Shown: piece by piece, positions 1 through 64,000 of the stretch | How the letters are laid out: each line of letters starts with the position of its first letter | Position numbering within the stretch: the first letter of the stretch is position 1 | NCBI GenBank assembly: GCA_035291905.1 | Contig: DATDRF010000297.1 | Coordinates: forward strand, 14 to 64,013 | Source of the DNA: Bacteroidota bacterium | Lineage (GTDB): Bacteria; Bacteroidota; Ignavibacteria; UBA10030 | Length of the DNA stretch: 64,000 bases | Direction: 5' to 3' | The notes under the pieces: generated by a model | Told to the model about the DNA's origin: nothing | The model's database searches: none | Seen by the model: the letters and a program-made list of their open reading frames with translations, nothing else | Translations under genes and position numbers: made by a program

Positions 1-226
1 TTTTTTGATCTCTTTGCATGATCCGATTCTCTGAGATTTCAAATCTAACTAAATCATGTCATTCTGTCAATTCTACAGAAGTATTAATTTGTTTTAATTT
101 AGGGCAAAACTTTGAGTCTTTTGCCGTCTCATTGTCAAATCGTCAGGTTTCTCCGGCTTCCGGGGATATTGATACAGGGGGAAACGGGTGCTATATTGAC
201 ATCCCCTTCCAATCGAAAGAACCACA

Positions 227-1204
227 ATGGCACATCTCATTGACACCATCAAAGACAAAGCCAAGAAGCTGAGAAAAAACATCGTCCTGCCGGATGCCAC
301 AGACGAACGTGTCCTCAAGGCGGCGCGCGTCTGCACCGACGAGGAAATCGCTTCGGTGATCCTCTGCGGCAACGAAAACGCAATCCGCACAGAAGCACAA
401 AAGACGGGCTTGGCACTTGAGAAGATCCGAATCGTTGACCCTGCGGCATCGGACCGCGCAAGCGATTTTTCCCACGTCTATTTTCAACTGAGGAAATCAA
501 AGGGAATGACGTTCGAAGAGGCCCAACGGGTCATCAAGCTGCCGTTGTTCTTCGGAGCAATGATGGTTCGCGAGGGATTGGCCGACGGGAGCGTAGCGGG
601 ATCCCTTTCAACAACCGCCGACGTCCTCCGGGCCGGCATTCAGATCGTGGGGGTCCAGCAGGGGATCAGCGTCGTTTCGAGCTTCTTCCTCATGGTCTTC
701 CCGTACACGACCTACACGTTTGCAGATGGCGCCGTGGTCCCTGATCCAACCAAAGAACAACTTGCCGATATTGCAATCGCATCGGCAGCAAACCACAAGA
801 AGTTGACGGGTGAGGAGCCGCGCGTGGCAATGCTCTCGTTTTCGACTCGTGGGAGCGCCGAACACCTGCTTGTGGAGAAAGTCAAAGCGGCAACGGAGTT
901 GGTCAGAAAGAAGCAGCCGGATCTTATTGTCGACGGGGAACTTCAGCTCGACGCGGCCATCGTTCCTTCGGTTGCAGACCGAAAGGCCCCCGGCAGCCCC
1001 GTTGGAGGCCGGGCGAATGTGCTGATCTTCCCAGACCTGAACGCCGGAAACATCGGGTACAAGCTGGCGCAGCGAATGGGAAATGCCGAGGCTCTCGGGC
1101 CGATCGTCCAGGGTTTGCAGAAGCCCGCATTTGATCTTTCGAGGGGCGCGAGCGTGAGCGACATCGTGAATGTCATTGCGATCAATGCGGTCATGGGGGC
1201 ATAG
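227..1204 (+). CDS. pta: Phosphate acetyl/butyryltransferase family protein (short-form Pta-like, 325 aa)
   Basis: The ORF translation matches the phosphate acetyl/butyryltransferase fold (N-term [14 protein letters not shown]..., C-term [20 protein letters not shown]). A sigma70-like element (TTGACA ... TATATTGAC) lies just upstream near 150-200. Confidence 0.8.
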
Positions 1205-1208
1205 GTGA

Positions 1209-2357
1209 ATGAAGACCCGGTACCAGTTCCTTGATGTCTATCGGGGTATCGTCGTTCTTCTGATGATTCAGGGTCATGTTGTTCGGGAGCTGCTTCATCA
1301 GTCACTGCAAAGCGACGCATTCTTTCGGGCGCACGAACTCTTTCACGGCATCACGGGGTCGGGGTTTTTGTTCGGCGCTGGCATCACATTTGGAATCTCC
1401 GCGCAGGTCCGGTGGGATGAATACCTGACGTTCACTCCTGCGCTTCGGAAACGGCTCAAGAGGATTCTGCTTCTCCTGGGAATCGCGTACGCACTGCACC
1501 TTCCGTTCCTTTCGCTGTCCAAGACTCTTACAAACGCCACGACAGAAGATTGGCGTGCATTCTGGAGCTTTGATGTCCTTCAGTGCATAGGTTTTGGCCT
1601 GCTGATCCTTCAGGTGGCCGTGTTTATTGTCCGAAAAGAACGATGGTTTGCCGTCTCGCTGGCTCTGCTCATGCTTGTCGGCGTATACAGCGCACCGTGG
1701 CTCTGGGGAGAAGGGGACGCTCTTCCGCCGTTTCTGGCATATGCTCTCACGGGAAACGGCGGTTCAGTCTACCCGCTCATTCCCAATGCCGCGTTTCTGT
1801 TCGCGGGAGCCCTCGTTTCTTATGAGTTCCTTCGTTCTGTGAGATTGGGCATGGAAGTGCAATTTGTCAAACGCCTCGCGCTCGCAGGCATTGGACTTCA
1901 TGGGGCGGGATTGATTCTGGAGGCACTTCCATTTCAGGTCTATGGGAACCATGACTATTGGTCTACGAGTCCGAATTTCTTTTTGATCAAGCTGGGCGGA
2001 ATTTTTCTTTTGATGTGCGGGGCATGGTATTTTGGCCGCACGAATTTTGTTCAACGTCATCCCCGCATTCTCCGGTGGCTGATCATTCTTGGAGTTGAAT
2101 CACTCTTTGTGTATGTTGTACACCTGATTCTGCTCTACGGATCGGTACTCAATCCCGACGTCAGCGTCTCCCGCATGTGGTTTCAAAGCGTAAACTGGGG
2201 CGGGGCGCTTGCGGCAGTTGCGGGGTTCAGCATGTTGCTGATCTTCGTGGCGTGGTTATGGAACGCGTTCAAGCATTCTGATCCGATTCTGGCAAGGGGG
2301 CTGAACTGGTGGATGGGAACGGCCCTGGTTGTTGAGTTTATCACGCGATCGTACTGA
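1209..2357 (+). CDS. Multi-pass membrane protein, DUF1624 / heparan-alpha-glucosaminide N-acetyltransferase-like acyltransferase
   Basis: N-terminal FLDVYRGIVVLLMIQGHV signature; about 10 predicted TM helices. Paralogous to the ORF at 21225..22382. Confidence 0.5.
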   Translation: MKTRYQFLDVYRGIVVLLMIQGHVVRELLHQSLQSDAFFRAHELFHGITGSGFLFGAGITFGISAQVRWDEYLTFTPALRKRLKRILLLLGIAYALHLPFLSLSKTLTNATTEDWRAFWSFDVLQCIGFGLLILQVAVFIVRKERWFAVSLALLMLVGVYSAPWLWGEGDALPPFLAYALTGNGGSVYPLIPNAAFLFAGALVSYEFLRSVRLGMEVQFVKRLALAGIGLHGAGLILEALPFQVYGNHDYWSTSPNFFLIKLGGIFLLMCGAWYFGRTNFVQRHPRILRWLIILGVESLFVYVVHLILLYGSVLNPDVSVSRMWFQSVNWGGALAAVAGFSMLLIFVAWLWNAFKHSDPILARGLNWWMGTALVVEFITRSY

Positions 2358-2407
2358 TAAGAAGCCAAAATCTGCAATCTCAGATCGGCAAATCGGAAAT
2401 CCAACCA

Positions 2408-2902
2408 ATGACCATCAAGCTCTTTGTTACAGGCGGGACATTTGATAAGGAATACAATGAGATTGAAGGGAAACTCTACTTCAAAGAGACCCATGTAACC
2501 GAAATGCTTTCGCTGGGACGGTGTAAGGTTGAAATCGACGTTCAGACTCTCATGTTGAAGGACAGCCTTGATCTTACCGAGAAAGAGAGGCAGAGCATCG
2601 TTGACGAGTGCCGCAAGACCCGAGCCGACAAGATCGTTATCACCCACGGCACGGACACGATGGAACTTACCGCACAAGCCTTGGGGAGGGCCGCTCTGAA
2701 AAAGACCATTGTTCTGACCGGGGCCATGATCCCTTACAAGTTCGGGAGTTCCGACGGGCTCTTTAACCTGGGCAGTGCCCTGGCTTTTGCCGAAACGCTT
2801 CCCGCGGATGTCTTCATTGCCATGAACGGCCGTTTTTTTCACTGGAACAATGTCCACAAGAATAAGAAGACGGGCGAATTCGAGGAGAGGAGAGCGTCGT
2901 AG
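2408..2902 (+). CDS. Single-domain L-asparaginase-like protein (N-terminal asparaginase domain only, 164 aa)
   Basis: Asparaginase catalytic motifs are present: TGGTFDKEY (Thr/Tyr) and ITHGTDTME (Thr-Asp). The protein ends after about 160 aa, so the C-domain is missing. It lies 46 bp upstream of the Lon-like protease on the same strand. Confidence 0.5.
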   Translation: MTIKLFVTGGTFDKEYNEIEGKLYFKETHVTEMLSLGRCKVEIDVQTLMLKDSLDLTEKERQSIVDECRKTRADKIVITHGTDTMELTAQALGRAALKKTIVLTGAMIPYKFGSSDGLFNLGSALAFAETLPADVFIAMNGRFFHWNNVHKNKKTGEFEERRAS

Positions 2903-2948
2903 ATTGCTGTAATTATTTGCCTCTCTTGAACGTTTCCTGGATAATCAC

Positions 2949-5438
2949 ATGAAAAAGAAAAGAACAAGAACGACAGCACAATCCAGTCGGCCCGGTCTGA
3001 AAGCCGCAGAAGCCCACCGACCACTCGAACCCGAGCAATTGAGGTGGCAATGTGTTCCCGAGTCGCTCAACGTCAAGACAACTGACGATGTTCCGGCGGC
3101 CCGCGACATCATCGGCCAGGAGCGTGCTCTCCGGGCTCTGCGAGTGGGCCTGGAGATGACGCATTACGGTTACAACATCTTCGTGACGGGACTTCCGGGA
3201 ACCGGGAGGACAACCACGATCAAGAGGCTTCTGAAGGAATTCTCCGGACACAAAGCCGAGCTGAAGGATCATTGTTATGTGTACAACTTCAGAAACCCGG
3301 ACATGCCGGTCACGTTGCAGCTTCCAGCAGGACAAGGAATGTCACTTCGCCAGGACATGAATTCGTTCATCAATGATCTTTTCGTGAACATCCCGGCGTT
3401 ATATGAGAGTCAGAGATACCAGGAGGCCCGCAAGGCAACCCTGCAGCACTTTCAGGAGAGGCAAAAGAGCGTCCTTCAGGATTTTGAGAAGCGCGTCAAA
3501 GAGAAGGGTTTCGACCTGGTTCAGGTACAGGTGGGGAACATGATGCGGCCCGACGTCGTGCCGGTTCTGAACGGTCAGCCGGCAAACCTCGATCAAATGG
3601 AGGCGCTGGTCCAAAAAGGAGAACTGTCAAAGGAGCAGCTCCAGGCGATGCGCGAAACGCAGGCCGACCTTGAGAAACAAATGTCGATTGTCTTTCGCGA
3701 ACTGCGGAACATTGAGAAAAAGGTCCAGCAATCCATCGTCGAGCTCGAGGAACGATTGGTCATGCCCATCGTGGATGAGGGGATTGATGTTCTGAAGGCA
3801 ACGTATGAGAGTGAAAAAGTCCAGGTTTATATATCGGATGTGCGTGAAGACATAAGGAAGAACCTTGACCGTTTCCGCAAACAAGTTATTGTCATGCCCC
3901 AGCAGGAAGAAGAGGAGGAAGAAGAAGAGGAAGACGAATTCGTGGAGTATCAGGTGAATGTGCTTGTTGACAATTCCGAAATGGAGACGATCCCGATTAT
4001 CATCGAGACGAATCCAAAGTACAAGAACATCTTCGGCACCCTCGAACGCGAGCTGGAGAAGTCAGGCGTATGGCGCACCGATTTCATGCATATCAAGGCC
4101 GGCTCGCTTCTTCGGGCTGACGGCGGGTATCTTGTGTTGAATGCTCTTGACACGCTGGTGGAGCCGTGGGCGTGGCAGGACTTGAAACGAACGCTTCGGA
4201 CGGGAAAGATGGAGATCCATACGTACGAACCGACGTTCAATTTCTCCCCGACGGGCATGAAGCCCGAGGCGATTGATCTGAATGTGAAAGTGATCATGAT
4301 CGGCGATCCCGACATCTACAGTCTCCTGTACGACAGGGACGAGGATTTCAAAAAAATCTTCAAGATTCGAGCCGACTTTGACTCCGAGATGCCGAAAAAC
4401 GATGACAGCATCACGCAATACGTTCGATTCATCAAAATGGTCTGCGACGACGAGAAACTGATTTCTTTCGATGCCACAGCGCTCGCGCAGATTATCGAGT
4501 TTGGTGTTCGTCTCTCGGGGCAACAAAAGAAGATCTCGACGCGCTTCAATATCATTGCAGATGTCGCCAGAGAGGCTCATTACTGGGCACTGAAGGCCAA
4601 GAAGAAAGTCGTAACCGACGAATTCGTGGAGAAGGCAATTGAAGAGCGCCTCTACCGCGTGAAGCTGATCGAAGACAAAGTGCAGGAACTGATATCTGAC
4701 GGTACGTACCTGATCGATACAGACGGATCGGCGGTCGGACAGGTCAACGGACTTTCGGTCTATGACACGGGAGAACATGCATTCGGCAGGCCGTCTCGCA
4801 TAACTGCCAGAACATCGTTGGGACGGTCGGGGGTGATCAATATTGAGCGGGAAGCCGAATTGAGCGGGCCGACACACAATAAAGGCGTGGCAATCCTGAC
4901 GGGGTACCTCCGCAGCAAATTTGCCCAGCGAATTCCGCTGGTTATGGATGCCAGCATTACGTTTGAGCAGTCGTACGGCGGCATTGACGGTGACAGCGCA
5001 TCCTCAACGGAGGTTTACGCAATTCTTTCGAGCCTTGCGGAAATCCCCCTGCGGCAGGACCTGGCAGTAACGGGCTCCGTCAACCAAAAGGGAGAAATAC
5101 AACCTATCGGAGGAGTAAACCTGAAGATCGAGGGCTTCTATGACTGCTGCAAAGCACGCGGTCTTACGGGGAGGCAGGGTGTTTTGGTGCCGACAAAGAA
5201 CGTCGGGGAGTTGATGTTGAGGGAGGAAATTGTTGAGGCGGTTAAGAAAAAACAATTCCACATTTACGCGATTGAAACGATCGGGCAGGGGATCGAAGTT
5301 CTCACGGGAATCAAGGCGGGGAGTCAGGCAGCACATGGATCGTTCGAAAGGGGGACTGTTTTTGACCGGGCCTCGCGCCGGTTACAGGAATTCGCCCGGC
5401 TCTGGCATTCGTATGAAAAAGCGGGAAAAGTCGGTTAG
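2949..5438 (+). CDS. Lon-like protease of the COG1067 / LonB-LonC type (AAA-like domain plus S16 Ser-Lys protease domain)
   Basis: Walker-A-like GLPGTGRTT, with Arg where the P-loop Lys is expected. Glu-run insertion QQEEEEEEEEEDEF. C-terminal S16 catalytic motifs IDGDSAS (Ser) and GGVNLKIEG (Lys). Confidence 0.8.
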   Translation: MKKKRTRTTAQSSRPGLKAAEAHRPLEPEQLRWQCVPESLNVKTTDDVPAARDIIGQERALRALRVGLEMTHYGYNIFVTGLPGTGRTTTIKRLLKEFSGHKAELKDHCYVYNFRNPDMPVTLQLPAGQGMSLRQDMNSFINDLFVNIPALYESQRYQEARKATLQHFQERQKSVLQDFEKRVKEKGFDLVQVQVGNMMRPDVVPVLNGQPANLDQMEALVQKGELSKEQLQAMRETQADLEKQMSIVFRELRNIEKKVQQSIVELEERLVMPIVDEGIDVLKATYESEKVQVYISDVREDIRKNLDRFRKQVIVMPQQEEEEEEEEEDEFVEYQVNVLVDNSEMETIPIIIETNPKYKNIFGTLERELEKSGVWRTDFMHIKAGSLLRADGGYLVLNALDTLVEPWAWQDLKRTLRTGKMEIHTYEPTFNFSPTGMKPEAIDLNVKVIMIGDPDIYSLLYDRDEDFKKIFKIRADFDSEMPKNDDSITQYVRFIKMVCDDEKLISFDATALAQIIEFGVRLSGQQKKISTRFNIIADVAREAHYWALKAKKKVVTDEFVEKAIEERLYRVKLIEDKVQELISDGTYLIDTDGSAVGQVNGLSVYDTGEHAFGRPSRITARTSLGRSGVINIEREAELSGPTHNKGVAILTGYLRSKFAQRIPLVMDASITFEQSYGGIDGDSASSTEVYAILSSLAEIPLRQDLAVTGSVNQKGEIQPIGGVNLKIEGFYDCCKARGLTGRQGVLVPTKNVGELMLREEIVEAVKKKQFHIYAIETIGQGIEVLTGIKAGSQAAHGSFERGTVFDRASRRLQEFARLWHSYEKAGKVG

Positions 5439-5452
5439 CGGTCCGGACGGAA

Positions 5453-7144
5453 CTAGGGGAGCACTTCATCGCGACGTTTCAGGGCCCTAATTGTCGAACT
5501 GCGAATCTTCCGGAAGTTCTTATCCTCCCTTAGCAGGACGAGAGCCGCTATCTGCTCACCCGAGAGGATATGCGGAAGAATAACATGATCTGCCCCCTCC
5601 TCGTAGAGCTTCAGCGCCTCTTTGACTGACGTTGCGTAGACGATAACCTTCCCCTTCACGTTTCTCGCTTTCAAATACTTCAGCAAAGCCTCGTTGCTCG
5701 TTCCGCGCAAAAAATCGTCCGGCAACGTGCAAACAATCACGCTTGCGTCCTGAATTCCAATTTCTTCAAGTGCATCGAAATGGCTTATGTCGATGTATGA
5801 AGCCTTTATGTCCCGCCCTTTCAGCTTGTCAAGAACCAAAGGGTTGAAGTCCAGAACGTGAAGGAGCTCCCTTTCGGGCTCAAGTGCATCCACGATGGCG
5901 CTTCCGACTCGATGGCATCCCAGAATGAGAATCCGACCCTTTCCGTCCGTTTGGACGCTCTCCTCCTGAAAGTGGGAACTTCTGATGCCAAGCCGCTCGA
6001 ACATAGTCACCGCGAATCGGGCAAGACCATGGCTGTTCATCATCAGATACGTCGAGACGGTGGAGGTGACGACGAGCGTGATTGCGATAAGGGAAACGAT
6101 GTCACTGGAAATATGCTCGTAGCCAAGGCCGAGCGATGCAATGACAAGAGAGAACTCGCTGGATTGCGCAAGGGAGACAGACGAGAGTACTCCCACCCGC
6201 GTTCCGAGTTTCATGACATAACTGATGGGAACGATGGTTATGAATCGGCTCACGATGATGAAGCCGGAGAGAAGTAATCCGGTGACAACAATCGACATGG
6301 AAGTGACGGTAATCTGCATGCCGAGCGAAACGAAAAACAGCGTGACGAAGAAATCGCGGAGTGATCGGATCTTTGCAATAACATCGTGACTGTAGGGAAA
6401 CGTGGAGATACTGACGCCTGCGATCAAGGCACCCATCGCGATGGAGAAGTTCGCCTGCAGGGCCAAGCCGCACATGACTGAGCACCATGCCATCGAGAGG
6501 ATCAAAACCATTTCGGGGTTTCTTGCCACCCGCTTAAAGGCGGCCGGCAGTACATAACGGCTGACCAGAAAGCTGACGAGAACCAAAGCGATACCCTGTA
6601 CTATTGAGAACACGACAGGGATAATCGACGGGTTGTTGATGTTTCCCTGGCCGGCAAGAACAAAAATAGCCAAGACGTCCTGAATAAGAAGGATACCGAG
6701 GGTAGCACGTCCCGGGAGCGTGTCCAATTCGCCGCGGTCGCTCAGCAGCTTTACGACGATCATCGTGCTGCTGAACGAGAGAGCAACGCCAAGATATATT
6801 GCATCAAGGTCATGAAATCCAAGTGATACCGCGACGGCATATCCGAGAACAGAACACGCGACAACCTGGATGACTCCAATGACCGTTGAGGCGATTCCCG
6901 AGCGCGCGAATTTCTTCACGTCAATTTCAAGGCCCACGATGAACAGCAAGAACGCGAGTCCCAATTCCGAAAGCGTCGAAACATCATCTTGATTCTGGAC
7001 GAGCTGGAAGCCGTTCGGGCCGATCAACAAGCCGGCGGCGATGTATCCGAGGATGGGAGGTTGACGAAGGTACTGTGCGGCGTAGGCAAGAATCGATGCC
7101 GCAATAATGGCAGTGCCGATCGTCAGGAGAATGGTCGAATGCAT
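5453..7144 (-). CDS. Cation:proton antiporter (Kef/CPA2-like) with C-terminal TrkA-N (KTN) domain
   Basis: The first ~70 aa from the upstream start at 7357 show no TM or antiporter features. The antiporter core with its TM helices begins at Met72 (MHSTILLTIG...), so the true start is probably about 7144. A Rossmann-type KTN domain (GCHRVGSAIVDAL) lies near the C-terminus. Confidence 0.75.
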   Translation of the reverse strand: MHSTILLTIGTAIIAASILAYAAQYLRQPPILGYIAAGLLIGPNGFQLVQNQDDVSTLSELGLAFLLFIVGLEIDVKKFARSGIASTVIGVIQVVACSVLGYAVAVSLGFHDLDAIYLGVALSFSSTMIVVKLLSDRGELDTLPGRATLGILLIQDVLAIFVLAGQGNINNPSIIPVVFSIVQGIALVLVSFLVSRYVLPAAFKRVARNPEMVLILSMAWCSVMCGLALQANFSIAMGALIAGVSISTFPYSHDVIAKIRSLRDFFVTLFFVSLGMQITVTSMSIVVTGLLLSGFIIVSRFITIVPISYVMKLGTRVGVLSSVSLAQSSEFSLVIASLGLGYEHISSDIVSLIAITLVVTSTVSTYLMMNSHGLARFAVTMFERLGIRSSHFQEESVQTDGKGRILILGCHRVGSAIVDALEPERELLHVLDFNPLVLDKLKGRDIKASYIDISHFDALEEIGIQDASVIVCTLPDDFLRGTSNEALLKYLKARNVKGKVIVYATSVKEALKLYEEGADHVILPHILSGEQIAALVLLREDKNFRKIRSSTIRALKRRDEVLP

Positions 7145-7253
7145 GAGGGATCTATTCGGAATTTCCGTTATCCTACAAAATGTTTGCTCGAGGGTCAACG
7201 CTGATGAGTAATCCCAGCGACATTGATTTTTCTCATACTTCTCGTATATTGAT

Positions 7254-8270
7254 GTGCACGCGTTTGGCCCCATGACATCTACTCCCCGAAAACTGCTCCA
7301 GATCGTAGCTCTTACCGTCTTCATTCTCTCCACCGGGATCATCGGATACCATCTCATTGAGGGGTGGCCATTGTTTGACGCACTTTATATGACTGTCATC
7401 ACATTGGCGACTGTGGGCTACGGTGAGATCCATGCTCTTTCGTATGCAGGACGAGTCTTTACAATATTTCTGATCTTCGGAGGAATGGGGATCCTCCTTT
7501 ATGGAGTGACAGAAATGACCGCGTTTGTCGTCGAGGGTGAGATGACGGGGTACTTAAGGAGAAGAAACATGAAACAACGAATCGGAAAACTTTCTAACCA
7601 CTATATACTGTGCGGGTGGGGCCTGAAAGGCGAACATGTGCTTGACGAACTAGAGAGGACGAAACGACAATGCGTCGTTGTCGAAATGAATCCAGAGAAA
7701 GTGATGCGACTGAATGAACGGGATGCCATGGTGGTCGAAGGCGACGCCACGCAAGATGATGTGCTGATGACCGCCGGCATCAAGAAGGCCGCAGGTCTCG
7801 TTGCCACCCTGCCATCCGATAAGGACAATCTGTTCGTTGTTATTACTGCCCGAGGGCTCAATCCGCGTCTGCGGATTGTATCCAAGCTGGACGAAATCGG
7901 AGCTCAGGAAAAGTTTCTCCGCAGCGGTGCCGACAGCACCGTATCGACAAATTTCATCGGCGGCCTTCGCATGGCCTCTGAGCTCGTGAGGCCCGATGCC
8001 GTGAATTTTCTGGACACGATGCTGAGGGACAACAGCTCCCTTCGGGTTGAAGACGTGCAGGTTGTGGGGAAATCAAAGTACCTCGGAAAGAGCATCAAAC
8101 AGTGCGATCCCCTCGTCGACTCGGGCGTTCTCCTTTTTTCGATAAGACGCAAGAGCGGCTATGTGTTTAATCCTCCCAATACGACCACGTTGGTTGAAGG
8201 CGACATACTCATTGTCATAGGATTGGCTGACAAGATTGCGGCACTTCGAACGAGCTTCGCGTTGAATTAG
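7254..8270 (+). CDS. Potassium channel protein with TrkA-N/TrkA-C (RCK) domains
   Basis: K+ selectivity filter TLATVGYGEI. Two TM helices plus a pore helix, followed by a Rossmann KTN (ILCGWGLKGEHV) and a TrkA-C domain. Confidence 0.8.
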   Translation: MHAFGPMTSTPRKLLQIVALTVFILSTGIIGYHLIEGWPLFDALYMTVITLATVGYGEIHALSYAGRVFTIFLIFGGMGILLYGVTEMTAFVVEGEMTGYLRRRNMKQRIGKLSNHYILCGWGLKGEHVLDELERTKRQCVVVEMNPEKVMRLNERDAMVVEGDATQDDVLMTAGIKKAAGLVATLPSDKDNLFVVITARGLNPRLRIVSKLDEIGAQEKFLRSGADSTVSTNFIGGLRMASELVRPDAVNFLDTMLRDNSSLRVEDVQVVGKSKYLGKSIKQCDPLVDSGVLLFSIRRKSGYVFNPPNTTTLVEGDILIVIGLADKIAALRTSFALN

Positions 8271-8272
8271 AA

Positions 8273-9007
8273 ATGACAATTCGCCACCTTGTGGTTTTCA
8301 AAGATTGCTTTCGTCACCTCTCCAGGGTGCCCGATCGCAGCGTTGACCTCCTCCTCACGGATCCTCCGTACGGACAGGACTATTCGACGGGGAGGCAGAA
8401 ACATACGGTTCGCAAAACCACCCGTATCATCAACGACACCGCCGCGCTGGATATTCCCGCGCTCATGCGCGAATTCGACCGGGTAACGAAAGACGAAAGT
8501 CACGTATATATCTTTACCAGCTGGAAGACCGTCGATCGATGGAAAAAGGAATTTGAGCGGTACTTCGTCCTTAAGAATATCCTCATCTGGTCAAAGGATA
8601 ATCACACGGCCGGAGACCTGTCATGGAGTTATGCACAGTCATATGAAATGATCCTGTTTGGGATGAAGGGAAGAAGAAGGCTGCACGGGGGAAGGGATCG
8701 GGACAGTGTCTACTACCCGAAAGTGAAATCACACCAGCAGATGCATCTGCTTCAAAAACCGGAACAGCTGATCGAATATCTTATCAGGAAGTCATCGAAT
8801 CCCGGGGATACAGTCCTGGATCCGTTTGGGGGATCGGGAACAGTGGGGATGTGCTGTGCGCGGTTGAAACGGAACAGTATTCAGTTCGAAATAGACGGAA
8901 GATTCAAGGCTTCCCTCCTTCAACGACTAAAGTCGGGAATTCCGGAGGGTTCAACGCAGGAAATACTTATCGAGGAGACAAAAAGAAAAGGGGCGACGCG
9001 TCTATGA
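8273..9007 (+). CDS. Solitary beta-class DNA methyltransferase (N6-adenine or N4-cytosine)
   Basis: Motif IV DPPYG lies near the N-terminus (LLLTDPPYGQDY). Motif I FGGSGT lies near the C-terminus (LDPFGGSGTVGM). This motif order is characteristic of beta-class amino-MTases. No restriction endonuclease candidate is adjacent. Confidence 0.8.
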   Translation: MTIRHLVVFKDCFRHLSRVPDRSVDLLLTDPPYGQDYSTGRQKHTVRKTTRIINDTAALDIPALMREFDRVTKDESHVYIFTSWKTVDRWKKEFERYFVLKNILIWSKDNHTAGDLSWSYAQSYEMILFGMKGRRRLHGGRDRDSVYYPKVKSHQQMHLLQKPEQLIEYLIRKSSNPGDTVLDPFGGSGTVGMCCARLKRNSIQFEIDGRFKASLLQRLKSGIPEGSTQEILIEETKRKGATRL

Positions 9008-9042
9008 CGGTCGCCCCCTCGGCGTAACCCCACAGCAGCGAC

Positions 9043-9417
9043 TCACATCTTTGCCATTGCTACGCTTCGGACCATGATTCCGTTCACGCCGCCCTTCGCC
9101 CGAACATAGCCTTTCGCTTCAACATTGTGACCGACGTGGTCAACGAGAAGATGATTGGGATTGTTCTTATGGTCGTCCGGGAGGAGTGAAACATACACTT
9201 TCCCGTCTGCCGTCAGAATCCCCAACGCTCCCCCCGCCTTGGCGCATGCCTTTGCACAAGCAACATGATCCTCTCCGCGGGCTCCGCTCGAGAGATAGCA
9301 CGCCACATCAATGACTTCCCCCGTAATAGTAGCCTCCTTCGACACAGGCTTTTCCTGACCGAATGTAACCGCCGCAAGCATGATTGAGACGGCCGCAAGG
9401 ATAAGGATATTCCTCAT
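9043..9417 (-). CDS. Small secreted hypothetical protein (signal peptide, 124 aa)
   Basis: N-terminal signal peptide MRNILILAAVSIMLAAVTFGQ. I recognise no family. Confidence 0.4.
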   Translation of the reverse strand: MRNILILAAVSIMLAAVTFGQEKPVSKEATITGEVIDVACYLSSGARGEDHVACAKACAKAGGALGILTADGKVYVSLLPDDHKNNPNHLLVDHVGHNVEAKGYVRAKGGVNGIMVRSVAMAKM

Positions 9418-9507
9418 AAGACCTCCAAGATATTGATCGTTGAAAAAAGAGCCGGCGTATGGAACGACTTTTTAACACGCATGACGCATAGTCAGTTCCC
9501 AAGGGGT

Positions 9508-10680
9508 CTACGACGTTGCGGGGGCCGCAAAGAAATGGGCAAAACGGTCGATTGCCGCACGAAATTCCGGACCAGGGGAAAGCAGGCTGAGGACAAGATG
9601 TGGCCCGCCTGTGACGTCGAACAGATAGCCCGGGTGGACAAGGATATTCTCCTTTTCAAGCAAAGCAAGGGACCACTCTTCGTCGGACCTGGTGGCAGGA
9701 ACCCGGATCATTGCGTTCCATCCCCCCTCGCTTCGAAGGAGCGAGCAGTCTCTCACGGAAACCGACCGGAGAAATGAGTAGTTCTCTCTGATCCTCTCGT
9801 GAAGAGGGGTTGAGAATAGGTGGATTTCGCCAAGAATTTCGGGGAGTACTATCTGGGAGGCCGTCGAGACCGAAAGAAATGTATCGGCGATTATCTCGAT
9901 TCTGCCGAGAGCTCCGTTAACCCACCCGGCCGGCCCACCCAGGCACATCCAGGCGAGTTTCAATTGCGGCAGGCCGGCAAGCTTGGAGAGCCCGTTGAGC
10001 ACTACCGTGGCACAATCGGTGCTTCCCGCAAATGTCGGAGGGATCTTCTCATGCGGGTCAAGAGGGAAAGAATGAAATACCTCGTCGATGATTAGCGGAA
10101 TGCCGCGACGGCCGGCAGTGGCAACGAGGAATTCCCGCTCGTCTTCCTTGACGAAGGAACCGGCCGGATTTGAGGGGTGAAGCAGGAGCACGGCGCGGGT
10201 CTGAGAATTCAAGGCCCTGGTGAATGAATCGCGGTCGATATACCATTCGCCGTCGTAGACAAGGTCATACACGGAAACCCTGATATCGTGAAGATCCGCG
10301 AGTGTGTCAAAAAGCGGATAGCTTGGGCGGGGAAGAAGAACCTGATCTCCGGGATTGCACAACAGGCGAAAAAGAAATGAATAGGCCTCGCTCGTGCTGC
10401 TTGTCAGCACAATCGATTCCGGATTTACCGAGGCTCTCTGTCCGGCGTAGTAGTCAGAAATTGCCCGCCTGGCAGCGGGGAGGCCTTTAGGAGTTGGATC
10501 ATATGAAAGGATCTGCGGGCGTGCGAACCGTTCAAGGAACTTGATCGACGGGGTTAGCCCACATCGGGTGGGATTTGATTCGGTGAGGTCAAGAATGGAC
10601 TCACCCTGCAATCGCTTCCGATTAAGGAGAGCCGTCAACCGATTTGCGTGAAGGTTCCACTCTGTGCGGGATGAAAACAT
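9508..10680 (-). CDS. PLP-dependent aminotransferase, class I/II
   Basis: Fold-type I aminotransferase features (FSSRTEWNL..., LSKLAGLPQLKLAW Lys region). The start is probably the internal Met at about 10680, which avoids a 50-nt overlap with typA. Confidence 0.75.
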   Translation of the reverse strand: MFSSRTEWNLHANRLTALLNRKRLQGESILDLTESNPTRCGLTPSIKFLERFARPQILSYDPTPKGLPAARRAISDYYAGQRASVNPESIVLTSSTSEAYSFLFRLLCNPGDQVLLPRPSYPLFDTLADLHDIRVSVYDLVYDGEWYIDRDSFTRALNSQTRAVLLLHPSNPAGSFVKEDEREFLVATAGRRGIPLIIDEVFHSFPLDPHEKIPPTFAGSTDCATVVLNGLSKLAGLPQLKLAWMCLGGPAGWVNGALGRIEIIADTFLSVSTASQIVLPEILGEIHLFSTPLHERIRENYSFLRSVSVRDCSLLRSEGGWNAMIRVPATRSDEEWSLALLEKENILVHPGYLFDVTGGPHLVLSLLSPGPEFRAAIDRFAHFFAAPATS

Positions 10681-10693
10681 GCCGGGGGGAGAT

Positions 10694-12544
10694 TCAGGCA
10701 AGCGTTTCTTCAGGCTTCTTGCGCGATAGGCGATTTCTTTCATTATGGTCGAGATACCGCTTGCGGAGGCGAATGCTCTTGGGAGTTATCTCCACGAACT
10801 CATCGTCACCAATCCATTCAATTGCCTGTTCCAGAGTTGGGAGTCTCGGCGGTTCAAGCCGTATTGCTTCATCGGAGCCCGACGCGCGCATGTTCGTGAG
10901 ATGTTTTGTCTTACAGACGTTCACGACCATATCCTGCTCCCTTGAGTTTTCGCCGACGATCATTCCCGCATAGACTCTGGTTCCTGGCTCGACGAAGAAC
11001 GTTGACCGTTCCTGAAGCTTCCCCATCGCGTAGGCAACGGCAATTCCGTCTTCAAGGGAGATGATGGCTCCCCGGGTTCGGTGTGCAAGCTCGCCTTTGA
11101 AGGGTTCATACCCGTGAAAATTGTGGTGCAGAATGCCGTTCCCCTTCGTTTGAGTCATGAACTCAGATCGGAAACCGATCAACCCGCGTGCAGGCACGAT
11201 AAACTCCAGTCTCGTGTTGCCCTGGGCCTGAATCATGTTTCTCATCTCACCCCGCCGTTGACCGAGGTTTTCTATGACCGCGCCCACAAATTCGTCCGGG
11301 ACATCGATGATCACGTGTTCCATCGGCTCCGACACGACGTCGTCGATTCGTTTGAGAATCACCTCCGGCCGCGAGACCTGAAACTCAAACCCTTCCCGCC
11401 TCATTGTCTCAATGAGAATGGCGAGATGAAGTTCTCCTCTTCCGCTTACCTTGAATATGTCTGGTGAATCCGTTAACTCCACACGCAGGCTCACGTTCGA
11501 GCGCAGCTCCCTTGCCAGGCGCTCGCCGAGGTTACGCGTTGTTACGTAACGGCCTTCCTGTCCTGCAAACGGCGAGTTATTAACCATAAAATTCATCGAA
11601 AGGGTGGGTTCCTCAATCGAAACAAAGGGAAGCGGTGTCGGATCCGCGGCGTCGGCTATCGTTTCGCCGATATCGACATCTTCCATGCCTGCAATGGCAA
11701 TGATGTCGCCCGCGCCGGCCTCCTTGATCTCAATGCGCTTCAATCCCTCAAACGTATAGATTTTTGTCACCCGCGCGTCTTCAGGTTTTCCGTCGCGGTG
11801 GATGATCTTCATGGGAGAGCCGAGTTTGATGGTGCCGCGTGAAATTCTTCCTATTCCCAGCCTTCCAAGGTAGTCGCTATAGTCGATCGTTGTAACCAGC
11901 ATTTGAAAAGGGGAAACAAGGTCCCCCGGCGGCGGTGGGACTTTCGAAACAATGGCGTCAAAAAGAGGCTCCAGATTGAGGCTCTCCTCATTCATCTCGC
12001 GCTTTGCGATCCCCTGTTTTGCGATGCAATAGAGGGCAGGGAAATCCAGCTGGTGGTCGTGTGCCCCCAGCGAGAGGAAGAGCTCAAAGACTTCGTCGAG
12101 CACTTCATGCGGACGGGCGTCTTTGCGGTCAATCTTGTTGATGACAACAATAGGCTGAAGATGCAGTTCGAGAGATTTCTTGAGTACGAACTTTGTTCCC
12201 GGGAGAGGTCCTTCCGCCGCGTCAACCAAGAGGAGAACTCCGTCGACCATTTTCAGTGTTCTTTCGACTTCGCCGGCGAAATCCGCGTGGCCCGGCGTAT
12301 CGACAATGTTGATCTTGATTCCCTTGGGGTTGGCCTTCGTGTGATAGAAGACAGAGGTATTCTTGGCAAGGATCGTAATACCCCGCTCGCGCTCGAGCTC
12401 GTTGGAGTCCATGACGCGGGTTACCAGGTCCTGATTTGCACGGAACGTACCGGTCTGGCGCAACATGTGATCCACGAGCGTCGTTTTGCCGTGATCGACG
12501 TGTGCAATAATGGCGATATTACGTATGTCTTCCCTACGCTGCAT
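10694..12544 (-). CDS. typA: Translational GTPase TypA/BipA
   Basis: G-domain motifs AHVDHGKTT and DTPGHADF. Length (616 aa) and domain order match BipA. Confidence 0.9.
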
Positions 12545-12639
12545 TTAATTACTCGCTCTTCCTAAAATGTTGAGGTTCGGAAAACAAAAAATGCCTCGGC
12601 TAGTACCGGAGGCATGGATAAGATACGAAATTCTTCGGC

Positions 12640-12676
12640 GAAAAACAAAAAGGCCGGCAAAGTCGCCGGCCTTCAG
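12640..12676 (-). terminator. Rho-independent terminator downstream of the 12697..13791 gene
   Basis: GGCCGGC-aaagtc-GCCGGCC hairpin, followed on the minus strand by TTTTTGTTTTT. Confidence 0.55.
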
Positions 12677-12696
12677 TTTGTGCAAAGAATTCTTGC

Positions 12697-13791
12697 CTAG
12701 ATGATAATCATGACACCGGCGCTGTATGCCTTGTATTTACCAAGGTTAACGTCAGCATTGACGTTGATAAGAAGTATCTTGATGCTGAGGCCGAAAGTCA
12801 GGCGAGAAGTATTCTCGCTTTCAAGTCCAAAAGCGATGGGCTGCATGACAGGTCCGGTTGGAGTGGCAACTTCCAATTCGTACGTGAAATCGATCGTGGA
12901 ACTCTCTTTCATGTAGCCGACATACGGAGTCAGGTTCAAGAATCCCCATCCGAGCCGGGCGCTGGCATTAATTCCGAACGCCGATGCTTTAACATCCATC
13001 AGACTGCCAACTTTCAAGTTCTGCGTGAAGTACCCGAGTGACACCTCAAAAGGAAGGGCATCCTCTCCGAACCAGACCATGGGGTTATGTTGTATACCCC
13101 ATCCGAAGAACTTGAACGAACCGACCTTTTCGTCAATCTCAACGTCAGGCAGATAGCGGAATGTGAACTGGGACCCCAGGATCGTGCCGATGGTGAGCTG
13201 GGGCGTGCCGAGGGGAAATGCCGGAGCATCTTCCAATAGTCCGGTTACAGGGAGCGCAAACAATTGTGCGGGAAGAGTATAGGTTTGCTGACCCGCGCTG
13301 GTGTTTACTGTGATCGTTTTTCCCGGGAAACCGACTCTGAGACTGTCCGCTTTCTTCCCCACAATCGTGGGGCCGTTAAACGTGACCTGAAACTCTTGTG
13401 AAAGGATTGCATTCTTTACGTCAGCCTGGTATTGCGCCGGCGCATTGGACTGCTGGGCAAGAAACGTCGCCTGCTCGTCAGTAAATCGGAATGATCCCCC
13501 GGAAGTGAAGCTCCGGTTCTCATCCTGAAATTGCGTCGCCATTCCCACCAGACCGAATTCGAAGTCGAATCCGAACATAGTAGCCCACGGAGCCCGATGG
13601 AACCAACCTGAATTCAGATTAGTGCCAAATCCGGAAACTATGGGGTTGACATAGGCCTTTGCGGCACCCTCTGCCAGCCGCCTCATGATTCCCTGAAGAT
13701 CCTCGTTTTCTTCTTCCGTGGTCGTCTGTGAGAGAAGCAGAGTGGGGGTTAGTAGAAATACGATTGCCGCGCAGATTGTAAAGCGCTTCAT
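12697..13791 (-). CDS. Secreted / outer-membrane hypothetical protein (signal peptide, beta-rich, 364 aa)
   Basis: Signal peptide MKRFTICAAIVFLLTPTLLLSQ. Alternating hydrophobic pattern typical of beta-barrels. Confidence 0.45.
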   Translation of the reverse strand: MKRFTICAAIVFLLTPTLLLSQTTTEEENEDLQGIMRRLAEGAAKAYVNPIVSGFGTNLNSGWFHRAPWATMFGFDFEFGLVGMATQFQDENRSFTSGGSFRFTDEQATFLAQQSNAPAQYQADVKNAILSQEFQVTFNGPTIVGKKADSLRVGFPGKTITVNTSAGQQTYTLPAQLFALPVTGLLEDAPAFPLGTPQLTIGTILGSQFTFRYLPDVEIDEKVGSFKFFGWGIQHNPMVWFGEDALPFEVSLGYFTQNLKVGSLMDVKASAFGINASARLGWGFLNLTPYVGYMKESSTIDFTYELEVATPTGPVMQPIAFGLESENTSRLTFGLSIKILLINVNADVNLGKYKAYSAGVMIII

Positions 13792-14121
13792 AGATGGTTC
13801 CTCCCTTGGTGTAACGTACCTAGAATATCAAGATTCGACGTAGTCCAGTGTGTTTCAGAGCACATCTGAAACTGAAAGCGGCGCAGCGATTCACCGCAGA
13901 GGGTTCCTCCCAGAAACCAGCTCAAACTGATGAAATCATCTGCACCGCCATCATCACAGCAGGAGAACAAGTCTGATAAAATAATACTTGAATTCACCGG
14001 TAGAATCAAGATGAATTGCGCAATTCAATAATTTCGGCGATGCTCCATTCGTTGCATTTTCCCTGCTTGATGCGTAATTTAGCACACCCCTGCCGTCCTC
14101 AATTTCGGATGGAAGGGATTC

Positions 14122-17100
14122 GTGTTTTCTGCCATCATGATCTCATCCATTAAAGATCTTCTATACTCATCAGAGCCTTTCCGTAAGTTTGCAGAATCCG
14201 TCAAGGAAAGCCGAAATGCGCTTCGATTGGAAATTTCCGGCGTTAATGGGTCTTTGATGGCATTTGTTGCCGACCTTTTGGGTGAGCATTTTTCCAACGT
14301 CATCCTCGTAGTTTCGACAGATGATCGTGCGGAGCAGCTTCGGGATGATTGTGCGCTCGTTACACCGGGAAGAAAGGTGAACCTCTATGCCCACGCTGAA
14401 CACCACTCTGCCACTACCCTTGATATGAGCGGACCCGTTTCCGTGATGGAGTCTCTCCATTCGCTTGTGAGAAATGAAGCAGGCATCATGATTGCTTCGG
14501 CGGAAACGGCAGCGAGCCTGCTTCCGCCTCCCTCTGGTTTCCGCGAACGGGCCATCATACTGACATCGGAAGTTGAATACCCGTTTCAGGGTCTGGTGGA
14601 CAAGCTGGAAGAATGGAAGTTCGAGCGCAAGGACTTTGTTGAGGGGTACGGGGATTTTGCCGTCCGTGGAGGGATTCTGGATGTGTTTCCTTTTGTCGGA
14701 GAGCATCCGCTGCGGATTGAATTCTGGGGGGACAGGATCGAGTCAATACGCGAATTCGAGCCGCTTTCGCAGCGTTCCATCAGGGAGCTTCACTCTGCAA
14801 ATATCGTTGCGGGATTTCCCGATGTCGCTGATCGGGCAGACCGAACCTCGACCGTTTTTGACTACCTGCCGGCCGGCACAGTTCTCCTGGTTGAAGAGCC
14901 GGTTCTCTGCGAGCGGGAGGTTGAAGAGGTCATACTCGAGGGCGTCAAGGGCGTTGTTCGCTGGGGCGACATTCTCGAACGGAGCGCAAGGTTTCCCCGC
15001 ATAGTTCATTCAAGCCTTTCCGCTCCCGACGCGGACATTCAATTTGGCTCATCTCCCCAACCGGCATTTCACGGAAGCATCAAGCTCCTTGTTGAAGATC
15101 TCCGGCGCGAGAAGGTACGGTCGTTCAGGCAAATTATCGCCTGTGATTCCGCCGAAGAGCTCACGCGACTGCAGGACTTACTCGAAGAGGAGATCACCCG
15201 AACCGAAGAGAGTGACGGGGGGGATTGGGAGTTTCCGGAACTCAATCCCGAGGGGTTTCACGGCGGATTCGTGTTTCCTGCCGCTTCGATTGTTCTTTAT
15301 ACCGAGCACGAAACATTCGGGAGGCTTAAGAAACGCGGGACCCGAAGGCGGCCGCGGTTCCGCGGATTCAGCCAGCGGGAGGTGTATCGACTGAAGAAAG
15401 GTGATTTCGTGGTCCATGCTGATTACGGCGTGGGAAGGTTCGCTGGATTGCAGACGATCAAGGTCCGGGGGAATGATCAGGAAGTGATGAAGATACAGTA
15501 CGATGAGGATGACGTTCTCTATGTCAACCTCAATTTCGTCAACAGTGTTCAGAAATATTCGTCGCAGGAAGGTCATGAGCCGAAACTGACCAAGCTCGGC
15601 ACACCGCAGTGGGATCGCCTCAAAGCGCGCGCCCGCAAGCGCATTAAAGACATTGCACGCGGGCTGATTCGACTCTACGCCCAGAGAAAGCACGAGCCCG
15701 GGTTTGCGTTTTCCCCCGACAGCCATTGGCAGAAAGAGATGGAGGCTTCGTTCGTCTATGAGGATACTCCCGATCAGTCAACGGCGACAGAGGCGGTGAA
15801 GGCGAACATGCAGGAGGCCGTCCCCATGGACAGGCTTATCTGCGGTGATGTCGGTTTTGGCAAGACGGAGGTTGCGGTTCGGGCCGCGTTCAAAGCTGCT
15901 CTTGACGGCAAACAGACCGCCGTTCTGGTCCCCACAACGATCCTGGCGCAGCAGCACTATCAAACCTTTCTGGATCGCCTTGAACGCTATAGTGTTCGTG
16001 TTGCCTCGCTGACGCGGTTCAGAGGGAAGAAGGAACAAAAAGGCATACTCGGAGATCTTAAGGAAGGGTCTGTGGATATTGTGATCGGGACGCACCGGCT
16101 GCTGTCGAAAGACGTGGTGTTCAAGGACCTTGGGCTTCTGATTATCGATGAAGAACACCGCTTTGGCGTTACGGCAAAGGAAAAGCTTCGGCAGATGCGC
16201 GCATCGGTCGACACCCTGATGCTCACGGCAACACCGATCCCCCGGACGCTTCAGTTTTCGCTCATGGGAGCCCGGGATTTGTCGATCATCAATACGGCGC
16301 CGCGTAACCGGCTTCCGATCATCACGGAAATATGTGAATTCGATCTCGATCTTATCCGGGAGGCGATTCTCAAGGAGCTTCACAGGGGCGGGCAGGTGTA
16401 TGTGATTCATGACAGGATCCAGACAATGGATCTGGTGGTCCAACAATTGAAGACAAAGGTCCCCGAAGCGCGGTTCCATTCCGCTCACGGACAAATGAGG
16501 GGTCACGAGCTCGAAAAAACGATGATGGCGTTCCTTGAGCGCAAGTACGACGTTCTGATCTGCACAAAGATCATCGAGTCCGGCATTGACATCCCCCGTG
16601 TCAATACCATTATTATCAACCGTGCCGACCGGTTTGGCCTGGCTGAGTTGTATCAGCTGAGGGGAAGAGTAGGGCGGTCGAATGTGCAGGCGTACGCATA
16701 CCTGCTTACGCCGCCCATAGCCACCCTGCCGCGAGTTGCACTGCAGCGACTCCAGTCAGTTCAGGAGTTCACAGAGCTGGGTTCGGGGTTCAACCTTGCA
16801 TTGCGCGACATGGAAATACGTGGTGCCGGGAACCTGTTGGGGGCGGAACAGTCGGGATTCATCATGGAAATGGGATTTGAAATGTACCAGCGCGTGGTTG
16901 AAGAGGCGGTGCGGGAACTGAAAGACGAAGAATTCCAGGGGGTATTTGGCGAAGAAGGCAGACAGACGGCCACTCCTCAACCGGAGACCATTCTTGAATC
17001 GGATCTGGAAGCCCTTATCCCGGACATTTATGTCGAGTCGAGCCAGGAGCGACTTGATATCTACAGGCGACTCTACCAGGCAAAAACGTTGAACGACATT

Positions 17101-17493
17101 CAGATGCTTGGCGAGGAACTGAAAGATCGGTTTGGAGATTTTCCCGAGGAGGTGGATCTGCTGCTTCGGCAGGTCGAGGTTAAGACGCTTGCATCGCAAC
17201 TGCACATTCCGCGCGTGGAACTCTCGGGCTCGCAGCTTCTGTTTTTCCTTCCTCCTTCAGCTGATTCCGTCTTCTATGGAACAACAGAGAACATGGAGGC
17301 GCCCTTTCAGGCTATCATGGGGTTGCTCAGCTCATCGAACGAGATCAAGTTTCAGCTTCAGCAGGAAGGCCCTCAGTTGAAACTGAGAATGACGATGAAG
17401 GCTGGAAAACTGCCCGCAGAAAGACTTCGGGAGGGGTCCGAAATTCTCGGGAAATTTGTCACTGCGGTCCAAAAGAAAACCCCGGGATCATGA
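14122..17493 (+). CDS. mfd: Transcription-repair coupling factor Mfd
   Basis: 1123 aa. Helicase motifs GDVGFGKTEVA and DEEHRFGV. TRG and C-terminal domains present, with UvrB-homology N-terminal modules. Confidence 0.95.
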   Translation: MFSAIMISSIKDLLYSSEPFRKFAESVKESRNALRLEISGVNGSLMAFVADLLGEHFSNVILVVSTDDRAEQLRDDCALVTPGRKVNLYAHAEHHSATTLDMSGPVSVMESLHSLVRNEAGIMIASAETAASLLPPPSGFRERAIILTSEVEYPFQGLVDKLEEWKFERKDFVEGYGDFAVRGGILDVFPFVGEHPLRIEFWGDRIESIREFEPLSQRSIRELHSANIVAGFPDVADRADRTSTVFDYLPAGTVLLVEEPVLCEREVEEVILEGVKGVVRWGDILERSARFPRIVHSSLSAPDADIQFGSSPQPAFHGSIKLLVEDLRREKVRSFRQIIACDSAEELTRLQDLLEEEITRTEESDGGDWEFPELNPEGFHGGFVFPAASIVLYTEHETFGRLKKRGTRRRPRFRGFSQREVYRLKKGDFVVHADYGVGRFAGLQTIKVRGNDQEVMKIQYDEDDVLYVNLNFVNSVQKYSSQEGHEPKLTKLGTPQWDRLKARARKRIKDIARGLIRLYAQRKHEPGFAFSPDSHWQKEMEASFVYEDTPDQSTATEAVKANMQEAVPMDRLICGDVGFGKTEVAVRAAFKAALDGKQTAVLVPTTILAQQHYQTFLDRLERYSVRVASLTRFRGKKEQKGILGDLKEGSVDIVIGTHRLLSKDVVFKDLGLLIIDEEHRFGVTAKEKLRQMRASVDTLMLTATPIPRTLQFSLMGARDLSIINTAPRNRLPIITEICEFDLDLIREAILKELHRGGQVYVIHDRIQTMDLVVQQLKTKVPEARFHSAHGQMRGHELEKTMMAFLERKYDVLICTKIIESGIDIPRVNTIIINRADRFGLAELYQLRGRVGRSNVQAYAYLLTPPIATLPRVALQRLQSVQEFTELGSGFNLALRDMEIRGAGNLLGAEQSGFIMEMGFEMYQRVVEEAVRELKDEEFQGVFGEEGRQTATPQPETILESDLEALIPDIYVESSQERLDIYRRLYQAKTLNDIQMLGEELKDRFGDFPEEVDLLLRQVEVKTLASQLHIPRVELSGSQLLFFLPPSADSVFYGTTENMEAPFQAIMGLLSSSNEIKFQLQQEGPQLKLRMTMKAGKLPAERLREGSEILGKFVTAVQKKTPGS

Positions 17494-18332
17494 AATTCCT
17501 TCAGAAATATTGCTTCTACATCGTTCTTGCGACGGCCTACCTGATGCAATTGTTCGGATCCCCGTCGGCACTGGGCTCCGGATTGGATTCGTTGCTCACT
17601 CTTTTTCCTCAAAAGAAACTTGTCCAGGAATTTGTTGCTGACGGAACCGGACATCGGTTCAGCATCGCAAAAGCTTTTCAGGCAAATCATGTGTACGGGA
17701 GCATTGGGGGTGCGCTCCCGCTTCTCGAAAGCCCGATCGTGGCACAAGGTATTCAGGCGAGCATTGGGGTCTCGGTTTCGACGCAATTTCACCCTGGTCA
17801 AAACATTGCCGTCACCAGCACAGAGTTCTTTGTTGACTACGCCATCATCGACATCATATGGAGCGACAACCTCTTCAGCCGCTTTGTCATGGGACATACG
17901 AGCCATCACTTGGGAGATAACGCGTTTGAGGAGCTTCAGAAGACGAAACCGGTCGATTACAGCAGGGATTATGTTGAAGGTTTCGCAGGCTACACGGCTG
18001 AGGGCTTGAGGATTTACGCGGGGGCAAACTACGGATTCGGGTTCGTCGTAAACCGCCCGATCCAGCGGCGCTGGATGTTCGAAGCCGGTGTCGAGGCGGC
18101 ACTTGTGCACCTTGGGCCGGGGCTTGTCGGTTACGGAGCATTGGACGTTAAATTGAAGCAGGAACTGCAGTATGGGTCAACGATTCGCTATCAGGGAGGC
18201 GTTCAGTTTCAGAACGGGACGGATCGGCTATTTCGTCTCGCTCTGACGCACCAGACGGGACTTGAAGACCGCGGTCAGTTTCACGGCCAACGCGTGGCTG
18301 TCACAACCTTTGGCCTGATCATAGAATTCTGA
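17490..18332 (+). CDS. Hypothetical protein, probable outer-membrane beta-barrel (C-terminal Phe)
   Basis: Overlaps the mfd stop (ATGA). Gly/aromatic-rich alternating pattern ending ...GLIIEF. The antisense ORF 17373..18110 is rejected in its favour. Confidence 0.45.
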   Translation: MKFLQKYCFYIVLATAYLMQLFGSPSALGSGLDSLLTLFPQKKLVQEFVADGTGHRFSIAKAFQANHVYGSIGGALPLLESPIVAQGIQASIGVSVSTQFHPGQNIAVTSTEFFVDYAIIDIIWSDNLFSRFVMGHTSHHLGDNAFEELQKTKPVDYSRDYVEGFAGYTAEGLRIYAGANYGFGFVVNRPIQRRWMFEAGVEAALVHLGPGLVGYGALDVKLKQELQYGSTIRYQGGVQFQNGTDRLFRLALTHQTGLEDRGQFHGQRVAVTTFGLIIEF

Positions 18333-18342
18333 AATCGACAGT

Positions 18343-18396
18343 GTAAAGTCCGACACCTGCTGATGCGATGCCATCGCGGGTGTCGGATTTTTCATT
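18343..18396 (+). terminator. Rho-independent terminator (hairpin AGTCCGACACC...GGTGTCGGAttttt)
   Basis: 12-bp inverted repeat followed by a T-run, immediately after the stop of the 17490..18332 gene. Confidence 0.6.
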
Positions 18397-18487
18397 TAAG
18401 CAAAAAAAGGATCCGAACTTCGGGAACGACTCTGGGCCGGAAGGTGTTTTCATCTGAACATCCACAGAAAAACAACACCCGAGAGCC

Positions 18488-18781
18488 ATGAACCAATACC
18501 TGTTTGACATTACACTTCCCGAGGAATTGACAGAGGAGTTCGTTTCGCTCATCCCGCGTCAACGGGCACACATTGAGACCCTCATGGTAAAAGGAGTTGT
18601 GACGAGCTATGGGTTGGCTTTTGACCGTTCGAAAGCATGGGTTACCCTCTTCGCCGAGTCCGAAGGCAGCGCTCATGAGGTTCTGAGCGGTTTTCCACTT
18701 TGTAAGTTCTTCGTCGCAAAGCTTTACCCGCTGGCCTTCCACAATGTGAGCCTCTCACTGACAAAGGTTTCTCTGAATTGA
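18488..18781 (+). CDS. Small ferredoxin-fold protein, possibly muconolactone delta-isomerase family
   Basis: 97 aa. The N-terminal YLFDITLPEEL... pattern and overall length resemble the MLI family. Weak call. Confidence 0.3.
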   Translation: MNQYLFDITLPEELTEEFVSLIPRQRAHIETLMVKGVVTSYGLAFDRSKAWVTLFAESEGSAHEVLSGFPLCKFFVAKLYPLAFHNVSLSLTKVSLN

Positions 18782-18782
18782 T

Positions 18783-19691
18783 ATGACAACGATTCCGGCA
18801 TCAACATTCATCTGCGAAGTGAGCTTGCGGGTACGCAATCTCGAATCTGTGGCAGGTTTCTACAGAGATTCCCTGGGATTCAGGGAACTCCCGTCCAAAT
18901 CGAATGAACGGCGACTTTCGGCAAATGGCAGCGAACCCGCCCAGATTGTTCTTCTTGAGGATCGTCATGCGGCTCCGCGCCCGGGATCTGCTCCCGGTCT
19001 GTTTCACACCGCGTTTCTTTTTCCGTCCAGGCAAGCTCTCGCCTCTGTTTTGCAGCATTTGATGGACGCGAAGACTCGATTCCAAGGTTTTGCCGACCAT
19101 GGAGTGAGTGAGGCAATCTATCTGGCAGATCCCGAGGGAAACGGTGTGGAGTTGTACTGCGATCGTCCAAGATCGACCTGGCACCTTCAAAATGACGGAA
19201 TTGCCATGGTGACAGAGGCGTTGGATGTTGCAGGCCTGTTGCTGGAGCTGGAGCACGAGAAAGCGCACCAATTGGATCCCGCGACCGTCATCGGGCATCT
19301 CCACCTGCAGGTATCGAGCCTTCAGAAGGCAGAACGGTTTTATCACAAGATTCTTGGGTTTGATGTGACACAGCGATCCTATCCCGGGGCTCTCTTTGTA
19401 TCCGCGGGTGGTTACCACCATCACCTGGGTTTCAACACCTGGAACAGCAGAAACAGCATTTCGTCGCCCGGGACGAGCGGTTTAGTCTCTGCAGGCATTC
19501 AAGTACCGGACGGGAAGTCACTCGAGGATATCGCGGTGCGATTGGATCAGAACGGGATCAAGATTCAGCAGGCAGAACGCGGGAGTCTCCTTGTTCATGA
19601 TTTTGACAATATTGTCATACGTCTTTCGGTGTCGGAACAAGGTTCTTCAGGATCATTCTTTCAACAGCGCTCTCAGGAGGTCGAGTTATGA
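18783..19691 (+). CDS. Two-domain VOC (glyoxalase / extradiol dioxygenase) family protein
   Basis: Two tandem VOC modules, with metal-ligand His/Glu positions (HTAFLF..., HLHLQV...). Confidence 0.65.
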   Translation: MTTIPASTFICEVSLRVRNLESVAGFYRDSLGFRELPSKSNERRLSANGSEPAQIVLLEDRHAAPRPGSAPGLFHTAFLFPSRQALASVLQHLMDAKTRFQGFADHGVSEAIYLADPEGNGVELYCDRPRSTWHLQNDGIAMVTEALDVAGLLLELEHEKAHQLDPATVIGHLHLQVSSLQKAERFYHKILGFDVTQRSYPGALFVSAGGYHHHLGFNTWNSRNSISSPGTSGLVSAGIQVPDGKSLEDIAVRLDQNGIKIQQAERGSLLVHDFDNIVIRLSVSEQGSSGSFFQQRSQEVEL

Positions 19692-20272
19692 GGAAAGGGG
19701 TTCTTCTCACGGTAATTCTCTTCATGGTATCATCAGCACTCGGGCAGACGGGGGGTTGGAACCTCGACAAGGCCCACTCATCGATCCGTTTTACGATTGC
19801 ACACATGGTTGTCTCGGAGGTTAATGGCCGGTTCGGTGATTTTGGTATTGAGTTTAGCTCTTCCAGGGATGATTTTGCCGATGGGTCCGTCAATATTGCG
19901 ATTAAGACAGGAAGCATCAATACAGATAACGCCGGACGTGACAATGATCTCAAATCCGAGAACTTCTTCGATGTGCAGAGGTTTCCCGAGATCAGGTTTA
20001 CCGGAGATTCCTTTGAAAAGGGGGAAGGTAGCAAATACAAGATCACCGGGGATCTGACTATCAAGGATGTTACGAAGAGGGTCAGCTTTGATGCGGAGTA
20101 CAGAGGCTCGGTGAAAACTCAGCGCGGTATGGTCATTGCATGGAAAGCATCGACCGTTATCAACAGGTTTGACTACGGTTTGAAATGGGATCGGATGGTC
20201 GAGGCGGGCGGGCTTGTGGCTGGAGAGACAGTGACTGTGAACATCTCCCTTGAGCTCCGGAAGCAATTATGA
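19688..20272 (+). CDS. YceI family periplasmic protein
   Basis: Signal peptide plus YceI-like signatures (NLDKAHSSIRFTIAHMVVSEVNGRFGDF). Confidence 0.8.
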   Translation: MRKGVLLTVILFMVSSALGQTGGWNLDKAHSSIRFTIAHMVVSEVNGRFGDFGIEFSSSRDDFADGSVNIAIKTGSINTDNAGRDNDLKSENFFDVQRFPEIRFTGDSFEKGEGSKYKITGDLTIKDVTKRVSFDAEYRGSVKTQRGMVIAWKASTVINRFDYGLKWDRMVEAGGLVAGETVTVNISLELRKQL

Positions 20273-20286
20273 TGTGAACGCTGTGC

Positions 20287-21243
20287 CTATTGATTCGAGG
20301 ATTTGAGCTGCTGATGGGTCTCGTCGTGTTGTTCGACCGGCTCGAGGTGGGTGATAATATTGACCGACCCTGAGACAGAAGCCGTGATGGCCGCCTCAAT
20401 TTCCGTTGCCTTCCAGTGAGCATCTTCGATGGTTGTTCCGTTCGGAAAGAGAAGATGAAACTCCACCCACAGCGATGTCCCGGTATTCCGATAGCGTACC
20501 TCATGATAGACAAGGCCGCGTTTAGCCGTTTCGCTGTCAAGAACCTGCTTGATTCGGGATTCAACTTTCGGATTAGCCTCATCCATCAGTCCGCCAACTG
20601 ATTGCCTCACGAGTTTTCCCCCAGACCAGAGGATATTAAGAGCGACCGCGACGGCAATAAGCGGGTCAAAGGGAAGCCAGCTGGTCCAGAGTACAAGGAG
20701 CAGCGCAAGAATGACCGCGAGGCTCGTCCATGCGTCGGTTAGGACGTGTTTGCCGTTGGCGATCAATATGAGGGACCCGGTGCGCTTTCCCTGCCACACC
20801 AGATATGCCCCCAGGCCTGCGTTGATAGCAGCGGCCCCCGCAACAAAGAGAGTTCCCTCCCCAATGTTTTCCAGGACCAACCCAGCGATCCATTTTCGTA
20901 CTGCTTCATAGATAATGACGACAGCCGCAAGAATGATCATCGATCCTTCGAACCCGGCCGAGAAGAACGCAATCCGGTCATGTCCGTAAGGATGGCTCTC
21001 GTCTGCAGGTTTGAAACTGAGCCACATGCTGTATGCAGCAAATGCGACGGCAATGATGTGGACAACCGATTCGGCGGCATCGGAGAGAATGGCGGCGGAC
21101 CCGGTTCGGTGATACGCATACCATTTTCCCGCCAGCATCAGGAATCCGATAGCAAGGGAAAGATTGATGGCTAGCTGCTGGTGATGTACTTCTGGTCGTG
21201 CAGAATGAGGCGCGAGGGAATCCATTACACCTTGACAATCCAA
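20287..21243 (-). CDS. Cation diffusion facilitator (CDF) family metal efflux transporter
   Basis: Six TM helices with an HxxxD-like metal site (SDAAESVVH..., HPYGHDRIA) and a C-terminal cytoplasmic domain. Confidence 0.85.
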   Translation of the reverse strand: MDCQGVMDSLAPHSARPEVHHQQLAINLSLAIGFLMLAGKWYAYHRTGSAAILSDAAESVVHIIAVAFAAYSMWLSFKPADESHPYGHDRIAFFSAGFEGSMIILAAVVIIYEAVRKWIAGLVLENIGEGTLFVAGAAAINAGLGAYLVWQGKRTGSLILIANGKHVLTDAWTSLAVILALLLVLWTSWLPFDPLIAVAVALNILWSGGKLVRQSVGGLMDEANPKVESRIKQVLDSETAKRGLVYHEVRYRNTGTSLWVEFHLLFPNGTTIEDAHWKATEIEAAITASVSGSVNIITHLEPVEQHDETHQQLKSSNQ

Positions 21244-22382
21244 TTTCGTTTATACATCACGTATGCTATGCCGTACAGGACGAGAACATAGAATAACGAA
21301 TGGAGCAAGGAAGTGACCATGGGGGGCCCCAGGGGGAAAAAGAACGTCTGGTAGTACCAGCTCTTCAGGGAAATGAGACCTCCGGTGTCGGTGGAGAACT
21401 TTATCATCGCCGTCATCCGGCCGAAGAATCCCGCAAGGAAGAACATCGTGATCGCATTCAACCCATAGATTGCGAGAGGCTTTGACCACCGGTGTATCCC
21501 GCGGATATCGATCACCCAAAAGAGCACACCGAGGACGTTGTTGGCAAGTCCGGCCATAAAAATGGCGTATGAGCTGGTCCACAAGTTCTTATTGATCGGC
21601 AGCCAGTTATCCATGATGATGCCTGCGAGCATAAGGATGTTTCCGTACACAAACATGCGGATAAGCTTCTCCTCATGGCTTTTCTCCGAGCGCAGAAGTT
21701 GACCGGTAAGGACGCCGAACAATGTTGTTGCGACAGCAGGAAGAGTGCTGAAGATCCCCTCCGGATCGAATCCGGGGACAGGAGCTCCCGCCCACGTATG
21801 GCCGGCAAGAAGAGTCGAGTCCAGATACCAGCAGAGATTTCCGGTCGGCTCAAGAACGCCGGCGCCGTATCCGGGCACGGGAATGATGAGGACTGCAATC
21901 CAATACACCGCCAGAAATGACGCGGTAGCCCATGCCTGAGCCTTCCAACCGGTGTTCAGGACGATGAGGCCGCTGATGAGATAACAAACAGCGATGCGTT
22001 GCAGGACGCCTGGGATACGAATGGTCGAAAATGAGAATTGGTGGCCGAACAACAGCCCGAACGGGACGCCGCTCAGGAAGAGGCCGACAAGAAAGATAAT
22101 CGCCGCCCGGCGAACCACATGCCATCCTAGTTTCCCCAGATCGTCTCCCTTCTCCTTTCGCTTCGCGAACGAGAAAGTCATGGCAACGCCGACTATCCAG
22201 AGGAAGAACGGAAAGATCGTATCAGTGTAGGTCCATCCGTTCCACGCAGCATGACCGAACGGGGGATAAATGTACTTCCAATCACCGGGATTGTTCACCA
22301 GCATCATGCCGGCAATGGTTGCACCGCGAAAAACATCAAGTGAGAGAAGTCGACCGGTTTTCTGAACGGATGGGATAGTCAT
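21225..22382 (-). CDS. Membrane acyltransferase, DUF5009 / HGSNAT-like
   Basis: LSLDVFRGATIAGMMLVNNPG N-terminal signature; multi-pass membrane protein. Confidence 0.5.
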   Translation of the reverse strand: MTIPSVQKTGRLLSLDVFRGATIAGMMLVNNPGDWKYIYPPFGHAAWNGWTYTDTIFPFFLWIVGVAMTFSFAKRKEKGDDLGKLGWHVVRRAAIIFLVGLFLSGVPFGLLFGHQFSFSTIRIPGVLQRIAVCYLISGLIVLNTGWKAQAWATASFLAVYWIAVLIIPVPGYGAGVLEPTGNLCWYLDSTLLAGHTWAGAPVPGFDPEGIFSTLPAVATTLFGVLTGQLLRSEKSHEEKLIRMFVYGNILMLAGIIMDNWLPINKNLWTSSYAIFMAGLANNVLGVLFWVIDIRGIHRWSKPLAIYGLNAITMFFLAGFFGRMTAMIKFSTDTGGLISLKSWYYQTFFFPLGPPMVTSLLHSLFYVLVLYGIAYVMYKRNWIVKV

Positions 22383-22592
22383 GGCAGGGTATGGGATGGA
22401 TGTGACTCAAGGTTCAGGCTGTTTTCATGCTATCCCCACGAAGTACCCGAACGAAAGAACACCACAAGAATCCAGCCTGCGAGGAGAGTCACAACAATGA
22501 GAATTCGTAACTTCTGATCTTCGGTGAGTTTCATCGCGGCATCAAGATAAAAACAATTGACGCGATATGCAAAGCCGCAGGCACCGAAGCAC

Positions 22593-24917
22593 TTATTCAA
22601 GCCGATCGAAGCTCAAATTCAAGATCGGATAGTCTCGCCAGTCCTTGTAATCAAAATGCCACCACTCGAATACGTAGACCCTGAATCCCTGCAGCTCCAT
22701 GGCACGTCTCAGTAATTCGCGGTTCCATCGTTCGAGTGTCGTGCCGCCGGGGTAATCCGGATATGCACGAACAGAGAACTCATCATACCCGCTGACCATT
22801 TCGGCCGGTTTTCCGGTTGCAAGGTCGTAGAGCGTAATATCGGCGGCGCATCCACGATTATGACGCGAACCCACTGATGGGTCGGCAACAAAATCGCGCT
22901 GATGGCGGGGAGTTGCATCCCAGAACATCTTTGTGACGTACCAAGGGCGATAGGCGTCGTGAACGAGAATACCATAGCCGAATTGCCGCAGCCATTGGTG
23001 TGCGCGAACAAGCGCCTCTGCTGCGGGCTCCTGCATGAACGCGCGGGATTCCGCGTAGAACTTCGACTTCATGAAATTATTCGTCGAGGCATAACGGATA
23101 TCAAGACGGATTGTGGAATCAAGCTTCACAAGCTCAGTGAGCTCCGGAGTCCGAAAATCTCCTCGCTCCTTCGGGGGGGAGGCGGCGAGAGCCTCCTTTC
23201 GCAGGAGATCGACGGGCCTCTGAGGAATAATGGTGAATGTATCTGAGCTGCCGGTTTGGCGGCGCCGAAACAACACCCCTGCAGCCAGGACCTCTTTGGC
23301 TGAACCGTCCGCCTGACGATTGAACCGAAGCTGCTCCCCGTGATAGAGTCCGAAATTGGGAAAGGCAAAAACGTCTGCTGAAATCTCCGTGAGCGGATAG
23401 GAAAAGTACCATTCTATCTGTGCATGCAACAGGCCATCGCGTTCATGAATGTAGAGCGTGTTATGGTCCCAGCCGTATTCCCCGATCAGCCCCTGCCATC
23501 GGTCCGGTATTGAGGCAGGCCGGGGGTCAGAGACGCGAAGTAACGTATCTCTCCCGACCACAACACCGTTGTGGATCGGTAAAACCGACAATCCGCGGGC
23601 GAGCTTATCGTCGACAATCAGCGTATTCCCGTGTTGACGAACCGCGAGTGTCGTTGTTCGTCCCTGCATGAGCAGCCTCTCTCCGCGCTCAAAGAATCTT
23701 ACGCCGTAGTCTTTGTTTGCATACTTTCCGGCGAGCTGCCTTCGGAGTTCGGGCTCAACTTCATTCGTAAGGGGGTACTCGGGCAAAGGCTTTCCGGAAG
23801 TACGGGCAAGCAACAGATTCAACGCATAGTCCGCTATTTCCGATGACCAGGCATTCGCCGCGTTCATCGTGTTAACCACAATGACACCTAGCTTCAAATC
23901 GGGCAGTGCGGCGAATTCCGTGGCAAAACCGTACACGTCACCGCTGTGGCTGATATGGCGGTGGTCTTCTTTCCTTCCGATAAAGAATCCCAGGCCGACT
24001 CCCGACTTCTGCCCGGGTGGGGCGAATTGCGGCTGCCACATTGTCTCAAGGGTTTCCTGTTTCAACACCCGCCCGCGGCCGCCCATGCCGCCATTGAACA
24101 ATGTGACCATGAATGCAGCCAAATCCTCCAGTGTGGAGTGCATGTTGATGGCGGGAGCCATTCCAAACTGAAACGTCGGGGCATCGAATGTCCTACCGTC
24201 GTATGTCCACATGAACGCACGCGGTCTTCGTTTGAGCAGATCCGGCTTCGCTTCGAATGAGCTGTTGGTCATTCCCATCGGGAGGAAGAGGTTTTCTTCG
24301 ATCACGCGGTAGAACGGCTGGTGAAGCGCTTCTCCAAGTGCGGCGCCGACAACGGCAACACCTGCATTGGAATATTTGATTCTCGTCTCGGGAGAATAGA
24401 CGAGCGTGGTGTTGTTGAGGCTGGCAACCGTCTGTTCAAGAGAGGGCTCGGTTGGATCGAAGTAGTTGCCGGAAGGAGGTTCCCTTACCAGGCCCGCCCG
24501 GTGGGACATGAGCTGACGCAGTGTGATCTTCTTATCAAAGGGATTGCGGGGTTGAAAATTGGGAAGATATGCGGTAATCGGGGCGTCAAGATCGAGAACT
24601 CCCCGTTCAACCTGCTGCATGACGGCCACGTCAGTGAAGAGCTTGGAGACAGATGCAATGCGTAGAACATCTCTCGTTGTTGCAGGGATCTTCCGATCCG
24701 GGTCGGCATACCCGAATGCTTGTGACCAGAGGATGACATCCTTTTCAATCAGTGCAATGTAAACAGACGGGAGCTGCTTCTGCGCGATTTCATGCCTGAT
24801 GACCTTCGTGAGGGCAGATGAGATTGCTTCAACCGATTGCCGGCTCAGCAGAGGCTGAAGAAAAAGTACTCCAACGAACAGCAGGTGTGCCACATGACGC
24901 GGTTTCATTCCGATCAT
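22593..24917 (-). CDS. Secreted fusion protein: serine beta-lactamase / DD-peptidase-like domain fused to a C-terminal VanX/DdpX-type D-Ala-D-Ala dipeptidase (M15D)
   Basis: Signal peptide. SxxK motif ASVSKLF in the N-terminal half. The C-terminal SRHNRGCAADITLY ... EWWHFDY is closely similar to VanX SRHSRGSAIDLTLY ... EWWHY. Confidence 0.8.
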   Translation of the reverse strand: MIGMKPRHVAHLLFVGVLFLQPLLSRQSVEAISSALTKVIRHEIAQKQLPSVYIALIEKDVILWSQAFGYADPDRKIPATTRDVLRIASVSKLFTDVAVMQQVERGVLDLDAPITAYLPNFQPRNPFDKKITLRQLMSHRAGLVREPPSGNYFDPTEPSLEQTVASLNNTTLVYSPETRIKYSNAGVAVVGAALGEALHQPFYRVIEENLFLPMGMTNSSFEAKPDLLKRRPRAFMWTYDGRTFDAPTFQFGMAPAINMHSTLEDLAAFMVTLFNGGMGGRGRVLKQETLETMWQPQFAPPGQKSGVGLGFFIGRKEDHRHISHSGDVYGFATEFAALPDLKLGVIVVNTMNAANAWSSEIADYALNLLLARTSGKPLPEYPLTNEVEPELRRQLAGKYANKDYGVRFFERGERLLMQGRTTTLAVRQHGNTLIVDDKLARGLSVLPIHNGVVVGRDTLLRVSDPRPASIPDRWQGLIGEYGWDHNTLYIHERDGLLHAQIEWYFSYPLTEISADVFAFPNFGLYHGEQLRFNRQADGSAKEVLAAGVLFRRRQTGSSDTFTIIPQRPVDLLRKEALAASPPKERGDFRTPELTELVKLDSTIRLDIRYASTNNFMKSKFYAESRAFMQEPAAEALVRAHQWLRQFGYGILVHDAYRPWYVTKMFWDATPRHQRDFVADPSVGSRHNRGCAADITLYDLATGKPAEMVSGYDEFSVRAYPDYPGGTTLERWNRELLRRAMELQGFRVYVFEWWHFDYKDWRDYPILNLSFDRLE

Positions 24918-25092
24918 CCGAGGTCTCCTTCAGGCTTTATGCGATGGTGTATCTACCGTCTTTGCCAAAGGGAAGATAGCAAGCGGGAATATAAGAACCA
25001 AAAATCGTTTCAGAATGGCATGAGAAAAAGATGGCGCTATGTGGCAAAAGAATTTCCTGCTATATTTGAGTCGCAAGCGGAGAATATCGGCT

Positions 25093-26898
25093 ATGGTCAA
25101 AACCATTCTTACGCTCATCGTCTTCCTTCAGATGAGTTATGCTCAGAAGTTCCTCGTCAGTGACGGACAATTCCATCTCAACGGAAAACCATTCAGAATC
25201 TTCTCGGGAGAGATGCACTATACGAGAATACCTCAGGCCTACTGGCGTGATCGGATGCTCAAAGCCAAATCGATGGGCCTCAACACAATCTGCACCTATG
25301 TATTCTGGAATGTCCACGAACCGACTCGGGGAGAGTTCACGTTTGAAGGAAACCTCGACATTCGAAAGTTCATACAGACGGCTCAAGAAACGGGTTTGTA
25401 CGTTCTCTTGCGTCCGGGGCCCTATGTCTGTTCCGAATGGGATTTTGGAGGATTGCCGGCGTGGCTCCTCAAAGATCCGGAGATGAAAATCCGCTGCCTC
25501 TACCCTCAATACTGGGAGCCCGCAAAGACGTATCTTGAGAGGTTGGGACGTGAACTGCAGGGATTGAGTATTGAGAATGGCGGGCCGATCATCGCCGTTC
25601 AGGTTGAAAATGAGTATGGGAGCTACGGAAACGACAAAGAATATCTGCGTCAGCTCAGGAACACCCTCCGTCACTCCGGTTTTGACTGCCTGCTTTACAC
25701 ATCCGACGGCCCAAACCGCACGATGCTTGAAGCGGGAACGCTTGAAGATGTTCTTCCCACCGTCAATTTCTCCTCCGATCCTGAAGGTCAGTTCAAGCAT
25801 CTCGAACAATTCCGCCAGAACATCCCTCATATGAATGGAGAATTCTGGAGCGGCTGGTTTACGCAATGGGGACACGAGAAGTGGGGCGGGCAGGATTTGA
25901 AGAAGCAACGGGAAGACGTATGCTGGATGCTTGAAAACGGCAAGTCCATCAATTTCTATATGTTCCACGGCGGGACAAACTTCGGTTTTACGGCAGGAGC
26001 GAACTGGTACAACGGAAGGTACTGGGCCGACATCACAAGCTACGACTACGGTGCGCCGTTGACGGAAGACGGAAGGCCGACGGAGGCTTTCTTTGCATTC
26101 CGCGATCTCCTGAAGCAGCATCAACTTCCCGGGACGGCACTTCCCGATTTGCCCGCGCCGGTCAAAAGGATCGCGGTTTCCGATATTCGACTCACGAAGC
26201 GTGCCGGTCTGTTTGAAAACCTCCCCGGGCCAGTTACTTCGGTTCAACCGCGCCCGATGGAGGCATACGGGCAGAATTTCGGGTTCATCCTCTACAGAAC
26301 GACGATCACGGGATCAGGAGGAAAACTCAAAATAACCGCACTGAACGACTATGCTCAGGTCTTTGTGGACGGGAAGCTCATCGGGTCAATGGATCGTCGA
26401 TTCGGCCAGGATACCATTACTGTTCCTTCGGGAGCTGCGGAGAAACGCGTCCTCGACATTCTGGTGGAGAATCTCGGCAGAATCAATTTTTCAGCGTACA
26501 TGATTGACCGGAAGGGGATCACTGAACGCGTCACCCTTGACTGGATTACTCTCATGGATTGGGAGGTCTATAATCTGCCGATGGAACCCAACGACATGAA
26601 GCAGCTCAGGTTTTCAGAGGGGAGGACAACGGAAGGGCCAATGTTCTTCAAAGGGACTTTTCGGCTGGGTGAGAGAGGAGACACATTTCTTGATATGCGG
26701 AAATGGAGAAAGGGGGTTGTCTGGGTCAACGGGCACAATCTTGGAAGATATTGGAAAGCCGCGGGGCCGCAATATGATCTGTATCTTCCTGGTGCGTGGC
26801 TGAAAGAGGGGGAGAACGAGATCGTCGTTTTCGACCTCGAGCTCGCAGACCCGGCTCCCCTGAAAGGCGAGAGCGAGCGTCGCACCGGCGGAGATTAG
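25093..26898 (+). CDS. Glycoside hydrolase family 35 beta-galactosidase (secreted)
   Basis: GH35 catalytic region (...VENEYGSYG... acid/base Glu, ...GGTNFGF...). The signal peptide starts at MVKTIL (about 25093). Confidence 0.85.
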   Translation: MVKTILTLIVFLQMSYAQKFLVSDGQFHLNGKPFRIFSGEMHYTRIPQAYWRDRMLKAKSMGLNTICTYVFWNVHEPTRGEFTFEGNLDIRKFIQTAQETGLYVLLRPGPYVCSEWDFGGLPAWLLKDPEMKIRCLYPQYWEPAKTYLERLGRELQGLSIENGGPIIAVQVENEYGSYGNDKEYLRQLRNTLRHSGFDCLLYTSDGPNRTMLEAGTLEDVLPTVNFSSDPEGQFKHLEQFRQNIPHMNGEFWSGWFTQWGHEKWGGQDLKKQREDVCWMLENGKSINFYMFHGGTNFGFTAGANWYNGRYWADITSYDYGAPLTEDGRPTEAFFAFRDLLKQHQLPGTALPDLPAPVKRIAVSDIRLTKRAGLFENLPGPVTSVQPRPMEAYGQNFGFILYRTTITGSGGKLKITALNDYAQVFVDGKLIGSMDRRFGQDTITVPSGAAEKRVLDILVENLGRINFSAYMIDRKGITERVTLDWITLMDWEVYNLPMEPNDMKQLRFSEGRTTEGPMFFKGTFRLGERGDTFLDMRKWRKGVVWVNGHNLGRYWKAAGPQYDLYLPGAWLKEGENEIVVFDLELADPAPLKGESERRTGGD

Positions 26899-27725
26899 TC
26901 TCCTTTGAGCACTTCTTTCATTCTCGCGAGGAGCGGCCCGATTTCCCTCCCCCAGAGCTTCCAATTGTGTGCGCCGGGCACTTCATGATACTCGTGTTTT
27001 GCCCTGTACACTCTCAGAGAATCCGTCAAAGCCCGGTGAGCAGGGAGAAAGGTGGTAAATCCGTCGTTCGTTCCAATTACAAAATAGAGGTACGGGAGGG
27101 AATCGGCGGGGACGCCCTTGTACAAGATAAAGGGGTCATGGCGGTCGCGACGCGATTTCTCTTCCCCAAAAACCACTTTCAAATTCTTTAATCCGCGTTC
27201 GGCTCTGTACGGCTCCGGGAACTCAATACCTCCCGGGATTGACAGTGCACCACTCAGGCTCCCTGCGAAACGAAACTGCTTCGGATGTCGCAGACTCATC
27301 ATGATTGCACCGTAGCCCCCCATCGATAAGCCCGCAATCGCCCGTCGCGTGGTGTCGACGGCAAACCGTCCTTCCACGTGCGTGGGATAATCACAAACGA
27401 TCAAGTCTTCGTACCGTTTACCAGGCTCCCCCGCGGAGTTGACGTACCATGAGTTTGCCCCATCCGGCATAATGATGATGACTCCCAGTCGCTCGCCGTA
27501 CGACGCGAGGTCGGTCAAATCGGTCCAGTTTCTGTGATCTCCTCCATAACCGTGGAGAAGGTAGAGGACAGGATATGAACGCAGAGTGTCATAATGTTCA
27601 GGCAGGAGATATGAGTAACGCGTGGTCGATCCGATGCTCGGAGCGTAAAAACTGTCGACTTTGGCTGTTTGTCCGGAGACCCGGCATGGAAGAACCAAAG
27701 AGAAGAGCAGAAGGGTACGGATCAT
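26895..27725 (-). CDS. Esterase (alpha/beta hydrolase, esterase-D / putative-esterase family)
   Basis: Signal peptide. GLSMGG nucleophile elbow. LLHGYGGDHRNW motif. Confidence 0.75.
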   Translation of the reverse strand: MIRTLLLFSLVLPCRVSGQTAKVDSFYAPSIGSTTRYSYLLPEHYDTLRSYPVLYLLHGYGGDHRNWTDLTDLASYGERLGVIIIMPDGANSWYVNSAGEPGKRYEDLIVCDYPTHVEGRFAVDTTRRAIAGLSMGGYGAIMMSLRHPKQFRFAGSLSGALSIPGGIEFPEPYRAERGLKNLKVVFGEEKSRRDRHDPFILYKGVPADSLPYLYFVIGTNDGFTTFLPAHRALTDSLRVYRAKHEYHEVPGAHNWKLWGREIGPLLARMKEVLKGD

Positions 27726-27746
27726 GGGAATCTCCCAAAGGATTGA

Positions 27747-29900
27747 TCAGACCATTGCGAATCGCTTACGGAGAAACCACTCAATCGCAAACAGCACGAG
27801 CAGAAAAACCATGCTCCATTGGGCATTCCACAATTCAATCTCCGAAGATCGAACAATCTCCCGGCTCCGAAATCCCGGCGTTGACTGGATTGCTTCGGGC
27901 AGGCGATTGAGTTGGCCCGGTTCGATGTGCATGCCACCGCTCAGCGCTGCGAGCTGCCGAAGGACCAGCGGGCGGGCACTCGTCTCAAGAAACTCGACAG
28001 CAACGTCTCCAACCGAAAATGAACCGGCGTCCCTGCCGAGGGTTGCTCCATTACGCTCAACGACAGCAGCGAAGGAATAATCACCGGCAGGCAGGTGGTC
28101 CCACCGTCCAACGTACTGGCCATTTCCAAGCGATGAGAGCTCAAGTTCCTCCTTTTGGCCGCCGCCCTGCACCGAGAGACTGACTCGGGCGTTGTCAACA
28201 GGTTGGAATGAATCATCATAGACCTGACCGACGAATTCTATCGGATCCCTGCTCGAGAAGAACTCAAGAGCGGGCGACACTCTTACCTTTCTGTCATCAT
28301 CCCTCGTTGTGAGCCATCGAATGCTGTTGCCGATGAATTCGTCAAGAGCATCATTCTGCTGTTTGCCGCCCAACAGTTTCCATCGCCAGAGGCCGTACGT
28401 CATGGCGGCAAGCGATTTCCGCCCGGCGGCGCTGCGTATGGAGACGGCAGGGAAATTAGTTGTGATATTCTGTATTCGGGAAAAAGCGAGGACTTGCGCT
28501 TCGGGTTTCGCCCGCACCTCATGTTGTTGTTGAAAAACAGGCGGAAGTGACGGCCAGAGATCATCTGCCGGCACGCCGCTCCGAAGGATGACATGCCCTT
28601 TCTGGTTCTCGGAAATCTGAAGAAAGCATTGGACCTCATTGGGAAGCCTCTCGCGCACCGTGACAGGAAGAACGGGTTCGAGCTCTGTCAGAAGCTGCAC
28701 ATCGAGCAGCCGGCCCGCGAGGAAGAAGATCGGGAGTCCATTTCGGGCCGCCTCGACAATGATTCTCAGATTGGCAGGGGAAGTTCCTGAACGCGGAATT
28801 CCAAGAAGGACAAGACAATCCTGATCCTTGAGAGTCTGAGCGTTGAACGGCAGAGGCCGGATGTCACCGTTTTTTTGTTCGATCAGGGTTGTGACCTCCA
28901 GGTTGGGGTCGCGTTCCAGGGTTCGCCTGAAGAACGCAAGATCTGCACTTGGCCCGCCTGCGAGGATGGCAATTTTCATCCTGCTTTTCATCACCTTGGT
29001 GAAGAATGTCGCGCGGTTGTTCCGATCCGTAAGCTCATCGGGAAGGCTGGAGACCGCAACCCAAAGCCGCTGCATGCCGGGTTTTTCAGGAATGAAGCTC
29101 AGGCTCACCGGGTACTCGCGCTCCCCGCCCTCCAGAGTGAGAAATTGTCGGTCGATCACCTTCGATGAATCACGCAATGTGATCTCCACGCGCTGGCCGC
29201 CATATCCGGTGCTTTTGATCGCGACGTTTACGGGGACGCGCGTACCGGCATACGTGAGTGTATTTGTCAACACGGTGCGGACCAGAAGATCACGCTGCCC
29301 CGTAGTGTCGCCAACGGCGATGGTGAAGAGCGGAATCCCGAGGTCACCCGCCTCAAACAGGGGACTTGAGCCTGACGTGTTATTCCCATCTGAGATAATC
29401 AAGGCGCTTCGAATATTGCTTTTTCGGGCTTCCTCTCTGACCTGTTTGAGAGCAAGCGAGAGATCCGTTGCATCGCCGTTGAACGTCAGCGAGTCATAGG
29501 CGAAGGTTGAGAACATGCGCGCCTTTGAATCGAATGAGGCAAAACGGACTTCGCCGATTTCAGCAAGCCGGCGGATCTCATTGGACGCGAGAAGAGAACG
29601 GATCTCGTCCGAGCGAACTTTTTCCTTATCCGTGATGGTCATGCTCCGCGAGTTGTCGATAAGCACGAGAATCTGAGGGGGCTCATCCGTTCGCGAGAGA
29701 AGGGAGAGCAACGGTTCAGCAATAAGGAGGATGAGAAAGAATAGTCCGACAGCCCGAAGTGTTGCGAGAAGAAAGCGAATTCGGCCGGGGATCGGCGGAA
29801 TGGTCATGCGGTAGACAAAAAAAGAGAGGGCGATTGAAAGGAGTGCCGCGAGAAGAAGAACGAAGGTGCTAAGAGAGATGGAAAGGGAGAACTCTGGCAT
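27747..29900 (-). CDS. BatA-like membrane protein with vWA domain and a long C-terminal extension (717 aa)
   Basis: Two N-terminal TM helices, then vWA MIDAS DxSxS (LIDNSRSM). The C-terminal half is uncharacterised. Confidence 0.55.
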   Translation of the reverse strand: MPEFSLSISLSTFVLLLAALLSIALSFFVYRMTIPPIPGRIRFLLATLRAVGLFFLILLIAEPLLSLLSRTDEPPQILVLIDNSRSMTITDKEKVRSDEIRSLLASNEIRRLAEIGEVRFASFDSKARMFSTFAYDSLTFNGDATDLSLALKQVREEARKSNIRSALIISDGNNTSGSSPLFEAGDLGIPLFTIAVGDTTGQRDLLVRTVLTNTLTYAGTRVPVNVAIKSTGYGGQRVEITLRDSSKVIDRQFLTLEGGEREYPVSLSFIPEKPGMQRLWVAVSSLPDELTDRNNRATFFTKVMKSRMKIAILAGGPSADLAFFRRTLERDPNLEVTTLIEQKNGDIRPLPFNAQTLKDQDCLVLLGIPRSGTSPANLRIIVEAARNGLPIFFLAGRLLDVQLLTELEPVLPVTVRERLPNEVQCFLQISENQKGHVILRSGVPADDLWPSLPPVFQQQHEVRAKPEAQVLAFSRIQNITTNFPAVSIRSAAGRKSLAAMTYGLWRWKLLGGKQQNDALDEFIGNSIRWLTTRDDDRKVRVSPALEFFSSRDPIEFVGQVYDDSFQPVDNARVSLSVQGGGQKEELELSSLGNGQYVGRWDHLPAGDYSFAAVVERNGATLGRDAGSFSVGDVAVEFLETSARPLVLRQLAALSGGMHIEPGQLNRLPEAIQSTPGFRSREIVRSSEIELWNAQWSMVFLLVLFAIEWFLRKRFAMV

Positions 29901-29930
29901 AACACCGTCAATGGCCTTGAGGCCGACTGG

Positions 29931-31982
29931 CTATCTGGTCATCACCATCTTGTTTGTGATAACCGACGCGGGTGTGCGAAGTTGGAAGAAATAAACGCCG
30001 GTGGAGGCGTTGCGGCCTGCGTCGTCTTTCCCGTCCCACCGGACAGTATTGCGGCCCGGAATCGAGGTTCCGGAAAAAAGCGTCCGAATCTTCTGCCCCA
30101 GAATATTGAAAACGACTACCTCGACTTTTTGAGCGCCCGGAGCATCGAATGTGATGCTGGTGCCGCTGTTGAAAGGATTCGGGAAATTCGCATTCAGCAC
30201 AAAGTTTTCCGGAATTTCATTGACGCCGGGAACATAGCTGACAATGTATTGTTGGAACTTAAAAGTGCTGTCAGGCGCACTGAAGGGCCAAGATCGGGTC
30301 CTCCCTCCATTATCCCGCGCGGAAAAGTATCCTCGGGGATACGTTGAATCGGTGCCGAGAGGCACTTCCGCGGTGAATACCGAAGGGGCTTGTGTCGGGG
30401 TCAACGGCACCCGTTGGAGCATCTCGGCAGGTGATCCCTGGAAGTAGAGAAAAAGGGAATCGCTCATTAATGCGGTATTTGAAGCGATCGAGATGTAGAC
30501 GGTCAACGTGGAATCCGTCAGAGTCACCATCGGTTTGTTGCTGAATGCGATGCCGTGATAGGTGACCGCAGCGAGGGCATTGACCATACCGTGGCCATAG
30601 AAATTGTTTGGCCACGTGGCAGTTCGCGAAGGGTCATCGGTATCATTATAGTGCGTTGCAGTTTGAATGAGGGCTTCGCGAACCTGCATTGGCGTAAGTT
30701 GAGGATGTGCGGACAGCACAAGGGCGGCCACGCCGGCAACCAATGGCGTGGAAAGCGAGGTGCCACCGACGGACGCATAGCCGGCAGTCGTGGCTCCGTA
30801 GGCAGAAACAACGCTCACGCCTTGTGCAACCACCTCCGGTTTGATCCTTCCGTCAAAGGTGGGGCCCGTTGAACTAAAGCCGGCTATTTCTCCAAAGGAA
30901 TGTACAGCCCCCACAGCAACAATGCTGTCGGCATCTGCAGGAGCAATCAGAGTGCCCGTGAGACCCGGCGCCCGGTTCCAGCCTTCATTCCCCATCGCAG
31001 TAACGAGAAGCACTCCCTTTCGCATCGCGATCAAGGCGGCTTTGGTGGTAACCGCTGTTTGGCCGTCGAGAGAATCGTAAGTGTACCAATCGATATACCC
31101 CAGCGAAGAGGAGACCAGATCCGCGCCGCTTTGTTCAAGCCATTCCAGGCCCTGAACGTAGTAATCCTCTTCGACCGGCGTCTCTGATCCGATGACCTCT
31201 GTCTTGGCGAGAAGGAACGATGCGCCGTAAGCCGGTCCAATCAGCGTATCTTCCTTGAATCCGGACAACGCCGAGTACGTAAACATCCCATGATCCCCCT
31301 GCCCGGGAACATCTCCTGATTGGATCGACGTATTCGAGTCTCCCTGGATAAAATCATACTCTGCCAGAACGTTGTTGTTCCTTGTTGCCGCGTGGACCCG
31401 ATGGTTATTGTAGCCGTCATCGACCATGCCGACAATAGTGCCGAACCCGTTGATCGAGAGATCGTGAACCGAAGGAACCTGTATATTTGCCAGCTGGGTC
31501 AGGGATAGCCCGTAGCTCAGCGTCGTTCCTGTCTGGGTCTTGCCGGCAATTGATTGTCGTGGAACCGGGTGAGGGTTGAGGGGTGGACGGCGAAAGAGGG
31601 CAACGGGACTGGCATCATGTACAAACGGCAGGGAACGGACCGCGGCAAGCTGCGAAGAAGAGCCCTTGACGGATACCGCGTTGAGCCATCGCGATACTGC
31701 CCGCACCTCAACGCCAAGCGCCCTCAGATTGTTGACATACTGCGGATTGACCGGAATATCGAGATTGTCGAGAATGTCATGTGCAGCCAGCACCTTTGAA
31801 CGTCGCCAAAGAGTGCGCGGGGAAATTCCAAGTTCTTGTGCGTCGGATGCTTGTATCCCGTAGGCGGGTTTGTCTCGAAAAAAAATCCATATTGCGCGGT
31901 TGCCTTCTGTCTGAGCAGCAAGCGTTTCAAAAAGGAAGACGCAAAGCAGAATGGCTCGTGACAATCGCATAGGAGAGCGCAA
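29931..31982 (-). CDS. S8 family subtilisin-like peptidase with T9SS C-terminal sorting domain
   Basis: Asp/His/Ser triad motifs (VGMVDDGY, HGMFTYS-region, GTSLSTPLVAG). C-terminal about 80 aa beta-sandwich ending ...GVYFFQLRTPASVITNKMVMTR, typical of the T9SS CTD. Confidence 0.85.
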   Translation of the reverse strand: MRSPMRLSRAILLCVFLFETLAAQTEGNRAIWIFFRDKPAYGIQASDAQELGISPRTLWRRSKVLAAHDILDNLDIPVNPQYVNNLRALGVEVRAVSRWLNAVSVKGSSSQLAAVRSLPFVHDASPVALFRRPPLNPHPVPRQSIAGKTQTGTTLSYGLSLTQLANIQVPSVHDLSINGFGTIVGMVDDGYNNHRVHAATRNNNVLAEYDFIQGDSNTSIQSGDVPGQGDHGMFTYSALSGFKEDTLIGPAYGASFLLAKTEVIGSETPVEEDYYVQGLEWLEQSGADLVSSSLGYIDWYTYDSLDGQTAVTTKAALIAMRKGVLLVTAMGNEGWNRAPGLTGTLIAPADADSIVAVGAVHSFGEIAGFSSTGPTFDGRIKPEVVAQGVSVVSAYGATTAGYASVGGTSLSTPLVAGVAALVLSAHPQLTPMQVREALIQTATHYNDTDDPSRTATWPNNFYGHGMVNALAAVTYHGIAFSNKPMVTLTDSTLTVYISIASNTALMSDSLFLYFQGSPAEMLQRVPLTPTQAPSVFTAEVPLGTDSTYPRGYFSARDNGGRTRSWPFSAPDSTFKFQQYIVSYVPGVNEIPENFVLNANFPNPFNSGTSITFDAPGAQKVEVVVFNILGQKIRTLFSGTSIPGRNTVRWDGKDDAGRNASTGVYFFQLRTPASVITNKMVMTR

Positions 31983-31987
31983 ATCCT

Positions 31988-32968
31988 CTAATCGGTGTTT
32001 GTGAGAAGCTTCTCTACGACATTCATCGGCGATACACCTTCGGCAGCGGCGTTGAAGCTCAGAACGATCCTATGGCGAAGGACCGGGCCCGCAATTGCGC
32101 GGACATCGTCGATATCAGGATTATGTCGTCCGTGCAAAATTGCTCTTGTTTTTGCCCCAAGAATGAGGAACTGCGATGCTCGTGGTCCCGCACCCCAGCG
32201 AATCCAGTTCTTGACGAATCCGGGCGCCTGCGGAGACTGGGGCCGGGTCCGGCTTACAAGATCGACGGCGAATTTAACCACATTATCGGCAACCGGAACT
32301 TTTCGAATAAGATCCTGGAACCCAATGATATCCCGCCCGCTTAAAATGTGCTGAAGGGAAGGCTGATACGGGCTGGTCGTTGCCTTGACGATCTCTTCTT
32401 CTTCTTCGAACGAAGGGTAGTCGAGCCAGAGATTGAACATGAACCGGTCAAGCTGAGCTTCAGGAAGGGGGTAGGTACCCTCCTGCTCAATGGGGTTCTG
32501 AGTCGCCAGTACAAAGAAGGGCTCTTCGAGCCGGTAGGTTTGTCCTGCCGCGGTAACGTGATGCTCCTGCATTGCTTCCAGCAGGGCCGCCTGGGTTTTG
32601 GGCGGCGTGCGGTTGATTTCGTCCGCCAGGATTATGTTTGCAAAGATCGGTCCGTGCACGAACTTGAAACTCTTCTGGCCTGAAGAGACATTCTCCTCGA
32701 TAATCTCGGTACCCGTGATATCGCTCGGCATAAGATCGGGCGTGAACTGAATGCGGCTGAACTTCAGGTCAAGTGCCTCAGCGAGGGTCTTGATGAGCAA
32801 TGTCTTTGCCAATCCGGGAACACCGACGAGAAGACAATGACCGCGCGCCAGTAGGGTGATCAGAAGCTGTTCAATAATAAGCTCTTGACCGACTATAACC
32901 TTGGCGATTTCCTTCTTTATATCTGCATATCCCCCGGTGAGGAGTCGGGCAGATTCGACGTCATTCAT
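31988..32968 (-). CDS. MoxR-family AAA+ ATPase
   Basis: Walker A GVPGLAKT. Walker B ILADEINR. The C-terminal region is typical of MoxR. Confidence 0.9.
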   Translation of the reverse strand: MNDVESARLLTGGYADIKKEIAKVIVGQELIIEQLLITLLARGHCLLVGVPGLAKTLLIKTLAEALDLKFSRIQFTPDLMPSDITGTEIIEENVSSGQKSFKFVHGPIFANIILADEINRTPPKTQAALLEAMQEHHVTAAGQTYRLEEPFFVLATQNPIEQEGTYPLPEAQLDRFMFNLWLDYPSFEEEEEIVKATTSPYQPSLQHILSGRDIIGFQDLIRKVPVADNVVKFAVDLVSRTRPQSPQAPGFVKNWIRWGAGPRASQFLILGAKTRAILHGRHNPDIDDVRAIAGPVLRHRIVLSFNAAAEGVSPMNVVEKLLTNTD

Positions 32969-32996
32969 GATTTCACGTGCTCCGATCGGATGGCTC

Positions 32997-34265
32997 TTAA
33001 AGCCGGACTTCCCAGAAGATGTTCTTCTTGAGTTCTTCGACCCATTCGTTGTTCATGCGCGAACGCTTGAAATAAAGGGCAATCTGTTCTATTCGCTTGA
33101 AATCCGTGTCAAGGCTCATCGCGTGCGCAGGCATGCGCTTTTTCACCCGCACGATCTGGTATCCGTAGGAACTCTTCAGTGTGACCCGATGCGGCAGCGA
33201 AATGTCACCGGTCTGGAGCGTTTTGAGGACACCGGCAAATTCGGCATCGAGTTGTTCAAGGTTGACCGTTCCAAGATCACCACCGAGAGATTTTGTCTCT
33301 TCGTCATCGGAATGTCGTTTCGCAAGCTCTTCAAACGATTCTCCCGCAAGCACCTTTGCCCGAATGGAGCGGAGCATCTCGACAGCAGAAGAGTCGCTGG
33401 CGGCCCCTTTCTCGATGCGCAGAAGGATGTGGCGTGCGTGAACCGATTCGCCACGACGTTCATCGAGCATGATGATATGCAGTCCGAACTCTGTCTTGAC
33501 GATTTCAGAAATTCCCTTCTCGGGGAGGGAAAAAACAATGGCTTCGAATTCCGGGACGAATGTCCCGCGTTTTGCCCAGCCGAGGTCTCCGCCCGCCCCG
33601 GCCGTTCCATCCTGAGAATAGCGACGCGCGAAATCCGCAAAATCTCCGCCAGCCCGTAAGCTATCGAGAACCAATTGAAGCTTCTGACGCGTTTGCTGCT
33701 CGATGGCGGAATCAGGCTTGGGGAGCAGGAAGATATTGCTCACGTCGAATTCTTCCGGAACCTGCGGGAGGCTGTCTTTGTATGATTCGTAGAACTCTTC
33801 GGTCTCCCTGCGAGTCACCTGGATGGTTTGCTCCCGCGTTTGGCGCAGTCGTTGAACGAGAAGCTGCTTCCGCATGTCCTCCCGGAATTCCCGCCTGATA
33901 CGGCTGAGCGGCATTCCGTAATACTGCTCCACTCTCTGCTGGGAACCGAGTTGGCGAATTATGCCGTCGAGTTGCTGATCAAGCGCCTGGGTCACCTCAT
34001 CATCGGTCACCTCAATGCTGTCGATGAAGGACTGGGCGAGCAGAAGCTTCTCGCTGATCATTCCGTCCAGCATTTGTTTACGGAGCTCCGGCTTCGAAGG
34101 ATCGAGCCGGTTCTGCAGGGCAAACATCGTTGTTCGTTCGGTGAGCTCCGACTCCGTGATAATTTCCTTCCCGACGACCGCAATGATCCGGTCGATCACT
34201 GTCTGAGCGGTAAGCGCCTGTGTGAGCAACAGGAGAAGGATGAGAGCGGCTTTGAGAGATTTCAT
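32997..34265 (-). CDS. SurA-like periplasmic chaperone / peptidyl-prolyl isomerase (two parvulin domains)
   Basis: Signal peptide; SurA N-terminal domain; two PpiC-type rotamase segments (HILLRIEKG..., GGDLG motifs). Confidence 0.7.
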   Translation of the reverse strand: MKSLKAALILLLLLTQALTAQTVIDRIIAVVGKEIITESELTERTTMFALQNRLDPSKPELRKQMLDGMISEKLLLAQSFIDSIEVTDDEVTQALDQQLDGIIRQLGSQQRVEQYYGMPLSRIRREFREDMRKQLLVQRLRQTREQTIQVTRRETEEFYESYKDSLPQVPEEFDVSNIFLLPKPDSAIEQQTRQKLQLVLDSLRAGGDFADFARRYSQDGTAGAGGDLGWAKRGTFVPEFEAIVFSLPEKGISEIVKTEFGLHIIMLDERRGESVHARHILLRIEKGAASDSSAVEMLRSIRAKVLAGESFEELAKRHSDDEETKSLGGDLGTVNLEQLDAEFAGVLKTLQTGDISLPHRVTLKSSYGYQIVRVKKRMPAHAMSLDTDFKRIEQIALYFKRSRMNNEWVEELKKNIFWEVRL

Positions 34266-34274
34266 GGGTAAATC

Positions 34275-35144
34275 CTATTCATGTGTTCTCAGGGAAAGCG
34301 AATCCTGAGGAACGGAACTTATGAGAACCTGAACAACATGTTTGGAACGAAGGTTCTCGAGAAGTCTATCCATCGTCTGCTGACGTCGATTAACGGCGAG
34401 CCTGCTGAGGATCTCATCTCTCACGTACGCCAAATCTGCCGTGCCGCCGTTCCGGGAGAACCTCCATACAATCAGCACACAGTACCCTTCATCCGTGCGA
34501 ATCGGAAATGAAGGCTCCTGGCGCGGCGTTGCAGATAACACGCGCCAGAGTTCCGACGGGAGAAGGGTCGTTGAGGTGTAGTAGGAAGAATCTGCATGCA
34601 TGACCACGCCGGAGGCCTGGGCCGGGTCGGCCAAAAGTTCATTGCGGGCCCTGGTCCACGCGGTTCCCCGCGTGATCTTTGTTCGGAAAGAATTGGCCTG
34701 GTCGCGGTCGCGGAAGAATACGAAACTGATGAGAGCAACGTCTTGCGTCAGGCGAAACTGATCGCGGTTGCTTTCAAAGTACGAATGCACCTCTTCATCC
34801 GCACTGGTCTGAGTTGAAGCGTTGTAGATCTCTTCATCGAGGAGGGCATTGATGGCAAATTGACGTCGAATGTCTTCCAACCGCGTTTCAAAATCGTCAC
34901 TTTGGTCGAGGCCCCTCCGTACCGCCTCCTGATATAACAATTCGTTTGTCAGCCAACGCTGGATGTATTCATGGACCTGGGCCCTGGAGATTCCGCGCGA
35001 CGAATCAAACCGGGCCTCGACCTCTTCGAGTGTCAGTGTGCGATTGTCAATTCGGGCGATCGGCGTTCGCGGCTGCTGGGGTTTTTGGCACCCGACAAAG
35101 GCGGCGACAAACAAGAGACAGGCAGCGAGACGATTCTTATTCAA
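34275..35144 (-). CDS. SurA N-domain-like periplasmic chaperone (lipoprotein-type signal)
   Basis: Lipoprotein-like signal (LLFVAAFVGC). SurA_N-like helical region. No clear rotamase domain. Confidence 0.45.
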   Translation of the reverse strand: MNKNRLAACLLFVAAFVGCQKPQQPRTPIARIDNRTLTLEEVEARFDSSRGISRAQVHEYIQRWLTNELLYQEAVRRGLDQSDDFETRLEDIRRQFAINALLDEEIYNASTQTSADEEVHSYFESNRDQFRLTQDVALISFVFFRDRDQANSFRTKITRGTAWTRARNELLADPAQASGVVMHADSSYYTSTTLLPSELWRVLSATPRQEPSFPIRTDEGYCVLIVWRFSRNGGTADLAYVRDEILSRLAVNRRQQTMDRLLENLRSKHVVQVLISSVPQDSLSLRTHE

Positions 35145-37128
35145 TGGGTTCGCCTTTGAACGCTTCCCGAAACACGTCTTCGTTGATTTCCACCTTGTAC
35201 TTCCTCCTCAAGGAATCGATCCACGCTTCCGTTCGAAGCTTCGATGCGATATCCCGGTACTGACTTGTCACTTCAGGAAGGGCCTCTTCATACGTTTTGT
35301 CTTCGGCGAGCTTCTTGTCAATCTTCTTGATGATGGACCAGCCGGATTCGTAAGCGATGGGCGCCGTAACGCTGTCGGTCTTCATGGAAACAGCCATGGC
35401 CATCAAGTCGTTGGTTCTCGCCGGAACAAATCCCCATTCGCCGCGCTTTTCCTTGAAACCCGGCCGTTCTGTGTACTGAGCCGCGAGGGTTCCGAAATCT
35501 TCCCCTTTGTTAATGCGGCCGTACAGAGCGACGGCAAGGCTTTCGGTGCGAACGAAAATCTCGGCGATGTTCACGCGGAAAGGCCAGCGAAAGCGCTTGC
35601 GGTTGGACTCATAATGCTGACGCAACAAGGAGTCATTCACAACGGTCTTGTTGTAGATTTCATCCTGTTCAATCCGGTAGATCAGCGTCCCGTTCTCGTA
35701 CTCCTTCATAAGGTCCTCGAACTCGGGATAGCGTTGGGAAAGAGTTGAAGTGTGGTCGTCGAGGATTGTCGATTCAGCAAGACGCTCGGTGATATTATCG
35801 ACATTCGACGGAGTCAACGGCATTACGCCGAACTCCTCGCTGGACTTCACCCTGTTGATGAAATCCTGAACGGTGAAGACTTTCGAACCGTAGGAGAAAA
35901 GGGTGTCGGTGAGCCATTCGGGTTTGATCGTATCGGTCCATCCGGTATTCTGACCGGTGAGGGTGCTGTCAAACGAATGGGTCAGGTCATAACGCAAAGT
36001 CACGTTAAAGTCCAGGTTGTACTGTTTGATCAACGTATGCATGAAATTCTCGTAATCCGTCCCATAGTACACCTGTTGGTAACGTTGACGAAGGTCTTTT
36101 TCCGCCTCTTCAAACGTAGGGGTTGCTTTGGCCTCGGTTACAGTGAACAGATGATAACCGTATGCGGCCCGATACGGGGGAGCGATCGTGTTGACTCGGG
36201 TGGAGAAAAGGATCGACGCAATGTCAGGCGGCAAGCCTGATCGCTCATAGAATCCCAGGTCGCCCGCCTGCATCTTGCTGTTTGGATCGTCGGAGTAGAG
36301 ATATGCAGCCTGTGCGAATGTTATTTCATTGCTTGCGAGCCTGCGAAGAATGAAATCGATGCTGTCGCGCACTGCGGCCGTATCGGACAGATTGGGGGCA
36401 AACCTCTTAAAAACATGACTGACTCGGACAGCACCCCTGTTCGGCTGACGGGCATTGACCCTGATAATATGGTAGCCGAAACGGGTTCTGACGGGTCTCG
36501 GAGAGACTTCCCCCGGTTGAAGAGCATAAGCGGCGTCTTCGAATTCCGGAACCATGCGGCCCATGCTGAACCAGCCGAGATCGCCATGATTCATCTTTGC
36601 GCTTGGATCGTTGGAGTACTGACTCGCTACTGAATCAAAACTCGCGCTATCCAGCATTTTCCTGAGCTGATCGGCCTTGGTGTAGGCAACGAGGGTGTCG
36701 ACCGGTGTAGGCTCACCGGGTAACCGGACGAGAATATGACTTGCCCTTATTTCTTCCATCAGCCTCCGATGCATCTCCCTGAGGCGCGGCTCGATCAGTT
36801 CCTTGCCAAGCATGTAGGAAGCACCGATGGAAGACCGATATGAGCGAAGTTCGTTTTGAATTGCCGTATCGCGAAGAAGGCCCCGATCCCGAGCCTCGAT
36901 CAGCTTTAGCTTATATTTGACAAAGAGGTCGAGAAATCGCTTTCGGTCCTCTTCACTCGAAGCTTTAGCCTTTTCCCAGCCACCGTTGTTGGCAGCATAC
37001 ATCTTCTCGAATTCCCGAAGGGGAACTTGTTCATCCCCCAGCGTTGCCAATGTCGATTGGGACGAAGAACATCCCGCGATGATGAGGGATATGGCGGGAA
37101 GCAGGGCAAGAATGAAGCGGAAGAACAT
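35137..37128 (-). CDS. PpiD/SurA-like peptidyl-prolyl isomerase (663 aa)
   Basis: Two parvulin-like segments (ASHILVRLPGE, GDLGWFSMGRMVPEFE and GDLGFYERSGLPPD) with an N-terminal lipobox. Confidence 0.65.
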   Translation of the reverse strand: MFFRFILALLPAISLIIAGCSSSQSTLATLGDEQVPLREFEKMYAANNGGWEKAKASSEEDRKRFLDLFVKYKLKLIEARDRGLLRDTAIQNELRSYRSSIGASYMLGKELIEPRLREMHRRLMEEIRASHILVRLPGEPTPVDTLVAYTKADQLRKMLDSASFDSVASQYSNDPSAKMNHGDLGWFSMGRMVPEFEDAAYALQPGEVSPRPVRTRFGYHIIRVNARQPNRGAVRVSHVFKRFAPNLSDTAAVRDSIDFILRRLASNEITFAQAAYLYSDDPNSKMQAGDLGFYERSGLPPDIASILFSTRVNTIAPPYRAAYGYHLFTVTEAKATPTFEEAEKDLRQRYQQVYYGTDYENFMHTLIKQYNLDFNVTLRYDLTHSFDSTLTGQNTGWTDTIKPEWLTDTLFSYGSKVFTVQDFINRVKSSEEFGVMPLTPSNVDNITERLAESTILDDHTSTLSQRYPEFEDLMKEYENGTLIYRIEQDEIYNKTVVNDSLLRQHYESNRKRFRWPFRVNIAEIFVRTESLAVALYGRINKGEDFGTLAAQYTERPGFKEKRGEWGFVPARTNDLMAMAVSMKTDSVTAPIAYESGWSIIKKIDKKLAEDKTYEEALPEVTSQYRDIASKLRTEAWIDSLRRKYKVEINEDVFREAFKGEPIE

Positions 37129-37256
37129 GGTTATATCCTCTTATGCTGCTTGGAGTTACAGAATTACCGATCCTGTGGAAATTTCAAAGTAACCAAAATT
37201 GGAGTGTCAAGCAAGGCAATCATACCGCCGTCCTGCCTGTGTTCCGGAGAGAATTG

Positions 37257-38207
37257 TCAGATCGAGGTCTTGAGAAGATCCTTCTTGCGCTTGAGCAACT
37301 GATTGCCACGCCAGCCCTGCAGTTCGAACAATTGGGAAGAAGAAGAGGATTGAATTGTATATGTCTCACTTCCTTTCGCCTGCGAGATCCTCAGATGTAT
37401 GCCGGCAAATGTTATCGTGGCGATAAGCTTCGACTTTGCAGGAAGGGAATCGAGAAATTCATCGCCCTGGAGGTTCGCAAGCAAGCCAAGGAGGCTGCTG
37501 AGAGCGGCTTCGTCTGCAATCTGATTCCCGATCATCCACACGCTATCCTTCCATGATACTGTGAAGGTCGTGTCGCCGAACTGGTATTGGATCTCTGTGA
37601 TACTCTCCCGAGGAACTGAAACCACCGTTCGGTCGCGCCATTCTTTCAGCGGTTGTCGAGCAGACCGGGAGACGGCCCCGTCTACAAGATACACCTCGTT
37701 CGTTTTCTCCGGCCTCACGTAGACGTCACCGTATCCTGGTCCGGGTTTGCCGATGAAGAGGGAGCCCACCTCATTCTCCTGATGGAAGATCTTCAGGAGG
37801 AGGGCCGTGGAATCAACCTGAAAGAGTGAGTGTTTTTCCGGCCTGTCGGAAACCGTCGCCTTGATCATGGTAGAACTCAGCTCATGAAGCAGCGTCGTTA
37901 CGGCGTTTTGGCTTGCGCGCGCTGGAAGCGGACTTTCGATGTGCCACTCCGCTCCCCGCTTTGTCATGGAGAGCGGAAGACCGGGTGAGTCGATTCTGAT
38001 CCTGTCGACAGACGCGGAATCAATCCGGAGAAGAGGCTCTCCCTCCGATGAATCGAGACTCTGTTCTCCCGGACGCTGCATCAGAAAGAAAGCAATGGCG
38101 CCAAGAACGACCACTGCTCCGAGAAGGGCAAGCGTGTTTCTGTTCATCTTGATTGTCACCGGGATTGATGTTCGAGCGCTTTCTTGATCGAGACGCGGCG
38201 CCTCCAC
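37257..38207 (-). CDS. DUF4340-like protein (accessory protein of the Gld-type ABC transporter)
   Basis: Position and size relative to gldG. N-terminal TM anchor. Confidence 0.5.
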   Translation of the reverse strand: MEAPRLDQESARTSIPVTIKMNRNTLALLGAVVVLGAIAFFLMQRPGEQSLDSSEGEPLLRIDSASVDRIRIDSPGLPLSMTKRGAEWHIESPLPARASQNAVTTLLHELSSTMIKATVSDRPEKHSLFQVDSTALLLKIFHQENEVGSLFIGKPGPGYGDVYVRPEKTNEVYLVDGAVSRSARQPLKEWRDRTVVSVPRESITEIQYQFGDTTFTVSWKDSVWMIGNQIADEAALSSLLGLLANLQGDEFLDSLPAKSKLIATITFAGIHLRISQAKGSETYTIQSSSSSQLFELQGWRGNQLLKRKKDLLKTSI

Positions 38208-39799
38208 CGGAGAAGCCCGTACGCAATAACGGCAATCGGTGGGAGCAGGAGATTGATGTACTTCAAAAAGCGCCTTGTCGCGTCGGAAACCTGTTCAAGC
38301 GGCGGTTGGGAAATATTCTTTGATCGTATGGTGATCAGTCCCGCATCGTCAGCAAGGTAATCAACGATGTTCGCGAAGAAGTTCAGGTTGTCCCGCGAGC
38401 CAAGGTACTCGTCTTTCATGAAATCGCCGTCACCTACGACAAGGATCCTGGTGTCGGGAGAGGAGGTCAGTGTTGCTAGCGGCTGTTTGTCGGAAAAGAA
38501 GCTCTTGAACGATCCCTCAACAACCGCGGCAAGGGGAATATCCTTTTCGGCGAGATCAGCCGGCGCCAGCTTCTGGAAAGGATCGATCATCATGAACCCG
38601 GTCTGCCGTCCGCTTTGCTGCGACGAGCGAACAAGCACTTCCGCCTGAAGGCCCTTTTGGGCCGCCGTACTTGTATCGATAGAACTGACAAAGAAGAAGA
38701 AGACGTTCTGAAGGTCCTTTACCATGACGTTGTTGCTGCTGAAATTCGAAGCATTCGGCAAGAGCGGAAAAGGCACCTGACTTTGCATGCGAAACATTCC
38801 TTGCTGCTGCATCACGGTCACCGGGGCGCATTGGGCGTCCCGCACAAGGTCGTTATTGATGCGAGCGCCGTAGTGGGCGAGCAAATCATCGAGGCCAAGA
38901 TCCATCTCCTGTGCAAACCGGGCTTGAAGCGTGGCATTGTAGCGATTGAGGAGGAAGGCAGTCTTTCCGCCCCGCATGAGGAACTGGTCGACAGCAAGCT
39001 TGCTGCTGTCTGAAAACCGCGATTGAGGCGAGACGATGAGAAGAGCGGTAATATCTCCCGGGACTTCCTTTCCCCCGGCAAGGTCCACAGGAGTCAGCTC
39101 ATACTGGGCCGAGATAACCTGAGCTGCCTGTCGGTAGCCTGACGGATCGACCTCCTGATGACCCGTTGAATAGCCGATCTTCTTCTTCTCCCTGACCGTC
39201 AGCCGTTTCATCGCACTGCTCAAGTCATACTCGAGAGAAGCGAGATTCTGGATGACCGGCAAAACCTCTTTTTTGTCTTCGTACAACATAACCAGGCCCA
39301 TGTATCCGCGCTTGACCTCGAGCTTGTCGTTGTTAATTACCTGCACCTGCACAGGTGCGACACCTTGCCCCTGGGCCTCCTGCTCTCCGTTTTCACCCTC
39401 CGGGCTAATGAAGTCGAACTGCAGGTTCCCCCCTGAGTATGCCTTGTAGTCATTGAGAATATCGAGCGTTGCCCGCCGGTTGCCATTGTACGGTGCCGGA
39501 AGGTCTTCTGTGAAGTACGCTTTGACGGTGATCCGGTCATCCAAAGAGCGGACGATGGTTTTGCTTGCTTCGGAAAGCGTATAGACATTCTGCGAGGTCA
39601 GGTCCAGACGACCAAAAAGCCGGATGGAGATGAAGTTCACCAGAATGACAAGGGCGAGGACAATGAGGAGGCGGATCAGTGTTTGAGTTCTTTGCGGTTT
39701 CATTGTTGACTCACCATTTGCGACGCTCAAGGGAAACGACCGAACAATACAACGTGAACCCGAGGATGCTCGCGAAATAAATGAGATCCCGCGTGTCAA
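38156..39799 (-). CDS. gldG: GldG-like ABC transporter auxiliary protein
   Basis: N- and C-terminal TM anchors flank a large periplasmic domain. It lies immediately downstream of the ABC-2 permease and ATPase genes. Confidence 0.7.
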   Translation of the reverse strand: MTRGISFISRASSGSRCIVRSFPLSVANGESTMKPQRTQTLIRLLIVLALVILVNFISIRLFGRLDLTSQNVYTLSEASKTIVRSLDDRITVKAYFTEDLPAPYNGNRRATLDILNDYKAYSGGNLQFDFISPEGENGEQEAQGQGVAPVQVQVINNDKLEVKRGYMGLVMLYEDKKEVLPVIQNLASLEYDLSSAMKRLTVREKKKIGYSTGHQEVDPSGYRQAAQVISAQYELTPVDLAGGKEVPGDITALLIVSPQSRFSDSSKLAVDQFLMRGGKTAFLLNRYNATLQARFAQEMDLGLDDLLAHYGARINNDLVRDAQCAPVTVMQQQGMFRMQSQVPFPLLPNASNFSSNNVMVKDLQNVFFFFVSSIDTSTAAQKGLQAEVLVRSSQQSGRQTGFMMIDPFQKLAPADLAEKDIPLAAVVEGSFKSFFSDKQPLATLTSSPDTRILVVGDGDFMKDEYLGSRDNLNFFANIVDYLADDAGLITIRSKNISQPPLEQVSDATRRFLKYINLLLPPIAVIAYGLLRWRRRVSIKKALEHQSR

Positions 39800-40448
39800 T
39801 GACCCCCCTCGCCATGCTCAGGAAGTGTGAATCGGTGCTGAGGTATTCCAGGAGACTTGCGAGAGCTTCGGGCATGAAAATGAGAACCTTGTCAACGATG
39901 AAGAAGACCAGGATGAGGAAGATGCCAAGGAGGAATGCTACGATCTGATTATCGGTGACGCTGGAGGCAAAAAGGCCGAGACTTACGAAAACTCCCGCCA
40001 TGAGTAAGAGCCCCAGGTATCCTCCGATGACAGGGCCGTTGTCGATGGTGCCGAGCGAAGAAATCGTCACATAGTAGACCAGCGAAGGAAGGAGGGCGAT
40101 CCCCATGAGACTCCAGGCGGCAAAGAATTTGCCCAGGATAATCTCCGCGTCATGGACCGGCTTGGTCGTGAGAAGTTCAATCGTTCCTGACTTTCGCTCC
40201 TCGGCCAGGAGCCGCATAGTAATTGCCGGGATGACAAAAAGGAAGATCCATCGGGCGGTTTCGAACATCTCGCGCATCGAAGCAGCATTGGCCAGAAAAA
40301 TGTTGCTTGCATAGAACCAACCCAGCAGCGCCAGGAACACAACAATGACCACGTAGGCAACCGCAGAATTGAAATACGAGCGCAATTCCTTGATGTAAAT
40401 GGGAACGATGTTCTTGAGCTGCACTGAACTGGGTAATTGGAATGCCAT
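39711..40448 (-). CDS. gldF: ABC-2 type transporter permease (GldF-like)
   Basis: Six TM helices in the ABC-2 family pattern. Confidence 0.7.
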   Translation of the reverse strand: MAFQLPSSVQLKNIVPIYIKELRSYFNSAVAYVVIVVFLALLGWFYASNIFLANAASMREMFETARWIFLFVIPAITMRLLAEERKSGTIELLTTKPVHDAEIILGKFFAAWSLMGIALLPSLVYYVTISSLGTIDNGPVIGGYLGLLLMAGVFVSLGLFASSVTDNQIVAFLLGIFLILVFFIVDKVLIFMPEALASLLEYLSTDSHFLSMARGVIDTRDLIYFASILGFTLYCSVVSLERRKW

Positions 40449-40463
40449 GAGGGAATCCCGCGG

Positions 40464-41420
40464 CTAATTGACAGTTTCTGATCGGGTCAGCTTGTGGAAG
40501 ATCTCCTCGAGGCTGGTGCTTTGCCGCGAGAGTTCTAGCAGCACCCAACGTTCCGAGATTGCCTGCCGGAACAGCTCCTCCCGGATATCCATCCCCTTTG
40601 CCGAATGAATGATGAACCTATGGATCGGTCCTTCGGACCCGCGGTAGTCGACGGCTTCCACATGCCGGAGGGATTTAAGTTTAGGAAAAAGATCCTGCAT
40701 GGGGTCCGGCGTTTCTGCTTTCAGTTCGACCGAGACGCTTTCCGACCCTCTGAAACTTTGTTTAAGCTCATCAGGTGTTCCGTCGGCGACAATGCTCCCT
40801 TCATTAATAATGACAACTCTGTCGCACGTTGCCTGGACCTCCGAAAGAATATGGGTGGAAAGAACAACGGTCTTCGCGCTGCCGAGACGGCGGATCAGGT
40901 TTCTGATTTCGATGATTTGGTTCGGATCGAGCCCGCTGGTTGGCTCGTCAAGGATGAGCACCTCAGGGTCATGGATCATCGATTGAGCGAGCCCGACCCT
41001 CTGCCGATAACCTTTGGAGAGCTCGCTAATGTCTTTGTGACGCACCTCCTCAAGGCCGCAAACCTCCACCATCTCGTTCTGTCGCTGTCTGAGATGCTTA
41101 TCCCGCAGCCCGTGGAGCCGGGCAGAGTACTCAAGATACTCGAGCACGTTCATGTCAAGATACAACGGATTCAACTCGGGGAGATAGCCGATCTTCCTTC
41201 GGACCTCAACAGAGTAGTCGAGCGTGCTCAGGCCGTCAACTTCAACCGAACCGGAGGATTGCGGCATATAGCATGTGATGATCTTCATCGTCGTGGTCTT
41301 CCCCGCTCCGTTCGGTCCCAGGAAGCCCAGTATCTCACCGGTCTTGACGTCGAACGAAATGTCGTTGACGGCTTTTTCGTCACCGTAAAGTTTTGTCAGA
41401 TTTCGAACGGCAATGGACAT
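40464..41420 (-). CDS. gldA: ABC transporter ATP-binding protein (GldA-like)
   Basis: Walker A GPNGAGKTT. Signature LSKGYRQRVGL. Walker B ILDEPTSGLD. Confidence 0.85.
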   Translation of the reverse strand: MSIAVRNLTKLYGDEKAVNDISFDVKTGEILGFLGPNGAGKTTTMKIITCYMPQSSGSVEVDGLSTLDYSVEVRRKIGYLPELNPLYLDMNVLEYLEYSARLHGLRDKHLRQRQNEMVEVCGLEEVRHKDISELSKGYRQRVGLAQSMIHDPEVLILDEPTSGLDPNQIIEIRNLIRRLGSAKTVVLSTHILSEVQATCDRVVIINEGSIVADGTPDELKQSFRGSESVSVELKAETPDPMQDLFPKLKSLRHVEAVDYRGSEGPIHRFIIHSAKGMDIREELFRQAISERWVLLELSRQSTSLEEIFHKLTRSETVN

Positions 41421-41653
41421 GCTAATCCGTATTCAAATTGTCGCGACTGAGTGATAATCGGTCTTTTTGTGTCAGGATGCTGCGAAAGGTGGAACAATTT
41501 TAAGAAAAAGAAGAAACTTTGTCAAGAACTTCATCCTACTCCGTGTTCTCTGTGTCCCTCTGCGTTAAAGTCTTTAACCACAAAGGTCACAAAGAGGGCA
41601 CAAAGACTATAGAGAACATATACAGACGCAGACAAGCAGCGGAGTGTTCCTGT

Positions 41654-42732
41654 TCAACGCAAAGAAAGCGAGAATTGCGATTCCTGGGGACGAAGGAAGG
41701 ATTCGGTGGAAAGGCGAACAGGGGTTTCGTTCAAGCGATACTTTCGGCAACCTGCCTGAAAGAGATTCTCGATTGTATCGGCGATCGGGCCTTCGCCCTT
41801 CATTCGCTTTCCGAAGTCCGATTCGGAAAGCTTTCCCCCTCGGACGGACCGAATATGACTCACGACTTTGTTGAACTTCTCGGGGTATTCGCGCTTGAGC
41901 CACTCGAGGAAGAGATCCTTGAGTGCATAGGAAAGCCGCACCGTTGTTTGCCCCGCATGACGTGCGCCGCTTTCTGATGCCTGCCTGAGAATTTCTGGGA
42001 TCTCGCTTTCTGTCAGTCCGGGTATTATCGGTGCCACATTGACACCGACGGGAATCCCGTTCGCGGCAAGAATTTCCACTGTTTCCATGCGCTTTCGGGG
42101 AGCCGAAGCGCGCGGTTCCAGTTTTCTTGCCAGATCCTGGCGGAGCGTTGTGACGGTGATAATGACGAAGAGAAGATTGGTGGCGGCAAGTTCTTTGAGA
42201 ATATCGACGTCGCGCTGAACAAGGGCGTTCTTGGTAATGAGCGAGACCGGGTTTCGGAAGCGCAAGAATATTTCGAGGCAGCGGCGGGTGATCTTCAATG
42301 TCCGTTCCGCAGGCTGGTAGCAATCAGTATTGCCTGAAAAAACCACCGTCTGGGGTTGCCATGAAGGCTTGCTGAATTCAGCCGCAAGGAGCTCGGGTGC
42401 TTTGAGCTTCACCATGATCTTTGTCTCAAAATCGAGGCCGGAGGAGAAGCCAAGGTATTCATGTGAAGGGCGCGCGTAGCAAAGATGCAGCCGTGCTCAC
42501 AGCCTCGGTAGGGGTTGATGCTGTACGTGAAACCGATGTCGGGGCTGTCGTTTTTGGAGAGAATGGAAAGAGAGCGGTCGACATAGAAGCGCGTGGGGAC
42601 TTTTTGCCCGGGCTCGGGCAGCTCAAAGTACTCCGCCAGATCAGGAGGCGGCGATTCCACTTTGAGTGATTCAAAGCGGTTGGGAGGATTGAATCCCGCC
42701 CCGCGACCGATGAATGGGCGAGATTCACTCAT
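41654..42732 (-). pseudogene. Radical SAM 'DNA repair photolyase' (SplB-like, COG1533 family) gene disrupted by a 1-nt frameshift
   Basis: The N-terminal ORF 42409..42732 reaches ...YRGCEHGCIF and then goes out of frame. Re-inserting one T in the T-run near 42480 restores [39 protein letters not shown]..., which continues into ORF 41654..42415. The start overlaps the polB-like stop by 8 nt. Confidence 0.75.
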
Positions 42733-45031
42733 GGGGCGACGGTGCGGAAGCGAACGGTTTGGCCTGGACGCGTTGGGATCTGGTTGATTTGCGGGGTTTC
42801 AATGGAGGGGGAAGAAAGAGCTCCTTGAGGCGATCGACCGTATATCCGAATGGCGAGAGCAGCGACTCGATCGCTTTCAGTGTCAGTTCGGTGTAAAAGT
42901 CGATATCGTAGCCATCCTCAAAGGCATACAAGGCAATCGGCTTTGCCTTTTCCGGTTTTTTCTTTCCCGATTGGTCGATGAGAATGTACTCGATGGTTTC
43001 TCCGGCCGCGAGATGGACCCCCATTTCTTCAATAAGTCCCGCAACGACAGCGCTGACGCTTTTGTTGGTATATTCATTCGCCTCTTTTGTAATGTGCCGC
43101 CGCATGACAAGCTCCATCGGATTCACTTTTCCGCTTCTGAGCATTGCAACGGCGTTGCGGCCGATGTCGAGGAGCTCGGGGACCAACGTCTCTACATCGG
43201 CCGCCGTGCGCGCAGGTGCCATGCGGTCGAACATTGCCCTCTGCATGGTCTTGATGAACGGGGGAGTGTCCCGGCGGCGTGTTTCGAGTCCGCGCACTTT
43301 AAAATCGCCGTTGCGGTACCACCCTGCATACCGGTTGGCCGTCGTGATGAGGGGATCCTGCTTTGACGCCGGGAAAAGGATCCAGTTGTAAATTCCTTCC
43401 AATGAAATATCGATTCCCGTGCGTGCCGCGATCTCGCGGCATAACTCTTCATATTCCTGCTCGGAAGTGCCGGGCTTTTTCAGCCAGACGCAATCGATGA
43501 TGGCGTGAAGCATTCGGAAGCCGTGCTGCTCAGCAATCTCCTTTGCCGTTAAAATGGAGTCGCGCGAAAATGCGTTCACGGACTCGTGTGCTTCGATTCT
43601 TCCGAAACGTGCGTTCTTGTATCCGAGATATCCGAAACAGCTGACGAGCATCCATTTGAGCGCATTCTGGCGCCGGTCGTATTTACGGAACAGAGCGTCA
43701 TCCCTCCCCTTATAAAATCGTTTGAGTCTTTTATAATGAGACCGTTTTTGCACCACCGATCGAAGTGTTGCCGGGACTATTCCCTCGCGCCGTTCACAAA
43801 TGGTATACCCGAGCTCGGGGACGGCCGAGTTTGAACAGCAACGGCAATTGACCGTTTCCGGGGAAACGTTCTTTTCGACCATGATGGTGGGATACATCGA
43901 AACGAAATCGAGCTCGGCGACTTCTTCGTGGTACCCAAGAGGAGGATTGAAAATAAGACCGCCCCTGTCTGCCATCAACAATGTGGAGGCCGATTTGAAG
44001 TCTTCCGGTTCCCGTTTTTTGGACGGAATAAGGTACCGGTGGCTGTGCGCCCAAGAGAGCTGCAGGGACGACATCGATGTGCCGATGCTGACGCGGGCCT
44101 GGCGCTGAACGGGAATCTGTGTCAAACGGGCGAGCTCGAAGACTCCGTCAAGGTCGGCCTCGCCGAACGTGAAGGAGTTCTGCTCATCGAGGTGCCAGCG
44201 GCCGGCGAGCTCAAAAGCCCCGTCTTTATGGACGATTTTGCCGTACTGGAAAAAACTCGATTCCCTGGTTCGGAAATACGGTGTCTGCTCATCGCGGTTC
44301 AGGAGGAGGGGAATATTGTGACGTGCAGACAGAGCCGTCAGGTGCGGCAAAATGATCGAATCGCCGTATTCCGTCAGAACAATATCGGGGTCGCAGCGAT
44401 GAAGATGCCAGTTGAGCGTCTCCAGCACGTCACGCGGGTTCTCTTGCTCCAGCGAATATGTCTGGCCATCGTAGCTGACCTCAAGCTGTAGGTGCTTGCG
44501 ATATTTGGGAGGGACAAAGTTGTTCCCGTTTCTCAGTCGTAGCGTTGAAAGCGGCGGAACCTCGTATTCCATTGCTTCATGATGATCGTTGATGGCCCAT
44601 CCGACGAGACGGCTGCGATGATCGATTTCGTAGTCACCGTAAGCAAGAGGAAAAAGAGCCGTTTCATACAGAAACAACTGAGGGACAAGGAGATCCGAAT
44701 CAAAAAAAGCAAAGTGAGGGAAAAATTGTTCAAAGGATCGGACGACAGATGAAAAGCGGGTCGGGTTATGAACGGAAATTTGTAGAACGTCCCATGATTC
44801 ATCGGAGTACAATTCCTTGCGCGTGGTGATTGAAACAGTAAGCCGTGTGTCGCAGCGGGTGGCGAGTGTGGAGGCGCGCTTCATATCCTGCGGACTCAGG
44901 TGAAGAAAAAACGAAGGAAGAAAGGGAACGGTGCAGCGATGCTTTCTTCCTTCGCGGTCGATAAGCCACACGACCATGCCGTCTGTCGAAGGATAAGCGT
45001 CAAAGAGCCACCCCGAAACGACATTGCTCAT
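42725..45031 (-). CDS. Family B DNA polymerase paralog (E. coli Pol II-like) with degenerate 3'-5' exonuclease motifs and a degenerate polymerase motif C
   Basis: Motif A LDFVSMYPTIM aligns with Pol II LDYKSLYPSII. Motif B KWMLVSCFGYLG aligns with KIIMNAFYGVLG. NRYAGW and RGLETRRRDT align with KKRYAGL and KGLETVRTDW. N-terminal similarity to Pol II: GWLFDAYP...FLHLSP against GFILTRHW...AFIP. The exonuclease and motif C substitutions are detailed in the findings. Confidence 0.85.
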   Translation of the reverse strand: MSNVVSGWLFDAYPSTDGMVVWLIDREGRKHRCTVPFLPSFFLHLSPQDMKRASTLATRCDTRLTVSITTRKELYSDESWDVLQISVHNPTRFSSVVRSFEQFFPHFAFFDSDLLVPQLFLYETALFPLAYGDYEIDHRSRLVGWAINDHHEAMEYEVPPLSTLRLRNGNNFVPPKYRKHLQLEVSYDGQTYSLEQENPRDVLETLNWHLHRCDPDIVLTEYGDSIILPHLTALSARHNIPLLLNRDEQTPYFRTRESSFFQYGKIVHKDGAFELAGRWHLDEQNSFTFGEADLDGVFELARLTQIPVQRQARVSIGTSMSSLQLSWAHSHRYLIPSKKREPEDFKSASTLLMADRGGLIFNPPLGYHEEVAELDFVSMYPTIMVEKNVSPETVNCRCCSNSAVPELGYTICERREGIVPATLRSVVQKRSHYKRLKRFYKGRDDALFRKYDRRQNALKWMLVSCFGYLGYKNARFGRIEAHESVNAFSRDSILTAKEIAEQHGFRMLHAIIDCVWLKKPGTSEQEYEELCREIAARTGIDISLEGIYNWILFPASKQDPLITTANRYAGWYRNGDFKVRGLETRRRDTPPFIKTMQRAMFDRMAPARTAADVETLVPELLDIGRNAVAMLRSGKVNPMELVMRRHITKEANEYTNKSVSAVVAGLIEEMGVHLAAGETIEYILIDQSGKKKPEKAKPIALYAFEDGYDIDFYTELTLKAIESLLSPFGYTVDRLKELFLPPPLKPRKSTRSQRVQAKPFASAPSPHE

Positions 45032-45306
45032 GTGCGCTCCTCGGGAGCAGCAAGCGCGCCGGCCTGAACAAGCCGCCGGCGCAGTTCTTTGATGGTCTTT
45101 CCCTGCTCAATGATGATCGACATGATAATGCTCTCAAAGGGAATGGCGCGCATGGCGTAAAAGTTTGTGGCGAGATGACGCTTGGCGGCGCGGAAGACCT
45201 CATCGAAGATCTCCTGGTCCTCCAATTGCAGGCCGCGGCGGAATTTCGACCAGCCGGCGATCTCACTGTCGATGATGTTGGTGAACGTCGGTACGGTGCG
45301 TCCCAT
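45028..45306 (-). CDS. Small hypothetical protein (about 92 aa) between the imuA-like and polB-like genes
   Basis: ATG at 45306 preceded by AGGAG-N9. Its stop overlaps the polB-like start (ATGA). The longer upstream extension (TTG at 45468) would overlap the imuA-like gene by 206 nt and is disfavoured. Confidence 0.4.
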   Translation of the reverse strand: MGRTVPTFTNIIDSEIAGWSKFRRGLQLEDQEIFDEVFRAAKRHLATNFYAMRAIPFESIIMSIIIEQGKTIKELRRRLVQAGALAAPEERT

Positions 45307-45991
45307 GATTGTTTTCTCCTTTCGGTGATAGAAGAGATGAAGGTTGAGGCTCAAGTTGAACGGCATAGTGATGGTGTTCATCCTCTTCGAGGCGATAGAC
45401 ACGATCCACGGATGATGTGAGTGTCTGAGAGAGGCCGTTACGCTCTTCGGGCCAGACGGTCCGGTCAACGGATGCGATGAGAACGGAAATGCCGCGCTGC
45501 TTCATTTCTTGGAGGGCAATGAGAACGCGGCCGAGAATCTGGCGGACCTCACGCAGCGGCGCCTGCTCGTCGTACAGTGTTTCGAGCGGATTAAAGATCA
45601 TAGCGGTGGTGGCGCCTTTGGCGGCAAGAAAAGCGGGGAGGCGCCGTGTGAGCGCCTGCTCCATCTGGTAGCAGGTGAATCCGCGGGAGATGAAGATGCG
45701 GTTGAGCAGTTGTGCGGGGTCGATCCGATGTTCCCGGGCAAAGCGGGAGATCAGGTGGACGTTGAAACAGTTCCCGCCGTCAACGACGGCGATGGAGGAG
45801 CCGTTGGCCAGAGCAACGGAGGCCATGGTGAGGGAAAGTGTGAAGACGGCGCTGTCACCGTGCAGCAGGTACACCTTTCCGGGCGGGTGGGTGAAGGCAT
45901 GAATGAGGTTCTCAGAAGAGCGGATTATTGCCGTGTCTGTGTCTGCGGCAGGGGATAGTAACTGACGGGCTTGAACTGGAAATGGGGGCAC
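45263..45991 (-). CDS. ImuA/SulA-like protein (RecA-fold with degenerate P-loop)
   Basis: RecA-like topology without a canonical Walker A: GKVYLLHGDSAVFTLSLTMASVALANGSSIAVVDGGNCFNVHLISRFAREHRIDPAQLL..., then TAMIFNPLETLY. The ORF-track TTG start at 46018 falls inside the predicted -10 hexamer, so the in-frame GTG at 45991 is proposed as the start. Confidence 0.55.
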   Translation of the reverse strand: MPPFPVQARQLLSPAADTDTAIIRSSENLIHAFTHPPGKVYLLHGDSAVFTLSLTMASVALANGSSIAVVDGGNCFNVHLISRFAREHRIDPAQLLNRIFISRGFTCYQMEQALTRRLPAFLAAKGATTAMIFNPLETLYDEQAPLREVRQILGRVLIALQEMKQRGISVLIASVDRTVWPEERNGLSQTLTSSVDRVYRLEEDEHHHYAVQLEPQPSSLLSPKGENNHGTHRTDVHQHHRQ

Positions 45992-46014
45992 GGTTCCGGC
46001 TTTCTCTTGCCGGA

Positions 46015-46044
46015 ACAATATGACATTTTTGTCGTATTGTCAAG
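46015..46044 (-). promoter_or_regulatory. Sigma70-like promoter (TTGACA-N17-TATTGT on the minus strand) overlapped by a 26-bp near-perfect palindromic operator candidate
   Basis: Plus strand 46015..46040 reads ACAATATGACA-tttt-TGTCGTATTGT, with arms matching 10 of 11. On the minus strand the -35 TTGACA is at 46043..46038 and the -10 TATTGT at 46020..46015, separated by a 17-nt spacer. Confidence 0.4.
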
Positions 46045-46107
46045 AAATGAAAACGACAATTATGTCGCTTCACTCACAGTGAAGAAGTCCCTTCTAGGCC
46101 AAAAACC

Positions 46108-46180
46108 TAAAGTCCGACATCTGCTGTGTTGGTTGGGAGCTTTAGTTCCCCGCCAACCGCGGTTGATGTCGGACTTTTAA
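46108..46180 (-). terminator. Bidirectional rho-independent terminator (13-bp perfect stem AAAGTCCGACATC / GATGTCGGACTTT)
   Basis: Long hairpin followed by T-runs on both strands, downstream of the cyclase gene that ends at 46214. Confidence 0.55.
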
Positions 46181-46213
46181 CATGAGCCCGAAGTCGGACT
46201 GCTTCCTGCTTGC

Positions 46214-46999
46214 CTACAATATTGCCACAATCCGCAGCGGCCCGCCGCTGCCGCCTTTGATCTTCATTGGCAAAGCGATGACCGTGAACCCTTTCTCGGG
46301 TAACCGCTCCAGGTTGGCCACATTCTCAAATGCCGGAACACTCCGTTCGAAAAGAGCGACGTGTGTCTCGAAGCGCGACGATTGGCCATAGTCAATACTC
46401 GGAGTATCCAATCCTACCGCCTTGACCTTCCGTTCATCAGCCAGCCATTTTGCCGTTTCCGGATGAAGCCCCGGGAAGTGAAGTTTTGCAACACCGTCGG
46501 CTCCTCGTTGATCTGTCCCCATGTACTGTACCCGATCCGGCCAATATTTTCCGAATCCGGTTCTCAACAGAACGATTGCCCCCTCGGGAATTCTGCCGTT
46601 GGATCTTTCCCATTCCTCACAATCCGATTTCTGAATCAGGTAATCGCTGTTCTCCGAACAATGTTGGGAGACATCGATAACGATCCCCGTGCCTACGAGC
46701 CTTTCCAGAGGAATCTGATCGACCGTCCAGCCTCCCTCGTAGAAGTGAATCGGCGCATCGATGTGCGTACCGCCGTGCTCGGGAGTCCAGAATCTGTTCG
46801 CCGTATAGAAATATCCTCCCGGAGTTATTCCTTCCGTCCCCTTTTCGAACGCGAATCCTTTCTCCGTCGGCCAATAAATAGTGGTGGAATCGTACGCATA
46901 GGAAAGATCAACAATATTTTCCGCTGTGAATGAGAAGGGTTCGCGGCGTTCACATCCCGCCATCAGCACAAACATCATTGCAAGAATCATTGTCTTCAT
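46214..46999 (-). CDS. Cyclase family protein (kynurenine formamidase-like metal hydrolase), secreted
   Basis: HxGTHxDxPxH motif (PEHGGTHIDAPIHF). Signal peptide or lipobox (LMAGC). Confidence 0.75.
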   Translation of the reverse strand: MKTMILAMMFVLMAGCERREPFSFTAENIVDLSYAYDSTTIYWPTEKGFAFEKGTEGITPGGYFYTANRFWTPEHGGTHIDAPIHFYEGGWTVDQIPLERLVGTGIVIDVSQHCSENSDYLIQKSDCEEWERSNGRIPEGAIVLLRTGFGKYWPDRVQYMGTDQRGADGVAKLHFPGLHPETAKWLADERKVKAVGLDTPSIDYGQSSRFETHVALFERSVPAFENVANLERLPEKGFTVIALPMKIKGGSGGPLRIVAIL

Positions 47000-47010
47000 G
47001 ATATCTCCTC

Positions 47011-48846
47011 CTACCTCATGACTGAGACTTTGATATGTGAGGGATACTGTCGGGAGCGATAGACTCTCTGTGTTGCTTTCTGGAAATCCGATTCCTTCGC
47101 TTTGAAGATATTCTCAACGTATTTTTGCGGATTCCGGTCAATGATGGGAAACCACGTACTCTGAACCTGCACCATGATCTTGTGTCCCTTCAAAAAGCGA
47201 TAATCCTGTTGATGCAGATCGATGGTGAATTCCGTCGCCTGATCAGGGACAAGCGGCTCGGGATGCTCATAGCTCTTTCGATATCGTGCGCGAAAGACCT
47301 CATTGGCAACCATGAACTGATATCCACCCATGGAATGTTTCTTCGGGTAAGATTCGGGATACACATCGATCAACTTGACGATCCAATCGCAATCTGTTCC
47401 GGACGTTGAAGCAAAGAGCTTTGCGACGATATCTCCTGTGATGACGACATCCTCGTTCAGCGCCTCTGTTTCCCAGCTAAGGACATCCGGCCGAAGATGG
47501 ACGAAACGCTGGTCCTGGGTGAGCCAGGTATACCACCGCGAGCCGCGGCCGTAGGTCGGCTCAATGGGCCTTGGCCTGTAGGGGACAGGGTGCGCCGGAT
47601 CCGACACATACTCGTCGTACACCTCCTCGCTACGCTCCGGAGGCGGATCAAACGAAAGCCGTCCATCCCCATGGAAATAGAGGTTCATTTGGGTGAAATG
47701 GGTGCGCGGCGGCCACATGTCGTACGACATCCAACGGTTCATGCCTGTCTGGAATGTGTGTGCTTCCGGCATTGTAAAAGAGCCTTTATCCTTAAGGAAA
47801 TAGGCAAACCAAGGGGCCTGAATGTTTGCACGGAAGTACAGACTCGGAGCGGTGCTGTCGAATTCGACGTTTCCCAGATTGTCTCCTCTTCTTCCAGACC
47901 ACCCACCATGATTCCATGGACCGACGACAAGAAAATTCTTGTTCTCCGCGTCGTGTTTCTCAAGTTCTGCATAGATTTTCAGCGGGCCGTAGAAATCCTC
48001 CTGATCCCACCACCCCGCAACATTGAGAGTGGGAACCGTGACCCTGTTGAGGTGCGGAACTGCCGTCTGGTCCTTCCAGAACTGATCATAGTCGGGGTGA
48101 TTGACGTAATCGTTCCAGGTTGGAATCTTGTCGTGGAAGTATTTTGCGTTGACGTTGGACAAAGCACCCAGATTCAAATACCATTCGTATGTGTCGTACT
48201 TGTCAAAAACGAAAGCCGTATCTCCCCTGGATGCTTCGAGGGAAAACGCATACTCGAAGCCGTAGCTCAGCCGAAACGCCCCGTTGTGGTGAAAATCGTC
48301 GCCGATCCACATATCGACCGGTGAAGCCTGAGGAGAAACCGCCTTCAGCGCGGGATGCGGATCAAGCATCGACATGACGGTCAACCATCCGTCGTAGGAA
48401 ATACCCAGCTGGCCTACTCGTCCGTTGTTTCGAGGGACGTTCTTCAAGAGCCATTCAATGCTGTCATAGGTGTCGGTGCTCTCGTCAATTCCTTTGGGGT
48501 TCTTTCTTGGGTTTCTTTGCATGACAAACGTCCCCTCCGATTTGTATCGGCCCCGTATGTCCTGGAATACAAAGATGTATCTCTCTTCTGCCAACTCACG
48601 GAGGTAACCATCGAGCCGCCTTGCAGAATTGGTGACGTTATAGGGGGTGCGCAGGAGTATGAAGGGGAGCCGATCTGTTACGTCCTTTGGGGAGTAGATT
48701 TCGGTAAAGAGTCGGAACCCGTCTCTCGCTGTGATCCAGGCCTCGGTCCGGACGTACGAGTCGGAAGGATTGACCTGAGCTTGCGCGGGAAGGATGGGTG
48801 AAAAGAGAACCAGGAAAGCAGGAACAAAGACTGATCGTTTATTCAT
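47011..48846 (-). CDS. CocE/NonD family hydrolase (S15 X-Pro dipeptidyl-peptidase-like), secreted
   Basis: Signal peptide. An alpha/beta-hydrolase N-domain whose nucleophile region GISYDGWLT carries Asp where the S15 GxSYxG serine is expected; whether the nucleophile is intact is left open. A C-terminal beta-sandwich is typical of CocE/NonD. Confidence 0.8.
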   Translation of the reverse strand: MNKRSVFVPAFLVLFSPILPAQAQVNPSDSYVRTEAWITARDGFRLFTEIYSPKDVTDRLPFILLRTPYNVTNSARRLDGYLRELAEERYIFVFQDIRGRYKSEGTFVMQRNPRKNPKGIDESTDTYDSIEWLLKNVPRNNGRVGQLGISYDGWLTVMSMLDPHPALKAVSPQASPVDMWIGDDFHHNGAFRLSYGFEYAFSLEASRGDTAFVFDKYDTYEWYLNLGALSNVNAKYFHDKIPTWNDYVNHPDYDQFWKDQTAVPHLNRVTVPTLNVAGWWDQEDFYGPLKIYAELEKHDAENKNFLVVGPWNHGGWSGRRGDNLGNVEFDSTAPSLYFRANIQAPWFAYFLKDKGSFTMPEAHTFQTGMNRWMSYDMWPPRTHFTQMNLYFHGDGRLSFDPPPERSEEVYDEYVSDPAHPVPYRPRPIEPTYGRGSRWYTWLTQDQRFVHLRPDVLSWETEALNEDVVITGDIVAKLFASTSGTDCDWIVKLIDVYPESYPKKHSMGGYQFMVANEVFRARYRKSYEHPEPLVPDQATEFTIDLHQQDYRFLKGHKIMVQVQSTWFPIIDRNPQKYVENIFKAKESDFQKATQRVYRSRQYPSHIKVSVMR

Positions 48847-48867
48847 GAAAACTCCATCGGTTATGAG

Positions 48868-49035
48868 GATCAGAAGCCAGAGATCAGAGATCAGAAGTCA
48901 CTGATCAGAGGTCAGATGTCAGAGATCAGAGGTCAGAGGTCAGAGATCAGAGGTCAGATGTCAGAGATCAGAGATCAGAGGTCAAAGGCCAAATCAAAAA
49001 ATCAATAAATCAATGAATCATTAAATCAGAAATCC
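48868..49035. repeat. Heptanucleotide tandem repeat array, (A/G)TCAGAG x about 17, degenerating into (A)AATCA(N) units
   Basis: Strict 7-bp periodicity is readable directly: atcagag|atcagaa|gtcactg|atcagag|gtcagat|gtcagag|... The array is noncoding and fills the space between the hydrolase start (48846) and the stop of the upstream gene (49038). Confidence 0.9.
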
Positions 49036-49037
49036 GG

Positions 49038-49781
49038 CTAGAGGCCTTCGAACGTGTTCTTTCCATTCTCCTCCTTTGGAGAAGGTGAAGGTGGCGCTTG
49101 AGACCTTTGTTGGACCACGGTGGTGGATCGATTGAATGACGGGACAATCCGGGACTCTTCTTTATCGTCAGGAATTTTGTAAGCGACCGGATGCAGAAAA
49201 CGATGAATGGCAAAATAAATGCCGCCGCCAATGGCAACAATACTTACGAGCAATCCAAGAAAGTAGAAGATATCAGCAACTGTGCCGGCAGAGTCAAGCA
49301 TCTCCCACTTCCGAAAGAGATTCCACCAATCGTGCCGCGATTTGTGGCCGCCGAGCAAAGGAAGGAGACGTAAAGGGGCGTCGCGCATGTACAGACTCAC
49401 ATCCATCATGTTTGTCCCGACCCAGAAGAGGGCGAACGGCGCGATAAAGTGAGAGCGCTTTCGGATTGCGATAATGCAAGAGATGAGAGGGAAGGCGATC
49501 TGCCAGAAGGACCCCCCCAGAATGTTTAACGTCTCCCCAAAGAACATGAAAAGAAAATGGCCCCCCTCATGAATGAAAAGAAAGATGGTGCGGAGGGCGA
49601 AGAGGAGAAACGGCCATGGTCTTGCAGGCAATGCCACTTCATAGAAGACGTCCGCGGCCTGGATCAGATAAACTGTCAGAATGAGGTAAACGAAGGACTT
49701 GAGACCCAGTGGTATCCAACGTTCAAGCGGATCCATCCGATGAGCCGGCCGCAGTGGAGAACGGACAGGTGAGGTAGTCAT
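49038..49781 (-). CDS. Small membrane metalloprotease-like protein (M50/site-2-protease-like HExxH in a TM segment)
   Basis: IHEGGHFLFMF (HExxH) lies within a hydrophobic segment. A later LLPLLGGH resembles the M50 LDG region. Confidence 0.4.
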   Translation of the reverse strand: MTTSPVRSPLRPAHRMDPLERWIPLGLKSFVYLILTVYLIQAADVFYEVALPARPWPFLLFALRTIFLFIHEGGHFLFMFFGETLNILGGSFWQIAFPLISCIIAIRKRSHFIAPFALFWVGTNMMDVSLYMRDAPLRLLPLLGGHKSRHDWWNLFRKWEMLDSAGTVADIFYFLGLLVSIVAIGGGIYFAIHRFLHPVAYKIPDDKEESRIVPSFNRSTTVVQQRSQAPPSPSPKEENGKNTFEGL

Positions 49782-49842
49782 TTGTTGAGAACGTACTCCA
49801 CCTTGCAGAGAAAGTCAATCTTTCCTGCCGAGGCTCGGGCGG

Positions 49843-51945
49843 TCAGTCAGGAATGTGGTTGAGCACAATTGAGGCTAACCGGCGGGAGTGGACAACGATA
49901 AACACGCTGCTGAGGACCATAGCAGCGGCGGCAAGGATCGGCTGAAGGAGGCCCGAAACCGCGAGTGCAATTCCCACTGCATTGTAGCCAAATGCCCAGA
50001 GAAGATTCCACCGAATCACACCGAGCGTCCGGCGGGCATAGCGAATCAGCCACGGAATCTTTTCCAAATGATCTCCCAGGATCGTGACGTCGGCGCTCTC
50101 TTTGGCGATGTCGGTTCCAGATCCGAGCGTGATCCCGACATCCGCAGCTGAAAGGGCCGGGGCGTCGTTGATTCCGTCACCCACCATCACAGTGACCCCC
50201 CCAAGCTTCAACTGATGAATAATTTCAAGTTTGTCCTGGGGCAGGAGTTTCCCGTATACATGCTCAATCGAGAGCGCCTCTGCAATGGACCGGGTGATCG
50301 TTCGGGAATCGCCCGAGAGGATATGTGTTTCAATCCCTTTATCCCTTAACTCCCCGATGGTCTCTTTCGCGTATCGCCTCAACGTATCATTGAAGATTAT
50401 CGATCCCTGCACCGTGCCGTCCCATCCTGCATACATGACCGTTGCCGACCGTTCGTCGCTTTGTTTCAGATTGTCGGGATTGACGTCAAAAAGCTCCGCA
50501 CTTCCCGCTTGCACCATCACCCATCGTCCTCGAATATTGACCTCACCTTTGATGCCGAGTCCCGGCAGGACAGAGACGTTTCGGACGTCGTACGCAGGTA
50601 CTTGATCGCTCTTTGCGCGCGCAGTAACGGCCCTTCCCAGCGGGTGCTCCGAATTCCGTTCGAGAGATGCCACGATACCGAGGAATTCCTTTTCCGGCAA
50701 TCGGGTGTGCAGCTCCCAGAGACGCGGCTCTCCTTTTGTGAGAGTCCCGGTTTTGTCGAACACAACATGTCTGCTGTCGGCGAGCTTCTCGAATATGGCC
50801 GATGAGCGGATAAGGAGTCCTTCTTCCGCCGCGCGGCCGAGTGCAATAGCACTTGCGAGCGGAGTCCCTATTCCCAATGCGCACGGACAGGCAACGACCA
50901 GAACGGTCAACGCATGCAGCAATGCCGTGTCCGCATTTGAGGCAGGCAGCCATCCGATGAACGTCAAAACAGAAAGAACCATGACCACCGGAATGAAAAT
51001 CCCCGCAATTCTGTCAACAGATTGTTGGATCGGAGATCGGGACCGTTGGGCCTCTTCCATGAGCCGGACAATATGAGCATGAACGGTTTCGGCGGCCGGA
51101 GCGGTCACCTGAGCCACGATCACCCCCTCCTGATTCATGGTCGCGGCATAAACCGAATCTCCGGGTCTTTTTGTGAGAGGCGTCGATTCACCCGTCAAAG
51201 TTGCCTCATCGACGCTCGTTGTCCCTTCGAGAACGATACCATCGAGCGGAATTCGTTCTCCGGCCAGAACCTTGATGTGGTCGCCCGGCTGAACATCCTT
51301 TGATCCGACAAACTGCTCATCCTTCCCGACGAGCTTTCTGACCCTATCGGGCTGGAGATCGATGAGCTTTCTGATTGCAGCCGATGTGCGGATCTTCGCG
51401 TTCGCCTCCAGGTAGCGCCCGGCGGTCACCAGGACGAGTGTCATGGTGGCAGTGTCAAAATAAATCGCATGGCCGCCGGAAAAAACCTGGTAAGTTGAGA
51501 AGACAAATGCGGCAAACGATCCGAGAGCAATGAGACTGTCCATCGAGAGCCGCCATGAACGGAATTCGCGTGCAGCGGCCTGCAGGTAGGGCCATCCTAC
51601 AATGAAGAGAACGGGAAGGGAAAGAACGAAAATCAGTTTCTCGATCCATGGGAGTGCTTCCGGCTCCATCCCGATCGCAATCCATTGCTGATCGTACAGG
51701 GCCCAGCTCAGGGCCATGACGTTCATGGAAAGAAACGCGGAAAATCCAAGCCGGGCGAGGAAGAGTCCGGCCGTTCCGGTCTCTCCCGGTTGCCCGAGCA
51801 CCGAATGCGTGAACGAACAACCGTAGCAGCAGAAATGGAGTTTTACATCATCCCGAATGGAAACAACGCCGCCGCGGCCGTACGGGAGGCCGCACTGGTC
51901 GCAGGTCTGGAGAGTCGTGTTCCTGGATTGCCGGGAGGGTGCCAT
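49843..51945 (-). CDS. Heavy-metal translocating P1B-type ATPase with N-terminal TRASH-like Cys motif
   Basis: TM CPC motif (ACPCALG). DKTGTLT phosphorylation site. GDGINDAP. N-terminal CDQC-X20-CCYGC (CX2C...CX3C). Confidence 0.9.
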   Translation of the reverse strand: MAPSRQSRNTTLQTCDQCGLPYGRGGVVSIRDDVKLHFCCYGCSFTHSVLGQPGETGTAGLFLARLGFSAFLSMNVMALSWALYDQQWIAIGMEPEALPWIEKLIFVLSLPVLFIVGWPYLQAAAREFRSWRLSMDSLIALGSFAAFVFSTYQVFSGGHAIYFDTATMTLVLVTAGRYLEANAKIRTSAAIRKLIDLQPDRVRKLVGKDEQFVGSKDVQPGDHIKVLAGERIPLDGIVLEGTTSVDEATLTGESTPLTKRPGDSVYAATMNQEGVIVAQVTAPAAETVHAHIVRLMEEAQRSRSPIQQSVDRIAGIFIPVVMVLSVLTFIGWLPASNADTALLHALTVLVVACPCALGIGTPLASAIALGRAAEEGLLIRSSAIFEKLADSRHVVFDKTGTLTKGEPRLWELHTRLPEKEFLGIVASLERNSEHPLGRAVTARAKSDQVPAYDVRNVSVLPGLGIKGEVNIRGRWVMVQAGSAELFDVNPDNLKQSDERSATVMYAGWDGTVQGSIIFNDTLRRYAKETIGELRDKGIETHILSGDSRTITRSIAEALSIEHVYGKLLPQDKLEIIHQLKLGGVTVMVGDGINDAPALSAADVGITLGSGTDIAKESADVTILGDHLEKIPWLIRYARRTLGVIRWNLLWAFGYNAVGIALAVSGLLQPILAAAAMVLSSVFIVVHSRRLASIVLNHIPD

Positions 51946-51957
51946 CCAAGCGGGGAA

Positions 51958-53211
51958 TTAGTGACGCTGAGATTGTGAGGGAACGGAAGGAGGAACCAAC
52001 GGTACGACTCGTGCGTACCACAGCCAGCTAAGCCCGATCAGACCCAGGAATCCAAAGGTGACTCCGAGTTCCGCGATGCCGAGGGGCACGCCGTGTTGGC
52101 TCCAGACCGATGGTGCAATCTCAATGAACTGATACATCCAATTTGCTGCAAGGATGATCGACGCGATGACCAACAGGGCACGAGGTTTCTCTTTGATGCT
52201 TCTGCTCAAAAAGACCGCTATAGGGAAGAAGTAAAGAAGCAGAATAACCGTCCACTGGAAGACGGGCCACGGGGAATGATCGAACCGAAGAATGAGCCGT
52301 TCGATCTCCTCGCCGAGATTCCCGTACCAGATGGTGATGTACTGGCCCCAATAGAATCCCCCGGCAAGCATGCACAGCCCCATGAGAAGACGGCTGACGT
52401 CATAGAACTGCTTCGTCGATACATGCTCCTGGAGGTTGAAATACTTTCGGGCAAGGATTGCCACGATGATCGTGGCGGCGACGCCCGTATCGAATGCGTG
52501 AACCATGTACAGCCAGCCATAGAGACTGCTGTACCAGTGCGGATCGAGAGACATGACCACATCGAACCCGACAAACGTGTAGACCACGCCATATGAAATA
52601 AGAACAACCGGGACAAACGTTGAGAGCTTCGAGTTTCTCTTTTCCACCTCTGCATCATATCCCCGCCAGTCGCTTGTTAAACGATCGACCAATCCCGACA
52701 CCCGCGCCTTGCCCAGTTCCTTCAGAAGCCCCAGGTCGGGACGGATAGAGACAGCAACGTACCAGAGGCTCAGAGCCGACAATACAACGTAATAAGCCGT
52801 CACACGCGCAAAGAAGAAGGGCTCGTTCAGCCATGCCGCCTTCGCTTCGATCGGTTCCGTAATCCATGGCCAGAGAAATGTCCGGCCGAAATAGGTGACA
52901 AGGAAGAGAAGGATCGTGAGCGGAATGAAAAGGACAAATCCCTCCGCCACTTTTCGTATCGTTTCACCCCAGCGTCCGTTCGTCAATCTGTAGGCCGCAG
53001 AAAAGACTATCCCCGCTTGTGCAAGCCCGCTCCAGAAACAGAAGTTGATGAGATACGAGATCCAGATTCTCTCGGTGGCGTAGCCGAGCAATCCGGCGAC
53101 GACCGCGGCAACGCCGATCATGACGGCAATCCAGAGGCCCATGACAAGGGATCGGGGATTCTCTGCGGGAGGAGCGACAACGGACATTTGGGCAGGGGGC
53201 TGCGTTTTCAT
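51958..53211 (-). CDS. actF: Alternative complex III subunit ActF-like (NrfD/PsrC-family membrane protein)
   Basis: Ten-TM NrfD-like protein placed last in the act gene order. Confidence 0.55.
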   Translation of the reverse strand: MKTQPPAQMSVVAPPAENPRSLVMGLWIAVMIGVAAVVAGLLGYATERIWISYLINFCFWSGLAQAGIVFSAAYRLTNGRWGETIRKVAEGFVLFIPLTILLFLVTYFGRTFLWPWITEPIEAKAAWLNEPFFFARVTAYYVVLSALSLWYVAVSIRPDLGLLKELGKARVSGLVDRLTSDWRGYDAEVEKRNSKLSTFVPVVLISYGVVYTFVGFDVVMSLDPHWYSSLYGWLYMVHAFDTGVAATIIVAILARKYFNLQEHVSTKQFYDVSRLLMGLCMLAGGFYWGQYITIWYGNLGEEIERLILRFDHSPWPVFQWTVILLLYFFPIAVFLSRSIKEKPRALLVIASIILAANWMYQFIEIAPSVWSQHGVPLGIAELGVTFGFLGLIGLSWLWYARVVPLVPPSVPSQSQRH

Positions 53212-53221
53212 CGATGAGATT

Positions 53222-53782
53222 TCATTTCTGGAGCGTTCGAAGATGGTTCACGACGAGCCATCGTTCATGGGACTTCAGGGCCTCGGAATATGAAGGCATG
53301 ATCAAACGGCCATGGCGGACCACATAGTAAATATATCCGTCGGGAACGCGACGATATTTTTGGCTTGTCAGATCCGGCGGAACCTGAAACTTGGCGGCGA
53401 CAAGTCCATCTCCTCTTGCTCCCAGGCCGTGACACGGAGAGCAGTAGGTTTCAAAGAGAAACTTGGCAGAATCGGCATTCAAAGCAGTGAGCCGGACGGG
53501 ATTCACAAGCCGTGTTGCGGAAACAGAGTCGCGTATCGGCAGTTCGTAGCCGCTCACCGGAACGGTCCCCGCAACCGGTGGCATCGGGTCTTCCTGCTTT
53601 TTGAATGAGGGCTGCATGTGCATGTCGCTGCGGTAGCGGTAGCCCCCGATTTCGCCATTGTCTGGCCCACACGACCACAGCAGCGGCAACAGAAAAAGCG
53701 ATCCCAGCAAAGCACATAGATTTCGTGCAGGGGAGCGGAGGTGCAAAGGAGCAGAGGAGATATGCAATCTGGTTGAACTCAT
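53222..53782 (-). CDS. actE: Monoheme cytochrome c (ActE-like)
   Basis: Single CxxCH (CSPCHG). Signal or lipoprotein N-terminus. Position between actD and actF. Confidence 0.6.
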   Translation of the reverse strand: MSSTRLHISSAPLHLRSPARNLCALLGSLFLLPLLWSCGPDNGEIGGYRYRSDMHMQPSFKKQEDPMPPVAGTVPVSGYELPIRDSVSATRLVNPVRLTALNADSAKFLFETYCSPCHGLGARGDGLVAAKFQVPPDLTSQKYRRVPDGYIYYVVRHGRLIMPSYSEALKSHERWLVVNHLRTLQK

Positions 53783-54177
53783 ATCCTATGATCTCTGAGT
53801 AGCAGCCACGGTTCGGGGCGAATAATCATCATCACGATTTTCCCAAGGATCTGATTGTACTTCTTTTTTTGTGCGACATGTCTTTCTGCGTCGAGGTACC
53901 CACAACGAGCAGCAAAATCAAGCCATGTCTGAGTTTCTGCTGCTTCAGTTTCAGCATCATTGAGTTTGCTCAAGAAGGCAGCTTCATATCGACGTTTTCT
54001 CCAAGCCTCTGTCAGATTTGCACATACCGACCTCGAGGATCGGCGGATCTGGTCTGTCAACGAATACGTTTCCTCTTTCGGAAAACGCCTTGTCATTTCA
54101 AAGATCTCCATTGCAGCCTCAAAGGCAATCTGATAAACTTCGAGCTGCTCATGGCTTTGAATATGTTTCCTTTCCAT
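53779..54177 (-). CDS. Four-helix-bundle protein (TIGR02436 / '23S rRNA intervening sequence protein' family) inserted in the ACIII operon
   Basis: Family signature QIRRSSRSVCANLTEAWRKR, with about 130 aa of helical protein. The leader it shares with the second copy is described in the findings. Confidence 0.8.
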   Translation of the reverse strand: MERKHIQSHEQLEVYQIAFEAAMEIFEMTRRFPKEETYSLTDQIRRSSRSVCANLTEAWRKRRYEAAFLSKLNDAETEAAETQTWLDFAARCGYLDAERHVAQKKKYNQILGKIVMMIIRPEPWLLLRDHRI

Positions 54178-54217
54178 TTTGTCCCCCCAAAAGTTAAGTT
54201 TTCTTTCCCCCTTCTCC

Positions 54218-54754
54218 TCAGCGCCTCTGCTCCTCTTCTCTGGAGTCCTCCTTGATCTCCACCGCTCCCACCCTTTTCATCTTCTTTCCCCAATCCTTCA
54301 ATATTTCCTCGCTTCCAAAAACCTGAATCCCATAATGATCGCTCGAGAGACGCTCGTCATATGCGGCTGCCAGACGCAACCGAGGAAGCCGTGCATTGAT
54401 GAGAAAGCCGATCATCGTTGCGATGGAGCCGAAGAGAATGGTGAGAATGTAGGCGATAACGCCGAACGGCGGAATGGAGATTAACGGCTTCCCGCCGACG
54501 ATCAAAGGATAGTTCAGCACGGAGCCGATTGTCAGTGCCCAGCCGGTGCAGAATCCGAGTATCGCGCCGGTCAACGTGAACACTCTCACGGGGCTCTTTG
54601 GCCGATGGAGAGCATACTCGATGTCGTGGTGAGGGACTGGAGCGTACACGAGGAAATTCTCGAACTTTGCTCCTTTAAGCTCGCTGATTCCCTTTAAAAG
54701 AAGATCCATCGCTGGAAAGACAGCAAGGATATTTGGGCCGGTGTGCTTGGACAT
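54218..54754 (-). CDS. actD: Alternative complex III subunit ActD-like (DUF3341)
   Basis: N-terminal soluble region plus two TM helices. Position after actC. Confidence 0.65.
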   Translation of the reverse strand: MSKHTGPNILAVFPAMDLLLKGISELKGAKFENFLVYAPVPHHDIEYALHRPKSPVRVFTLTGAILGFCTGWALTIGSVLNYPLIVGGKPLISIPPFGVIAYILTILFGSIATMIGFLINARLPRLRLAAAYDERLSSDHYGIQVFGSEEILKDWGKKMKRVGAVEIKEDSREEEQRR

Positions 54755-54764
54755 TTGGAGAACC

Positions 54765-54822
54765 GAGAAGCTAGAAGTTAGAATTTAGAATCAAGAATAC
54801 AGAATCCAGAAGTCAGAAACCA
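54765..54822. repeat. 7-bp periodic repeat NNNAGAA x7 in the actC-actD intergenic region
   Basis: gctagaa|gttagaa|tttagaa|tcaagaa|tacagaa|tccagaa|gtcagaa. Confidence 0.85.
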
Positions 54823-54859
54823 ATACCCCCCGATGCACCGTTGCGCCGTCGCCCCGATG

Positions 54860-56179
54860 CTATCCCTTCCCGCTCTTCGGCGGCTCAAGTTGCTCCTTCA
54901 CTTCCCACATTGAGACGACGGGAAGCGTTTTCGAAAAGATCGCGAACAAGAAAAAGAACCATGAGAAACTTCCAACCACAATCCCCATTTCCGAGAACGT
55001 CAACTCCGGAAGTCCCCACATGAAGGGGATGTACTCGTGAGCAAGAGACGTTGTGATAATGACGAATCGCTCAAAGAACATTCCGATGGTCACTGCAACC
55101 GAAACGAATACCAGGAGCGGAATGCTTCGGCGAAATCGCTTTACCCAGAACAGCTGCGGGATGACGAGGTTGCAGACGAACAGTGACCAGAATGCCCACC
55201 AGTAATCGCCGAACGCTCGATACGACATGATTGCCTGCTCCCACGGGTTGTGGCTGTACCAGGCGACAAAGACCTCAATCAGGTAGGCAAACCCGACGAT
55301 ACTTGCGGTAAACAACAAGAACTTTGCAAGGCTTTCCAGATGATGATCGGTGATATAGGCCTGCAGCCGGAACGCATTGCGCATCGGTATGAGAAGAAGG
55401 ATGACCATAGCGAGGCCGGAATGAATAGCTCCGGCGACAAAATACGGCGCAAAGATCGTGCTGTGCCATCCGGGCACAAGGCTCATGGCGAAATCCCACG
55501 AAACAATGCTATGAACCGAAATGACCAGCGGCGTTGCAAGGGCAGCCAGAAACACATATGCCGCGGTATAATGACGCCATTGGTTATCAGTACCCTGCCA
55601 TCCTTGGGCGATAAAACCGTAGAGTTTTTTTCTCCAGCCTCGTGCTTTGTCGCGAATGATTGCCACGTCGGGTACCATCCCTGTAAGAAAGAAAATTGAA
55701 CTTGCCGTCAAGTAGGTCGAGATGGCGAAGACGTCCCAAATGAGGGGGGACCGGAAATTCGGGAACAGATCACCCATTTGCGGATAGGGGAGGGTCCAAT
55801 AGAAAACCCAGACGCGGCCGAGATGAATAAGAGGGAAGAGGCCGGCGGTGGCGAGGCCAAACACCGTTACGGCTTCCGCGCTGCGATACACCGACGAACG
55901 CCATTTCACGCGGAAAAGAAACAGAATTGCCGAAATCAGTGTCCCGGAGTGTGCAATACCGACCCAGAAGACAAAGGTTGTAATATAGAGATACCATCCG
56001 ACGGGATTATTCTTCCCCGCCACTCCGATGCCGGTCATGATCTGATGCAGCCACGAGCCCGCCCCCCATGCAACTCCCAATCCCAGGACCCCCACGAGCA
56101 CGTAATACCACTTCTTGGGCCTGTTCAGCGTCTGGGTCAGATCGAGATCTGTTTTGGTATATGACAGTTCGTAAGGCAT
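54860..56179 (-). CDS. actC: Alternative complex III subunit ActC (NrfD-family quinol-interacting membrane subunit)
   Basis: NrfD/PsrC-like 10-TM protein (MPYELSYTKTDLDLTQTLN...). Confidence 0.75.
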   Translation of the reverse strand: MPYELSYTKTDLDLTQTLNRPKKWYYVLVGVLGLGVAWGAGSWLHQIMTGIGVAGKNNPVGWYLYITTFVFWVGIAHSGTLISAILFLFRVKWRSSVYRSAEAVTVFGLATAGLFPLIHLGRVWVFYWTLPYPQMGDLFPNFRSPLIWDVFAISTYLTASSIFFLTGMVPDVAIIRDKARGWRKKLYGFIAQGWQGTDNQWRHYTAAYVFLAALATPLVISVHSIVSWDFAMSLVPGWHSTIFAPYFVAGAIHSGLAMVILLLIPMRNAFRLQAYITDHHLESLAKFLLFTASIVGFAYLIEVFVAWYSHNPWEQAIMSYRAFGDYWWAFWSLFVCNLVIPQLFWVKRFRRSIPLLVFVSVAVTIGMFFERFVIITTSLAHEYIPFMWGLPELTFSEMGIVVGSFSWFFFLFAIFSKTLPVVSMWEVKEQLEPPKSGKG

Positions 56180-56185
56180 GGTCGT

Positions 56186-57910
56186 TCAGGGTTTTCTGAG
56201 CGGGGTTACGTCCTGATGCTTCTCGGCCGGCTTATCGTGCAGCTCGGCGCCAATGAGATGACGTGCCCGTGTGAGGGCCTCATCAATGCTGCCGCAGACA
56301 TTCTCTTCGCCGATGCGATCGATCAACCCGGATGAATTCAACAAATAGAGCGGCTGTTTGTGAATTCCGGAGATCACAAGGACAGTCCCTTCTTTCCTTG
56401 TTCGCTCGTAAAGGTCTTCCAGCGCCTGAAGCCCCGAGGCATCGACGGCGAGAAGATTTCTTGTCCGAAGGATAAGGACTTTTGCCGGCTTTTCAATCAA
56501 CCGCAGCGAATCCTTGAATTGATCCACGGCCGCATAGAAAAGCGAGCCGTAAATCTCAAAAACCTCGACTCCATCAGGAACGACACGTTTGGCAATTGCA
56601 TTTGCATCATCTTTGTCTTCTTCAACCTCTTCTATGTCCTTTGTGATCAATTGTGTTTGTGTCACACCCGCCATCTGGCGCAGGAAGAGGAAAGCGGCGA
56701 GGACCACACCGACCTCGATTGCGATGGTAAGGTCAACCAACAGTGTCAGAAGGAACGTTGTCAAGAGGATGGCGATATCGCTTCGTGGACCGTGGAAAGT
56801 CTTGACGAACGCGTGCCACTCGCTCATGTTGTACGCGACGATAATGAGAATGGCTGCAAGGGTCGTCATGGGGATATACTCTGCCCATGACCCGAAAAAC
56901 ACCATCAGGAGAATAATGGTCAATGAATGCACGAGCCCGGCAACGGGCGTTCGTCCCCCGTTCTTGATGTTCGTGGCTGTGCGTGCGATTGCTCCGGTGG
57001 CTGGAATTCCCCCAAAAAGCGACGAGAGGATATTCCCCACGCCCTGGGCTACGAGCTCCATGTTCGAGCGGTGGCGCGTTCCGAGCATACCGTCGGCAAC
57101 AACCGCCGAGAGAAGCGATTCAATACCCGCCAGCAGGGCAATGGTGACAGCAGGTGCAAACATGGTCTTGATTAGCTCCCAGTCGGCCTCCGGAAGCGAA
57201 GGTGACGGAAGAGAGTTGGGAACGCTGCCAAACCGGCTGCCGATCGTTGCAACAGGAATCTGAAAAACCTGTACAGCCACAGTCGCAAGAATGATGGCCA
57301 CGAGGGGGGCGGGTATCTTGTGCGTAATTCGCGGCCATAGCAGAAGAATCAGAAGAGAACCCAAACCCGTGGCGACCGTGGGAAGATGAGTTGTCAGAAT
57401 ACTTTCTCCGTAGCTGATCCATTTTTCTACAAAATCCGCGGAGAGCGATGTAATGTCGAGACCAAGAAAATCCTTCACCTGCGACGAAAGGATGATCAGC
57501 GCAATCCCGCTCGTAAAACCGACCGTCACAGGGTAGGGGATGAGGCGCAGCAGCACGCCCATGCGCGCAATTCCCATCGCAACCAGCAAAACCCCGGCGA
57601 TCAACGTCGCGATGACAAGCCCCTGATACCCGTACTGTTGGACAACGCTGTAGATAACGACGATGAACGCGCCGGTCGGTCCGGAGATCTGCACTCGGCT
57701 CCCGCCGAGTACGGCAACAGCGATTCCCGCAATGATTGCCGTGTAGAGCCCCTGCTCCGGCTTCACTCCGGATGCTATGGCAAACGCGATGGCCAGCGGC
57801 AGGGCGACGATTCCCACAATGACGCCCGCAACAGCGTCACGCGAGAATTGCTTGGCTGAATACCCCTCCTTGAGCAGGCTTACAAACTTCGGTTCGAGCC
57901 TTGACGGCAT
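56186..57910 (-). CDS. SulP family anion (sulfate) permease with C-terminal STAS domain
   Basis: SulP TM core with a C-terminal STAS domain. Tightly packed between actC and the DUF72 gene. Confidence 0.9.
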   Translation of the reverse strand: MPSRLEPKFVSLLKEGYSAKQFSRDAVAGVIVGIVALPLAIAFAIASGVKPEQGLYTAIIAGIAVAVLGGSRVQISGPTGAFIVVIYSVVQQYGYQGLVIATLIAGVLLVAMGIARMGVLLRLIPYPVTVGFTSGIALIILSSQVKDFLGLDITSLSADFVEKWISYGESILTTHLPTVATGLGSLLILLLWPRITHKIPAPLVAIILATVAVQVFQIPVATIGSRFGSVPNSLPSPSLPEADWELIKTMFAPAVTIALLAGIESLLSAVVADGMLGTRHRSNMELVAQGVGNILSSLFGGIPATGAIARTATNIKNGGRTPVAGLVHSLTIILLMVFFGSWAEYIPMTTLAAILIIVAYNMSEWHAFVKTFHGPRSDIAILLTTFLLTLLVDLTIAIEVGVVLAAFLFLRQMAGVTQTQLITKDIEEVEEDKDDANAIAKRVVPDGVEVFEIYGSLFYAAVDQFKDSLRLIEKPAKVLILRTRNLLAVDASGLQALEDLYERTRKEGTVLVISGIHKQPLYLLNSSGLIDRIGEENVCGSIDEALTRARHLIGAELHDKPAEKHQDVTPLRKP

Positions 57911-57913
57911 TCG

Positions 57914-58834
57914 TTATTCCCTGATATTATCCAACCGACGGATGGTTAACGGTAACTCGTCTTCCTGTCCAACAATCGACAGGTTCGGAATCTTCTTCAG
58001 CTGCGGGGAGACTTCTGCAAGACTGCCCGGAACCGTGATCTTCTTCTTCCTGTCGACTAAGTGTTTTAGCTGAAATCCGTTTACCGCCGAATGTGCATTC
58101 GGATCGTTGTGAAAGACAACGAAGGTCTTCCTCACTGAGCGTTGCACGGATTCAATCCGTTTGACAAAATCTTCAAGCTCTTCCGGTGAATAATTGTAAT
58201 GATACCGCTCCTGGACTCCGCCCCTGTCCCACGAGGCGCTGTTTCTCCCCATCAGCCGGAAGTACGCCACGTCATCCCATGCCTCGTTCGTCATCGGCAT
58301 ATGGTTCTTGATTGCGGGAAGATCGACATTGATCAGGTGAAGGTTCTGATCCCGCAGGAACTGAAACGCCTCCGCATGGTTCCATGAATCGTGCCGCAGC
58401 TCGATGAACATGACGAATGATCCAAATGTTACACCGAGTTTCTTCAGGTACTCTTCGTTTGGCTTTGTGCGCTGGAAGGAATGAGGGAACTGAAGAACCA
58501 GTCCTCCCATCACTCCTGCCTTGAGCAGCGGTTCAAGCATGGCGTGAACCGTTTTTGCATCTTCGGCCGTCCCGTTTCTCTTGTGCGTAAAAGCCTGAAA
58601 GAGCTTCGCCGTGAAAACGAAATTCTGGTTGCCCGAAACGTCCGCTATCCAACGGCGGATCTGATCCGGGCTCAAAGCCAGCGTGTAGAACGTGGCGTTG
58701 ACCTCCACCATGTCAAAGAACCGGCTGTAGTACTGGAGCTTCCGGAATCCTTTTCCTGCGTCGGCAGGATAGAACGTTCCCTCAAACGAGGGCAGCATCC
58801 AACCTCCCATCCCGATCAAAATTTCCGGCTTCAT
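57914..58834 (-). CDS. DUF72 (UPF0759) family protein
   Basis: IGMGGW...FYP...LQYYSRFFDMVEVNATFY pattern typical of DUF72. Confidence 0.75.
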   Translation of the reverse strand: MKPEILIGMGGWMLPSFEGTFYPADAGKGFRKLQYYSRFFDMVEVNATFYTLALSPDQIRRWIADVSGNQNFVFTAKLFQAFTHKRNGTAEDAKTVHAMLEPLLKAGVMGGLVLQFPHSFQRTKPNEEYLKKLGVTFGSFVMFIELRHDSWNHAEAFQFLRDQNLHLINVDLPAIKNHMPMTNEAWDDVAYFRLMGRNSASWDRGGVQERYHYNYSPEELEDFVKRIESVQRSVRKTFVVFHNDPNAHSAVNGFQLKHLVDRKKKITVPGSLAEVSPQLKKIPNLSIVGQEDELPLTIRRLDNIRE

Positions 58835-58840
58835 ACGATC

Positions 58841-61783
58841 CTAGGATCGAATCTCTTTGAGGTACACAACCGCGGGCTGTGTATTCAGTTCCTCCAGCAC
58901 GCGATATCCACGAACCTTTTGGGCGTCGCGGATCCTGTTAACCTGACTCTGAGGATCTTTTAAGTCGCCGAAGACGATTGCCTGTGCAGGGCATGACTGC
59001 TGGCATGCAGTCGTGATCTCTCCGTCGCGAACCGGCCTTCCTTCAGCTTTGGCATTCGCCTTTGCCTCGACAACACGTTGAACGCAGAAGGTGCATTTCT
59101 CCATCACACCTTTCGTTCGAACAGTTACGTCCGGGTTCAATTGCCAATTCAGCGGTTCTGGAAATTCGTAGTCGAACCAGTTGAACCTGCGAACCTTGTA
59201 TGGACAGTTGTTGGCGCAATATCTCGTCCCGATGCATCGATTGTAGACCTGAGCGTTCAAACCCTCGGGGGAGTGGTACGATGCGTAGACGGGGCAGACA
59301 GGTTCACAAGGGGCGTTATCACATTGCTGACACATCATCGGAAGGAATTCTGCCTTGGGTGAATACGGTTCCGACGGATTAGAGGGGGGATCATCGAAGT
59401 ACCTCTCGACGCGGATCCAGGTAAGCTCACGCCCGATTTCCACCTGATGTTTTCCGACAACAGGGACGTTGTTCTCCGCATAGCACGCAGTCACGCATGC
59501 GCTGCATCCCGTACACTTGTCGAGATCGATTGCCATTCCCCAACGATGGTCCGGATGCTCGTGCGCCGGATAGAGGGAAGGAGATTCTTTTTCCTCATTC
59601 TCTTTGCCGGCAAGCTCCCTTGTTTGCCGAAGCAGCTCCTCGACGGTGACAACCTGAACGATGTTTCTTCCATGGAGATAATCGCTTCCGGCCACATCGG
59701 CAAGAGGAACACTCGCATCCCGTTTGACGATTCGAACCTGTGCACCCGACCATTTCAAGGACCCCGAGCGCCCTGCAGGCAGGGAATGCAGCAAGCTGAT
59801 GACGTTTGCTCCCTGGCCTTTTGCGTATCGGCCGTATTCGGTGTGGCCCTGTCCGATGGGAACAGCCACCGCACCTGGTCGAACACCGTGATAGACATAC
59901 ACGGGGAGTTCAATGACACCATGCTCACTTGTGAGCTGTACGATGTCCCCGCGCTTTACATTGAGCTTTTCCGCATCACTGGGATGAATCTCCACCCAGT
60001 TCTCCCAGGTTATCTGAGTCATCGGATCGGGCAGTTCCTGGAGCCACGGTCTGTTCGCTCCGCGACCATCATAAAGAGCGAGTGAGGGGTAGGTAATGAG
60101 TGAGAAATCACCGGCCGGAGGTTGTGGCAAAGAGAACGAGAACGATCGCGTCACGGCACGGATCGGCGAAGATGCCTTTCGACCGGCATCAAAAACTCCT
60201 CCGTTTGCCAGTGCCTCTGTCCACCAGAGGTCGAAGTCCTTACCTCCTCCGGATTGACGGTGAACCGCACGCCATCTCGTTTTGAGATACTCATAAAAGG
60301 GCTGACGAGCGGAGGAGAAGAGGGCCTTCTTCAAGATCTTCTCCTTGAGGCCGACGACGATATCCCCGAACATGCGTGTTGTCGGAAACACCGGCTGCAT
60401 GACCGGTTGCATAAGTCCCCGCCCATGATCTCCCCAGCTCTCAAGCGGCGTATGAACGGGGAGAACCATCGTGGCCTGCGTTGTCGTCTCATCCATGTAA
60501 CTTGAGAATGCAACCGACAGCGGCACCTTGCTCATTGCATGCAGAACGTTCAATCCGGGAGGGGCGGAGAAGACAGGATTCACGTCGGTAAAGAAGAGGG
60601 CGTTGATTTCGCCCTGTTCTATTGAAAGAATAAAGCGGGCGAAGTCGGCATAGGAATTTGTGTCGGACAGTTGTTCGAGGGAGTCGAAAAGAACCGTCTT
60701 ACCGATATTTCCGAGCGAGTAGTTCAGCAGATTCACTGCAAGACAGGTCTGAAGCTCCCCGTCACCGCCAACGGGAGTCCCACCGGCGACGATGAGGCTT
60801 GGTCTTGAGGCAAGCAATGATTCGGCGAGATCTTCTAACACCTCTTGCCGGACGCCGGTGACTTCAGAAACCCTTGCCGGAGAGTATCCACGGGTTGACG
60901 GCAAGAGTTCCGCGGCTTCGGACCGCGGGATGGAAGCATTTCCGCTTTCGAGAACAAGATTGAGGATACCAAGTGCGAGGACGTACTCCGTTCCGGGCAC
61001 CGGGGCAATCCACTGGTCGGTGTTGGCCGCCGTCATTGAGAGTCGGGGGCCGACATAGACGGACCGTCGAACGGACTTGCCGTTGAACGCACGCGCTGTT
61101 GTGTACTCTCGTGTCTGTTTCAGTGGGGAAAGCCAGGTCTCGAGGAAATCGGCTCCGAACGAGACGATCATCTTCGCTGCGGCAAAATCATGAGAGGGGA
61201 TAACGGGCCGTCCGAATATCTGCCGATTTGCCTCTTTCACAGCATCGTACGAAAACGGCTCATACTTCAATCGCCGCCTTGAACCGACGGCCGCGAGTAA
61301 CTCACCCACGAGGGCATCAGCTGATCCGTTCATCGACCCGGTCAGCCAGGCGATGCTGTTGCCTTTTCCACTCTTTGCCAGTTTCTTGATCTCTGCAACG
61401 ATTGTCTCTTCGGCCTGCTGCCATGAAACCTGCTCCCACGAACCGTCAGGTCGTTTGCGAAGAGGGTGTTGAATCCGATCCGGATTGTAGAGACCGTGCA
61501 GGGATGCCTGACCTCGTGCACAGAGGGTTCCCTCGTTGACGGGATGAAGCGGGTTCCCTTCAACCTTGACGGCCCTTCCTTCTCTCACGCGTACGCGGAT
61601 TCCGCAGCCCGCGGGACATTCGCGGCATACGCTTGCGTACCACACTGCCTTTCCCGGAATGATCTCTTCATGGGGAATGACGTACGGTATCAACGATTGC
61701 GGCTTCTTCGGGGTGCATCCCGGAAGTGCCGTCGCAACGCTTGCGCCGATGATTTTGAGGAAATCTCTACGTTGGAGGTCCAT
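58841..61783 (-). CDS. actB: Alternative complex III subunit ActB (molybdopterin-oxidoreductase-like domain fused to a 4Fe-4S ferredoxin domain; Tat signal)
   Basis: Tat motif RRDFLK. MopB-like N-terminal 700 aa. C-terminal Cys clusters (CTGCSACVTAC, CQQCDNAPCEPVCPV, CIGTRYCANNCP, CTFC). 980 aa. Confidence 0.85.
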   Translation of the reverse strand: MDLQRRDFLKIIGASVATALPGCTPKKPQSLIPYVIPHEEIIPGKAVWYASVCRECPAGCGIRVRVREGRAVKVEGNPLHPVNEGTLCARGQASLHGLYNPDRIQHPLRKRPDGSWEQVSWQQAEETIVAEIKKLAKSGKGNSIAWLTGSMNGSADALVGELLAAVGSRRRLKYEPFSYDAVKEANRQIFGRPVIPSHDFAAAKMIVSFGADFLETWLSPLKQTREYTTARAFNGKSVRRSVYVGPRLSMTAANTDQWIAPVPGTEYVLALGILNLVLESGNASIPRSEAAELLPSTRGYSPARVSEVTGVRQEVLEDLAESLLASRPSLIVAGGTPVGGDGELQTCLAVNLLNYSLGNIGKTVLFDSLEQLSDTNSYADFARFILSIEQGEINALFFTDVNPVFSAPPGLNVLHAMSKVPLSVAFSSYMDETTTQATMVLPVHTPLESWGDHGRGLMQPVMQPVFPTTRMFGDIVVGLKEKILKKALFSSARQPFYEYLKTRWRAVHRQSGGGKDFDLWWTEALANGGVFDAGRKASSPIRAVTRSFSFSLPQPPAGDFSLITYPSLALYDGRGANRPWLQELPDPMTQITWENWVEIHPSDAEKLNVKRGDIVQLTSEHGVIELPVYVYHGVRPGAVAVPIGQGHTEYGRYAKGQGANVISLLHSLPAGRSGSLKWSGAQVRIVKRDASVPLADVAGSDYLHGRNIVQVVTVEELLRQTRELAGKENEEKESPSLYPAHEHPDHRWGMAIDLDKCTGCSACVTACYAENNVPVVGKHQVEIGRELTWIRVERYFDDPPSNPSEPYSPKAEFLPMMCQQCDNAPCEPVCPVYASYHSPEGLNAQVYNRCIGTRYCANNCPYKVRRFNWFDYEFPEPLNWQLNPDVTVRTKGVMEKCTFCVQRVVEAKANAKAEGRPVRDGEITTACQQSCPAQAIVFGDLKDPQSQVNRIRDAQKVRGYRVLEELNTQPAVVYLKEIRS

Positions 61784-61827
61784 GAAAAACAGTTGTCGGT
61801 GATCAGTTATCAGTAAACAGTTGAAGC

Positions 61828-62343
61828 TCAGCGTTTCTTCGCGGACTTCAGAATTGACTCAATTTGCTTCAAATGGTTCACGTCGTGGCCGGCGTAAAGT
61901 TCGGTCATGCGCGTAACGGTTTCTTTACCGCGTTCAACATGCATGCCAAAGCATTCCCACTGCTCCTTCGTCAACGATTTCAGAAAAGCCACATTGTTTT
62001 CGCGGAGCGTCGTGAAAAGATCAAGTGCGAGCTTTGCGTTTTTGCGAAGGTATCCTGCATTTTGCTGCCAAATATTCTGGTCGTATGCCTGAATAGGTGT
62101 GCCGTTCGCACCAACGACGAGCCTGAGCCGATAAGCCATGACAATCTCACCTTCGGCCAAATGAGCAAGGATTTGCACAATGGACCATTTTCCGGAATCC
62201 TCCACCTTGGAGAGGGCAGAGGGCGGTTTTCCTTTTATCAGCCGTGCAATGGTCTTTGGCGTGGATTCAAGGACTTTCAGGTGGTTCTGGCCCTGGACGT
62301 AAGAGGTGATGCGGGCGCTGTACTGTTGCGGAGTTTCTTCCAC
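61828..62343 (-). CDS. DinB_2 / YfiT-like four-helix-bundle metalloprotein family member
   Basis: 171 aa. His-containing helices (ILAHLAEGE, YAGHDVNHL) typical of the DinB_2 superfamily. Inserted between actA and actB. Confidence 0.5.
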   Translation of the reverse strand: MEETPQQYSARITSYVQGQNHLKVLESTPKTIARLIKGKPPSALSKVEDSGKWSIVQILAHLAEGEIVMAYRLRLVVGANGTPIQAYDQNIWQQNAGYLRKNAKLALDLFTTLRENNVAFLKSLTKEQWECFGMHVERGKETVTRMTELYAGHDVNHLKQIESILKSAKKR

Positions 62344-62360
62344 CGGTCACCTTGGTTAAG

Positions 62361-62409
62361 GAGTTAGGAGCTAGCTAGAACCTAGAATCTAGAATTTAGA
62401 ATCTAGAAT
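62361..62409. repeat. 7-bp periodic repeat (CTAGAAT-type, about 7 units) at the 3' end of the second four-helix-bundle gene
   Basis: gttagga|gctagct|agaacct|agaatct|agaattt|agaatct|agaatgg. Confidence 0.85.
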
Positions 62410-62769
62410 GGCTCGAGAGTAAGAACGCAATAGTTTGCTTACTTCCGTGAGAGAGTCCATGAGAGCTGATGGATCTCCGTATTTTAGGTCGCGACTGAGT
62501 ATCAAATAATAGAGAGATTCATCGCTTGAACCCTCGCTGATATTCATGTATCGAACCTTATCAGCAGGGCCGCGTTTTCGAAATCCCTCAGCAATGTTGG
62601 CAGCGATTGAAACTGCCGCCCGCCGAAGCTGCGAACTGAGGCCGAACATTTCGTGCTTCGGGAAGCTCTTCGTGTACTTATAGACCCCTAGAACAAAGCT
62701 ATGAGCCTTCTGCCAAACGATGAGATCCTCAAACCTCTGTGCGGGACTCCTTTTCATTTTTCCCCCCAA
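62389..62769 (-). CDS. Four-helix-bundle protein (TIGR02436 family), second copy, inserted between actA and the dinB-like gene
   Basis: Family motif QLRRAAVSIAANIAEGFRKR. Leader CTTTTGGGGGGA-AAAATG is shared with the copy at 53779..54177. Confidence 0.8.
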   Translation of the reverse strand: MGGKMKRSPAQRFEDLIVWQKAHSFVLGVYKYTKSFPKHEMFGLSSQLRRAAVSIAANIAEGFRKRGPADKVRYMNISEGSSDESLYYLILSRDLKYGDPSALMDSLTEVSKLLRSYSRAILDSKF

Positions 62770-62785
62770 AAGATAGTTTGTTGAA

Positions 62786-62826
62786 AGAATTCTAGCTACT
62801 AGTTTCTAACTCCTCTGTTCTGCTTC
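62786..62826. repeat. 7-bp periodic TTCTNNN repeat, an inverted counterpart of the 62361..62409 repeat, flanking the other side of the four-helix-bundle gene
   Basis: gaattct|agctact|agtttct|aactcct|ctgttct|gcttcta. The reverse complement contains GAGTTAGAA...CTAGTAGCTAGAA, resembling the left-flank GAGTTAGGAGCTAGCTAGAA. Confidence 0.7.
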
Positions 62827-63347
62827 TACCGATGACACGTATAGCAATCAATACTCGCCTTGTTTTCCCGATGGCAATCTACGCAAAACGTCATATTGTT
62901 CAACCCTACGAACGGTTTCACCTCTGACATCGACGCGACGTCACCGTGGCATTTTGCGCAATCGATACCTTTGGCGATATGGGGAGCGTGATTGAAGAAC
63001 ACAAAATCGGCAACGCGGTTCACTTTCATCCAACGGATCGGCTGACGGGATTCCCACGCCTGCCGGATCTTGATCACTTCCGGTTTCGTTGCGGCCACGA
63101 GCTGGTGGCAACCCATGCAGGCCTGGACCGAAGGGACGTAGGCGTTGGCCCCACGCCGCGCTCCGCTGTGGCAATACTGACAGTTGATCTGATACGTACC
63201 CGCGTGGATCGCATGGCTGAATGCAATCGGCTGACGAGGGCCTGTCTCCTGACGTTCACAGCCCGCAAGCGTGATTGCCCCAACAATGAGGAGAAAGGTC
63301 AGCCCATACGCAATGCGAATTGACGTTCCCATGCCTGTGATTCTCAT
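62826..63347 (-). CDS. actA: Alternative complex III subunit ActA (pentaheme cytochrome c)
   Basis: Five CxxCH motifs (CQYCHSG, CMGCHQ, CAKCHGD, CVDCHRE, CYTCHR). Signal-anchor start probably MRITGMGTS at about 63347. Confidence 0.8.
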   Translation of the reverse strand: MRITGMGTSIRIAYGLTFLLIVGAITLAGCERQETGPRQPIAFSHAIHAGTYQINCQYCHSGARRGANAYVPSVQACMGCHQLVAATKPEVIKIRQAWESRQPIRWMKVNRVADFVFFNHAPHIAKGIDCAKCHGDVASMSEVKPFVGLNNMTFCVDCHRENKASIDCYTCHR

Positions 63348-63991
63348 TTCGCTCTTAACGCGACAAGCTCTGCAGAATTCCACGGTGTCCGCACCCCATG
63401 CTGGGAACGCAAGGCAGCTACATCCTCCGGTTTGGCCGGGGGTTCGTTGTTTCCCCATGTCGACCGAATGTGACTCACCACGGCTGCAATCTCTTCATCG
63501 CTGAGTTTATCATGGAAGGGAGGCATTTTGTTGTTGAACGAAGCCCCATTGACCGCTATAGGTCCTTCAAGCCCGTAGAGAACAACGCGAATCGGAGTCG
63601 TGACATCGCGCGTCACCCACTCTGATCCGACAAGCGGAGGATACTGTCCGGCAACCCCTTGCCCGTTTGCCTGATGACATGTTTGACACACACCGATAAA
63701 GATCTGATCACCCTTGACGACCCTGGCCGCCGGGGTCGCGGTTCCGACAGACGGCTGTTCGACCTCGTGCGCCACGGTGCTCCACGATCCTCCGTAACGG
63801 CCCAAATAGTACCCCATTGCGAAGAGGAGGAGCACGCTGATGGTCCATACCCACCACGGTGGCGGCTCAAAGCCCTCTTCCGGTTCCAGCTGCTCACGCG
63901 AAACGATGCGGTGATGGATCTCGTTCACATGAACCGAGTCGGAATCGCGGAATTCTTCGGGAGATTGAGGTTTTGGGTGTTCCTTAGACAT
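63344..63991 (-). CDS. Membrane-anchored monoheme class I cytochrome c
   Basis: One TM helix (WWVWTISVLLLFAMGYYL) followed by CQTCH and a distal Met region. Confidence 0.6.
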   Translation of the reverse strand: MSKEHPKPQSPEEFRDSDSVHVNEIHHRIVSREQLEPEEGFEPPPWWVWTISVLLLFAMGYYLGRYGGSWSTVAHEVEQPSVGTATPAARVVKGDQIFIGVCQTCHQANGQGVAGQYPPLVGSEWVTRDVTTPIRVVLYGLEGPIAVNGASFNNKMPPFHDKLSDEEIAAVVSHIRSTWGNNEPPAKPEDVAALRSQHGVRTPWNSAELVALRAK

Positions 63992-64000
63992 GTGTGGTCG

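What the first reader, a model, noticed from the sequence alone, without database searches (positions are those of the whole stretch)
46015..46085. Palindromic operator embedded in the TTGACA-N17-TATTGT promoter of the cassette
The plus strand carries the palindrome ACAATATGACA tttt TGTCGTATTGT. On the operon (minus) strand it lies exactly across the spacer of a near-consensus sigma70 promoter. This is the geometry expected for a repressor that occludes RNA polymerase, such as a LexA-like SOS regulator, although the sequence differs from the known LexA boxes I can recall.

Further upstream lie a second related element (ACGACAATTATGTCG, 46053..46067) and a 7-bp hairpin CTTCACTcacAGTGAAG (46068..46084).

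The ORF-track TTG start codon at 46018 sits inside the -10 hexamer. The real start is therefore probably the in-frame GTG at 45991, which would leave a leader of about 17 nt.
Basis: seen in the sequence. Interest (0 to 1): 0.65.

Follow-up and report, generated by a model that had tools for sequence, protein, structure and literature searches.

The report
SOS-type operator pair on PolB2 promoter
The palindrome is one of two conserved repressor-binding sites on the promoter of a DNA-damage polymerase operon, and comparison with about 170 related loci points to a phage-CI-like, self-cleaving "LexA substitute" as the binder, with a recognition sequence I found described in no paper for this bacterial group.

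Summary
On the minus strand, TTGACA (46043-46038)-N17-TATTGT (46020-46015) carries a palindrome in its spacer, and a second copy lies 33 bp upstream. Both are instances of a 20-bp operator with consensus ATACGACAAA|TTTGTCGTAT and core GACA-W4-TGTC. They score 29.0 and 27.2 of 31.1 bits.

The operator heads the orthologous operon in 56 of 80 related loci. The geometry TTGACA-N4-operator-N1-TAnnnT is invariant wherever the layout is found, and sites occur almost nowhere else in 817 kb.

The operon is the published iRadA-PPB2-PolB2 "mutasome" cassette plus a frameshifted SplB-like radical SAM gene.

The likely binder is not canonical LexA. It is a 216-aa protein with a 434/P22-type HTH and an S24 peptidase domain:
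- Its gene lies next to the operator in 32 of 33 loci that encode it, against 0 of 11 loci that encode canonical LexA (p = 1.6e-9).
- It carries the operator at its own promoter in at least 70 of 80 repressor-centred loci.

The window itself encodes no such repressor, so it must act in trans.

The GTG start at 45991 is supported. Whether recA, uvrA and similar genes share the operator could not be tested.

Verdict: a real, LexA-like SOS operator of a new sequence type on a known cassette.

The parts
46018..46037 (-). Proximal operator (O-prox): 20-bp site with core GACAAAAATGTC at 46022-46033. It fills the promoter spacer, about -25 to -14 if the transcription start is near 46008.
   Evidence: PWM score 29.0 of 31.1 bits. 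The same position relative to -35 and -10 is found in 99 related loci. Invariant in the nearest relatives.
46051..46070 (-). Distal operator (O-dist): core GACATAATTGTC at 46055-46066, centred 33 bp upstream of O-prox and immediately upstream of the -35.
   Evidence: PWM score 27.2 bits. Paired sites 31-33 bp apart occur in 50 related cases. The conserved block in close relatives begins exactly here.
46038..46043 (-). -35 hexamer TTGACA
   Evidence: Promoter scan. TTGACA accounts for 96 of the 100 matches to this layout in the 99 related loci.
46015..46020 (-). -10 hexamer TATTGT, 17-nt spacer; its first bases overlap the operator flank (GTCaTAT).
   Evidence: Promoter scan. TATTGT is the commonest -10 at this position in related loci, and all fit TAnnnT.
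45989..45991 (-). GTG start codon of the iRadA gene. The leader is about 17 nt if the transcription start is near 46008; the start site is inferred, not mapped.
   Evidence: Aligns with the ATG of MPPF... in P0002-P0011. Homologs are called at 242-244 aa. ATG occupies the same column in L286-L288.
45263..45991 (-). iRadA gene (242 aa): a RadA/Rad51-fold protein with no Walker A GKT motif; first gene of the regulated operon.
   Evidence: No Pfam hit. The profile hits RadA/Rad51 at E = 1.4e-4. AlphaFold model with core pLDDT about 90. Foldseek top hits are RadA/DMC1/RAD51 at E about 1e-10. Named iRadA in PMC11791011.
45028..45306 (-). PPB2 gene (92 aa, DUF8156). The ATG at 45306 follows AAGGAG and overlaps the end of the iRadA gene.
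   Evidence: Translation. 91-92-aa DUF8156 genes sit in the same position in L081, L083 and L286-288. PPB2 is described in PMC11791011.
42725..45031 (-). PolB2-type family B DNA polymerase gene (768 aa)
   Evidence: PF00136 at E = 3.5e-34. Best NCBIfam matches are archaeal-type B polymerases, all below their curated cutoffs. The operon order iRadA-PPB2-PolB2 matches PMC11791011.
41654..42732 (-). SplB-like radical SAM gene (PA0069 family), last gene of the operon. It is broken by a 1-nt frameshift near 42481-42484.
   Evidence: NCBIfam NF033668 matches are split over two ORFs. tblastn shows a frame change at 42481 inside the CxxxCxxC motif. The gene is intact in relatives.

Best explanation
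The two palindromes are tandem operators for a dimeric, phage-CI-like repressor with an N-terminal HTH_3 domain and a C-terminal S24 self-cleaving peptidase domain. In this clade of Ignavibacteria-type Bacteroidota it does the job of LexA for the iRadA-PPB2-PolB2(-SplB) damage-tolerance operon.

Shown by comparison:
- The operators and their fixed placement relative to -35 and -10 are conserved.
- The operator co-occurs with the repressor gene, including at that gene's own promoter.

Inferred mechanism:
- A dimer on O-prox, inside the 17-nt spacer, blocks RNA polymerase.
- A second dimer on O-dist, three helical turns upstream and abutting the -35, binds cooperatively and tightens repression.
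- After DNA damage, RecA-ssDNA filaments stimulate self-cleavage of the repressor between its two domains, and the operon is derepressed.
- In this window the repressor gene is not adjacent, so it must act in trans from elsewhere in the genome, as stand-alone copies do in related genomes.
For: 1. Conservation. The exact core occurs 94 times in 817 kb of orthologous loci, all at operon heads or at the repressor gene. 56 of 80 loci carry a site scoring at least 20 bits. The geometry is rigid in 99 loci. Close relatives show a footprint that starts at O-dist.

2. Link to the repressor.
- HTH_3 + Peptidase_S24 genes lie divergent from, or at the head of, the operon.
- 32 of 33 loci with this gene have the operator, against 0 of 11 loci with canonical LexA (Fisher p = 1.6e-9).
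- In 80 repressor-centred metagenome loci the operator lies upstream of the repressor gene in at least 70. About 15 of these repressors are not next to the cassette. L082 shows the same arrangement.

3. LexA-like chemistry. The C-terminal domain aligns to E. coli LexA across the cleavage-site Gly, the Ser and the Lys. These are invariant in 34 aligned members, and the GNSM and TVKR motifs are kept in 113 of 120.

4. SOS context.
- dinB, DUF72 and SRAP genes sit in or beside the same operator-headed operons.
- Canonical lexA takes the equivalent position in sister lineages.
- A GAAC-N4-GTTC box occupies the same spacer in L071.
- The literature reports that PolB2 operons are damage-inducible and that lexA is enriched in their neighbourhoods (PMC11791011).

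5. Precedents. An XRE-type HTH (ComR) reads GACANNNNTGTC. Three phage contigs carry the paired sites directly upstream of distant HTH-S24 genes.
Against: - There is no experimental evidence of any kind: no binding, cleavage, induction or transcription-start data.
- The window encodes no repressor. For this genome the trans-acting factor is therefore assumed.
- The cleavage-site P1 residue is Gly in 99 of 120 family members and Ala in only 18. RecA-stimulated cleavage is plausible but less certain than for an Ala-Gly site.
- No recA, uvrA or similar promoter could be examined. 'SOS regulator' may overstate what could be a small dedicated regulon.
- In DUF72-SRAP-type loci the operator is 2-2.7 kb from iRadA with an antisense SRAP gene in between. 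Control of PolB2 there would need read-through or another promoter.
- Paired GACA-W4-TGTC sites are common in phage contigs that have no S24 gene nearby. The core alone does not identify the binder.
Confidence: 0.78

Rival explanations
1. The palindromes are boxes for a canonical winged-helix LexA encoded elsewhere in the genome. On this reading the neighbouring HTH_3-S24 gene in relatives is merely a co-regulated passenger, for example a UmuD-like or prophage-derived gene.
For: LexA motifs are known to vary widely between clades (PMC8565304). The cassette sits next to canonical lexA in 11 related loci.
Against: None of the 11 canonical-LexA loci has the motif; those lexA promoters carry a different palindrome, CATAGTA-N10-TACTATG. 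The motif tracks the HTH_3-S24 gene even where that gene stands alone, away from the cassette. No canonical LexA was found in any motif-bearing locus or in the window.
Confidence: 0.06
2. The HTH_3-S24 protein is the binder, but it is a local, dedicated regulator of a mini-regulon: itself, DUF72, dinB and the PolB2 operon. This would resemble UmuDAb or HdiR rather than the organism's global SOS repressor. Induction may not depend on RecA-stimulated cleavage.
For: Across roughly 1.6 Mb of fetched flanking DNA, strong sites occur only at these operons and at the repressor gene. Most family members have Gly-Gly rather than Ala-Gly at the cleavage site. The extra core matches in the window are intragenic and weak.
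Against: The fetched DNA was chosen around the cassette and the repressor, so it says little about recA, uvrA or recN promoters elsewhere. The invariant Ser/Lys dyad argues that cleavage is retained. The gene replaces canonical lexA positionally.
Confidence: 0.3
3. The palindromes act as RNA or DNA hairpins rather than protein-binding sites. For instance, the distal one followed by TTTT could serve as the terminator of the upstream cyclase gene.
For: The terminator scan flags GAAGCGACATAATTGTCGTTTT. The upstream spacer is highly structured (z = -6.4).
Against: Conservation is at the sequence level. GACA and TGTC are invariant, and there are no compensatory changes. Placement is fixed relative to -35 and -10, whatever gene lies upstream. 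O-prox lies upstream of any plausible transcription start. No Rfam family matches.
Confidence: 0.03
4. The region is part of a prophage or other mobile element, and the sites are operators of a resident phage CI repressor unrelated to host DNA-damage control.
For: Paired GACA-W4-TGTC sites are abundant in viral contigs (at least 120 stretches). Some have the same -35/operator/-10 layout. The repressor's HTH resembles those of the 434 and P22 C2 repressors.
Against: The cassette lies in conserved chromosomal synteny (ABC transporter ... cyclase, peptidase S15) across many MAGs. No phage genes flank it. The regulated genes are DNA-damage tolerance genes. Only 3 of 120 viral loci encode even a distant homolog of the repressor.
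Confidence: 0.03

Closest known systems
Non-canonical LexA of the Bacteroidetes (Sanchez-Osuna et al. 2021, PMC8565304)
   Same: - A chromosomal phage-CI-like HTH + S24 peptidase repressor.
- Fixed-spacer palindromic operators, often in pairs.
- Autoregulated.
- Controls translesion polymerases, splB and SRAP genes.
- Found in the same superphylum.
   Different: - The operator differs: GACA-W4-TGTC, against CTAA-N5-TTAG, GGA-N5-TCC and TTAC-N5-GTAA.
- Identity is only 35% over 91 residues of the S24 domain, no closer than to E. coli LexA.
- The extra C-terminal helix of the Bacteroidetes proteins is missing.
- That paper does not mention Ignavibacteria.
Canonical LexA/SOS box (E. coli CTGT-N8-ACAG; Gram-positive GAAC-N4-GTTC)
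   Same: - The operator overlaps the promoter.
- Tandem boxes and autoregulation.
- An S24 domain with the cleavage-site Gly, the Ser and the Lys.
- Controls damage-tolerance polymerases.
- The orthologous cassette in L071 carries GAAC-N4-GTTC in the same spacer.
   Different: - The DNA-binding domain is a 434/P22-type HTH_3, not a winged helix.
- The motif is different.
- P1 of the cleavage site is mostly Gly.
LexA/ImuA-ImuB-DnaE2 and UmuDC SOS mutagenesis cassettes; PolB2 mutasome (Timinskas et al. 2025, PMC11791011)
   Same: - The regulated genes are the published iRadA-PPB2-PolB2 operon.
- The same accessory neighbours are present (lexA-type gene, SRAP, DUF72).
- Some loci have the repressor as first gene of the operon, as in lexA-imuA-imuB-dnaE2.
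   Different: - That paper reports only gene-neighbourhood enrichment of lexA and defines no operator or promoter (the word 'promoter' does not occur in its text).
- Here the cis-element is defined, and the neighbouring 'lexA' is shown to be of two different types.
Lambda/434/P22 CI-type repressors and HdiR of Lactococcus
   Same: - HTH_3 + S24 architecture.
- Dimers on tandem palindromic operators that overlap a promoter.
- Cooperative pairs and RecA-dependent inactivation.
- Three phage contigs have the same core directly upstream of distant homologs.
   Different: - The gene is chromosomal, in conserved synteny, and controls host DNA-damage genes rather than a lytic switch.
- Operator spacing is 31-33 bp centre to centre.
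ComR box of streptococci (GACANNNNTGTC)
   Same: The core sequence is identical and is read by an XRE-type HTH. It sits about 24 nt upstream of a -10 element (bioRxiv 10.1101/2024.10.01.616031).
   Different: From my own knowledge: ComR is a peptide-pheromone-dependent activator of the RNPP/Rgg family with no S24 domain, and it has no role in DNA damage. The resemblance shows only that HTH_3 domains can read this sequence.

Membership tests
LexA-type SOS operator (functional class) | Palindromic or repeat site overlapping the promoter of a DNA-damage gene | tested here: met
   O-prox fills the TTGACA-N17-TATTGT spacer. The downstream genes are iRadA-PPB2-PolB2-SplB.
LexA-type SOS operator (functional class) | Site conserved at orthologous promoters across species | tested here: met
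   56 of 80 loci carry a site. The geometry is invariant. Close relatives show a footprint.
LexA-type SOS operator (functional class) | The same site lies at the repressor's own promoter (autoregulation) | tested here: met
   Sites lie upstream of the HTH-S24 gene in at least 70 of 80 repressor-centred loci and in L057 and L082. This was seen in relatives only, not in the window.
LexA-type SOS operator (functional class) | Site present at core SOS genes (recA, uvrA, recN...) genome-wide | not testable with these tools
   Only 64 kb of this genome and +/-6-10 kb around cassette and repressor genes could be fetched. dinB is under the operator in 3 loci. No recA was found in any fetched DNA.
LexA-type SOS operator (functional class) | Derepression on DNA damage through RecA-stimulated self-cleavage of the repressor | not testable with these tools
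   Sequence supports only the potential: invariant P1' Gly, Ser and Lys. P1 is Gly in 99 of 120 members and Ala in 18.
Canonical LexA (COG1974) regulon | Regulator has the LexA winged-helix N-terminal domain | tested here: not met
   The N-terminus matches HTH_3 and Phage_CI_repr and the 434 and P22 C2 repressors. Loci with canonical LexA lack the motif (0 of 11).
Bacteroidetes non-canonical LexA family (PMC8565304) | CI-like multi-helical HTH plus S24 domain, chromosomal, autoregulated | tested here: met
Bacteroidetes non-canonical LexA family (PMC8565304) | Binds CTAA-N5-TTAG or GGA-N5-TCC (5-nt spacer dyads) | tested here: not met
   The operator is GACA-W4-TGTC with a 4-nt spacer. Neither published motif was seen on reading the cassette and repressor promoters, but no formal scan for them was run.
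Bacteroidetes non-canonical LexA family (PMC8565304) | Additional C-terminal alpha-helix after the S24 domain; membership of the same clade | tested here: not met
   The protein ends right after the S24 core and has no counterpart of the ...DLSLDKLSSIVLDLQKEVQKLKK tail. Identity to WP_025606010.1 is 35% over 91 residues. No phylogeny was made.
iRadA-PPB2-PolB2 mutasome operon (PMC11791011) | Gene order iRadA-PPB2-PolB2; iRadA has a RadA fold with an inactivated ATPase site | tested here: met
   Gene order. RadA fold. The Walker A position reads LHGDSAVFTLS with no GKT. PPB2 corresponds to DUF8156 in orthologs. Inactivation of the PolB2 exonuclease domain was not checked.

The most novel reading that the evidence does not exclude
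A large clade of Ignavibacteria-type Bacteroidota has replaced canonical LexA with an independently recruited, phage-CI-derived HTH_3-S24 repressor. Its operator (ATACGACAAA|TTTGTCGTAT, core GACA-W4-TGTC) has not been described for them.

This repressor-operator pair would be the damage-inducible switch of the horizontally acquired archaeal PolB2 mutasome. That would make it:
- a third independent takeover of SOS control by a phage-type repressor, after the Streptococcaceae/HdiR and the Bacteroidetes cases;
- the first defined cis-regulatory element for a bacterial PolB2 mutasome.
Probability: 0.55. Interest if true: 0.6.

Novelty: new variant of a known kind. Interest (0 to 1): 0.55.

Why it matters
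- **A concrete switch for the PolB2 mutasome.** So far this complex has been inferred only from gene neighbourhoods and structure models. The finding supplies a defined promoter, two operators and a candidate repressor, so damage-inducibility in bacteria can be tested directly with a reporter, EMSA or a cleavage assay.
- **A new recognition motif and regulator lineage.** This adds to the known diversity of SOS repressors. It also offers a natural comparison, because sister lineages keep the same operon under canonical LexA with different boxes. That is useful for studying how regulons are rewired after a repressor is replaced.
- **Better annotation.** A position weight matrix for this site would allow regulon prediction in Ignavibacteria MAGs, where the repressor is currently labelled inconsistently as 'LexA' or 'XRE family'.

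Tried and rejected
1. **Defence-system or mobile-element reading of the cassette.** PADLOC gave only spurious weak hits. The synteny is chromosomal.

2. **My first guess that ORF1 and ORF2 are ImuA and ImuB-C.** I replaced this with the published iRadA/PPB2 assignment after the RadA profile and fold hits and the literature.

3. **My first reading of a '252-aa unknown gene' between DUF72 and ORF1 in L010.** It is really an antisense SRAP gene.

4. **Extra core matches in the window** at 17023 (inside mfd), 19605 and 40812 as regulon members. They are intragenic, and the only one with a PWM score of at least 12 is 19605 at 17.8 bits. I treat them as probably non-functional.

5. **A paired-operator scan for unbiased regulon discovery.** The viral collection returned at least 120 phage stretches, so the pattern is not specific enough. 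I used the single metagenome scan on the repressor gene instead.

6. **Looking for recA in the fetched DNA** so that recA promoters could be tested. None was present.

7. **Known RNA families in the intergenic region.** None was found.

8. **Literature searches** for the motif, for an Ignavibacteria LexA and for DUF8156. There was no prior description, apart from the unrelated ComR box.

Full report
**1. The observation**

The + strand at 46015-46040 reads ACAATATGACA-tttt-TGTCGTATTGT. On the minus strand this lies between TTGACA (46043-46038) and TATTGT (46020-46015). That pair has a 17-nt spacer, matches 10 of 12 consensus positions, and is the best sigma-70-like site in 44500-47500.

Both elements share the core GACA-N4-TGTC, with centres 33 bp apart. 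In the window the core occurs 5 times against 0.84 expected. That is suggestive but not decisive on its own.

**2. What is downstream**

The minus-strand operon is as follows:
- A 242-aa protein with no Pfam hit (45263-45991).
- A 92-aa protein (45028-45306).
- A 768-aa family B DNA polymerase (42725-45031).
- A PA0069-family (SplB-like) radical SAM gene, split into two ORFs.

The first protein is a RadA/Rad51-fold protein. Its family profile hits RadA at E = 1.4e-4. The AlphaFold model has a core pLDDT of about 90. The top Foldseek hits are RadA, DMC1 and RAD51 at E about 1e-10. The protein has no Walker A GKT motif.

The literature identifies this as the iRadA-PPB2-PolB2 'mutasome' operon. 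It is thought to have been transferred once from archaea to bacteria. Its neighbourhoods are reported to be enriched in lexA, SRAP and DUF72 genes (PMC11791011; PMC12926913). That paper describes no operator or promoter.

**3. Cross-genome footprint**

ORF1 homologs are uncharacterised proteins from Ignavibacteria and Bacteroidota MAGs. I fetched 80 genome loci around them.

- The exact core GACA[AT]4TGTC occurs 94 times in these 817 kb. My estimate of the chance expectation is below 1.
- All but one hit lie at the head of the operon. The exception (L057:9268) lies immediately upstream of that locus's repressor gene.
- The sites give a perfectly palindromic 20-bp consensus, ATACGACAAATTTGTCGTAT.
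- The window's sites score 29.0 and 27.2 of a maximum 31.1 bits.
- The layout 'distal site - T-rich stretch - TTGACA - N4 - proximal site - N1 - TAnnnT' recurs with an invariant 17-nt spacer in 42 cassette loci and 57 repressor loci.
- Successive cores are 31-33 bp apart in 50 cases, or about 98 or 109 bp apart where two divergent promoters are served.

Among the window's nearest relatives (75-80% ORF1 identity), everything upstream of the distal site is unalignable. From the distal site to the start codon, the sequence is nearly identical.

**4. Who binds**

In both main architectures a gene for an HTH_3/Phage_CI_repr + Peptidase_S24 protein of about 216 aa lies next to the operators. It is present in 33 of the 80 loci.

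- 32 of those 33 loci carry the operator.
- 11 loci instead encode a full-length canonical LexA (36-39% identical to E. coli LexA), and none of them carries it (Fisher p = 1.6e-9).
- Of the 36 loci with neither gene in range, 24 carry the operator. The window resembles these.

I then fetched 80 metagenome loci centred on the repressor gene. The operator lies about 30-200 nt upstream of the repressor gene in at least 70 of them. This includes about 15 loci where the repressor is not next to the cassette. Almost no sites occur elsewhere within +/-8 kb.

Stand-alone repressor promoters read TTGACA-N17-TAnnnT. A strong operator follows directly after the -10, and a weaker site lies about 32 bp further downstream. 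This is the signature of autoregulation.

The repressor's domains compare as follows:
- The C-terminal domain aligns with E. coli LexA across the cleavage site (VPAG against VAAG), the nucleophile Ser (GNSM against GMSM) and the general-base Lys (TVKRIK against TVKRLK).
- The N-terminal domain matches the 434 and P22 C2 repressors.
- The P1' Gly, the Ser and the Lys are invariant in 34 aligned members.
- The P1 residue is Gly in 99 of 120 members and Ala in 18. This is a caveat for cleavability.

**5. SOS context**

The operator always heads the operon. The architectures found include the following, where * marks an operator:
- '* (*) iRadA PPB2 PolB (rSAM)', as in the window.
- 'S24< * * iRadA...'.
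- 'S24< * * DUF72 (SRAP<) iRadA...'.
- 'S24< * * DUF72 dinB iRadA...'.
- '* S24> iRadA...'.

Lineages with canonical LexA show 'lexA> DUF72 (SRAP<) iRadA...' and use a different palindrome at the lexA promoter. In a Latescibacterota locus the cassette promoter reads TTGACAaatGAACAaatgTTCActaaaTTGTAG. That is a classical GAAC-N4-GTTC LexA box in the same spacer position.

So the cassette is under SOS-type control in several lineages, and the operator differs according to the repressor present.

**6. The window's own situation**

No S24 or LexA homolog is encoded in the 64 kb. Syntenic relatives carry extra genes between iRadA and the cyclase gene:
- More distant relatives carry an SRAP-DUF72-repressor(-PCMT) block.
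- The closest relatives carry a small GIY-YIG gene.

The window has only a 130-nt, highly structured spacer there. The near-perfect operators argue that a repressor is still present elsewhere in the genome, as in L082-type genomes. This is inference.

**7.

- The GTG at 45991 is supported. Eight close homologs start with ATG at the aligned position (MPPF... against VPPF...). No other canonical start codon lies between the promoter and the invariant residues F33/G38/K39.
- The 7-bp hairpin at 46068-46084 falls in the non-conserved region. It is probably part of the spacer's terminator-like or REP-like structure.

**8. Comparison with known systems**

- Bacteroidetes non-canonical LexA proteins have the same domain logic. 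They bind CTAA-N5-TTAG or GGA-N5-TCC and carry an extra C-terminal helix. They share only 35% identity over 91 residues with this repressor.
- Balneolaeota LexA binds a direct repeat.
- I found no paper on an Ignavibacteria LexA or on this motif. The one exception is the streptococcal ComR box, GACANNNNTGTC, which is read by an unrelated XRE-type activator.
- Paired GACA-W4-TGTC sites are also frequent in phage contigs. Three of those contigs have a distant HTH-S24 gene directly downstream of the pair. This fits a phage origin for this class of repressor and operator.

**9. Limits**

Nothing here is experimental. The breadth of the regulon (recA, uvrA and so on) could not be tested. The transcription start site is inferred from the -10. 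In DUF72-SRAP-type loci, the path from the operator to PolB2 is unclear.

**Verdict**

This is a real, strongly conserved pair of repressor operators of LexA-like function on a known damage-tolerance operon. Neither the operator sequence nor the repressor lineage appears in the literature I could search.

Noticed in passing
window 41654-42732 (frameshift near 42481-42484): The SplB-like PA0069-family radical SAM gene at the end of the operon is split by a 1-nt frameshift inside its CxxxCxxC motif (CIF|ATRALH in one frame, ...CYARPSHEYLG in the next). It looks like a T missing from a T-run. The gene is intact (357-381 aa) in relatives. This is either a pseudogene or an assembly error.
   Followed up: partly
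window 46085-46213; also 18345-18391; L288 about 5830-5920: A very stable long hairpin (13-bp perfect arms AAAGTCCGACATC/GATGTCGGACTTT, plus a third partial copy at 46190-46200; z = -6.4) fills the gap between the cyclase stop codon and the distal operator. A related inverted repeat follows another gene's end at 18345-18391. A similar AGTCCGAC repeat sits at the equivalent place in relative L288. It looks like a REP-like or terminator-like repeat family.
   Followed up: partly
window 45993-46016: An inverted repeat, GTTCCGGC-N8-GCCGGAAC, lies between the -10 and the GTG start. It is conserved in the three nearest relatives, two of which differ only by C-to-T changes that would keep G-U pairing. 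If transcription starts near 46008, the 5' arm would not be transcribed, so its role (mRNA stem, or a third protein site) is unexplained. More distant loci (L037, L038) have a different inverted repeat, CCTCCTTG/CAAGGAGG, at the same place.
   Followed up: partly
window 46000-46214, compared with L286-L288 and L081/L083-L085: The nearest relatives have a 105-112-aa GIY-YIG gene between the cyclase gene and the operators. More distant syntenic relatives have SRAP-DUF72-repressor(-PCMT) there. The window has neither, which suggests gene loss or rearrangement at this junction.
   Followed up: partly
window 17023-17034, 19605-19616, 40812-40823: Three further GACA-N4-TGTC matches: inside the mfd gene, at the end of a glyoxalase-family gene about 80 nt upstream of yceI (PWM 17.8 bits), and inside an ABC ATPase gene (non-AT spacer). 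Two extra AT-spacer matches in 64 kb is more than I would expect by chance (my estimate), but none looks like a promoter site.
   Followed up: partly
viral loci L086-L205: At least 120 phage contigs carry paired GACA-W4-TGTC sites. Many form iteron-like arrays (cgatcGGACAAAAATGTCCgatc roughly every 33 bp, up to 7 copies). Some have the same distal site/-35/proximal site/-10 layout as the window (L113, L139, L148). What binds them is unknown in most cases.
   Followed up: partly
L024, L027, L039, L042, L046, L052, L074, L077, L078 (lexA promoters); L071:5900-5945: Sister lineages with canonical LexA carry a conserved palindrome, CATAGTA-N10-TACTATG, just downstream of a TTGACA/TATATT lexA promoter. 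This may be another undescribed LexA box. The Latescibacterota locus uses GAAC-N4-GTTC in the cassette promoter.
   Followed up: no
L010, L083-type loci (e.g. L083:9800-9930): Where the repressor gene is divergent from DUF72, a second promoter (TTGACA-N17-TATCTT) points toward the repressor gene from the far side of the operators. The two oppositely oriented promoters overlap and share both operators. The iRadA operon then lies beyond an antisense SRAP gene, so how it is transcribed there is unclear.
   Followed up: no
repressor family P0121-P0240: The presumed self-cleavage site is Gly-Gly in 99 of 120 members and Ala-Gly in 18, while the Ser and Lys motifs are kept in 113 of 120. Whether Gly-Gly members cleave efficiently is an open question.
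   Followed up: partly

Follow-up and report, generated by a model that had tools for sequence, protein, structure and literature searches.

The act cluster, which encodes alternative complex III (ACIII), often adjoins an oxygen-reductase cluster, as described for Rhodothermus marinus and Flavobacterium johnsoniae (PMC5928083). A different kind of element is known from the 23S rRNA of Coxiella burnetii, Leptospira and Xanthomonas, which can contain an intervening sequence (IVS) with an S23p ORF; in Coxiella the IVS is a 428-nt element that carries this ORF and whose 28-bp terminal stem is cut by RNase III (PMC4990558). The window analysed here, a stretch of 64,000 nucleotides from an uncultured Bacteroidota/Ignavibacteria-like bacterium, invites comparison with both systems. 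Its ACIII operon is intact, yet the spacers hold five extra genes of two kinds. As in R. marinus and F. johnsoniae, ActA to ActF are all present in canonical order with the expected domains, and the cluster adjoins a terminal oxidase, of the cbb3 type in this case. Unlike in those species, the cluster is non-contiguous, as five non-act genes occupy, by the count made, four of its five internal junctions (the gene order places them at A/B, B/C and D/E), and the oxidase genes are found on the upstream instead of the downstream side. The features, in the order of the minus strand, are the following.

63344..63991, minus: c-type cytochrome gene upstream of actA, weakly CcoP-like (Pfam Cytochrom_C 1.3e-12; TIGR00782 ccoP 35 bits, under cut-off)
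62826..63332, minus: actA, pentahaem cytochrome c subunit (five CxxCH; Cytochrome_C7 and class III Pfam matches)
62344..62825, minus: first four-helix-bundle cassette, 4HB1 (5′ heptamer arm, leader, PF05635 ORF, 3′ inverted heptamer arm of ATTCTAG repeats)
61828..62343, minus: DinB_2 family gene, YfiT-like (PF12867 1.6e-16)
61784..61827, minus: DinB/actB spacer of ACTGATA-type heptamers (TRF period 7)
58841..61783, minus: actB, fused molybdopterin-like (B1) and 4Fe-4S (B2) subunit (Pfam Molybdopterin, Molybdop_Fe4S4, Molydop_binding, Fer4)
57914..58834, minus: DUF72 (YecE-like) gene (PF01904 1.4e-50)
56186..57910, minus: SulP-family anion transporter with STAS domain (PF00916 3.4e-90; STAS 5e-13)
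54860..56179, minus: actC, NrfD-like quinol-binding membrane subunit (PF03916 2.3e-24)
54755..54859, minus: actC/actD spacer with two arrays, first GCATCGG-type, then TTCTNNN-type heptamers
54218..54754, minus: actD (PF11821 ActD 4.1e-36)
53700..54240, minus: second cassette, 4HB2 (PF05635 ORF 53779-54177, 3.8e-30)
53222..53782, minus: actE, monohaem cytochrome c (Cytochrome_CBB3 4.5e-09)
51958..53211, minus: actF, cofactor-less actC paralogue (tblastn to actC 2e-19; no Pfam match)
49843..51945, minus: copper/heavy-metal P1B-type ATPase, CcoI/FixI-like by context (TIGR01525 564 bits, TIGR01511 508 bits, both above cut-off)
48847..49037, minus: long array of heptamers (TCTGAYC, ~17 copies) and octamers that follows orf247 (TRF score 134-164; lag-7 scan)

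Profile searches bore out the gene order, strand and identities that an earlier note had proposed, including ActC, ActD, ActE and ActF; actF itself is assigned by its paralogy to actC and by its position, which is conserved in 75 of the 80 reference loci, those reaching that far. Every act ORF is full length. The actA start had been placed too far upstream, at 63458, and gene callers give a product of 168 aa. ActB matches QrcB/QrcC-like NCBIfam models and aligns full-length to ActB from 80 loci, and its N-terminus, MDLQRRDFLK, looks by eye like a twin-arginine signal. ActC is 97% identical to that of L087 and 84-87% to those of L007 and L008 (relatives are given by L numbers), and the first ~24 residues of ActE cannot be aligned to sister species, the L087 alignment beginning at residue 25. 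The actA-actF block thus stands as the note described it, but the cluster is larger: ccoN and ccoO lie upstream beyond the end of the window together with a third 4HB cassette, 4HB0 (seen in L001-L005), and the Cu-ATPase follows actF, as it also does in L008, L010-L012 and L087. The successive junctions from actA to actF measure 56, 45, 44, 6, 3, 6, 105, 40, -4 and 10 bp. This spacing suggests that the operon and its passengers are co-transcribed; promoters inside upstream genes or cassettes may also exist.

Comparison with the act loci of 80 other species supported the view that ACIII operons are usually contiguous. A gene-sized gap between act genes was found only in three or four of them (L007, L011/L012, L013), and none carried more than one extra gene. 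The extra genes are not universal act accessories, since act-locus synteny placed DUF72, SulP and PF05635 genes at none of the 80 loci and DinB_2 at two. L007 has a different insert, of 496 bp, at the actB/actC junction, where DUF72 and SulP are lacking; the actA side of this locus is not on the contig.

The first kind of extra gene comprises the two PF05635 genes of the window and 4HB0 just beyond it. All three ORFs share a leader motif (...CTTTTGGGGGGAAAAATG in 4HB1; AACTTTTGGGGGGACAAAATG in 4HB2) and lie in low-GC cassettes, with an array of degenerate heptamers on either side; the two arrays are inverted relative to each other and able to pair as a long stem. The 4HB1 ORF (62389-62757) matches PF05635 at 1.6e-33 and also TIGR02436, and that of 4HB2 matches the structures PDB 2GSC (1.2e-10) and 2RLD (3e-08). 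GC3 is 0.50 in 4HB1, against 0.58-0.66 in the act genes, and 0.44 in 4HB2. In MFE folds the flanking arrays close the 4HB ORF: the arms of 4HB1 pair (duplex z -2.4; 4 of 300 shuffles equally good) and the 4HB2 fold has a closing stem (z -3.1; 2 of 300), with arms that overlap the actD 3′ end and the actE 5′ end. Complementary arms are a specific feature of the 4HB genes: z ranges from -1.2 to -3.9 over six cassettes (individually non-significant for two of the six) and from -1.1 to +1.9 over 11 other genes; z for whole-cassette folding is modest (-0.3 to -2.6). Between L001 and L002 the arm sequences differ, and pairing holds in both.

Among sister species and strains the cassettes are variously present, decayed, absent or replaced. 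4HB1 differs in heptamer copy number among strains, is truncated in L087 and is absent in L088; 4HB2 is absent in L087 and fixed in the species (16/16 contigs). 4HB0 has been allelically replaced within the species: its alleles share 61% amino acid identity, whereas the genes on either side are ~98-100% identical. Its dN/dS of 0.04 between L001 and L087 indicates an ORF under selection. For the 4HB cassettes, neither an exact boundary of insertion nor a target-site duplication could be defined. The heptamer-bracketed architecture recurs in the unrelated L156 and L162 and in most IMG/VR matches.

By analogy, the 4HB genes appear to be selfish cassettes of the same type as the IVS of 23S rRNA. 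Like the IVS (PMC4990558), they combine the PF05635 family and PDB 2GSC fold with an element size of ~0.45-0.55 kb, complementary termini able to form a long stem, sporadic occurrence among close relatives and GC below that of the host. Unlike the IVS, they lie in spacers of a protein operon and not in 23S rRNA helices 9, 25 or 45, their arms are degenerate heptamer arrays, a conserved leader stands directly upstream, the ORF is under purifying selection, and their excision by RNase III is a prediction from sequence. The cassettes, presumably mobile, would land in spacers in sense orientation and leave the act ORFs unbroken. In a read-through transcript of the operon, the predicted pairing of the arms would give a long stem, which RNase III would cut, so that the cassette RNA would be released and the polycistronic mRNA segmented.

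The arrays also resemble the heptameric SSRs of Xanthomonas and of Nostoc (cyanobacterial STRR; PMC4692102) in being intergenic tandem 7-nt units, found also inside operons, sometimes inverted and variable in copy number. They differ in phylum and unit sequence and in that the cassette arrays bracket PF05635 ORFs; the terms S23, 'intervening' and 'four helix' are absent from that paper. Outside the cassettes, the DinB/actB spacer is conserved in L087 and L088 with variable length and is unstructured by prediction, and the actC/actD spacer shows a 7-bp length polymorphism among strains. Avd of diversity-generating retroelements is a distantly related four-helix bundle, and PF22296 and NF033474 match 4HB2 weakly, but these scores are under cut-offs and no called gene within 10 kb matched a reverse-transcriptase Pfam family.

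The other three genes, DinB_2, DUF72 and SulP, have host-like GC3 and dN/dS of 0.06-0.11 (DinB_2 0.11; DUF72 0.10, with GC3 0.65). DinB_2 scores 65.6 bits with NF009807, below the equivalog cut-off of 160, and SulP is above the cut-off of TIGR00815 (404; cut-off 380) and below that of DauA (521; cut-off 614). DinB_2 occupies the same actA/actB junction in L087, L088, L011 and L012, and DUF72 the same actB/actC junction in L087, L088, L089 and L100; elsewhere DUF72 adjoins CNNM. L087 retains ACIII, with both genes in place and a remnant of SulP, and L088 has only DinB_2 and DUF72 of the three. L090 has lost actB and the stretch from actC to the ATPase, and its intact DUF72-SulP pair is flanked by remnants of DinB_2, actC and the ATPase.

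Further, the three genes form a contiguous trio in the related Bacteroidota genomes L091, L095-97, L105 and L106, where the gene order is helicase-VTT-CNNM-DinB_2-DUF72-SulP-DUF4190; adjacency of DinB_2 and DUF72 was recorded in L091, L093, L095 and L106. The window genes are 49-56% (DinB_2), 61-64% (DUF72) and 69-74% (SulP) identical to these orthologues, and no act or cco gene was found within 6-10 kb of the contiguous trio in L091, L095 and L105. CNNM-DUF72 occurs alone in more distant genomes. Downstream, L105 shares orf247 and the cyclase with the window, and L107 and L113 keep homologues of the window genes 45266-37260 in order, which places DUF72 of the window in its own ancestral chromosomal neighbourhood. 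On this synteny, DinB_2, DUF72 and SulP are one gene set, interleaved with the act genes in this lineage as actA/DinB_2/actB/DUF72-SulP/actC. Because of the orthology to a contiguous trio and the ancestral neighbourhood of DUF72, two interleaved sets describe the locus better than inserted genes. The five extra genes that the earlier note had reported are real, but three of them are not unrelated, and its suggestion of repeated insertions fits the two 4HB genes and not the trio.

In the favoured history, an act operon with DinB_2 between actA and actB would have arrived beside DUF72(-SulP), and a single swap of adjacent blocks would have given rise to the mosaic. Where act genes are deleted afterwards, as in L090, DinB_2-DUF72-SulP can remain on its own. 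The direction of this history rests on a midpoint-rooted DinB_2 tree of a 170-aa protein, in which the L011/L012 copies, embedded in act loci, branch outside the window and trio clades taken together. The DinB_2 position in these distant genomes could instead have been kept by selection. A possible but doubtful alternative, differing in the order of events only, is that act genes separated a DinB_2-DUF72-SulP set that had earlier arisen beside CNNM. The deep CNNM-DUF72 adjacency and the wide distribution of the contiguous trio favour it, and DinB_2 in L011/L012 would then be an independent insertion or what survives of a mosaic after loss of DUF72-SulP. It requires, however, a second DinB_2 insertion at the identical act junction or an older mosaic, and both the basal place of the L011/L012 copies and the deletion in L090, which yields the DinB_2-DUF72-SulP arrangement, speak against it.

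An unlikely reading is that the trio consists of lineage-specific accessory factors of ACIII/cbb3 respiration, held in the operon by selection for co-expression; their roles might be cofactor or thiol chemistry, or anion uptake (e.g. of C4-dicarboxylate) feeding the quinone pool. Very tight junctions of 3-6 bp, purifying selection on all three genes, the shared DinB_2 junction in L011/L012, a DUF72 junction common to three sister species and the proximity of SulP to DauA-type dicarboxylate transporters agree with such roles. Against them, 78-80 of the other 80 act loci lack the genes, that of the close relative L008 included, and the contiguous trio is conserved in L091, L095 and L105 with the surrounding 6-10 kb free of act and cco genes. 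An obligate link to ACIII is likewise unlikely, because L087 lost SulP and kept ACIII and L090 lost act genes and kept DUF72-SulP, and the functional link that had been raised is not favoured. That unrelated foreign genes recently entered a hot-spot operon five times independently is more improbable still: five extra genes per operon are exceptional, L007 carries its own insert and the 4HB cassettes do act in this way, but the trio genes are host-like in GC3, shared with sister species at saturated orthologue dS (>1), orthologous to a contiguous set and located in the conserved neighbourhood of DUF72. An assembly chimera, conceivable as the source sequences are metagenome assemblies, can be set aside, since at least 10 independent assemblies share this layout, with identical order in 16 contig views (6 + 10 contigs) of different ENA, JGI and Logan samples, and parts of it are common to sister species.

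In conclusion, DinB_2, DUF72 and SulP appear to be old residents under purifying selection that evolve independently of ACIII and would ride on operon transcription rather than serve as ACIII subunits. The whole is probably a functional cbb3-oxidase/ACIII/Cu-ATPase cluster with passenger genes of two different origins in its spacers.

Between 49.8 and 64.0 kb of the window, every long ORF lies on the minus strand in one chain, and the genes of alternative complex III (ACIII) retain the order actA to actF, although they are not contiguous and five other genes are interposed: a four-helix-bundle gene (4HB1) and a DinB_2 gene between actA and actB, a DUF72 gene and a SulP gene between actB and actC, and a second four-helix-bundle gene (4HB2) between actD and actE. 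The minus-strand spacers along the cluster measure 56, 45, 44, 6, 3, 6, 105, 40, -4 and 10 bp. ACIII is already known and is here ordinary and intact. Every Act assignment of the earlier note is backed by profile searches, and wrong assignments are ruled out by profiles, haem motifs, paralogy and comparison with reference loci. ActA is a pentahaem c-type cytochrome with five CxxCH motifs and multihaem Pfam matches. ActB fuses a molybdopterin-like B1 domain (residues 42-687) to a 4Fe-4S B2 domain (748-976) according to Pfam and NCBIfam, and its N-terminus, MDLQRRDFLK, has by eye the look of a twin-arginine signal. ActC is NrfD-like (PF03916, 2.3e-24); ActF, which has no Pfam match, is a clear ActC paralogue (2e-19), lies at the ActF position in those reference loci that extend far enough, and makes up with ActC the pair of NrfD/PsrC-like membrane subunits. 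ActD matches PF11821 (4.1e-36), and ActE is monohaem: it has one CSPCH motif and matches Cytochrome_CBB3. All act ORFs are intact and conserved in length, and the insertions are restricted to spacers, all of them in sense orientation. On the 3' side of actF lies a copper P1B-type ATPase gene scoring above the profile cut-off. At the other end, the window-edge c-type cytochrome is weakly CcoP-like (35 bits; cut-off 180), and same-species contigs carry ccoN, ccoO and a third four-helix-bundle gene (4HB0) upstream of it; COX1 and FixO matches are found upstream in the same-species contigs L001-L005 and a FixS match in the sister lineage L087. The unit is larger than the interval 51958-63458 proposed in the earlier note, and the actA start that bounded it, 63458, gives way to a likelier one at 63332 (168 aa).

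An assembly artefact is excluded because the same order is recovered in contigs of different samples: it is identical in six contigs, and in a further 10-contig view, drawn from separate samples in ENA, JGI and Logan. The interruption is also rare. The comparison set comprised 80 act loci from other species, the nearest being Bacteroidota and Ignavibacteriales MAGs, and its act genes are unbroken almost everywhere, in keeping with the earlier claim that ACIII operons are normally contiguous. The full A-B-C-D-E-F order is present in 61 of the 80, most of the others being cut by contig ends; median gaps between act genes are 37-119 bp, and only L007, L011/L012 and L013 (three to four loci) have room for one gene. 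DUF72, SulP and PF05635 ORFs are absent from all 80 loci, and the comparison of relatives' synteny that the earlier note had suggested shows that act operons do not universally carry these genes as accessories. No remnants of DUF72, SulP or DinB_2 were found in the spacers of L007 and L013. In L007, the closest relative in the genome collection, the 496-bp actB-actC spacer (L007:3058-3553) holds a 78-aa ORF (3186-3422) without a family match. The spacer also resembles the 4HB2 C-terminus weakly over 30 aa (E 0.002, tiny database) and may contain a decayed cassette.

The five inserted genes had been described as unrelated, but three of them, DinB_2, DUF72 and SulP, are a linked, long-resident set, contiguous in relatives and shared by sister species. 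The SulP gene encodes a PF00916 membrane domain and a C-terminal STAS domain (PF01740), scoring 404 against a cut-off of 380 for TIGR00815 and 521 bits, under the cut-off of 614, for the DauA equivalog NF008660. DinB_2 is assigned by PF12867 to its superfamily only, with 65.6 bits against the YfiT bacillithiol transferase equivalog NF009807 (cut-off 160), and for DUF72 no assigned function was found among the literature results listed. The GC3 of the three genes (0.59-0.65) matches that of the act genes (0.58-0.66), and their dN/dS of 0.06-0.11 is approximate because dS is saturated. Homologues of DUF72 with 77-82% identity occupy the same actB-actC junction in sister species. The sister loci L087/L100 (ActC 97%) have DinB_2 and DUF72 in place, and all that survives of SulP is 27 codons at its start and 43 at its end; L088 (ActC 95%) has DinB_2 and DUF72 without SulP or any 4HB gene. 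In L090:1-3060, a C-terminal remnant of DinB_2 is followed by a GCTGANN heptamer array as spacer, then by intact DUF72 and SulP (86%), and 3' of SulP the first 42 codons of actC are fused to the last 36 of the ATPase gene; the losses cover actB and the genes actC to copper ATPase, of which short in-frame remnants persist. In this lineage the act genes have been deleted and the passengers retained. The earlier note had offered a functional link or repeated insertions: the link is disfavoured by the loss of SulP with ACIII kept and of ACIII with passengers kept, and repeated insertion fits the two 4HB genes. Judged from these sequences, DinB_2, DUF72 and SulP are dispensable for ACIII and ACIII for them, and the extra genes are, on the same reading, passengers and not new ACIII subunits, which is mostly reassuring for respiration biology.

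In relatives with 61-64% DUF72 identity (L091, L095-L097, L105, L106) the trio is contiguous, in the order helicase-VTT-CNNM-DinB_2-DUF72-SulP-DUF4190-GH43, and no act or cco gene lies near it. Some genomes of this type (L093, L094, L103, L104) are without SulP, and at about 50% identity CNNM directly adjoins DUF72 in about a dozen loci. In L105, orf247 and a cyclase lie 8 kb downstream of DUF72, as conserved with the window, and L107 and L113 carry homologues of the window genes from 45266 down to 37260 with order and strand kept. At 42725-45031 on the minus strand of the window, a 768-aa ORF of this neighbourhood has a same-species counterpart with a PF00136 (family-B DNA polymerase) domain; L107, L113 and L141 conserve the ORF in the same neighbourhood, at 61-71%. 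The conserved region downstream of DUF72 indicates that DUF72 is at its ancestral position, having moved not far, and that cco and act genes became interleaved with the trio. In L011 and L012, DinB_2 lies between actA and actB without DUF72 or SulP, and in a midpoint-rooted tree these copies fall outside both the window clade and the contiguous-trio clade. The simplest history that could be constructed has three steps: an act operon with DinB_2 already inside would have become a neighbour of DUF72(-SulP), adjacent blocks would then have changed places once, for instance through tandem duplication and loss, and deletions would later have occurred lineage by lineage. In that case the contiguous trio may be what remained once ACIII was lost, as L090 illustrates. 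For the trio and the act operon, the order of events may instead have been the reverse. That the contiguous trio was a simple donor jumping into the act operon is weakened by the conserved downstream neighbourhood of DUF72.

Two of the five inserted genes, together with 4HB0 just outside the window, are selfish cassettes resembling the intervening sequences (IVS) of 23S rRNA. The two window genes match PF05635 at 1.6e-33 and 3.8e-30 and TIGR02436 above its cut-off; structural matches are PDB 2GSC and 2RLD, of which 2GSC, the pentameric XCC0516, is matched by 4HB2. Their GC3 is 0.44-0.50, and 4HB0 is constrained (dN/dS 0.04, L001 against L087). Identity with the DGR accessory protein Avd is rejected by scores of 21 and 31.6 bits against NF033474 (cut-off 80), and no called gene within 10 kb matches a reverse-transcriptase Pfam family. 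All three ORFs share a 5' leader, (A)ACT(T)TTGGGGGGA..ATG, which looks like the Bacteroidota -7 promoter element TAnnTTTG; were this likeness real, a cassette might have a transcript of its own as well. Each is flanked by degenerate heptamer arrays in inverted orientation:

4HB1, minus strand, between actA and DinB_2: arms of AGAAnnn and nnnTTCT types, predicted stem at about 62344-62388 / 62770-62825
4HB0, just past the window end: arms of GCATCGG and CCGTCGC types
4HB2, minus strand, between actD and actE: arms of GGAGnAG and CTCCTCT types, predicted stem at about 53700-53778 / 54178-54240

In minimum-free-energy folds these arms form a long predicted stem closing each ORF, and in arm-against-arm tests six cassettes of the clade gave z of -1.2 to -3.9, as against -1.1 to +1.9 for eleven other genes of the operon. 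In the 428-nt IVS of Coxiella, RNase III cuts a 28-bp terminal stem, and the element carries an S23p ORF (PMC4990558). Like it, the window cassettes encode an S23p/PF05635 protein and are bordered by complementary arms for which folds and duplex tests predict a stable stem; unlike it, they lie between protein-coding genes and not inside a helix of 23S rRNA. Scanning the 64-kb window for Rfam families and tRNAs gave nothing, including no rRNA.

The cassettes vary among strains. Between ccoO and the cytochrome c gene, past the window end, L001:1638-2132 and L002:1663-2139 hold different 4HB0 ORFs (61% aa identity), one like that of L087 and the other like 4HB2 of the window, with a partly identical leader; their arms differ in sequence and both still pair. 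On either side the genes are about 98-100% identical, as if one cassette had replaced another. Among sisters, L087 has a truncated 4HB1 and no 4HB2, and L088 lacks 4HB1; heptamer copy number varies between strains. The alignment of the window with L087, too diverged in sequence, defined no insertion boundaries or target duplications for 4HB2. The first ~24 codons of ActE (window 53710-53782) and the last codons of ActD (54218-54240) cannot be aligned with the sister species and coincide with the 4HB2 arms, as if the insertion had remodelled the ends of both genes.

Period-7 arrays occur within the 64-kb window only at the act locus. The longest fills nearly all of the 191-bp spacer after orf247 (48847-49037), with about 17 TCTGAYC heptamers (minus strand) followed by AAATCAAT-type octamers (plus strand) and no complementary partner nearby. 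Single-orientation arrays (DinB_2-actB, actC-actD, L009, L010) have no predicted fold, so not all arrays are stems. In the last two loci (ActC identity ~71%), the actB-actC spacer (L009:2868-3004, L010:7308-7451) consists of two different 7-8-nt tandem arrays without a gene, for which less structure is predicted than for shuffled sequence. The DinB_2-DUF72 spacer of L091 forms an ORF-less hairpin of the same kind as the cassettes (-46 kcal/mol, z -4.6). Intergenic heptamer repeats are known from Xanthomonas and Nostoc (PMC4692102); the terms S23, 'intervening' and 'four helix' do not occur in that paper, and no paper was found that connects PF05635 genes with heptamer arrays or with spacers in operons. 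Inverted heptamer arrays surround a PF05635 ORF in the unrelated high-GC metagenome loci L156 and L162 (z -7.2 in L162). In both (L156:3461-4868, L162:433-2027) the cassette immediately precedes a DUF72 gene with 33-35% identity to that of the window, a pairing shared with the window that may be coincidence. A scan of viral contigs for 4HB relatives gave only 10 loci (eight distinct IMG/VR loci), so the generalisation rests on a small sample. Most of the distinct loci share the design: clear inverted arrays are present in L182-L185, L187 and L188 (z -1.9 to -5.4), L186 is truncated with the upstream arm only, and L189 is partial. In L182 an 11/12 match to the sigma-70 promoter ends 6 nt before the ATG. 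The phage-classified contigs L180/L181 (2994-4409) carry two PF05635-like ORFs ~1 kb apart, the first of which, in contrast to the other viral-collection hits, has no heptamer arrays at its flanks.

We infer that the passenger genes are carried on one long transcript because the ORFs are intact, the insertions are sense and confined to spacers, three junctions measure 3-6 bp and the junctions have no terminator-like site, the minus-strand sites listed all falling within coding-gene coordinates. A terminator and promoter scan of the operon gave no excess, with a sigma-70 consensus probably unsuited to the host phylum. By analogy with IVS elements, read-through transcripts would form the arm stem and RNase III would cut it; the cassette RNA would thereby be set free and the operon mRNA divided.

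What is new here is a set of variants on known kinds: an operon of mosaic build, and IVS-like cassettes that sit in mRNA spacers and have arms of heptamers. Both the role and the spread of S23p-type proteins have, to our knowledge, gone unexplained since the 1990s; intergenic heptamer repeats likewise lack an explanation. A broader reading, tentative and rather doubtful, is that PF05635 genes are the cargo of a widespread, undescribed class of small mobile cassettes in transcribed spacers of any kind, with inverted degenerate heptamers as arms, of which the ORF-bearing IVS of 23S rRNA would be merely the rRNA-resident subset; the heptamer arrays may, in RNA or DNA form, be what the pentameric 4HB protein recognises. 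The heptamer-repeat excess of some bacterial genomes would then be tied to PF05635 genes, and cassettes in operons would be RNase III-dependent points of mRNA segmentation. The link between S23p ORFs and heptamer arms, a design that recurs in unrelated bacteria, makes the questions of S23p proteins and heptamer repeats testable. The locus itself is a well-documented natural case in which two gene sets came to be interleaved within one probable transcription unit and then lost different members in different sister lineages: SulP went in one, and in another ACIII went while the passengers stayed. It is relevant to how operons form and come apart.

Follow-up and report, generated by a model that had tools for sequence, protein, structure and literature searches.

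Four-helix-bundle gene cassettes between complementary short-repeat arms in an act operon of a Bacteroidota bacterium

Why do small four-helix-bundle (4HB) genes occupy the gaps between cistrons of an act operon, and what are the short repeats on either side of them? The window, a stretch of 64 kb (64,000 nt) from a Bacteroidota bacterium, carries all of its genes on the minus strand, and every feature described below is on that strand. The host operon runs ccoNO-[4HB-3]-cyt c-actA-[4HB-2]-dinB-actB-DUF72-sulP-actC-actD-[4HB-1]-actE-actF; the relatives of its ActD are Ignavibacteriales. 4HB-1 (53779..54177, 132 aa) lies in the actD/actE gap, and its stop codon overlaps the actE ATG (ATGA). 4HB-2 (62389..62757, 122 aa) lies in the actA/dinB gap. 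Both score above the curated cut-offs of PF05635 (104.7 bits for 4HB-1 and 115.6 bits for 4HB-2, cut-off 33.8) and TIGR02436 (96.8 and 110.4 bits, cut-off 24), which bears out a sequence-only reading of this DNA that had called them TIGR02436-like. That reading began the second gene at 62769, a TTG; the gene stands, with the ATG at 62757 as its true start. It had put their mutual identity at about 25%, close to the 27% of a global alignment and the 32% over 96 aa given by BLASTP. The two proteins fall in different gene lineages with different arm types. Judged by sequence matches, both are homologous to solved homopentameric four-helix-bundle structures: PDB entry 2gsc (XCC0516, 5 chains) matches 4HB-1 with E=1.2e-10 and 4HB-2 with E=1.6e-14, and PDB entry 2rld matches the two proteins with E=3e-08 and 8.6e-06.

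Each gene lies between two complementary arms. The purine-rich 5' arm of 4HB-1 (54213..54240) has a period of 8 (TRF at 54214-54240) and codes for the C-terminal tail of ActD together with its stop codon. Its pyrimidine-rich 3' arm (53733..53760) is within the signal-peptide coding region of actE, and the two form an inverted repeat of 28 nt with 79% identity. The purine-rich 5' arm of 4HB-2 (62786..62826) begins immediately past the actA stop and consists of NNNNNAG units on the sense strand (TNCTNNN on the plus strand). The pyrimidine-rich 3' arm (62359..62409) contains five TTCTAGN units and CTCCTAA units; TRF reports 62375-62409 with period 7, 5 copies and 89% matches. This arm encodes the final 7 codons and the stop of 4HB-2 and ends about 10 nt short of the dinB start. 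The inverted repeats pair 62377-62409 with 62789-62821 (33 nt, 73%), 62373-62396 with 62788-62811 (24 nt, 83%) and 62359-62374 with 62799-62814 (16 nt, 88%). The claim that 4HB-2 is bracketed by inverted repeats of strict 7-nt periodicity thus holds for the inverted repeats and fails for the strictness, since the 5' arm is only loosely periodic and below the TRF threshold. The cassettes are about 500 nt long, and the arm-arm stem closes both in MFE and centroid RNA folds, with modest whole-cassette z-scores (-2.3 and -1.6). No T-runs follow the arms. The arm boundaries are too fuzzy for a systematic search for target-site duplications, and none was identified. The proposed small cassette with terminal inverted repeats filling an intercistronic gap is supported. 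A third cassette, 4HB-3, lies just beyond the right end of the window and also has the G6 leader described below; its arms have an 8-nt period like those of 4HB-1, and those of 4HB-2 have a 7-nt period. The 4HB-1 arms (28 nt, 79%, period 8), 4HB-3 and the gene-less and swapped-allele slots described below were not part of the sequence-only reading.

The leaders of 4HB-1 and 4HB-2 have CTTTTGGGGGGA(C)AAAATG in common, as had been noticed. There are two exact matches to CTTTTGGGGGGA in the 64 kb, each 6-7 nt ahead of a 4HB ATG. With at most one mismatch there are 3 matches against 0.43 expected, a count never reached by shuffles. The 4HB-1 leader (54178..54198) ends at the ATG and contains the G6 motif CTTTTGGGGGGACAAA at 54182-54193; the L087 ortholog keeps this leader as TATTGGGGGGATAAAATG. 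In the 4HB-2 leader (62758..62785), an exact motif search places the G6 motif CTTTTGGGGGGAAAA at 62761-62772. G6 is present in the leaders of 3/3 operon cassettes, and a Shine-Dalgarno-like 4-mer was found upstream of none of the act and cco genes. Among relatives the motif occurs at 0/85 loci of other lineages and in 1/67 relatives of 4HB-2, and the G6 leader was therefore rejected as a family-wide feature. The shared leader is specific to the window lineage and is not a family trait.

The arms are a family trait and recur around relatives in numerous bacterial phyla. We compared loci of relatives, 78 from genomes and 78 from metagenomes, scoring tandem arrays of 5-10-nt units as near when they lie within 150 nt of the gene. 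The genome set has 5.3 arrays/kb near the gene and 0.30/kb farther away, with a nearby array at 71/78 loci; the metagenome set has 6.1 and 0.25 arrays/kb, with a nearby array at 76/78 loci. Arrays are enriched 18- to 24-fold beside 4HB genes in these two independent sets. Cognate arms form inverted repeats (score of at least 30) in 47/77 cassettes, against 3.9% of mismatched pairs, and the arm duplex energy is -54.5 kcal/mol for cognate and -36.3 kcal/mol for mismatched arms. In 52 cassettes the median arm is 32 nt and the median loop 444 nt. Relatives of 4HB-2 have a strict 7-nt unit, (G/T)NCAGRA / TYCTGNN; (G/T)NCAGRA is found in 53/68 of them versus 1/75 relatives of 4HB-1, most of which have an 8-nt G-rich unit. 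Arm unit and period appear to track the gene lineage. Among relatives of 4HB-1 arm type also varies by host taxon, so that protein lineage and host are confounded. The G-rich arm is upstream at 54/74 loci, and the order is reversed at one. This polarity might suggest that the arms act on the transcript, a reading we rejected: inverted repeats look the same after reverse complementation, and terminal repeats working at the DNA level would show that polarity just as readily. With ORFs called only crudely, the neighbours are co-oriented upstream at 82% and downstream at 76% of loci, values set aside as too near the usual bacterial background. The PF05635/TIGR02436 family has at least 7961 proteins at E<=1e-20, and 4HB proteins of different phyla are about 70% identical. 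Three conclusions are well supported. The window 4HB genes are resident copies of a widespread cassette type, one per intercistronic gap. The cassette consists of a TIGR02436/PF05635 ORF of about 120-130 aa, preceded by a short leader and set between complementary arms of about 30 nt made of 7-/8-nt units. It has a polarity, with a G/purine-rich 5' arm and a pyrimidine-rich 3' arm.

The cassettes vary among strains and persist among orthologs. The suspected insertion-prone character is supported: comparison of act loci of relatives for empty sites found a gene-less slot in the L006 strain contig, which is without 4HB-1 and still has both arms, and in the L002 strain the 4HB-3 slot holds a different allele. 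Presence/absence and allele swap occur at loci that are otherwise 97-100% identical, with breakpoints at the arms or the leader. Because the gene-less L006 allele retains both arms, the arms are not carried by the gene alone. In that allele arm identity drops to about 75% between flanks that are 98-100% identical, and the similarity of its 42-nt loop to either end of 4HB-1 is not significant (p about 0.2); simple deletion of 4HB-1 is one candidate origin of the allele. L093 has a truncated remnant of 4HB-2. L087 has a 4HB-1 ortholog in the same slot (dS about 1, dN/dS 0.037). In L096 (ActD 69% identical) 4HB-2 and dinB occupy the same slot, and the 4HB-2 ortholog is intact (67% aa identity, pN 0.25, pS 0.92). 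Both window genes are old residents under strong purifying selection. The idea that one element had landed twice in the operon does not survive: the lineages differ (27-32% identity), the arms differ (8-nt G-rich versus 7-nt AGAA/TTCT) and both copies are old. The 4HB-2 arms change together between orthologs, being CTAG-type here and TTAA-type in L096. This co-change is qualitative only, as the comparison of cognate with swapped arm pairing among three 4HB-2 orthologs is not clean, the L093 and L096 arms being related. The 3' arm of 4HB-2 also has 4- and 6-nt indels between strains.

The window contains further arrays with no 4HB gene between them. Period 7 gives 82 sliding windows scoring at least 0.75, versus 0-5 at periods 5, 6, 8 and 9, and neither TRF nor the periodicity scan finds tandem arrays in the first 48 kb. 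A TCTGAYC heptamer array at 48865..48988 (TRF period 7, 17.6 copies, periodicity-scan maximum 0.89) lies upstream of an S15 peptidase gene and is followed by an 8-nt AAATCAAT array at 48991-49028. An ACTGNNN / TAACTGA-type heptamer array in the dinB-actB spacer (61787..61822, TRF period 7 at 61790-61822) ends just ahead of the actB ATG. The third array that had been reported, in the actC-actD spacer, was recovered as a TTCTNNN heptamer array at 54765..54822 (TRF period 7 at 54772-54822). It ends 5 nt before the actD ATG, matches the 4HB-2 3' arm at 20/23 positions and differs from its L002 counterpart by a one-unit (7-nt) indel. Next to it is a gene-less purine-rich segment (54830..54854), identical at 23/25 positions to the proximal 5' arm of 4HB-3 (score 40, shuffle mean 13.3, equalled by 0/1000 shuffles). 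The array shows no complementarity to this adjoining segment; the two are the halves of a chimeric spacer that holds no gene. The solo arrays upstream of actD, actB and the peptidase gene stop 5-30 nt short of the respective ATGs. The window therefore has 7-nt tandem units near start codons with strain-variable copy number, as dispersed intergenic heptamer arrays do. Gene-less arm pairs and solo arrays are numerous in other genomes too.

Among known elements, the window cassettes come closest to the S23p-type intervening sequence of 23S rRNA, which upholds a tie to rRNA intervening sequences that had been suggested: these elements have the same architecture and size. In Leptospira and Coxiella burnetii they are 430-760 nt in total, their ORF can be truncated or decay, and their sporadic distribution suggests horizontal transfer; the Coxiella element is 428 nt long with a 28-bp stem that is cut by RNase III (PMC4990558). 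Both types have an ORF of the same family within terminal inverted repeats, a stem of about 28 bp and a similar size. They differ in host, which is helix 45 of 23S rRNA there and a protein-coding operon here; the window has no Rfam match, rRNA included, and the cassettes are flanked by actD/actE and actA/dinB. They also differ in that the arms here are tandem 7-/8-nt repeats whose unit tracks the gene lineage, and in selection, which is strongly purifying on the ORFs here, in contrast to the decaying ORF of Coxiella. For the rRNA elements excision by RNase III is proven; here it would be expected by analogy.

We prefer a resident cassette acting through a transcript stem and RNase III, an explanation that, taken as a whole, we rate close to but short of an even bet. 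The cassette would be transcribed along with the operon, as its own promoter would have no room. The arms would pair on the transcript into a stem of 25-30 bp, with the ORF inside a loop of about 440 nt. This double-stranded stem would be a substrate for RNase III, as in the rRNA intervening sequences, and the cut would free the cassette mRNA and part the cistrons on either side. From this analogy we infer that RNase III-type processing of the stem is the leading mechanism. In the window lineage the G6 leader, Shine-Dalgarno-like, would drive translation of the ORF, while adjoining operon genes are without the motif. The 4HB protein is probably functional, since it is under strong purifying selection. 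The arms would evolve by repeat slippage, and recombination within or beside them would lead to cassette loss, truncation or exchange. Stem mismatches are G:U and A:C in equal number (47 vs 48 in the genome set, 18 vs 18 in the metagenome set), which argues against selection on a sense-strand RNA helix; with no bias, the test was dropped as support for such selection. The unit is conserved per gene lineage and RNase III needs no such sequence, which suggests that a sequence-specific factor also acts. Other points against the RNA model are the arms kept in the gene-less L006 allele, the many gene-less pairs and solo arrays, the co-orientation of neighbours at no more than 82% and 76% of loci and the modest fold z-scores.

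Several of these results fit a DNA-level mobile cassette, in which the arms would be terminal inverted repeats or single-stranded DNA hairpins for a recombinase or transposase encoded elsewhere, the gene-less arm pairs MITE- or REPIN-like derivatives and the RNA stem a by-product. Terminal inverted repeats are present, as in a transposon or MITE. Presence/absence and allele swap with breakpoints at the arms or leader in 97-100% identical loci, protein identity of about 70% between phyla, a conserved and lineage-specific unit and equal G:U and A:C mismatches all agree with mobility, and the same arm sequences recur at different slots of one operon. Gene-less complementary pairs lie nearby in other genomes, and 70-75 inverted array pairs are counted in Xanthomonas (PMC4692102). 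However, transposase and integrase genes are absent from the 16-kb neighbourhood, and so are near-identical copies, the paralogous 4HB copies in the operon being 27-65% identical with differing arms. The slots have been kept over a dS of about 1 or more, the arm boundaries are fuzzy, with no target-site duplications identified so far, and homology between the empty-site loop and the ends of the gene is not detectable (p about 0.2). We consider this rival unlikely. A comparable arrangement is that of REP/REPIN and RAYT, where inverted copies of a repeat stand on both sides of a gene and further copies are scattered between genes as hairpin doublets and singlets. RAYT has the catalytic motifs of a Y1 transposase, which it is, and there is one RAYT per conserved REP family. 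The likeness is a gene between inverted repeat copies, with the repeat also dispersed; the cassettes here differ in encoding a small helical bundle, in having many paralogs and in having tandem-array arms that differ between cassettes.

The arrays may instead be binding sites for the 4HB pentamer, which would read 7-/8-nt units on RNA or single-stranded DNA in a TRAP-like manner. Bound to its own arms and to solo arrays before starts, the pentamer would control how nearby cistrons are translated or how stable they are. Even the cassettes of a single genome differ in period and unit according to gene lineage, the protein is under strong purifying selection, and solo arrays lie 5-30 nt before ATGs, as described for TAACTGA arrays (PMC4679880). 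An arm of about 32 nt would hold 4-5 units and the crystals of the solved homologs contain 5 chains, but this arithmetic is a numerical coincidence only. Paired complementary arms would mask a single-strand site, and arm type varies with host taxon among relatives of 4HB-1. We doubt this rival about as much as a mobile cassette.

Published heptamer arrays are similar in several respects. They include GGGAATC in Xanthomonas and GGGGA(C/T)T in Nostoc (PMC4692102), and TAACTGA in Beggiatoaceae, Cyanobacteria and Bacteroidetes (PMC4679880, which proposes that an unknown factor binds the arrays); the dinB-actB array belongs to this TAACTGA type. As here, the units are 7 nt with 2-3 variable positions, intergenic and a few nt before starts, often in convergent (inverted) pairs and with strain-variable copy number (PMC4692102, PMC4679880). 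The difference is that here a pair of arrays forms the arms of each gene cassette and is of a type that tracks the enclosed gene; no mention of four-helix-bundle genes was found by term searches and in the sections covered of PMC4692102 and PMC4679880. A wider reading, improbable as we see it, is that TIGR02436 4HB proteins would be the missing partner of 7-8-nt intergenic arrays (STRR, GGGAATC, TAACTGA), with the oligomer of each lineage recognising its own unit and period. A gene between inverted arrays plus dispersed sites would then make up a self-propagating system acting on host-operon translation or RNA processing, and the gene-less pairs and solo arrays would be dispersed putative binding sites or footprints.

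That the repeats are chance neighbours, as low-complexity, slippage-prone spacers or degenerate terminators, is very improbable. Heptamer arrays do occur without an adjoining 4HB gene at 48865-48988, 54765-54822 and 61787-61822 and in other genomes. But the 18- to 24-fold enrichment in two independent sets and the complementarity specific to cognate arms contradict ordinary repeats unassociated with these genes, the first 48 kb of the window has no arrays, and the arms have no trailing T-runs. We give almost no credence to Avd-type accessory proteins of a diversity-generating retroelement: bAvd shares the superfamily and is itself a basic four-helix bundle, pentameric and nucleic-acid-binding, but the matches are weak (PF22296 29.6 bits, NF033474 31.6 and 21.1 bits) and under the curated cut-offs (40 and 80 bits), no reverse transcriptase is among the neighbouring genes, and no template or variable repeats are nearby.

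To our knowledge, structures of PF05635/TIGR02436 proteins are solved and no function is known beyond that of the distant relative Avd, and heptamer and octamer intergenic arrays have been catalogued for decades with no mechanism or partner protein. No description of 4HB genes associated with flanking repeats was found in the literature covered, which lay outside subscription journals. The window locus and about 150 related loci link the 4HB family to intergenic short-repeat arrays, and with them the concept of an intervening sequence reaches beyond rRNA into mRNA operons. Over long evolutionary times the cassettes have been tolerated by essential operons (alternative complex III, cbb3 oxidase, acetyl-CoA carboxylase). 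For experiments, Xanthomonas accB-XCC0516-accC is a tractable system. The XCC0516-type gene of this cultured bacterium, an independent instance of the design, lies between accB and accC, with flanks of CGGGAAT x4.4 and CCCATTC x4.3; the structurally characterised XCC0516, the solved pentamer, has as its arms the published GGGAATC arrays, which have been studied as G-quadruplex formers.

Two four-helix-bundle genes of the TIGR02436/PF05635 family lie on the minus strand, which carries every gene of the region: 4HB-1 (53779..54177, 132 aa) in the actD/actE slot of the alternative complex III (act) operon, and 4HB-2 (62389..62757, 122 aa) in the actA/dinB slot. Each ORF scores far beyond the curated PF05635 and TIGR02436 cut-offs and is homologous in sequence to two pentameric crystal structures, 2gsc (XCC0516) and 2rld. 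The sequence-only reading had extended the second gene to a TTG at 62769; the ORF itself holds, and its start is the ATG at 62757. The two proteins, put earlier at about 25% identity, are indeed weakly alike (32% over 96 residues, 27% in global comparison). The leader ascribed to both genes is present: the 64 kb contain CTTTTGGGGGGA at two places, both directly 5′ of a 4HB ATG, and one more match appears only at one mismatch (0.43 expected). The G-run motif of this leader (G6) lies 5–6 nt 5′ of the ATG. It is kept at a dS of about 1 in the 4HB-1 ortholog of a distant relative (L087) and in a truncated 4HB-2 remnant (L093), and an SD-like motif is absent from all act and cbb3 oxidase (cco) genes of the operon. 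For these reasons G6 is best read as a putative Shine-Dalgarno-like site. SD-like motifs are found in 15 of 43 window genes, against a background of 18%. The stop codon of 4HB-1 and the annotated start of actE share bases (ATGA, 53779–53782).

Each gene is enclosed by complementary arms. The inverted repeats described around 4HB-2 were recovered (16–33 nt, 73–88% complementary), and 4HB-1 is likewise enclosed (53733–53760 and 54213–54240, 28 nt, 79%), its purine-rich arm having an 8-nt period (TRF, 54214–54240). A periodicity scan of the window gives a period-7 signal well over background. TRF places period-7 arrays at 62375–62409, 61790–61822, 48865–48988 and 54772–54822, the last being the heptamer array already noticed in the actC–actD spacer; the first 48 kb of the window hold no array of similar strength. 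The actC–actD spacer is chimeric. Positions 54830–54854 share 23 of 25 nucleotides with the proximal 5′ arm of 4HB-3, a third cassette just past the right edge of the window, the TTCTNNN array at 54765–54822 resembles the 3′ arm of 4HB-2 (20/23), and there is no complementarity between these two halves. The three solo arrays are all of the pyrimidine-rich (3′-arm) type on the sense strand and stop 5–30 nt short of the actD, actB and peptidase start codons. The dinB–actB array (TTACTGATAACTGATCACCGACAACTG) is of the TAACTGA type; PMC4679880 reports TAACTGA arrays just 5′ of start codons in Beggiatoaceae, Cyanobacteria and Bacteroidetes, and proposes an unknown binding factor. The array at 48865–48988 is very long, with 17.6 copies of TCTGAYC on the sense strand and a 21-nt super-period, and is followed by 4.8 copies of the 8-nt AAATCAAT. 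Together (48865–49028) they separate an S15 peptidase gene from a 247-aa ORF that has no Pfam match, and no complementary partner array is nearby.

Contigs sharing 4HB-2 (identical copies on at least 23 metagenome contigs), with Pfam scans, give the order ccoN-ccoO-[4HB-3]-cytochrome c-actA-[4HB-2]-dinB-actB-DUF72-sulP-actC-actD-[4HB-1]-actE-actF-P-type ATPase. 4HB-3 has the leader AACTTTGGGGGGAATATG and a 5′ arm made up of repeated 8-nt NNNCGGNG units. The act operon (54860–62343) also hosts unrelated guests: dinB between actA and actB, and DUF72 with a SulP/STAS transporter between actB and actC. Guests at the latter junction vary among more distant relatives: L093 lacks sulP, L095 has none, and L096 carries HhH-GPD, DUF3052, sulP and two unknown ORFs. 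Polymorphisms are seen among contigs that are elsewhere 97–100% identical. 4HB-1 is missing from strain contig L006, which differs from L001 only in this slot and in the actC–actD spacer. The empty slot retains two arms, one purine-rich (ActD tail) and one pyrimidine-rich (ActE signal-peptide region), about 63 nt apart, with the actE ATG between them. The 4HB-1 5′ arm (54218–54240) encodes the C-terminal tail and stop of ActD, and its 3′ arm the n-region of the ActE lipoprotein signal peptide. Since both peptides are wholly different in L006, arm sequence is translated as part of the host proteins. At 4HB-3, contig L002 carries a swapped allele (62% vs 67% aa identity to 4HB-1) with visible nucleotide divergence and another 3′ arm. 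The 5′ flanks of the two alleles (L002:3700–4290, L001:8200–8770) are identical through the ATG, and beyond it the alleles stay dissimilar until the cytochrome c start. Among haplotypes the distal 5′ arm assorts independently as well: L003 pairs an L002-type distal arm with an L001-type gene. Recombination has made a mosaic of the slot. Array lengths also differ between strains through slippage, the steps being a single 7-nt unit, 4 nt or 6 nt.

In L087, the 4HB-1 ortholog retains the actD/actE slot (92% aa identity, dS 0.98, dN/dS 0.037); relative to the window, the G6 leader is conserved and the arms have drifted. Further relatives were picked by ActD identity (L093 and L094, 80%; L095, 76%; L096, 69%). 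L093 and L094 keep 4HB-3, have a truncated 42-codon remnant of 4HB-2 with G6 leader and both arms, and have just a plain 42-nt spacer between actD and actE. In L095 a 4HB fragment with different arms lies 3′ of dinB (660–1060), a truncated ORF of 76 aa after and not before dinB, with GGTGGAAGGTGGGAGGAGTGAGGTGATAGG upstream and ACCTATTACCTGTCACCTATAACCTACGACCTATCACC downstream. In L096 the 4HB-2 slot is occupied by an intact ortholog (67% aa identity, pN 0.25, pS 0.92) without the G6 leader, and actC, actD and actE are array-free and closely overlapping. The codon at L096:811 is ATT, in place of the window's ATG; translation of this ortholog may begin at a non-canonical start, or the gene may be silenced. 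The 4HB-2 arms have changed together: the 5′ and 3′ arms alike contain CTAG units in the window and TTAA units in L096 and L093 (AAGAATTAAGAATA vs TATTCTTAATTCTTA). From these slots, truncations and co-changed arms, the 4HB genes are old, vertically inherited guests that are now and then truncated or lost, rather than a single element recently inserted twice. The sequence-only reading was right about the kind of element, an insertion-prone cassette with terminal repeats, and wrong about its history of two landings; it also overlooked that arms can be of 8-nt type, that a third cassette exists and that the rule extends to the whole family.

The complementary-array design is family-wide. A one-genome-per-species scan for 4HB-1 relatives gave 80 loci (≤67% identity to 4HB-1) from Chloroflexota, Acidobacteriota, Cyanobacteria, Bacteroidota, Planctomycetota, Verrucomicrobiota, Ignavibacteriota, Omnitrophota and further phyla. 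In most of them the ORF is directly preceded by a short, purine-rich tandem repeat and directly followed by the complement of that repeat. Arrays of period 5–10 number 5.3/kb within 150 nt of the gene and 0.30/kb beyond, and 71 of 78 loci have one nearby. An inverted-repeat alignment score of at least 30 is reached by the cognate arms of 47/77 cassettes and by 3.9% of mismatched pairs; the mean duplex energy is −54.5 kcal/mol for cognate and −36.3 kcal/mol for mismatched arms. Measured on 52 cassettes, arms have a median length of 32 nt and surround a loop with a median of 444 nt; about 22 nt lie between the 5′ arm and the ATG, and about 16 nt between the stop and the 3′ arm. For 4HB-2 relatives, 80 metagenome loci serve as an independent sample and behave similarly (6.1 vs 0.25 arrays/kb near and far; a nearby array in 76/78). 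Many 4HB-bearing genomes (L010, L025, L029, L036, L044, L051 and others) also have gene-less hairpins, complementary array pairs only 40–130 nt apart, as in L029 at 4642–4762 (AAAGGGGA / TTTCCCCT); these often share the unit of a nearby cassette's arms.

Arm type follows gene lineage. The 4HB-2 relatives use period 7 almost exclusively (160/177 arrays), with (G/T)NCAGRA upstream and TYCTGNN downstream; identical 4-mers are spaced 7 nt apart 540 times, against 15–52 at periods 3–13. The 4HB-1 relatives prefer period 8, then 7, with a G-rich unit. Seven-spaced CAGRA upstream and/or TYCTG downstream is found in 53 of 68 4HB-2 relatives and 1 of 75 4HB-1 relatives. One genome provides an internal control, 4HB-2 having 7-nt AGAA/TTCT arms and 4HB-1 and 4HB-3 having 8-nt G-rich arms. 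Lineage and host are not fully separated, because among 4HB-1 relatives the unit varies by host taxon too (e.g. CAGTNNN in Flavobacteriia, GGTGACAA in Planctomycetota and Chloroflexota).

Among known systems, the S23p-type intervening sequence of 23S rRNA comes closest, a family ORF with terminal inverted repeats, a 28-bp stem and a length of 428–760 nt that is excised by RNase III (PMC4990558). ORF, stem and size are common to the cassettes here, but these sit in mRNA operons rather than in 23S rRNA, and the window contains neither rRNA nor any other Rfam family; the cassettes are a new variant form of this design. In RNA folding, an arm–arm stem closes the 4HB-1 and 4HB-2 cassettes in both MFE and centroid structures. 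This stem and the S23p likeness point to a leading model in which the cassette would be co-transcribed with the operon, the arms would pair on the transcript and the stem would be processed by RNase III-type cleavage. Three results temper the RNA model. G:U and A:C stem mismatches are equal (47:48 in 4HB-1 relatives, 18:18 in 4HB-2 relatives), the repeat unit is lineage-conserved, which is not an RNase III requirement, and arms outlast the gene. Because of the same results, two rivals are kept alive: a DNA-level mobile cassette recognised in trans, and arrays acting as putative binding sites for the 4HB protein itself. Fixed arm polarity was ruled out as a discriminator between models, as the inverted-repeat arrangement is symmetric under reverse complement.

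The searchable literature, which reaches few subscription journals, yielded no description of a link between TIGR02436 genes and intergenic 7–8-nt arrays; a term search of PMC4692102 and PMC4679880 gave no mention of S23, 'helix bundle' or 'intervening sequence'. The Xanthomonas campestris homolog of XCC0516 (the 2gsc protein) sits between accB and accC, flanked by CGGGAAT (4.4 copies) upstream and CCCATTC (4.3 copies) downstream, and the array encodes the first codons of its ORF. These flanks are the published GGGAATC heptamer arrays. PMC4692102 reports such arrays as G-quadruplex formers and counts 186 in X. campestris, with 70 convergent pairs. About 1.5 kb downstream of the Xanthomonas cassette, a 97-nt tandem repeat (L177:4358–4827, 4.9 copies, 90% matches) appears unrelated to the heptamer arrays.
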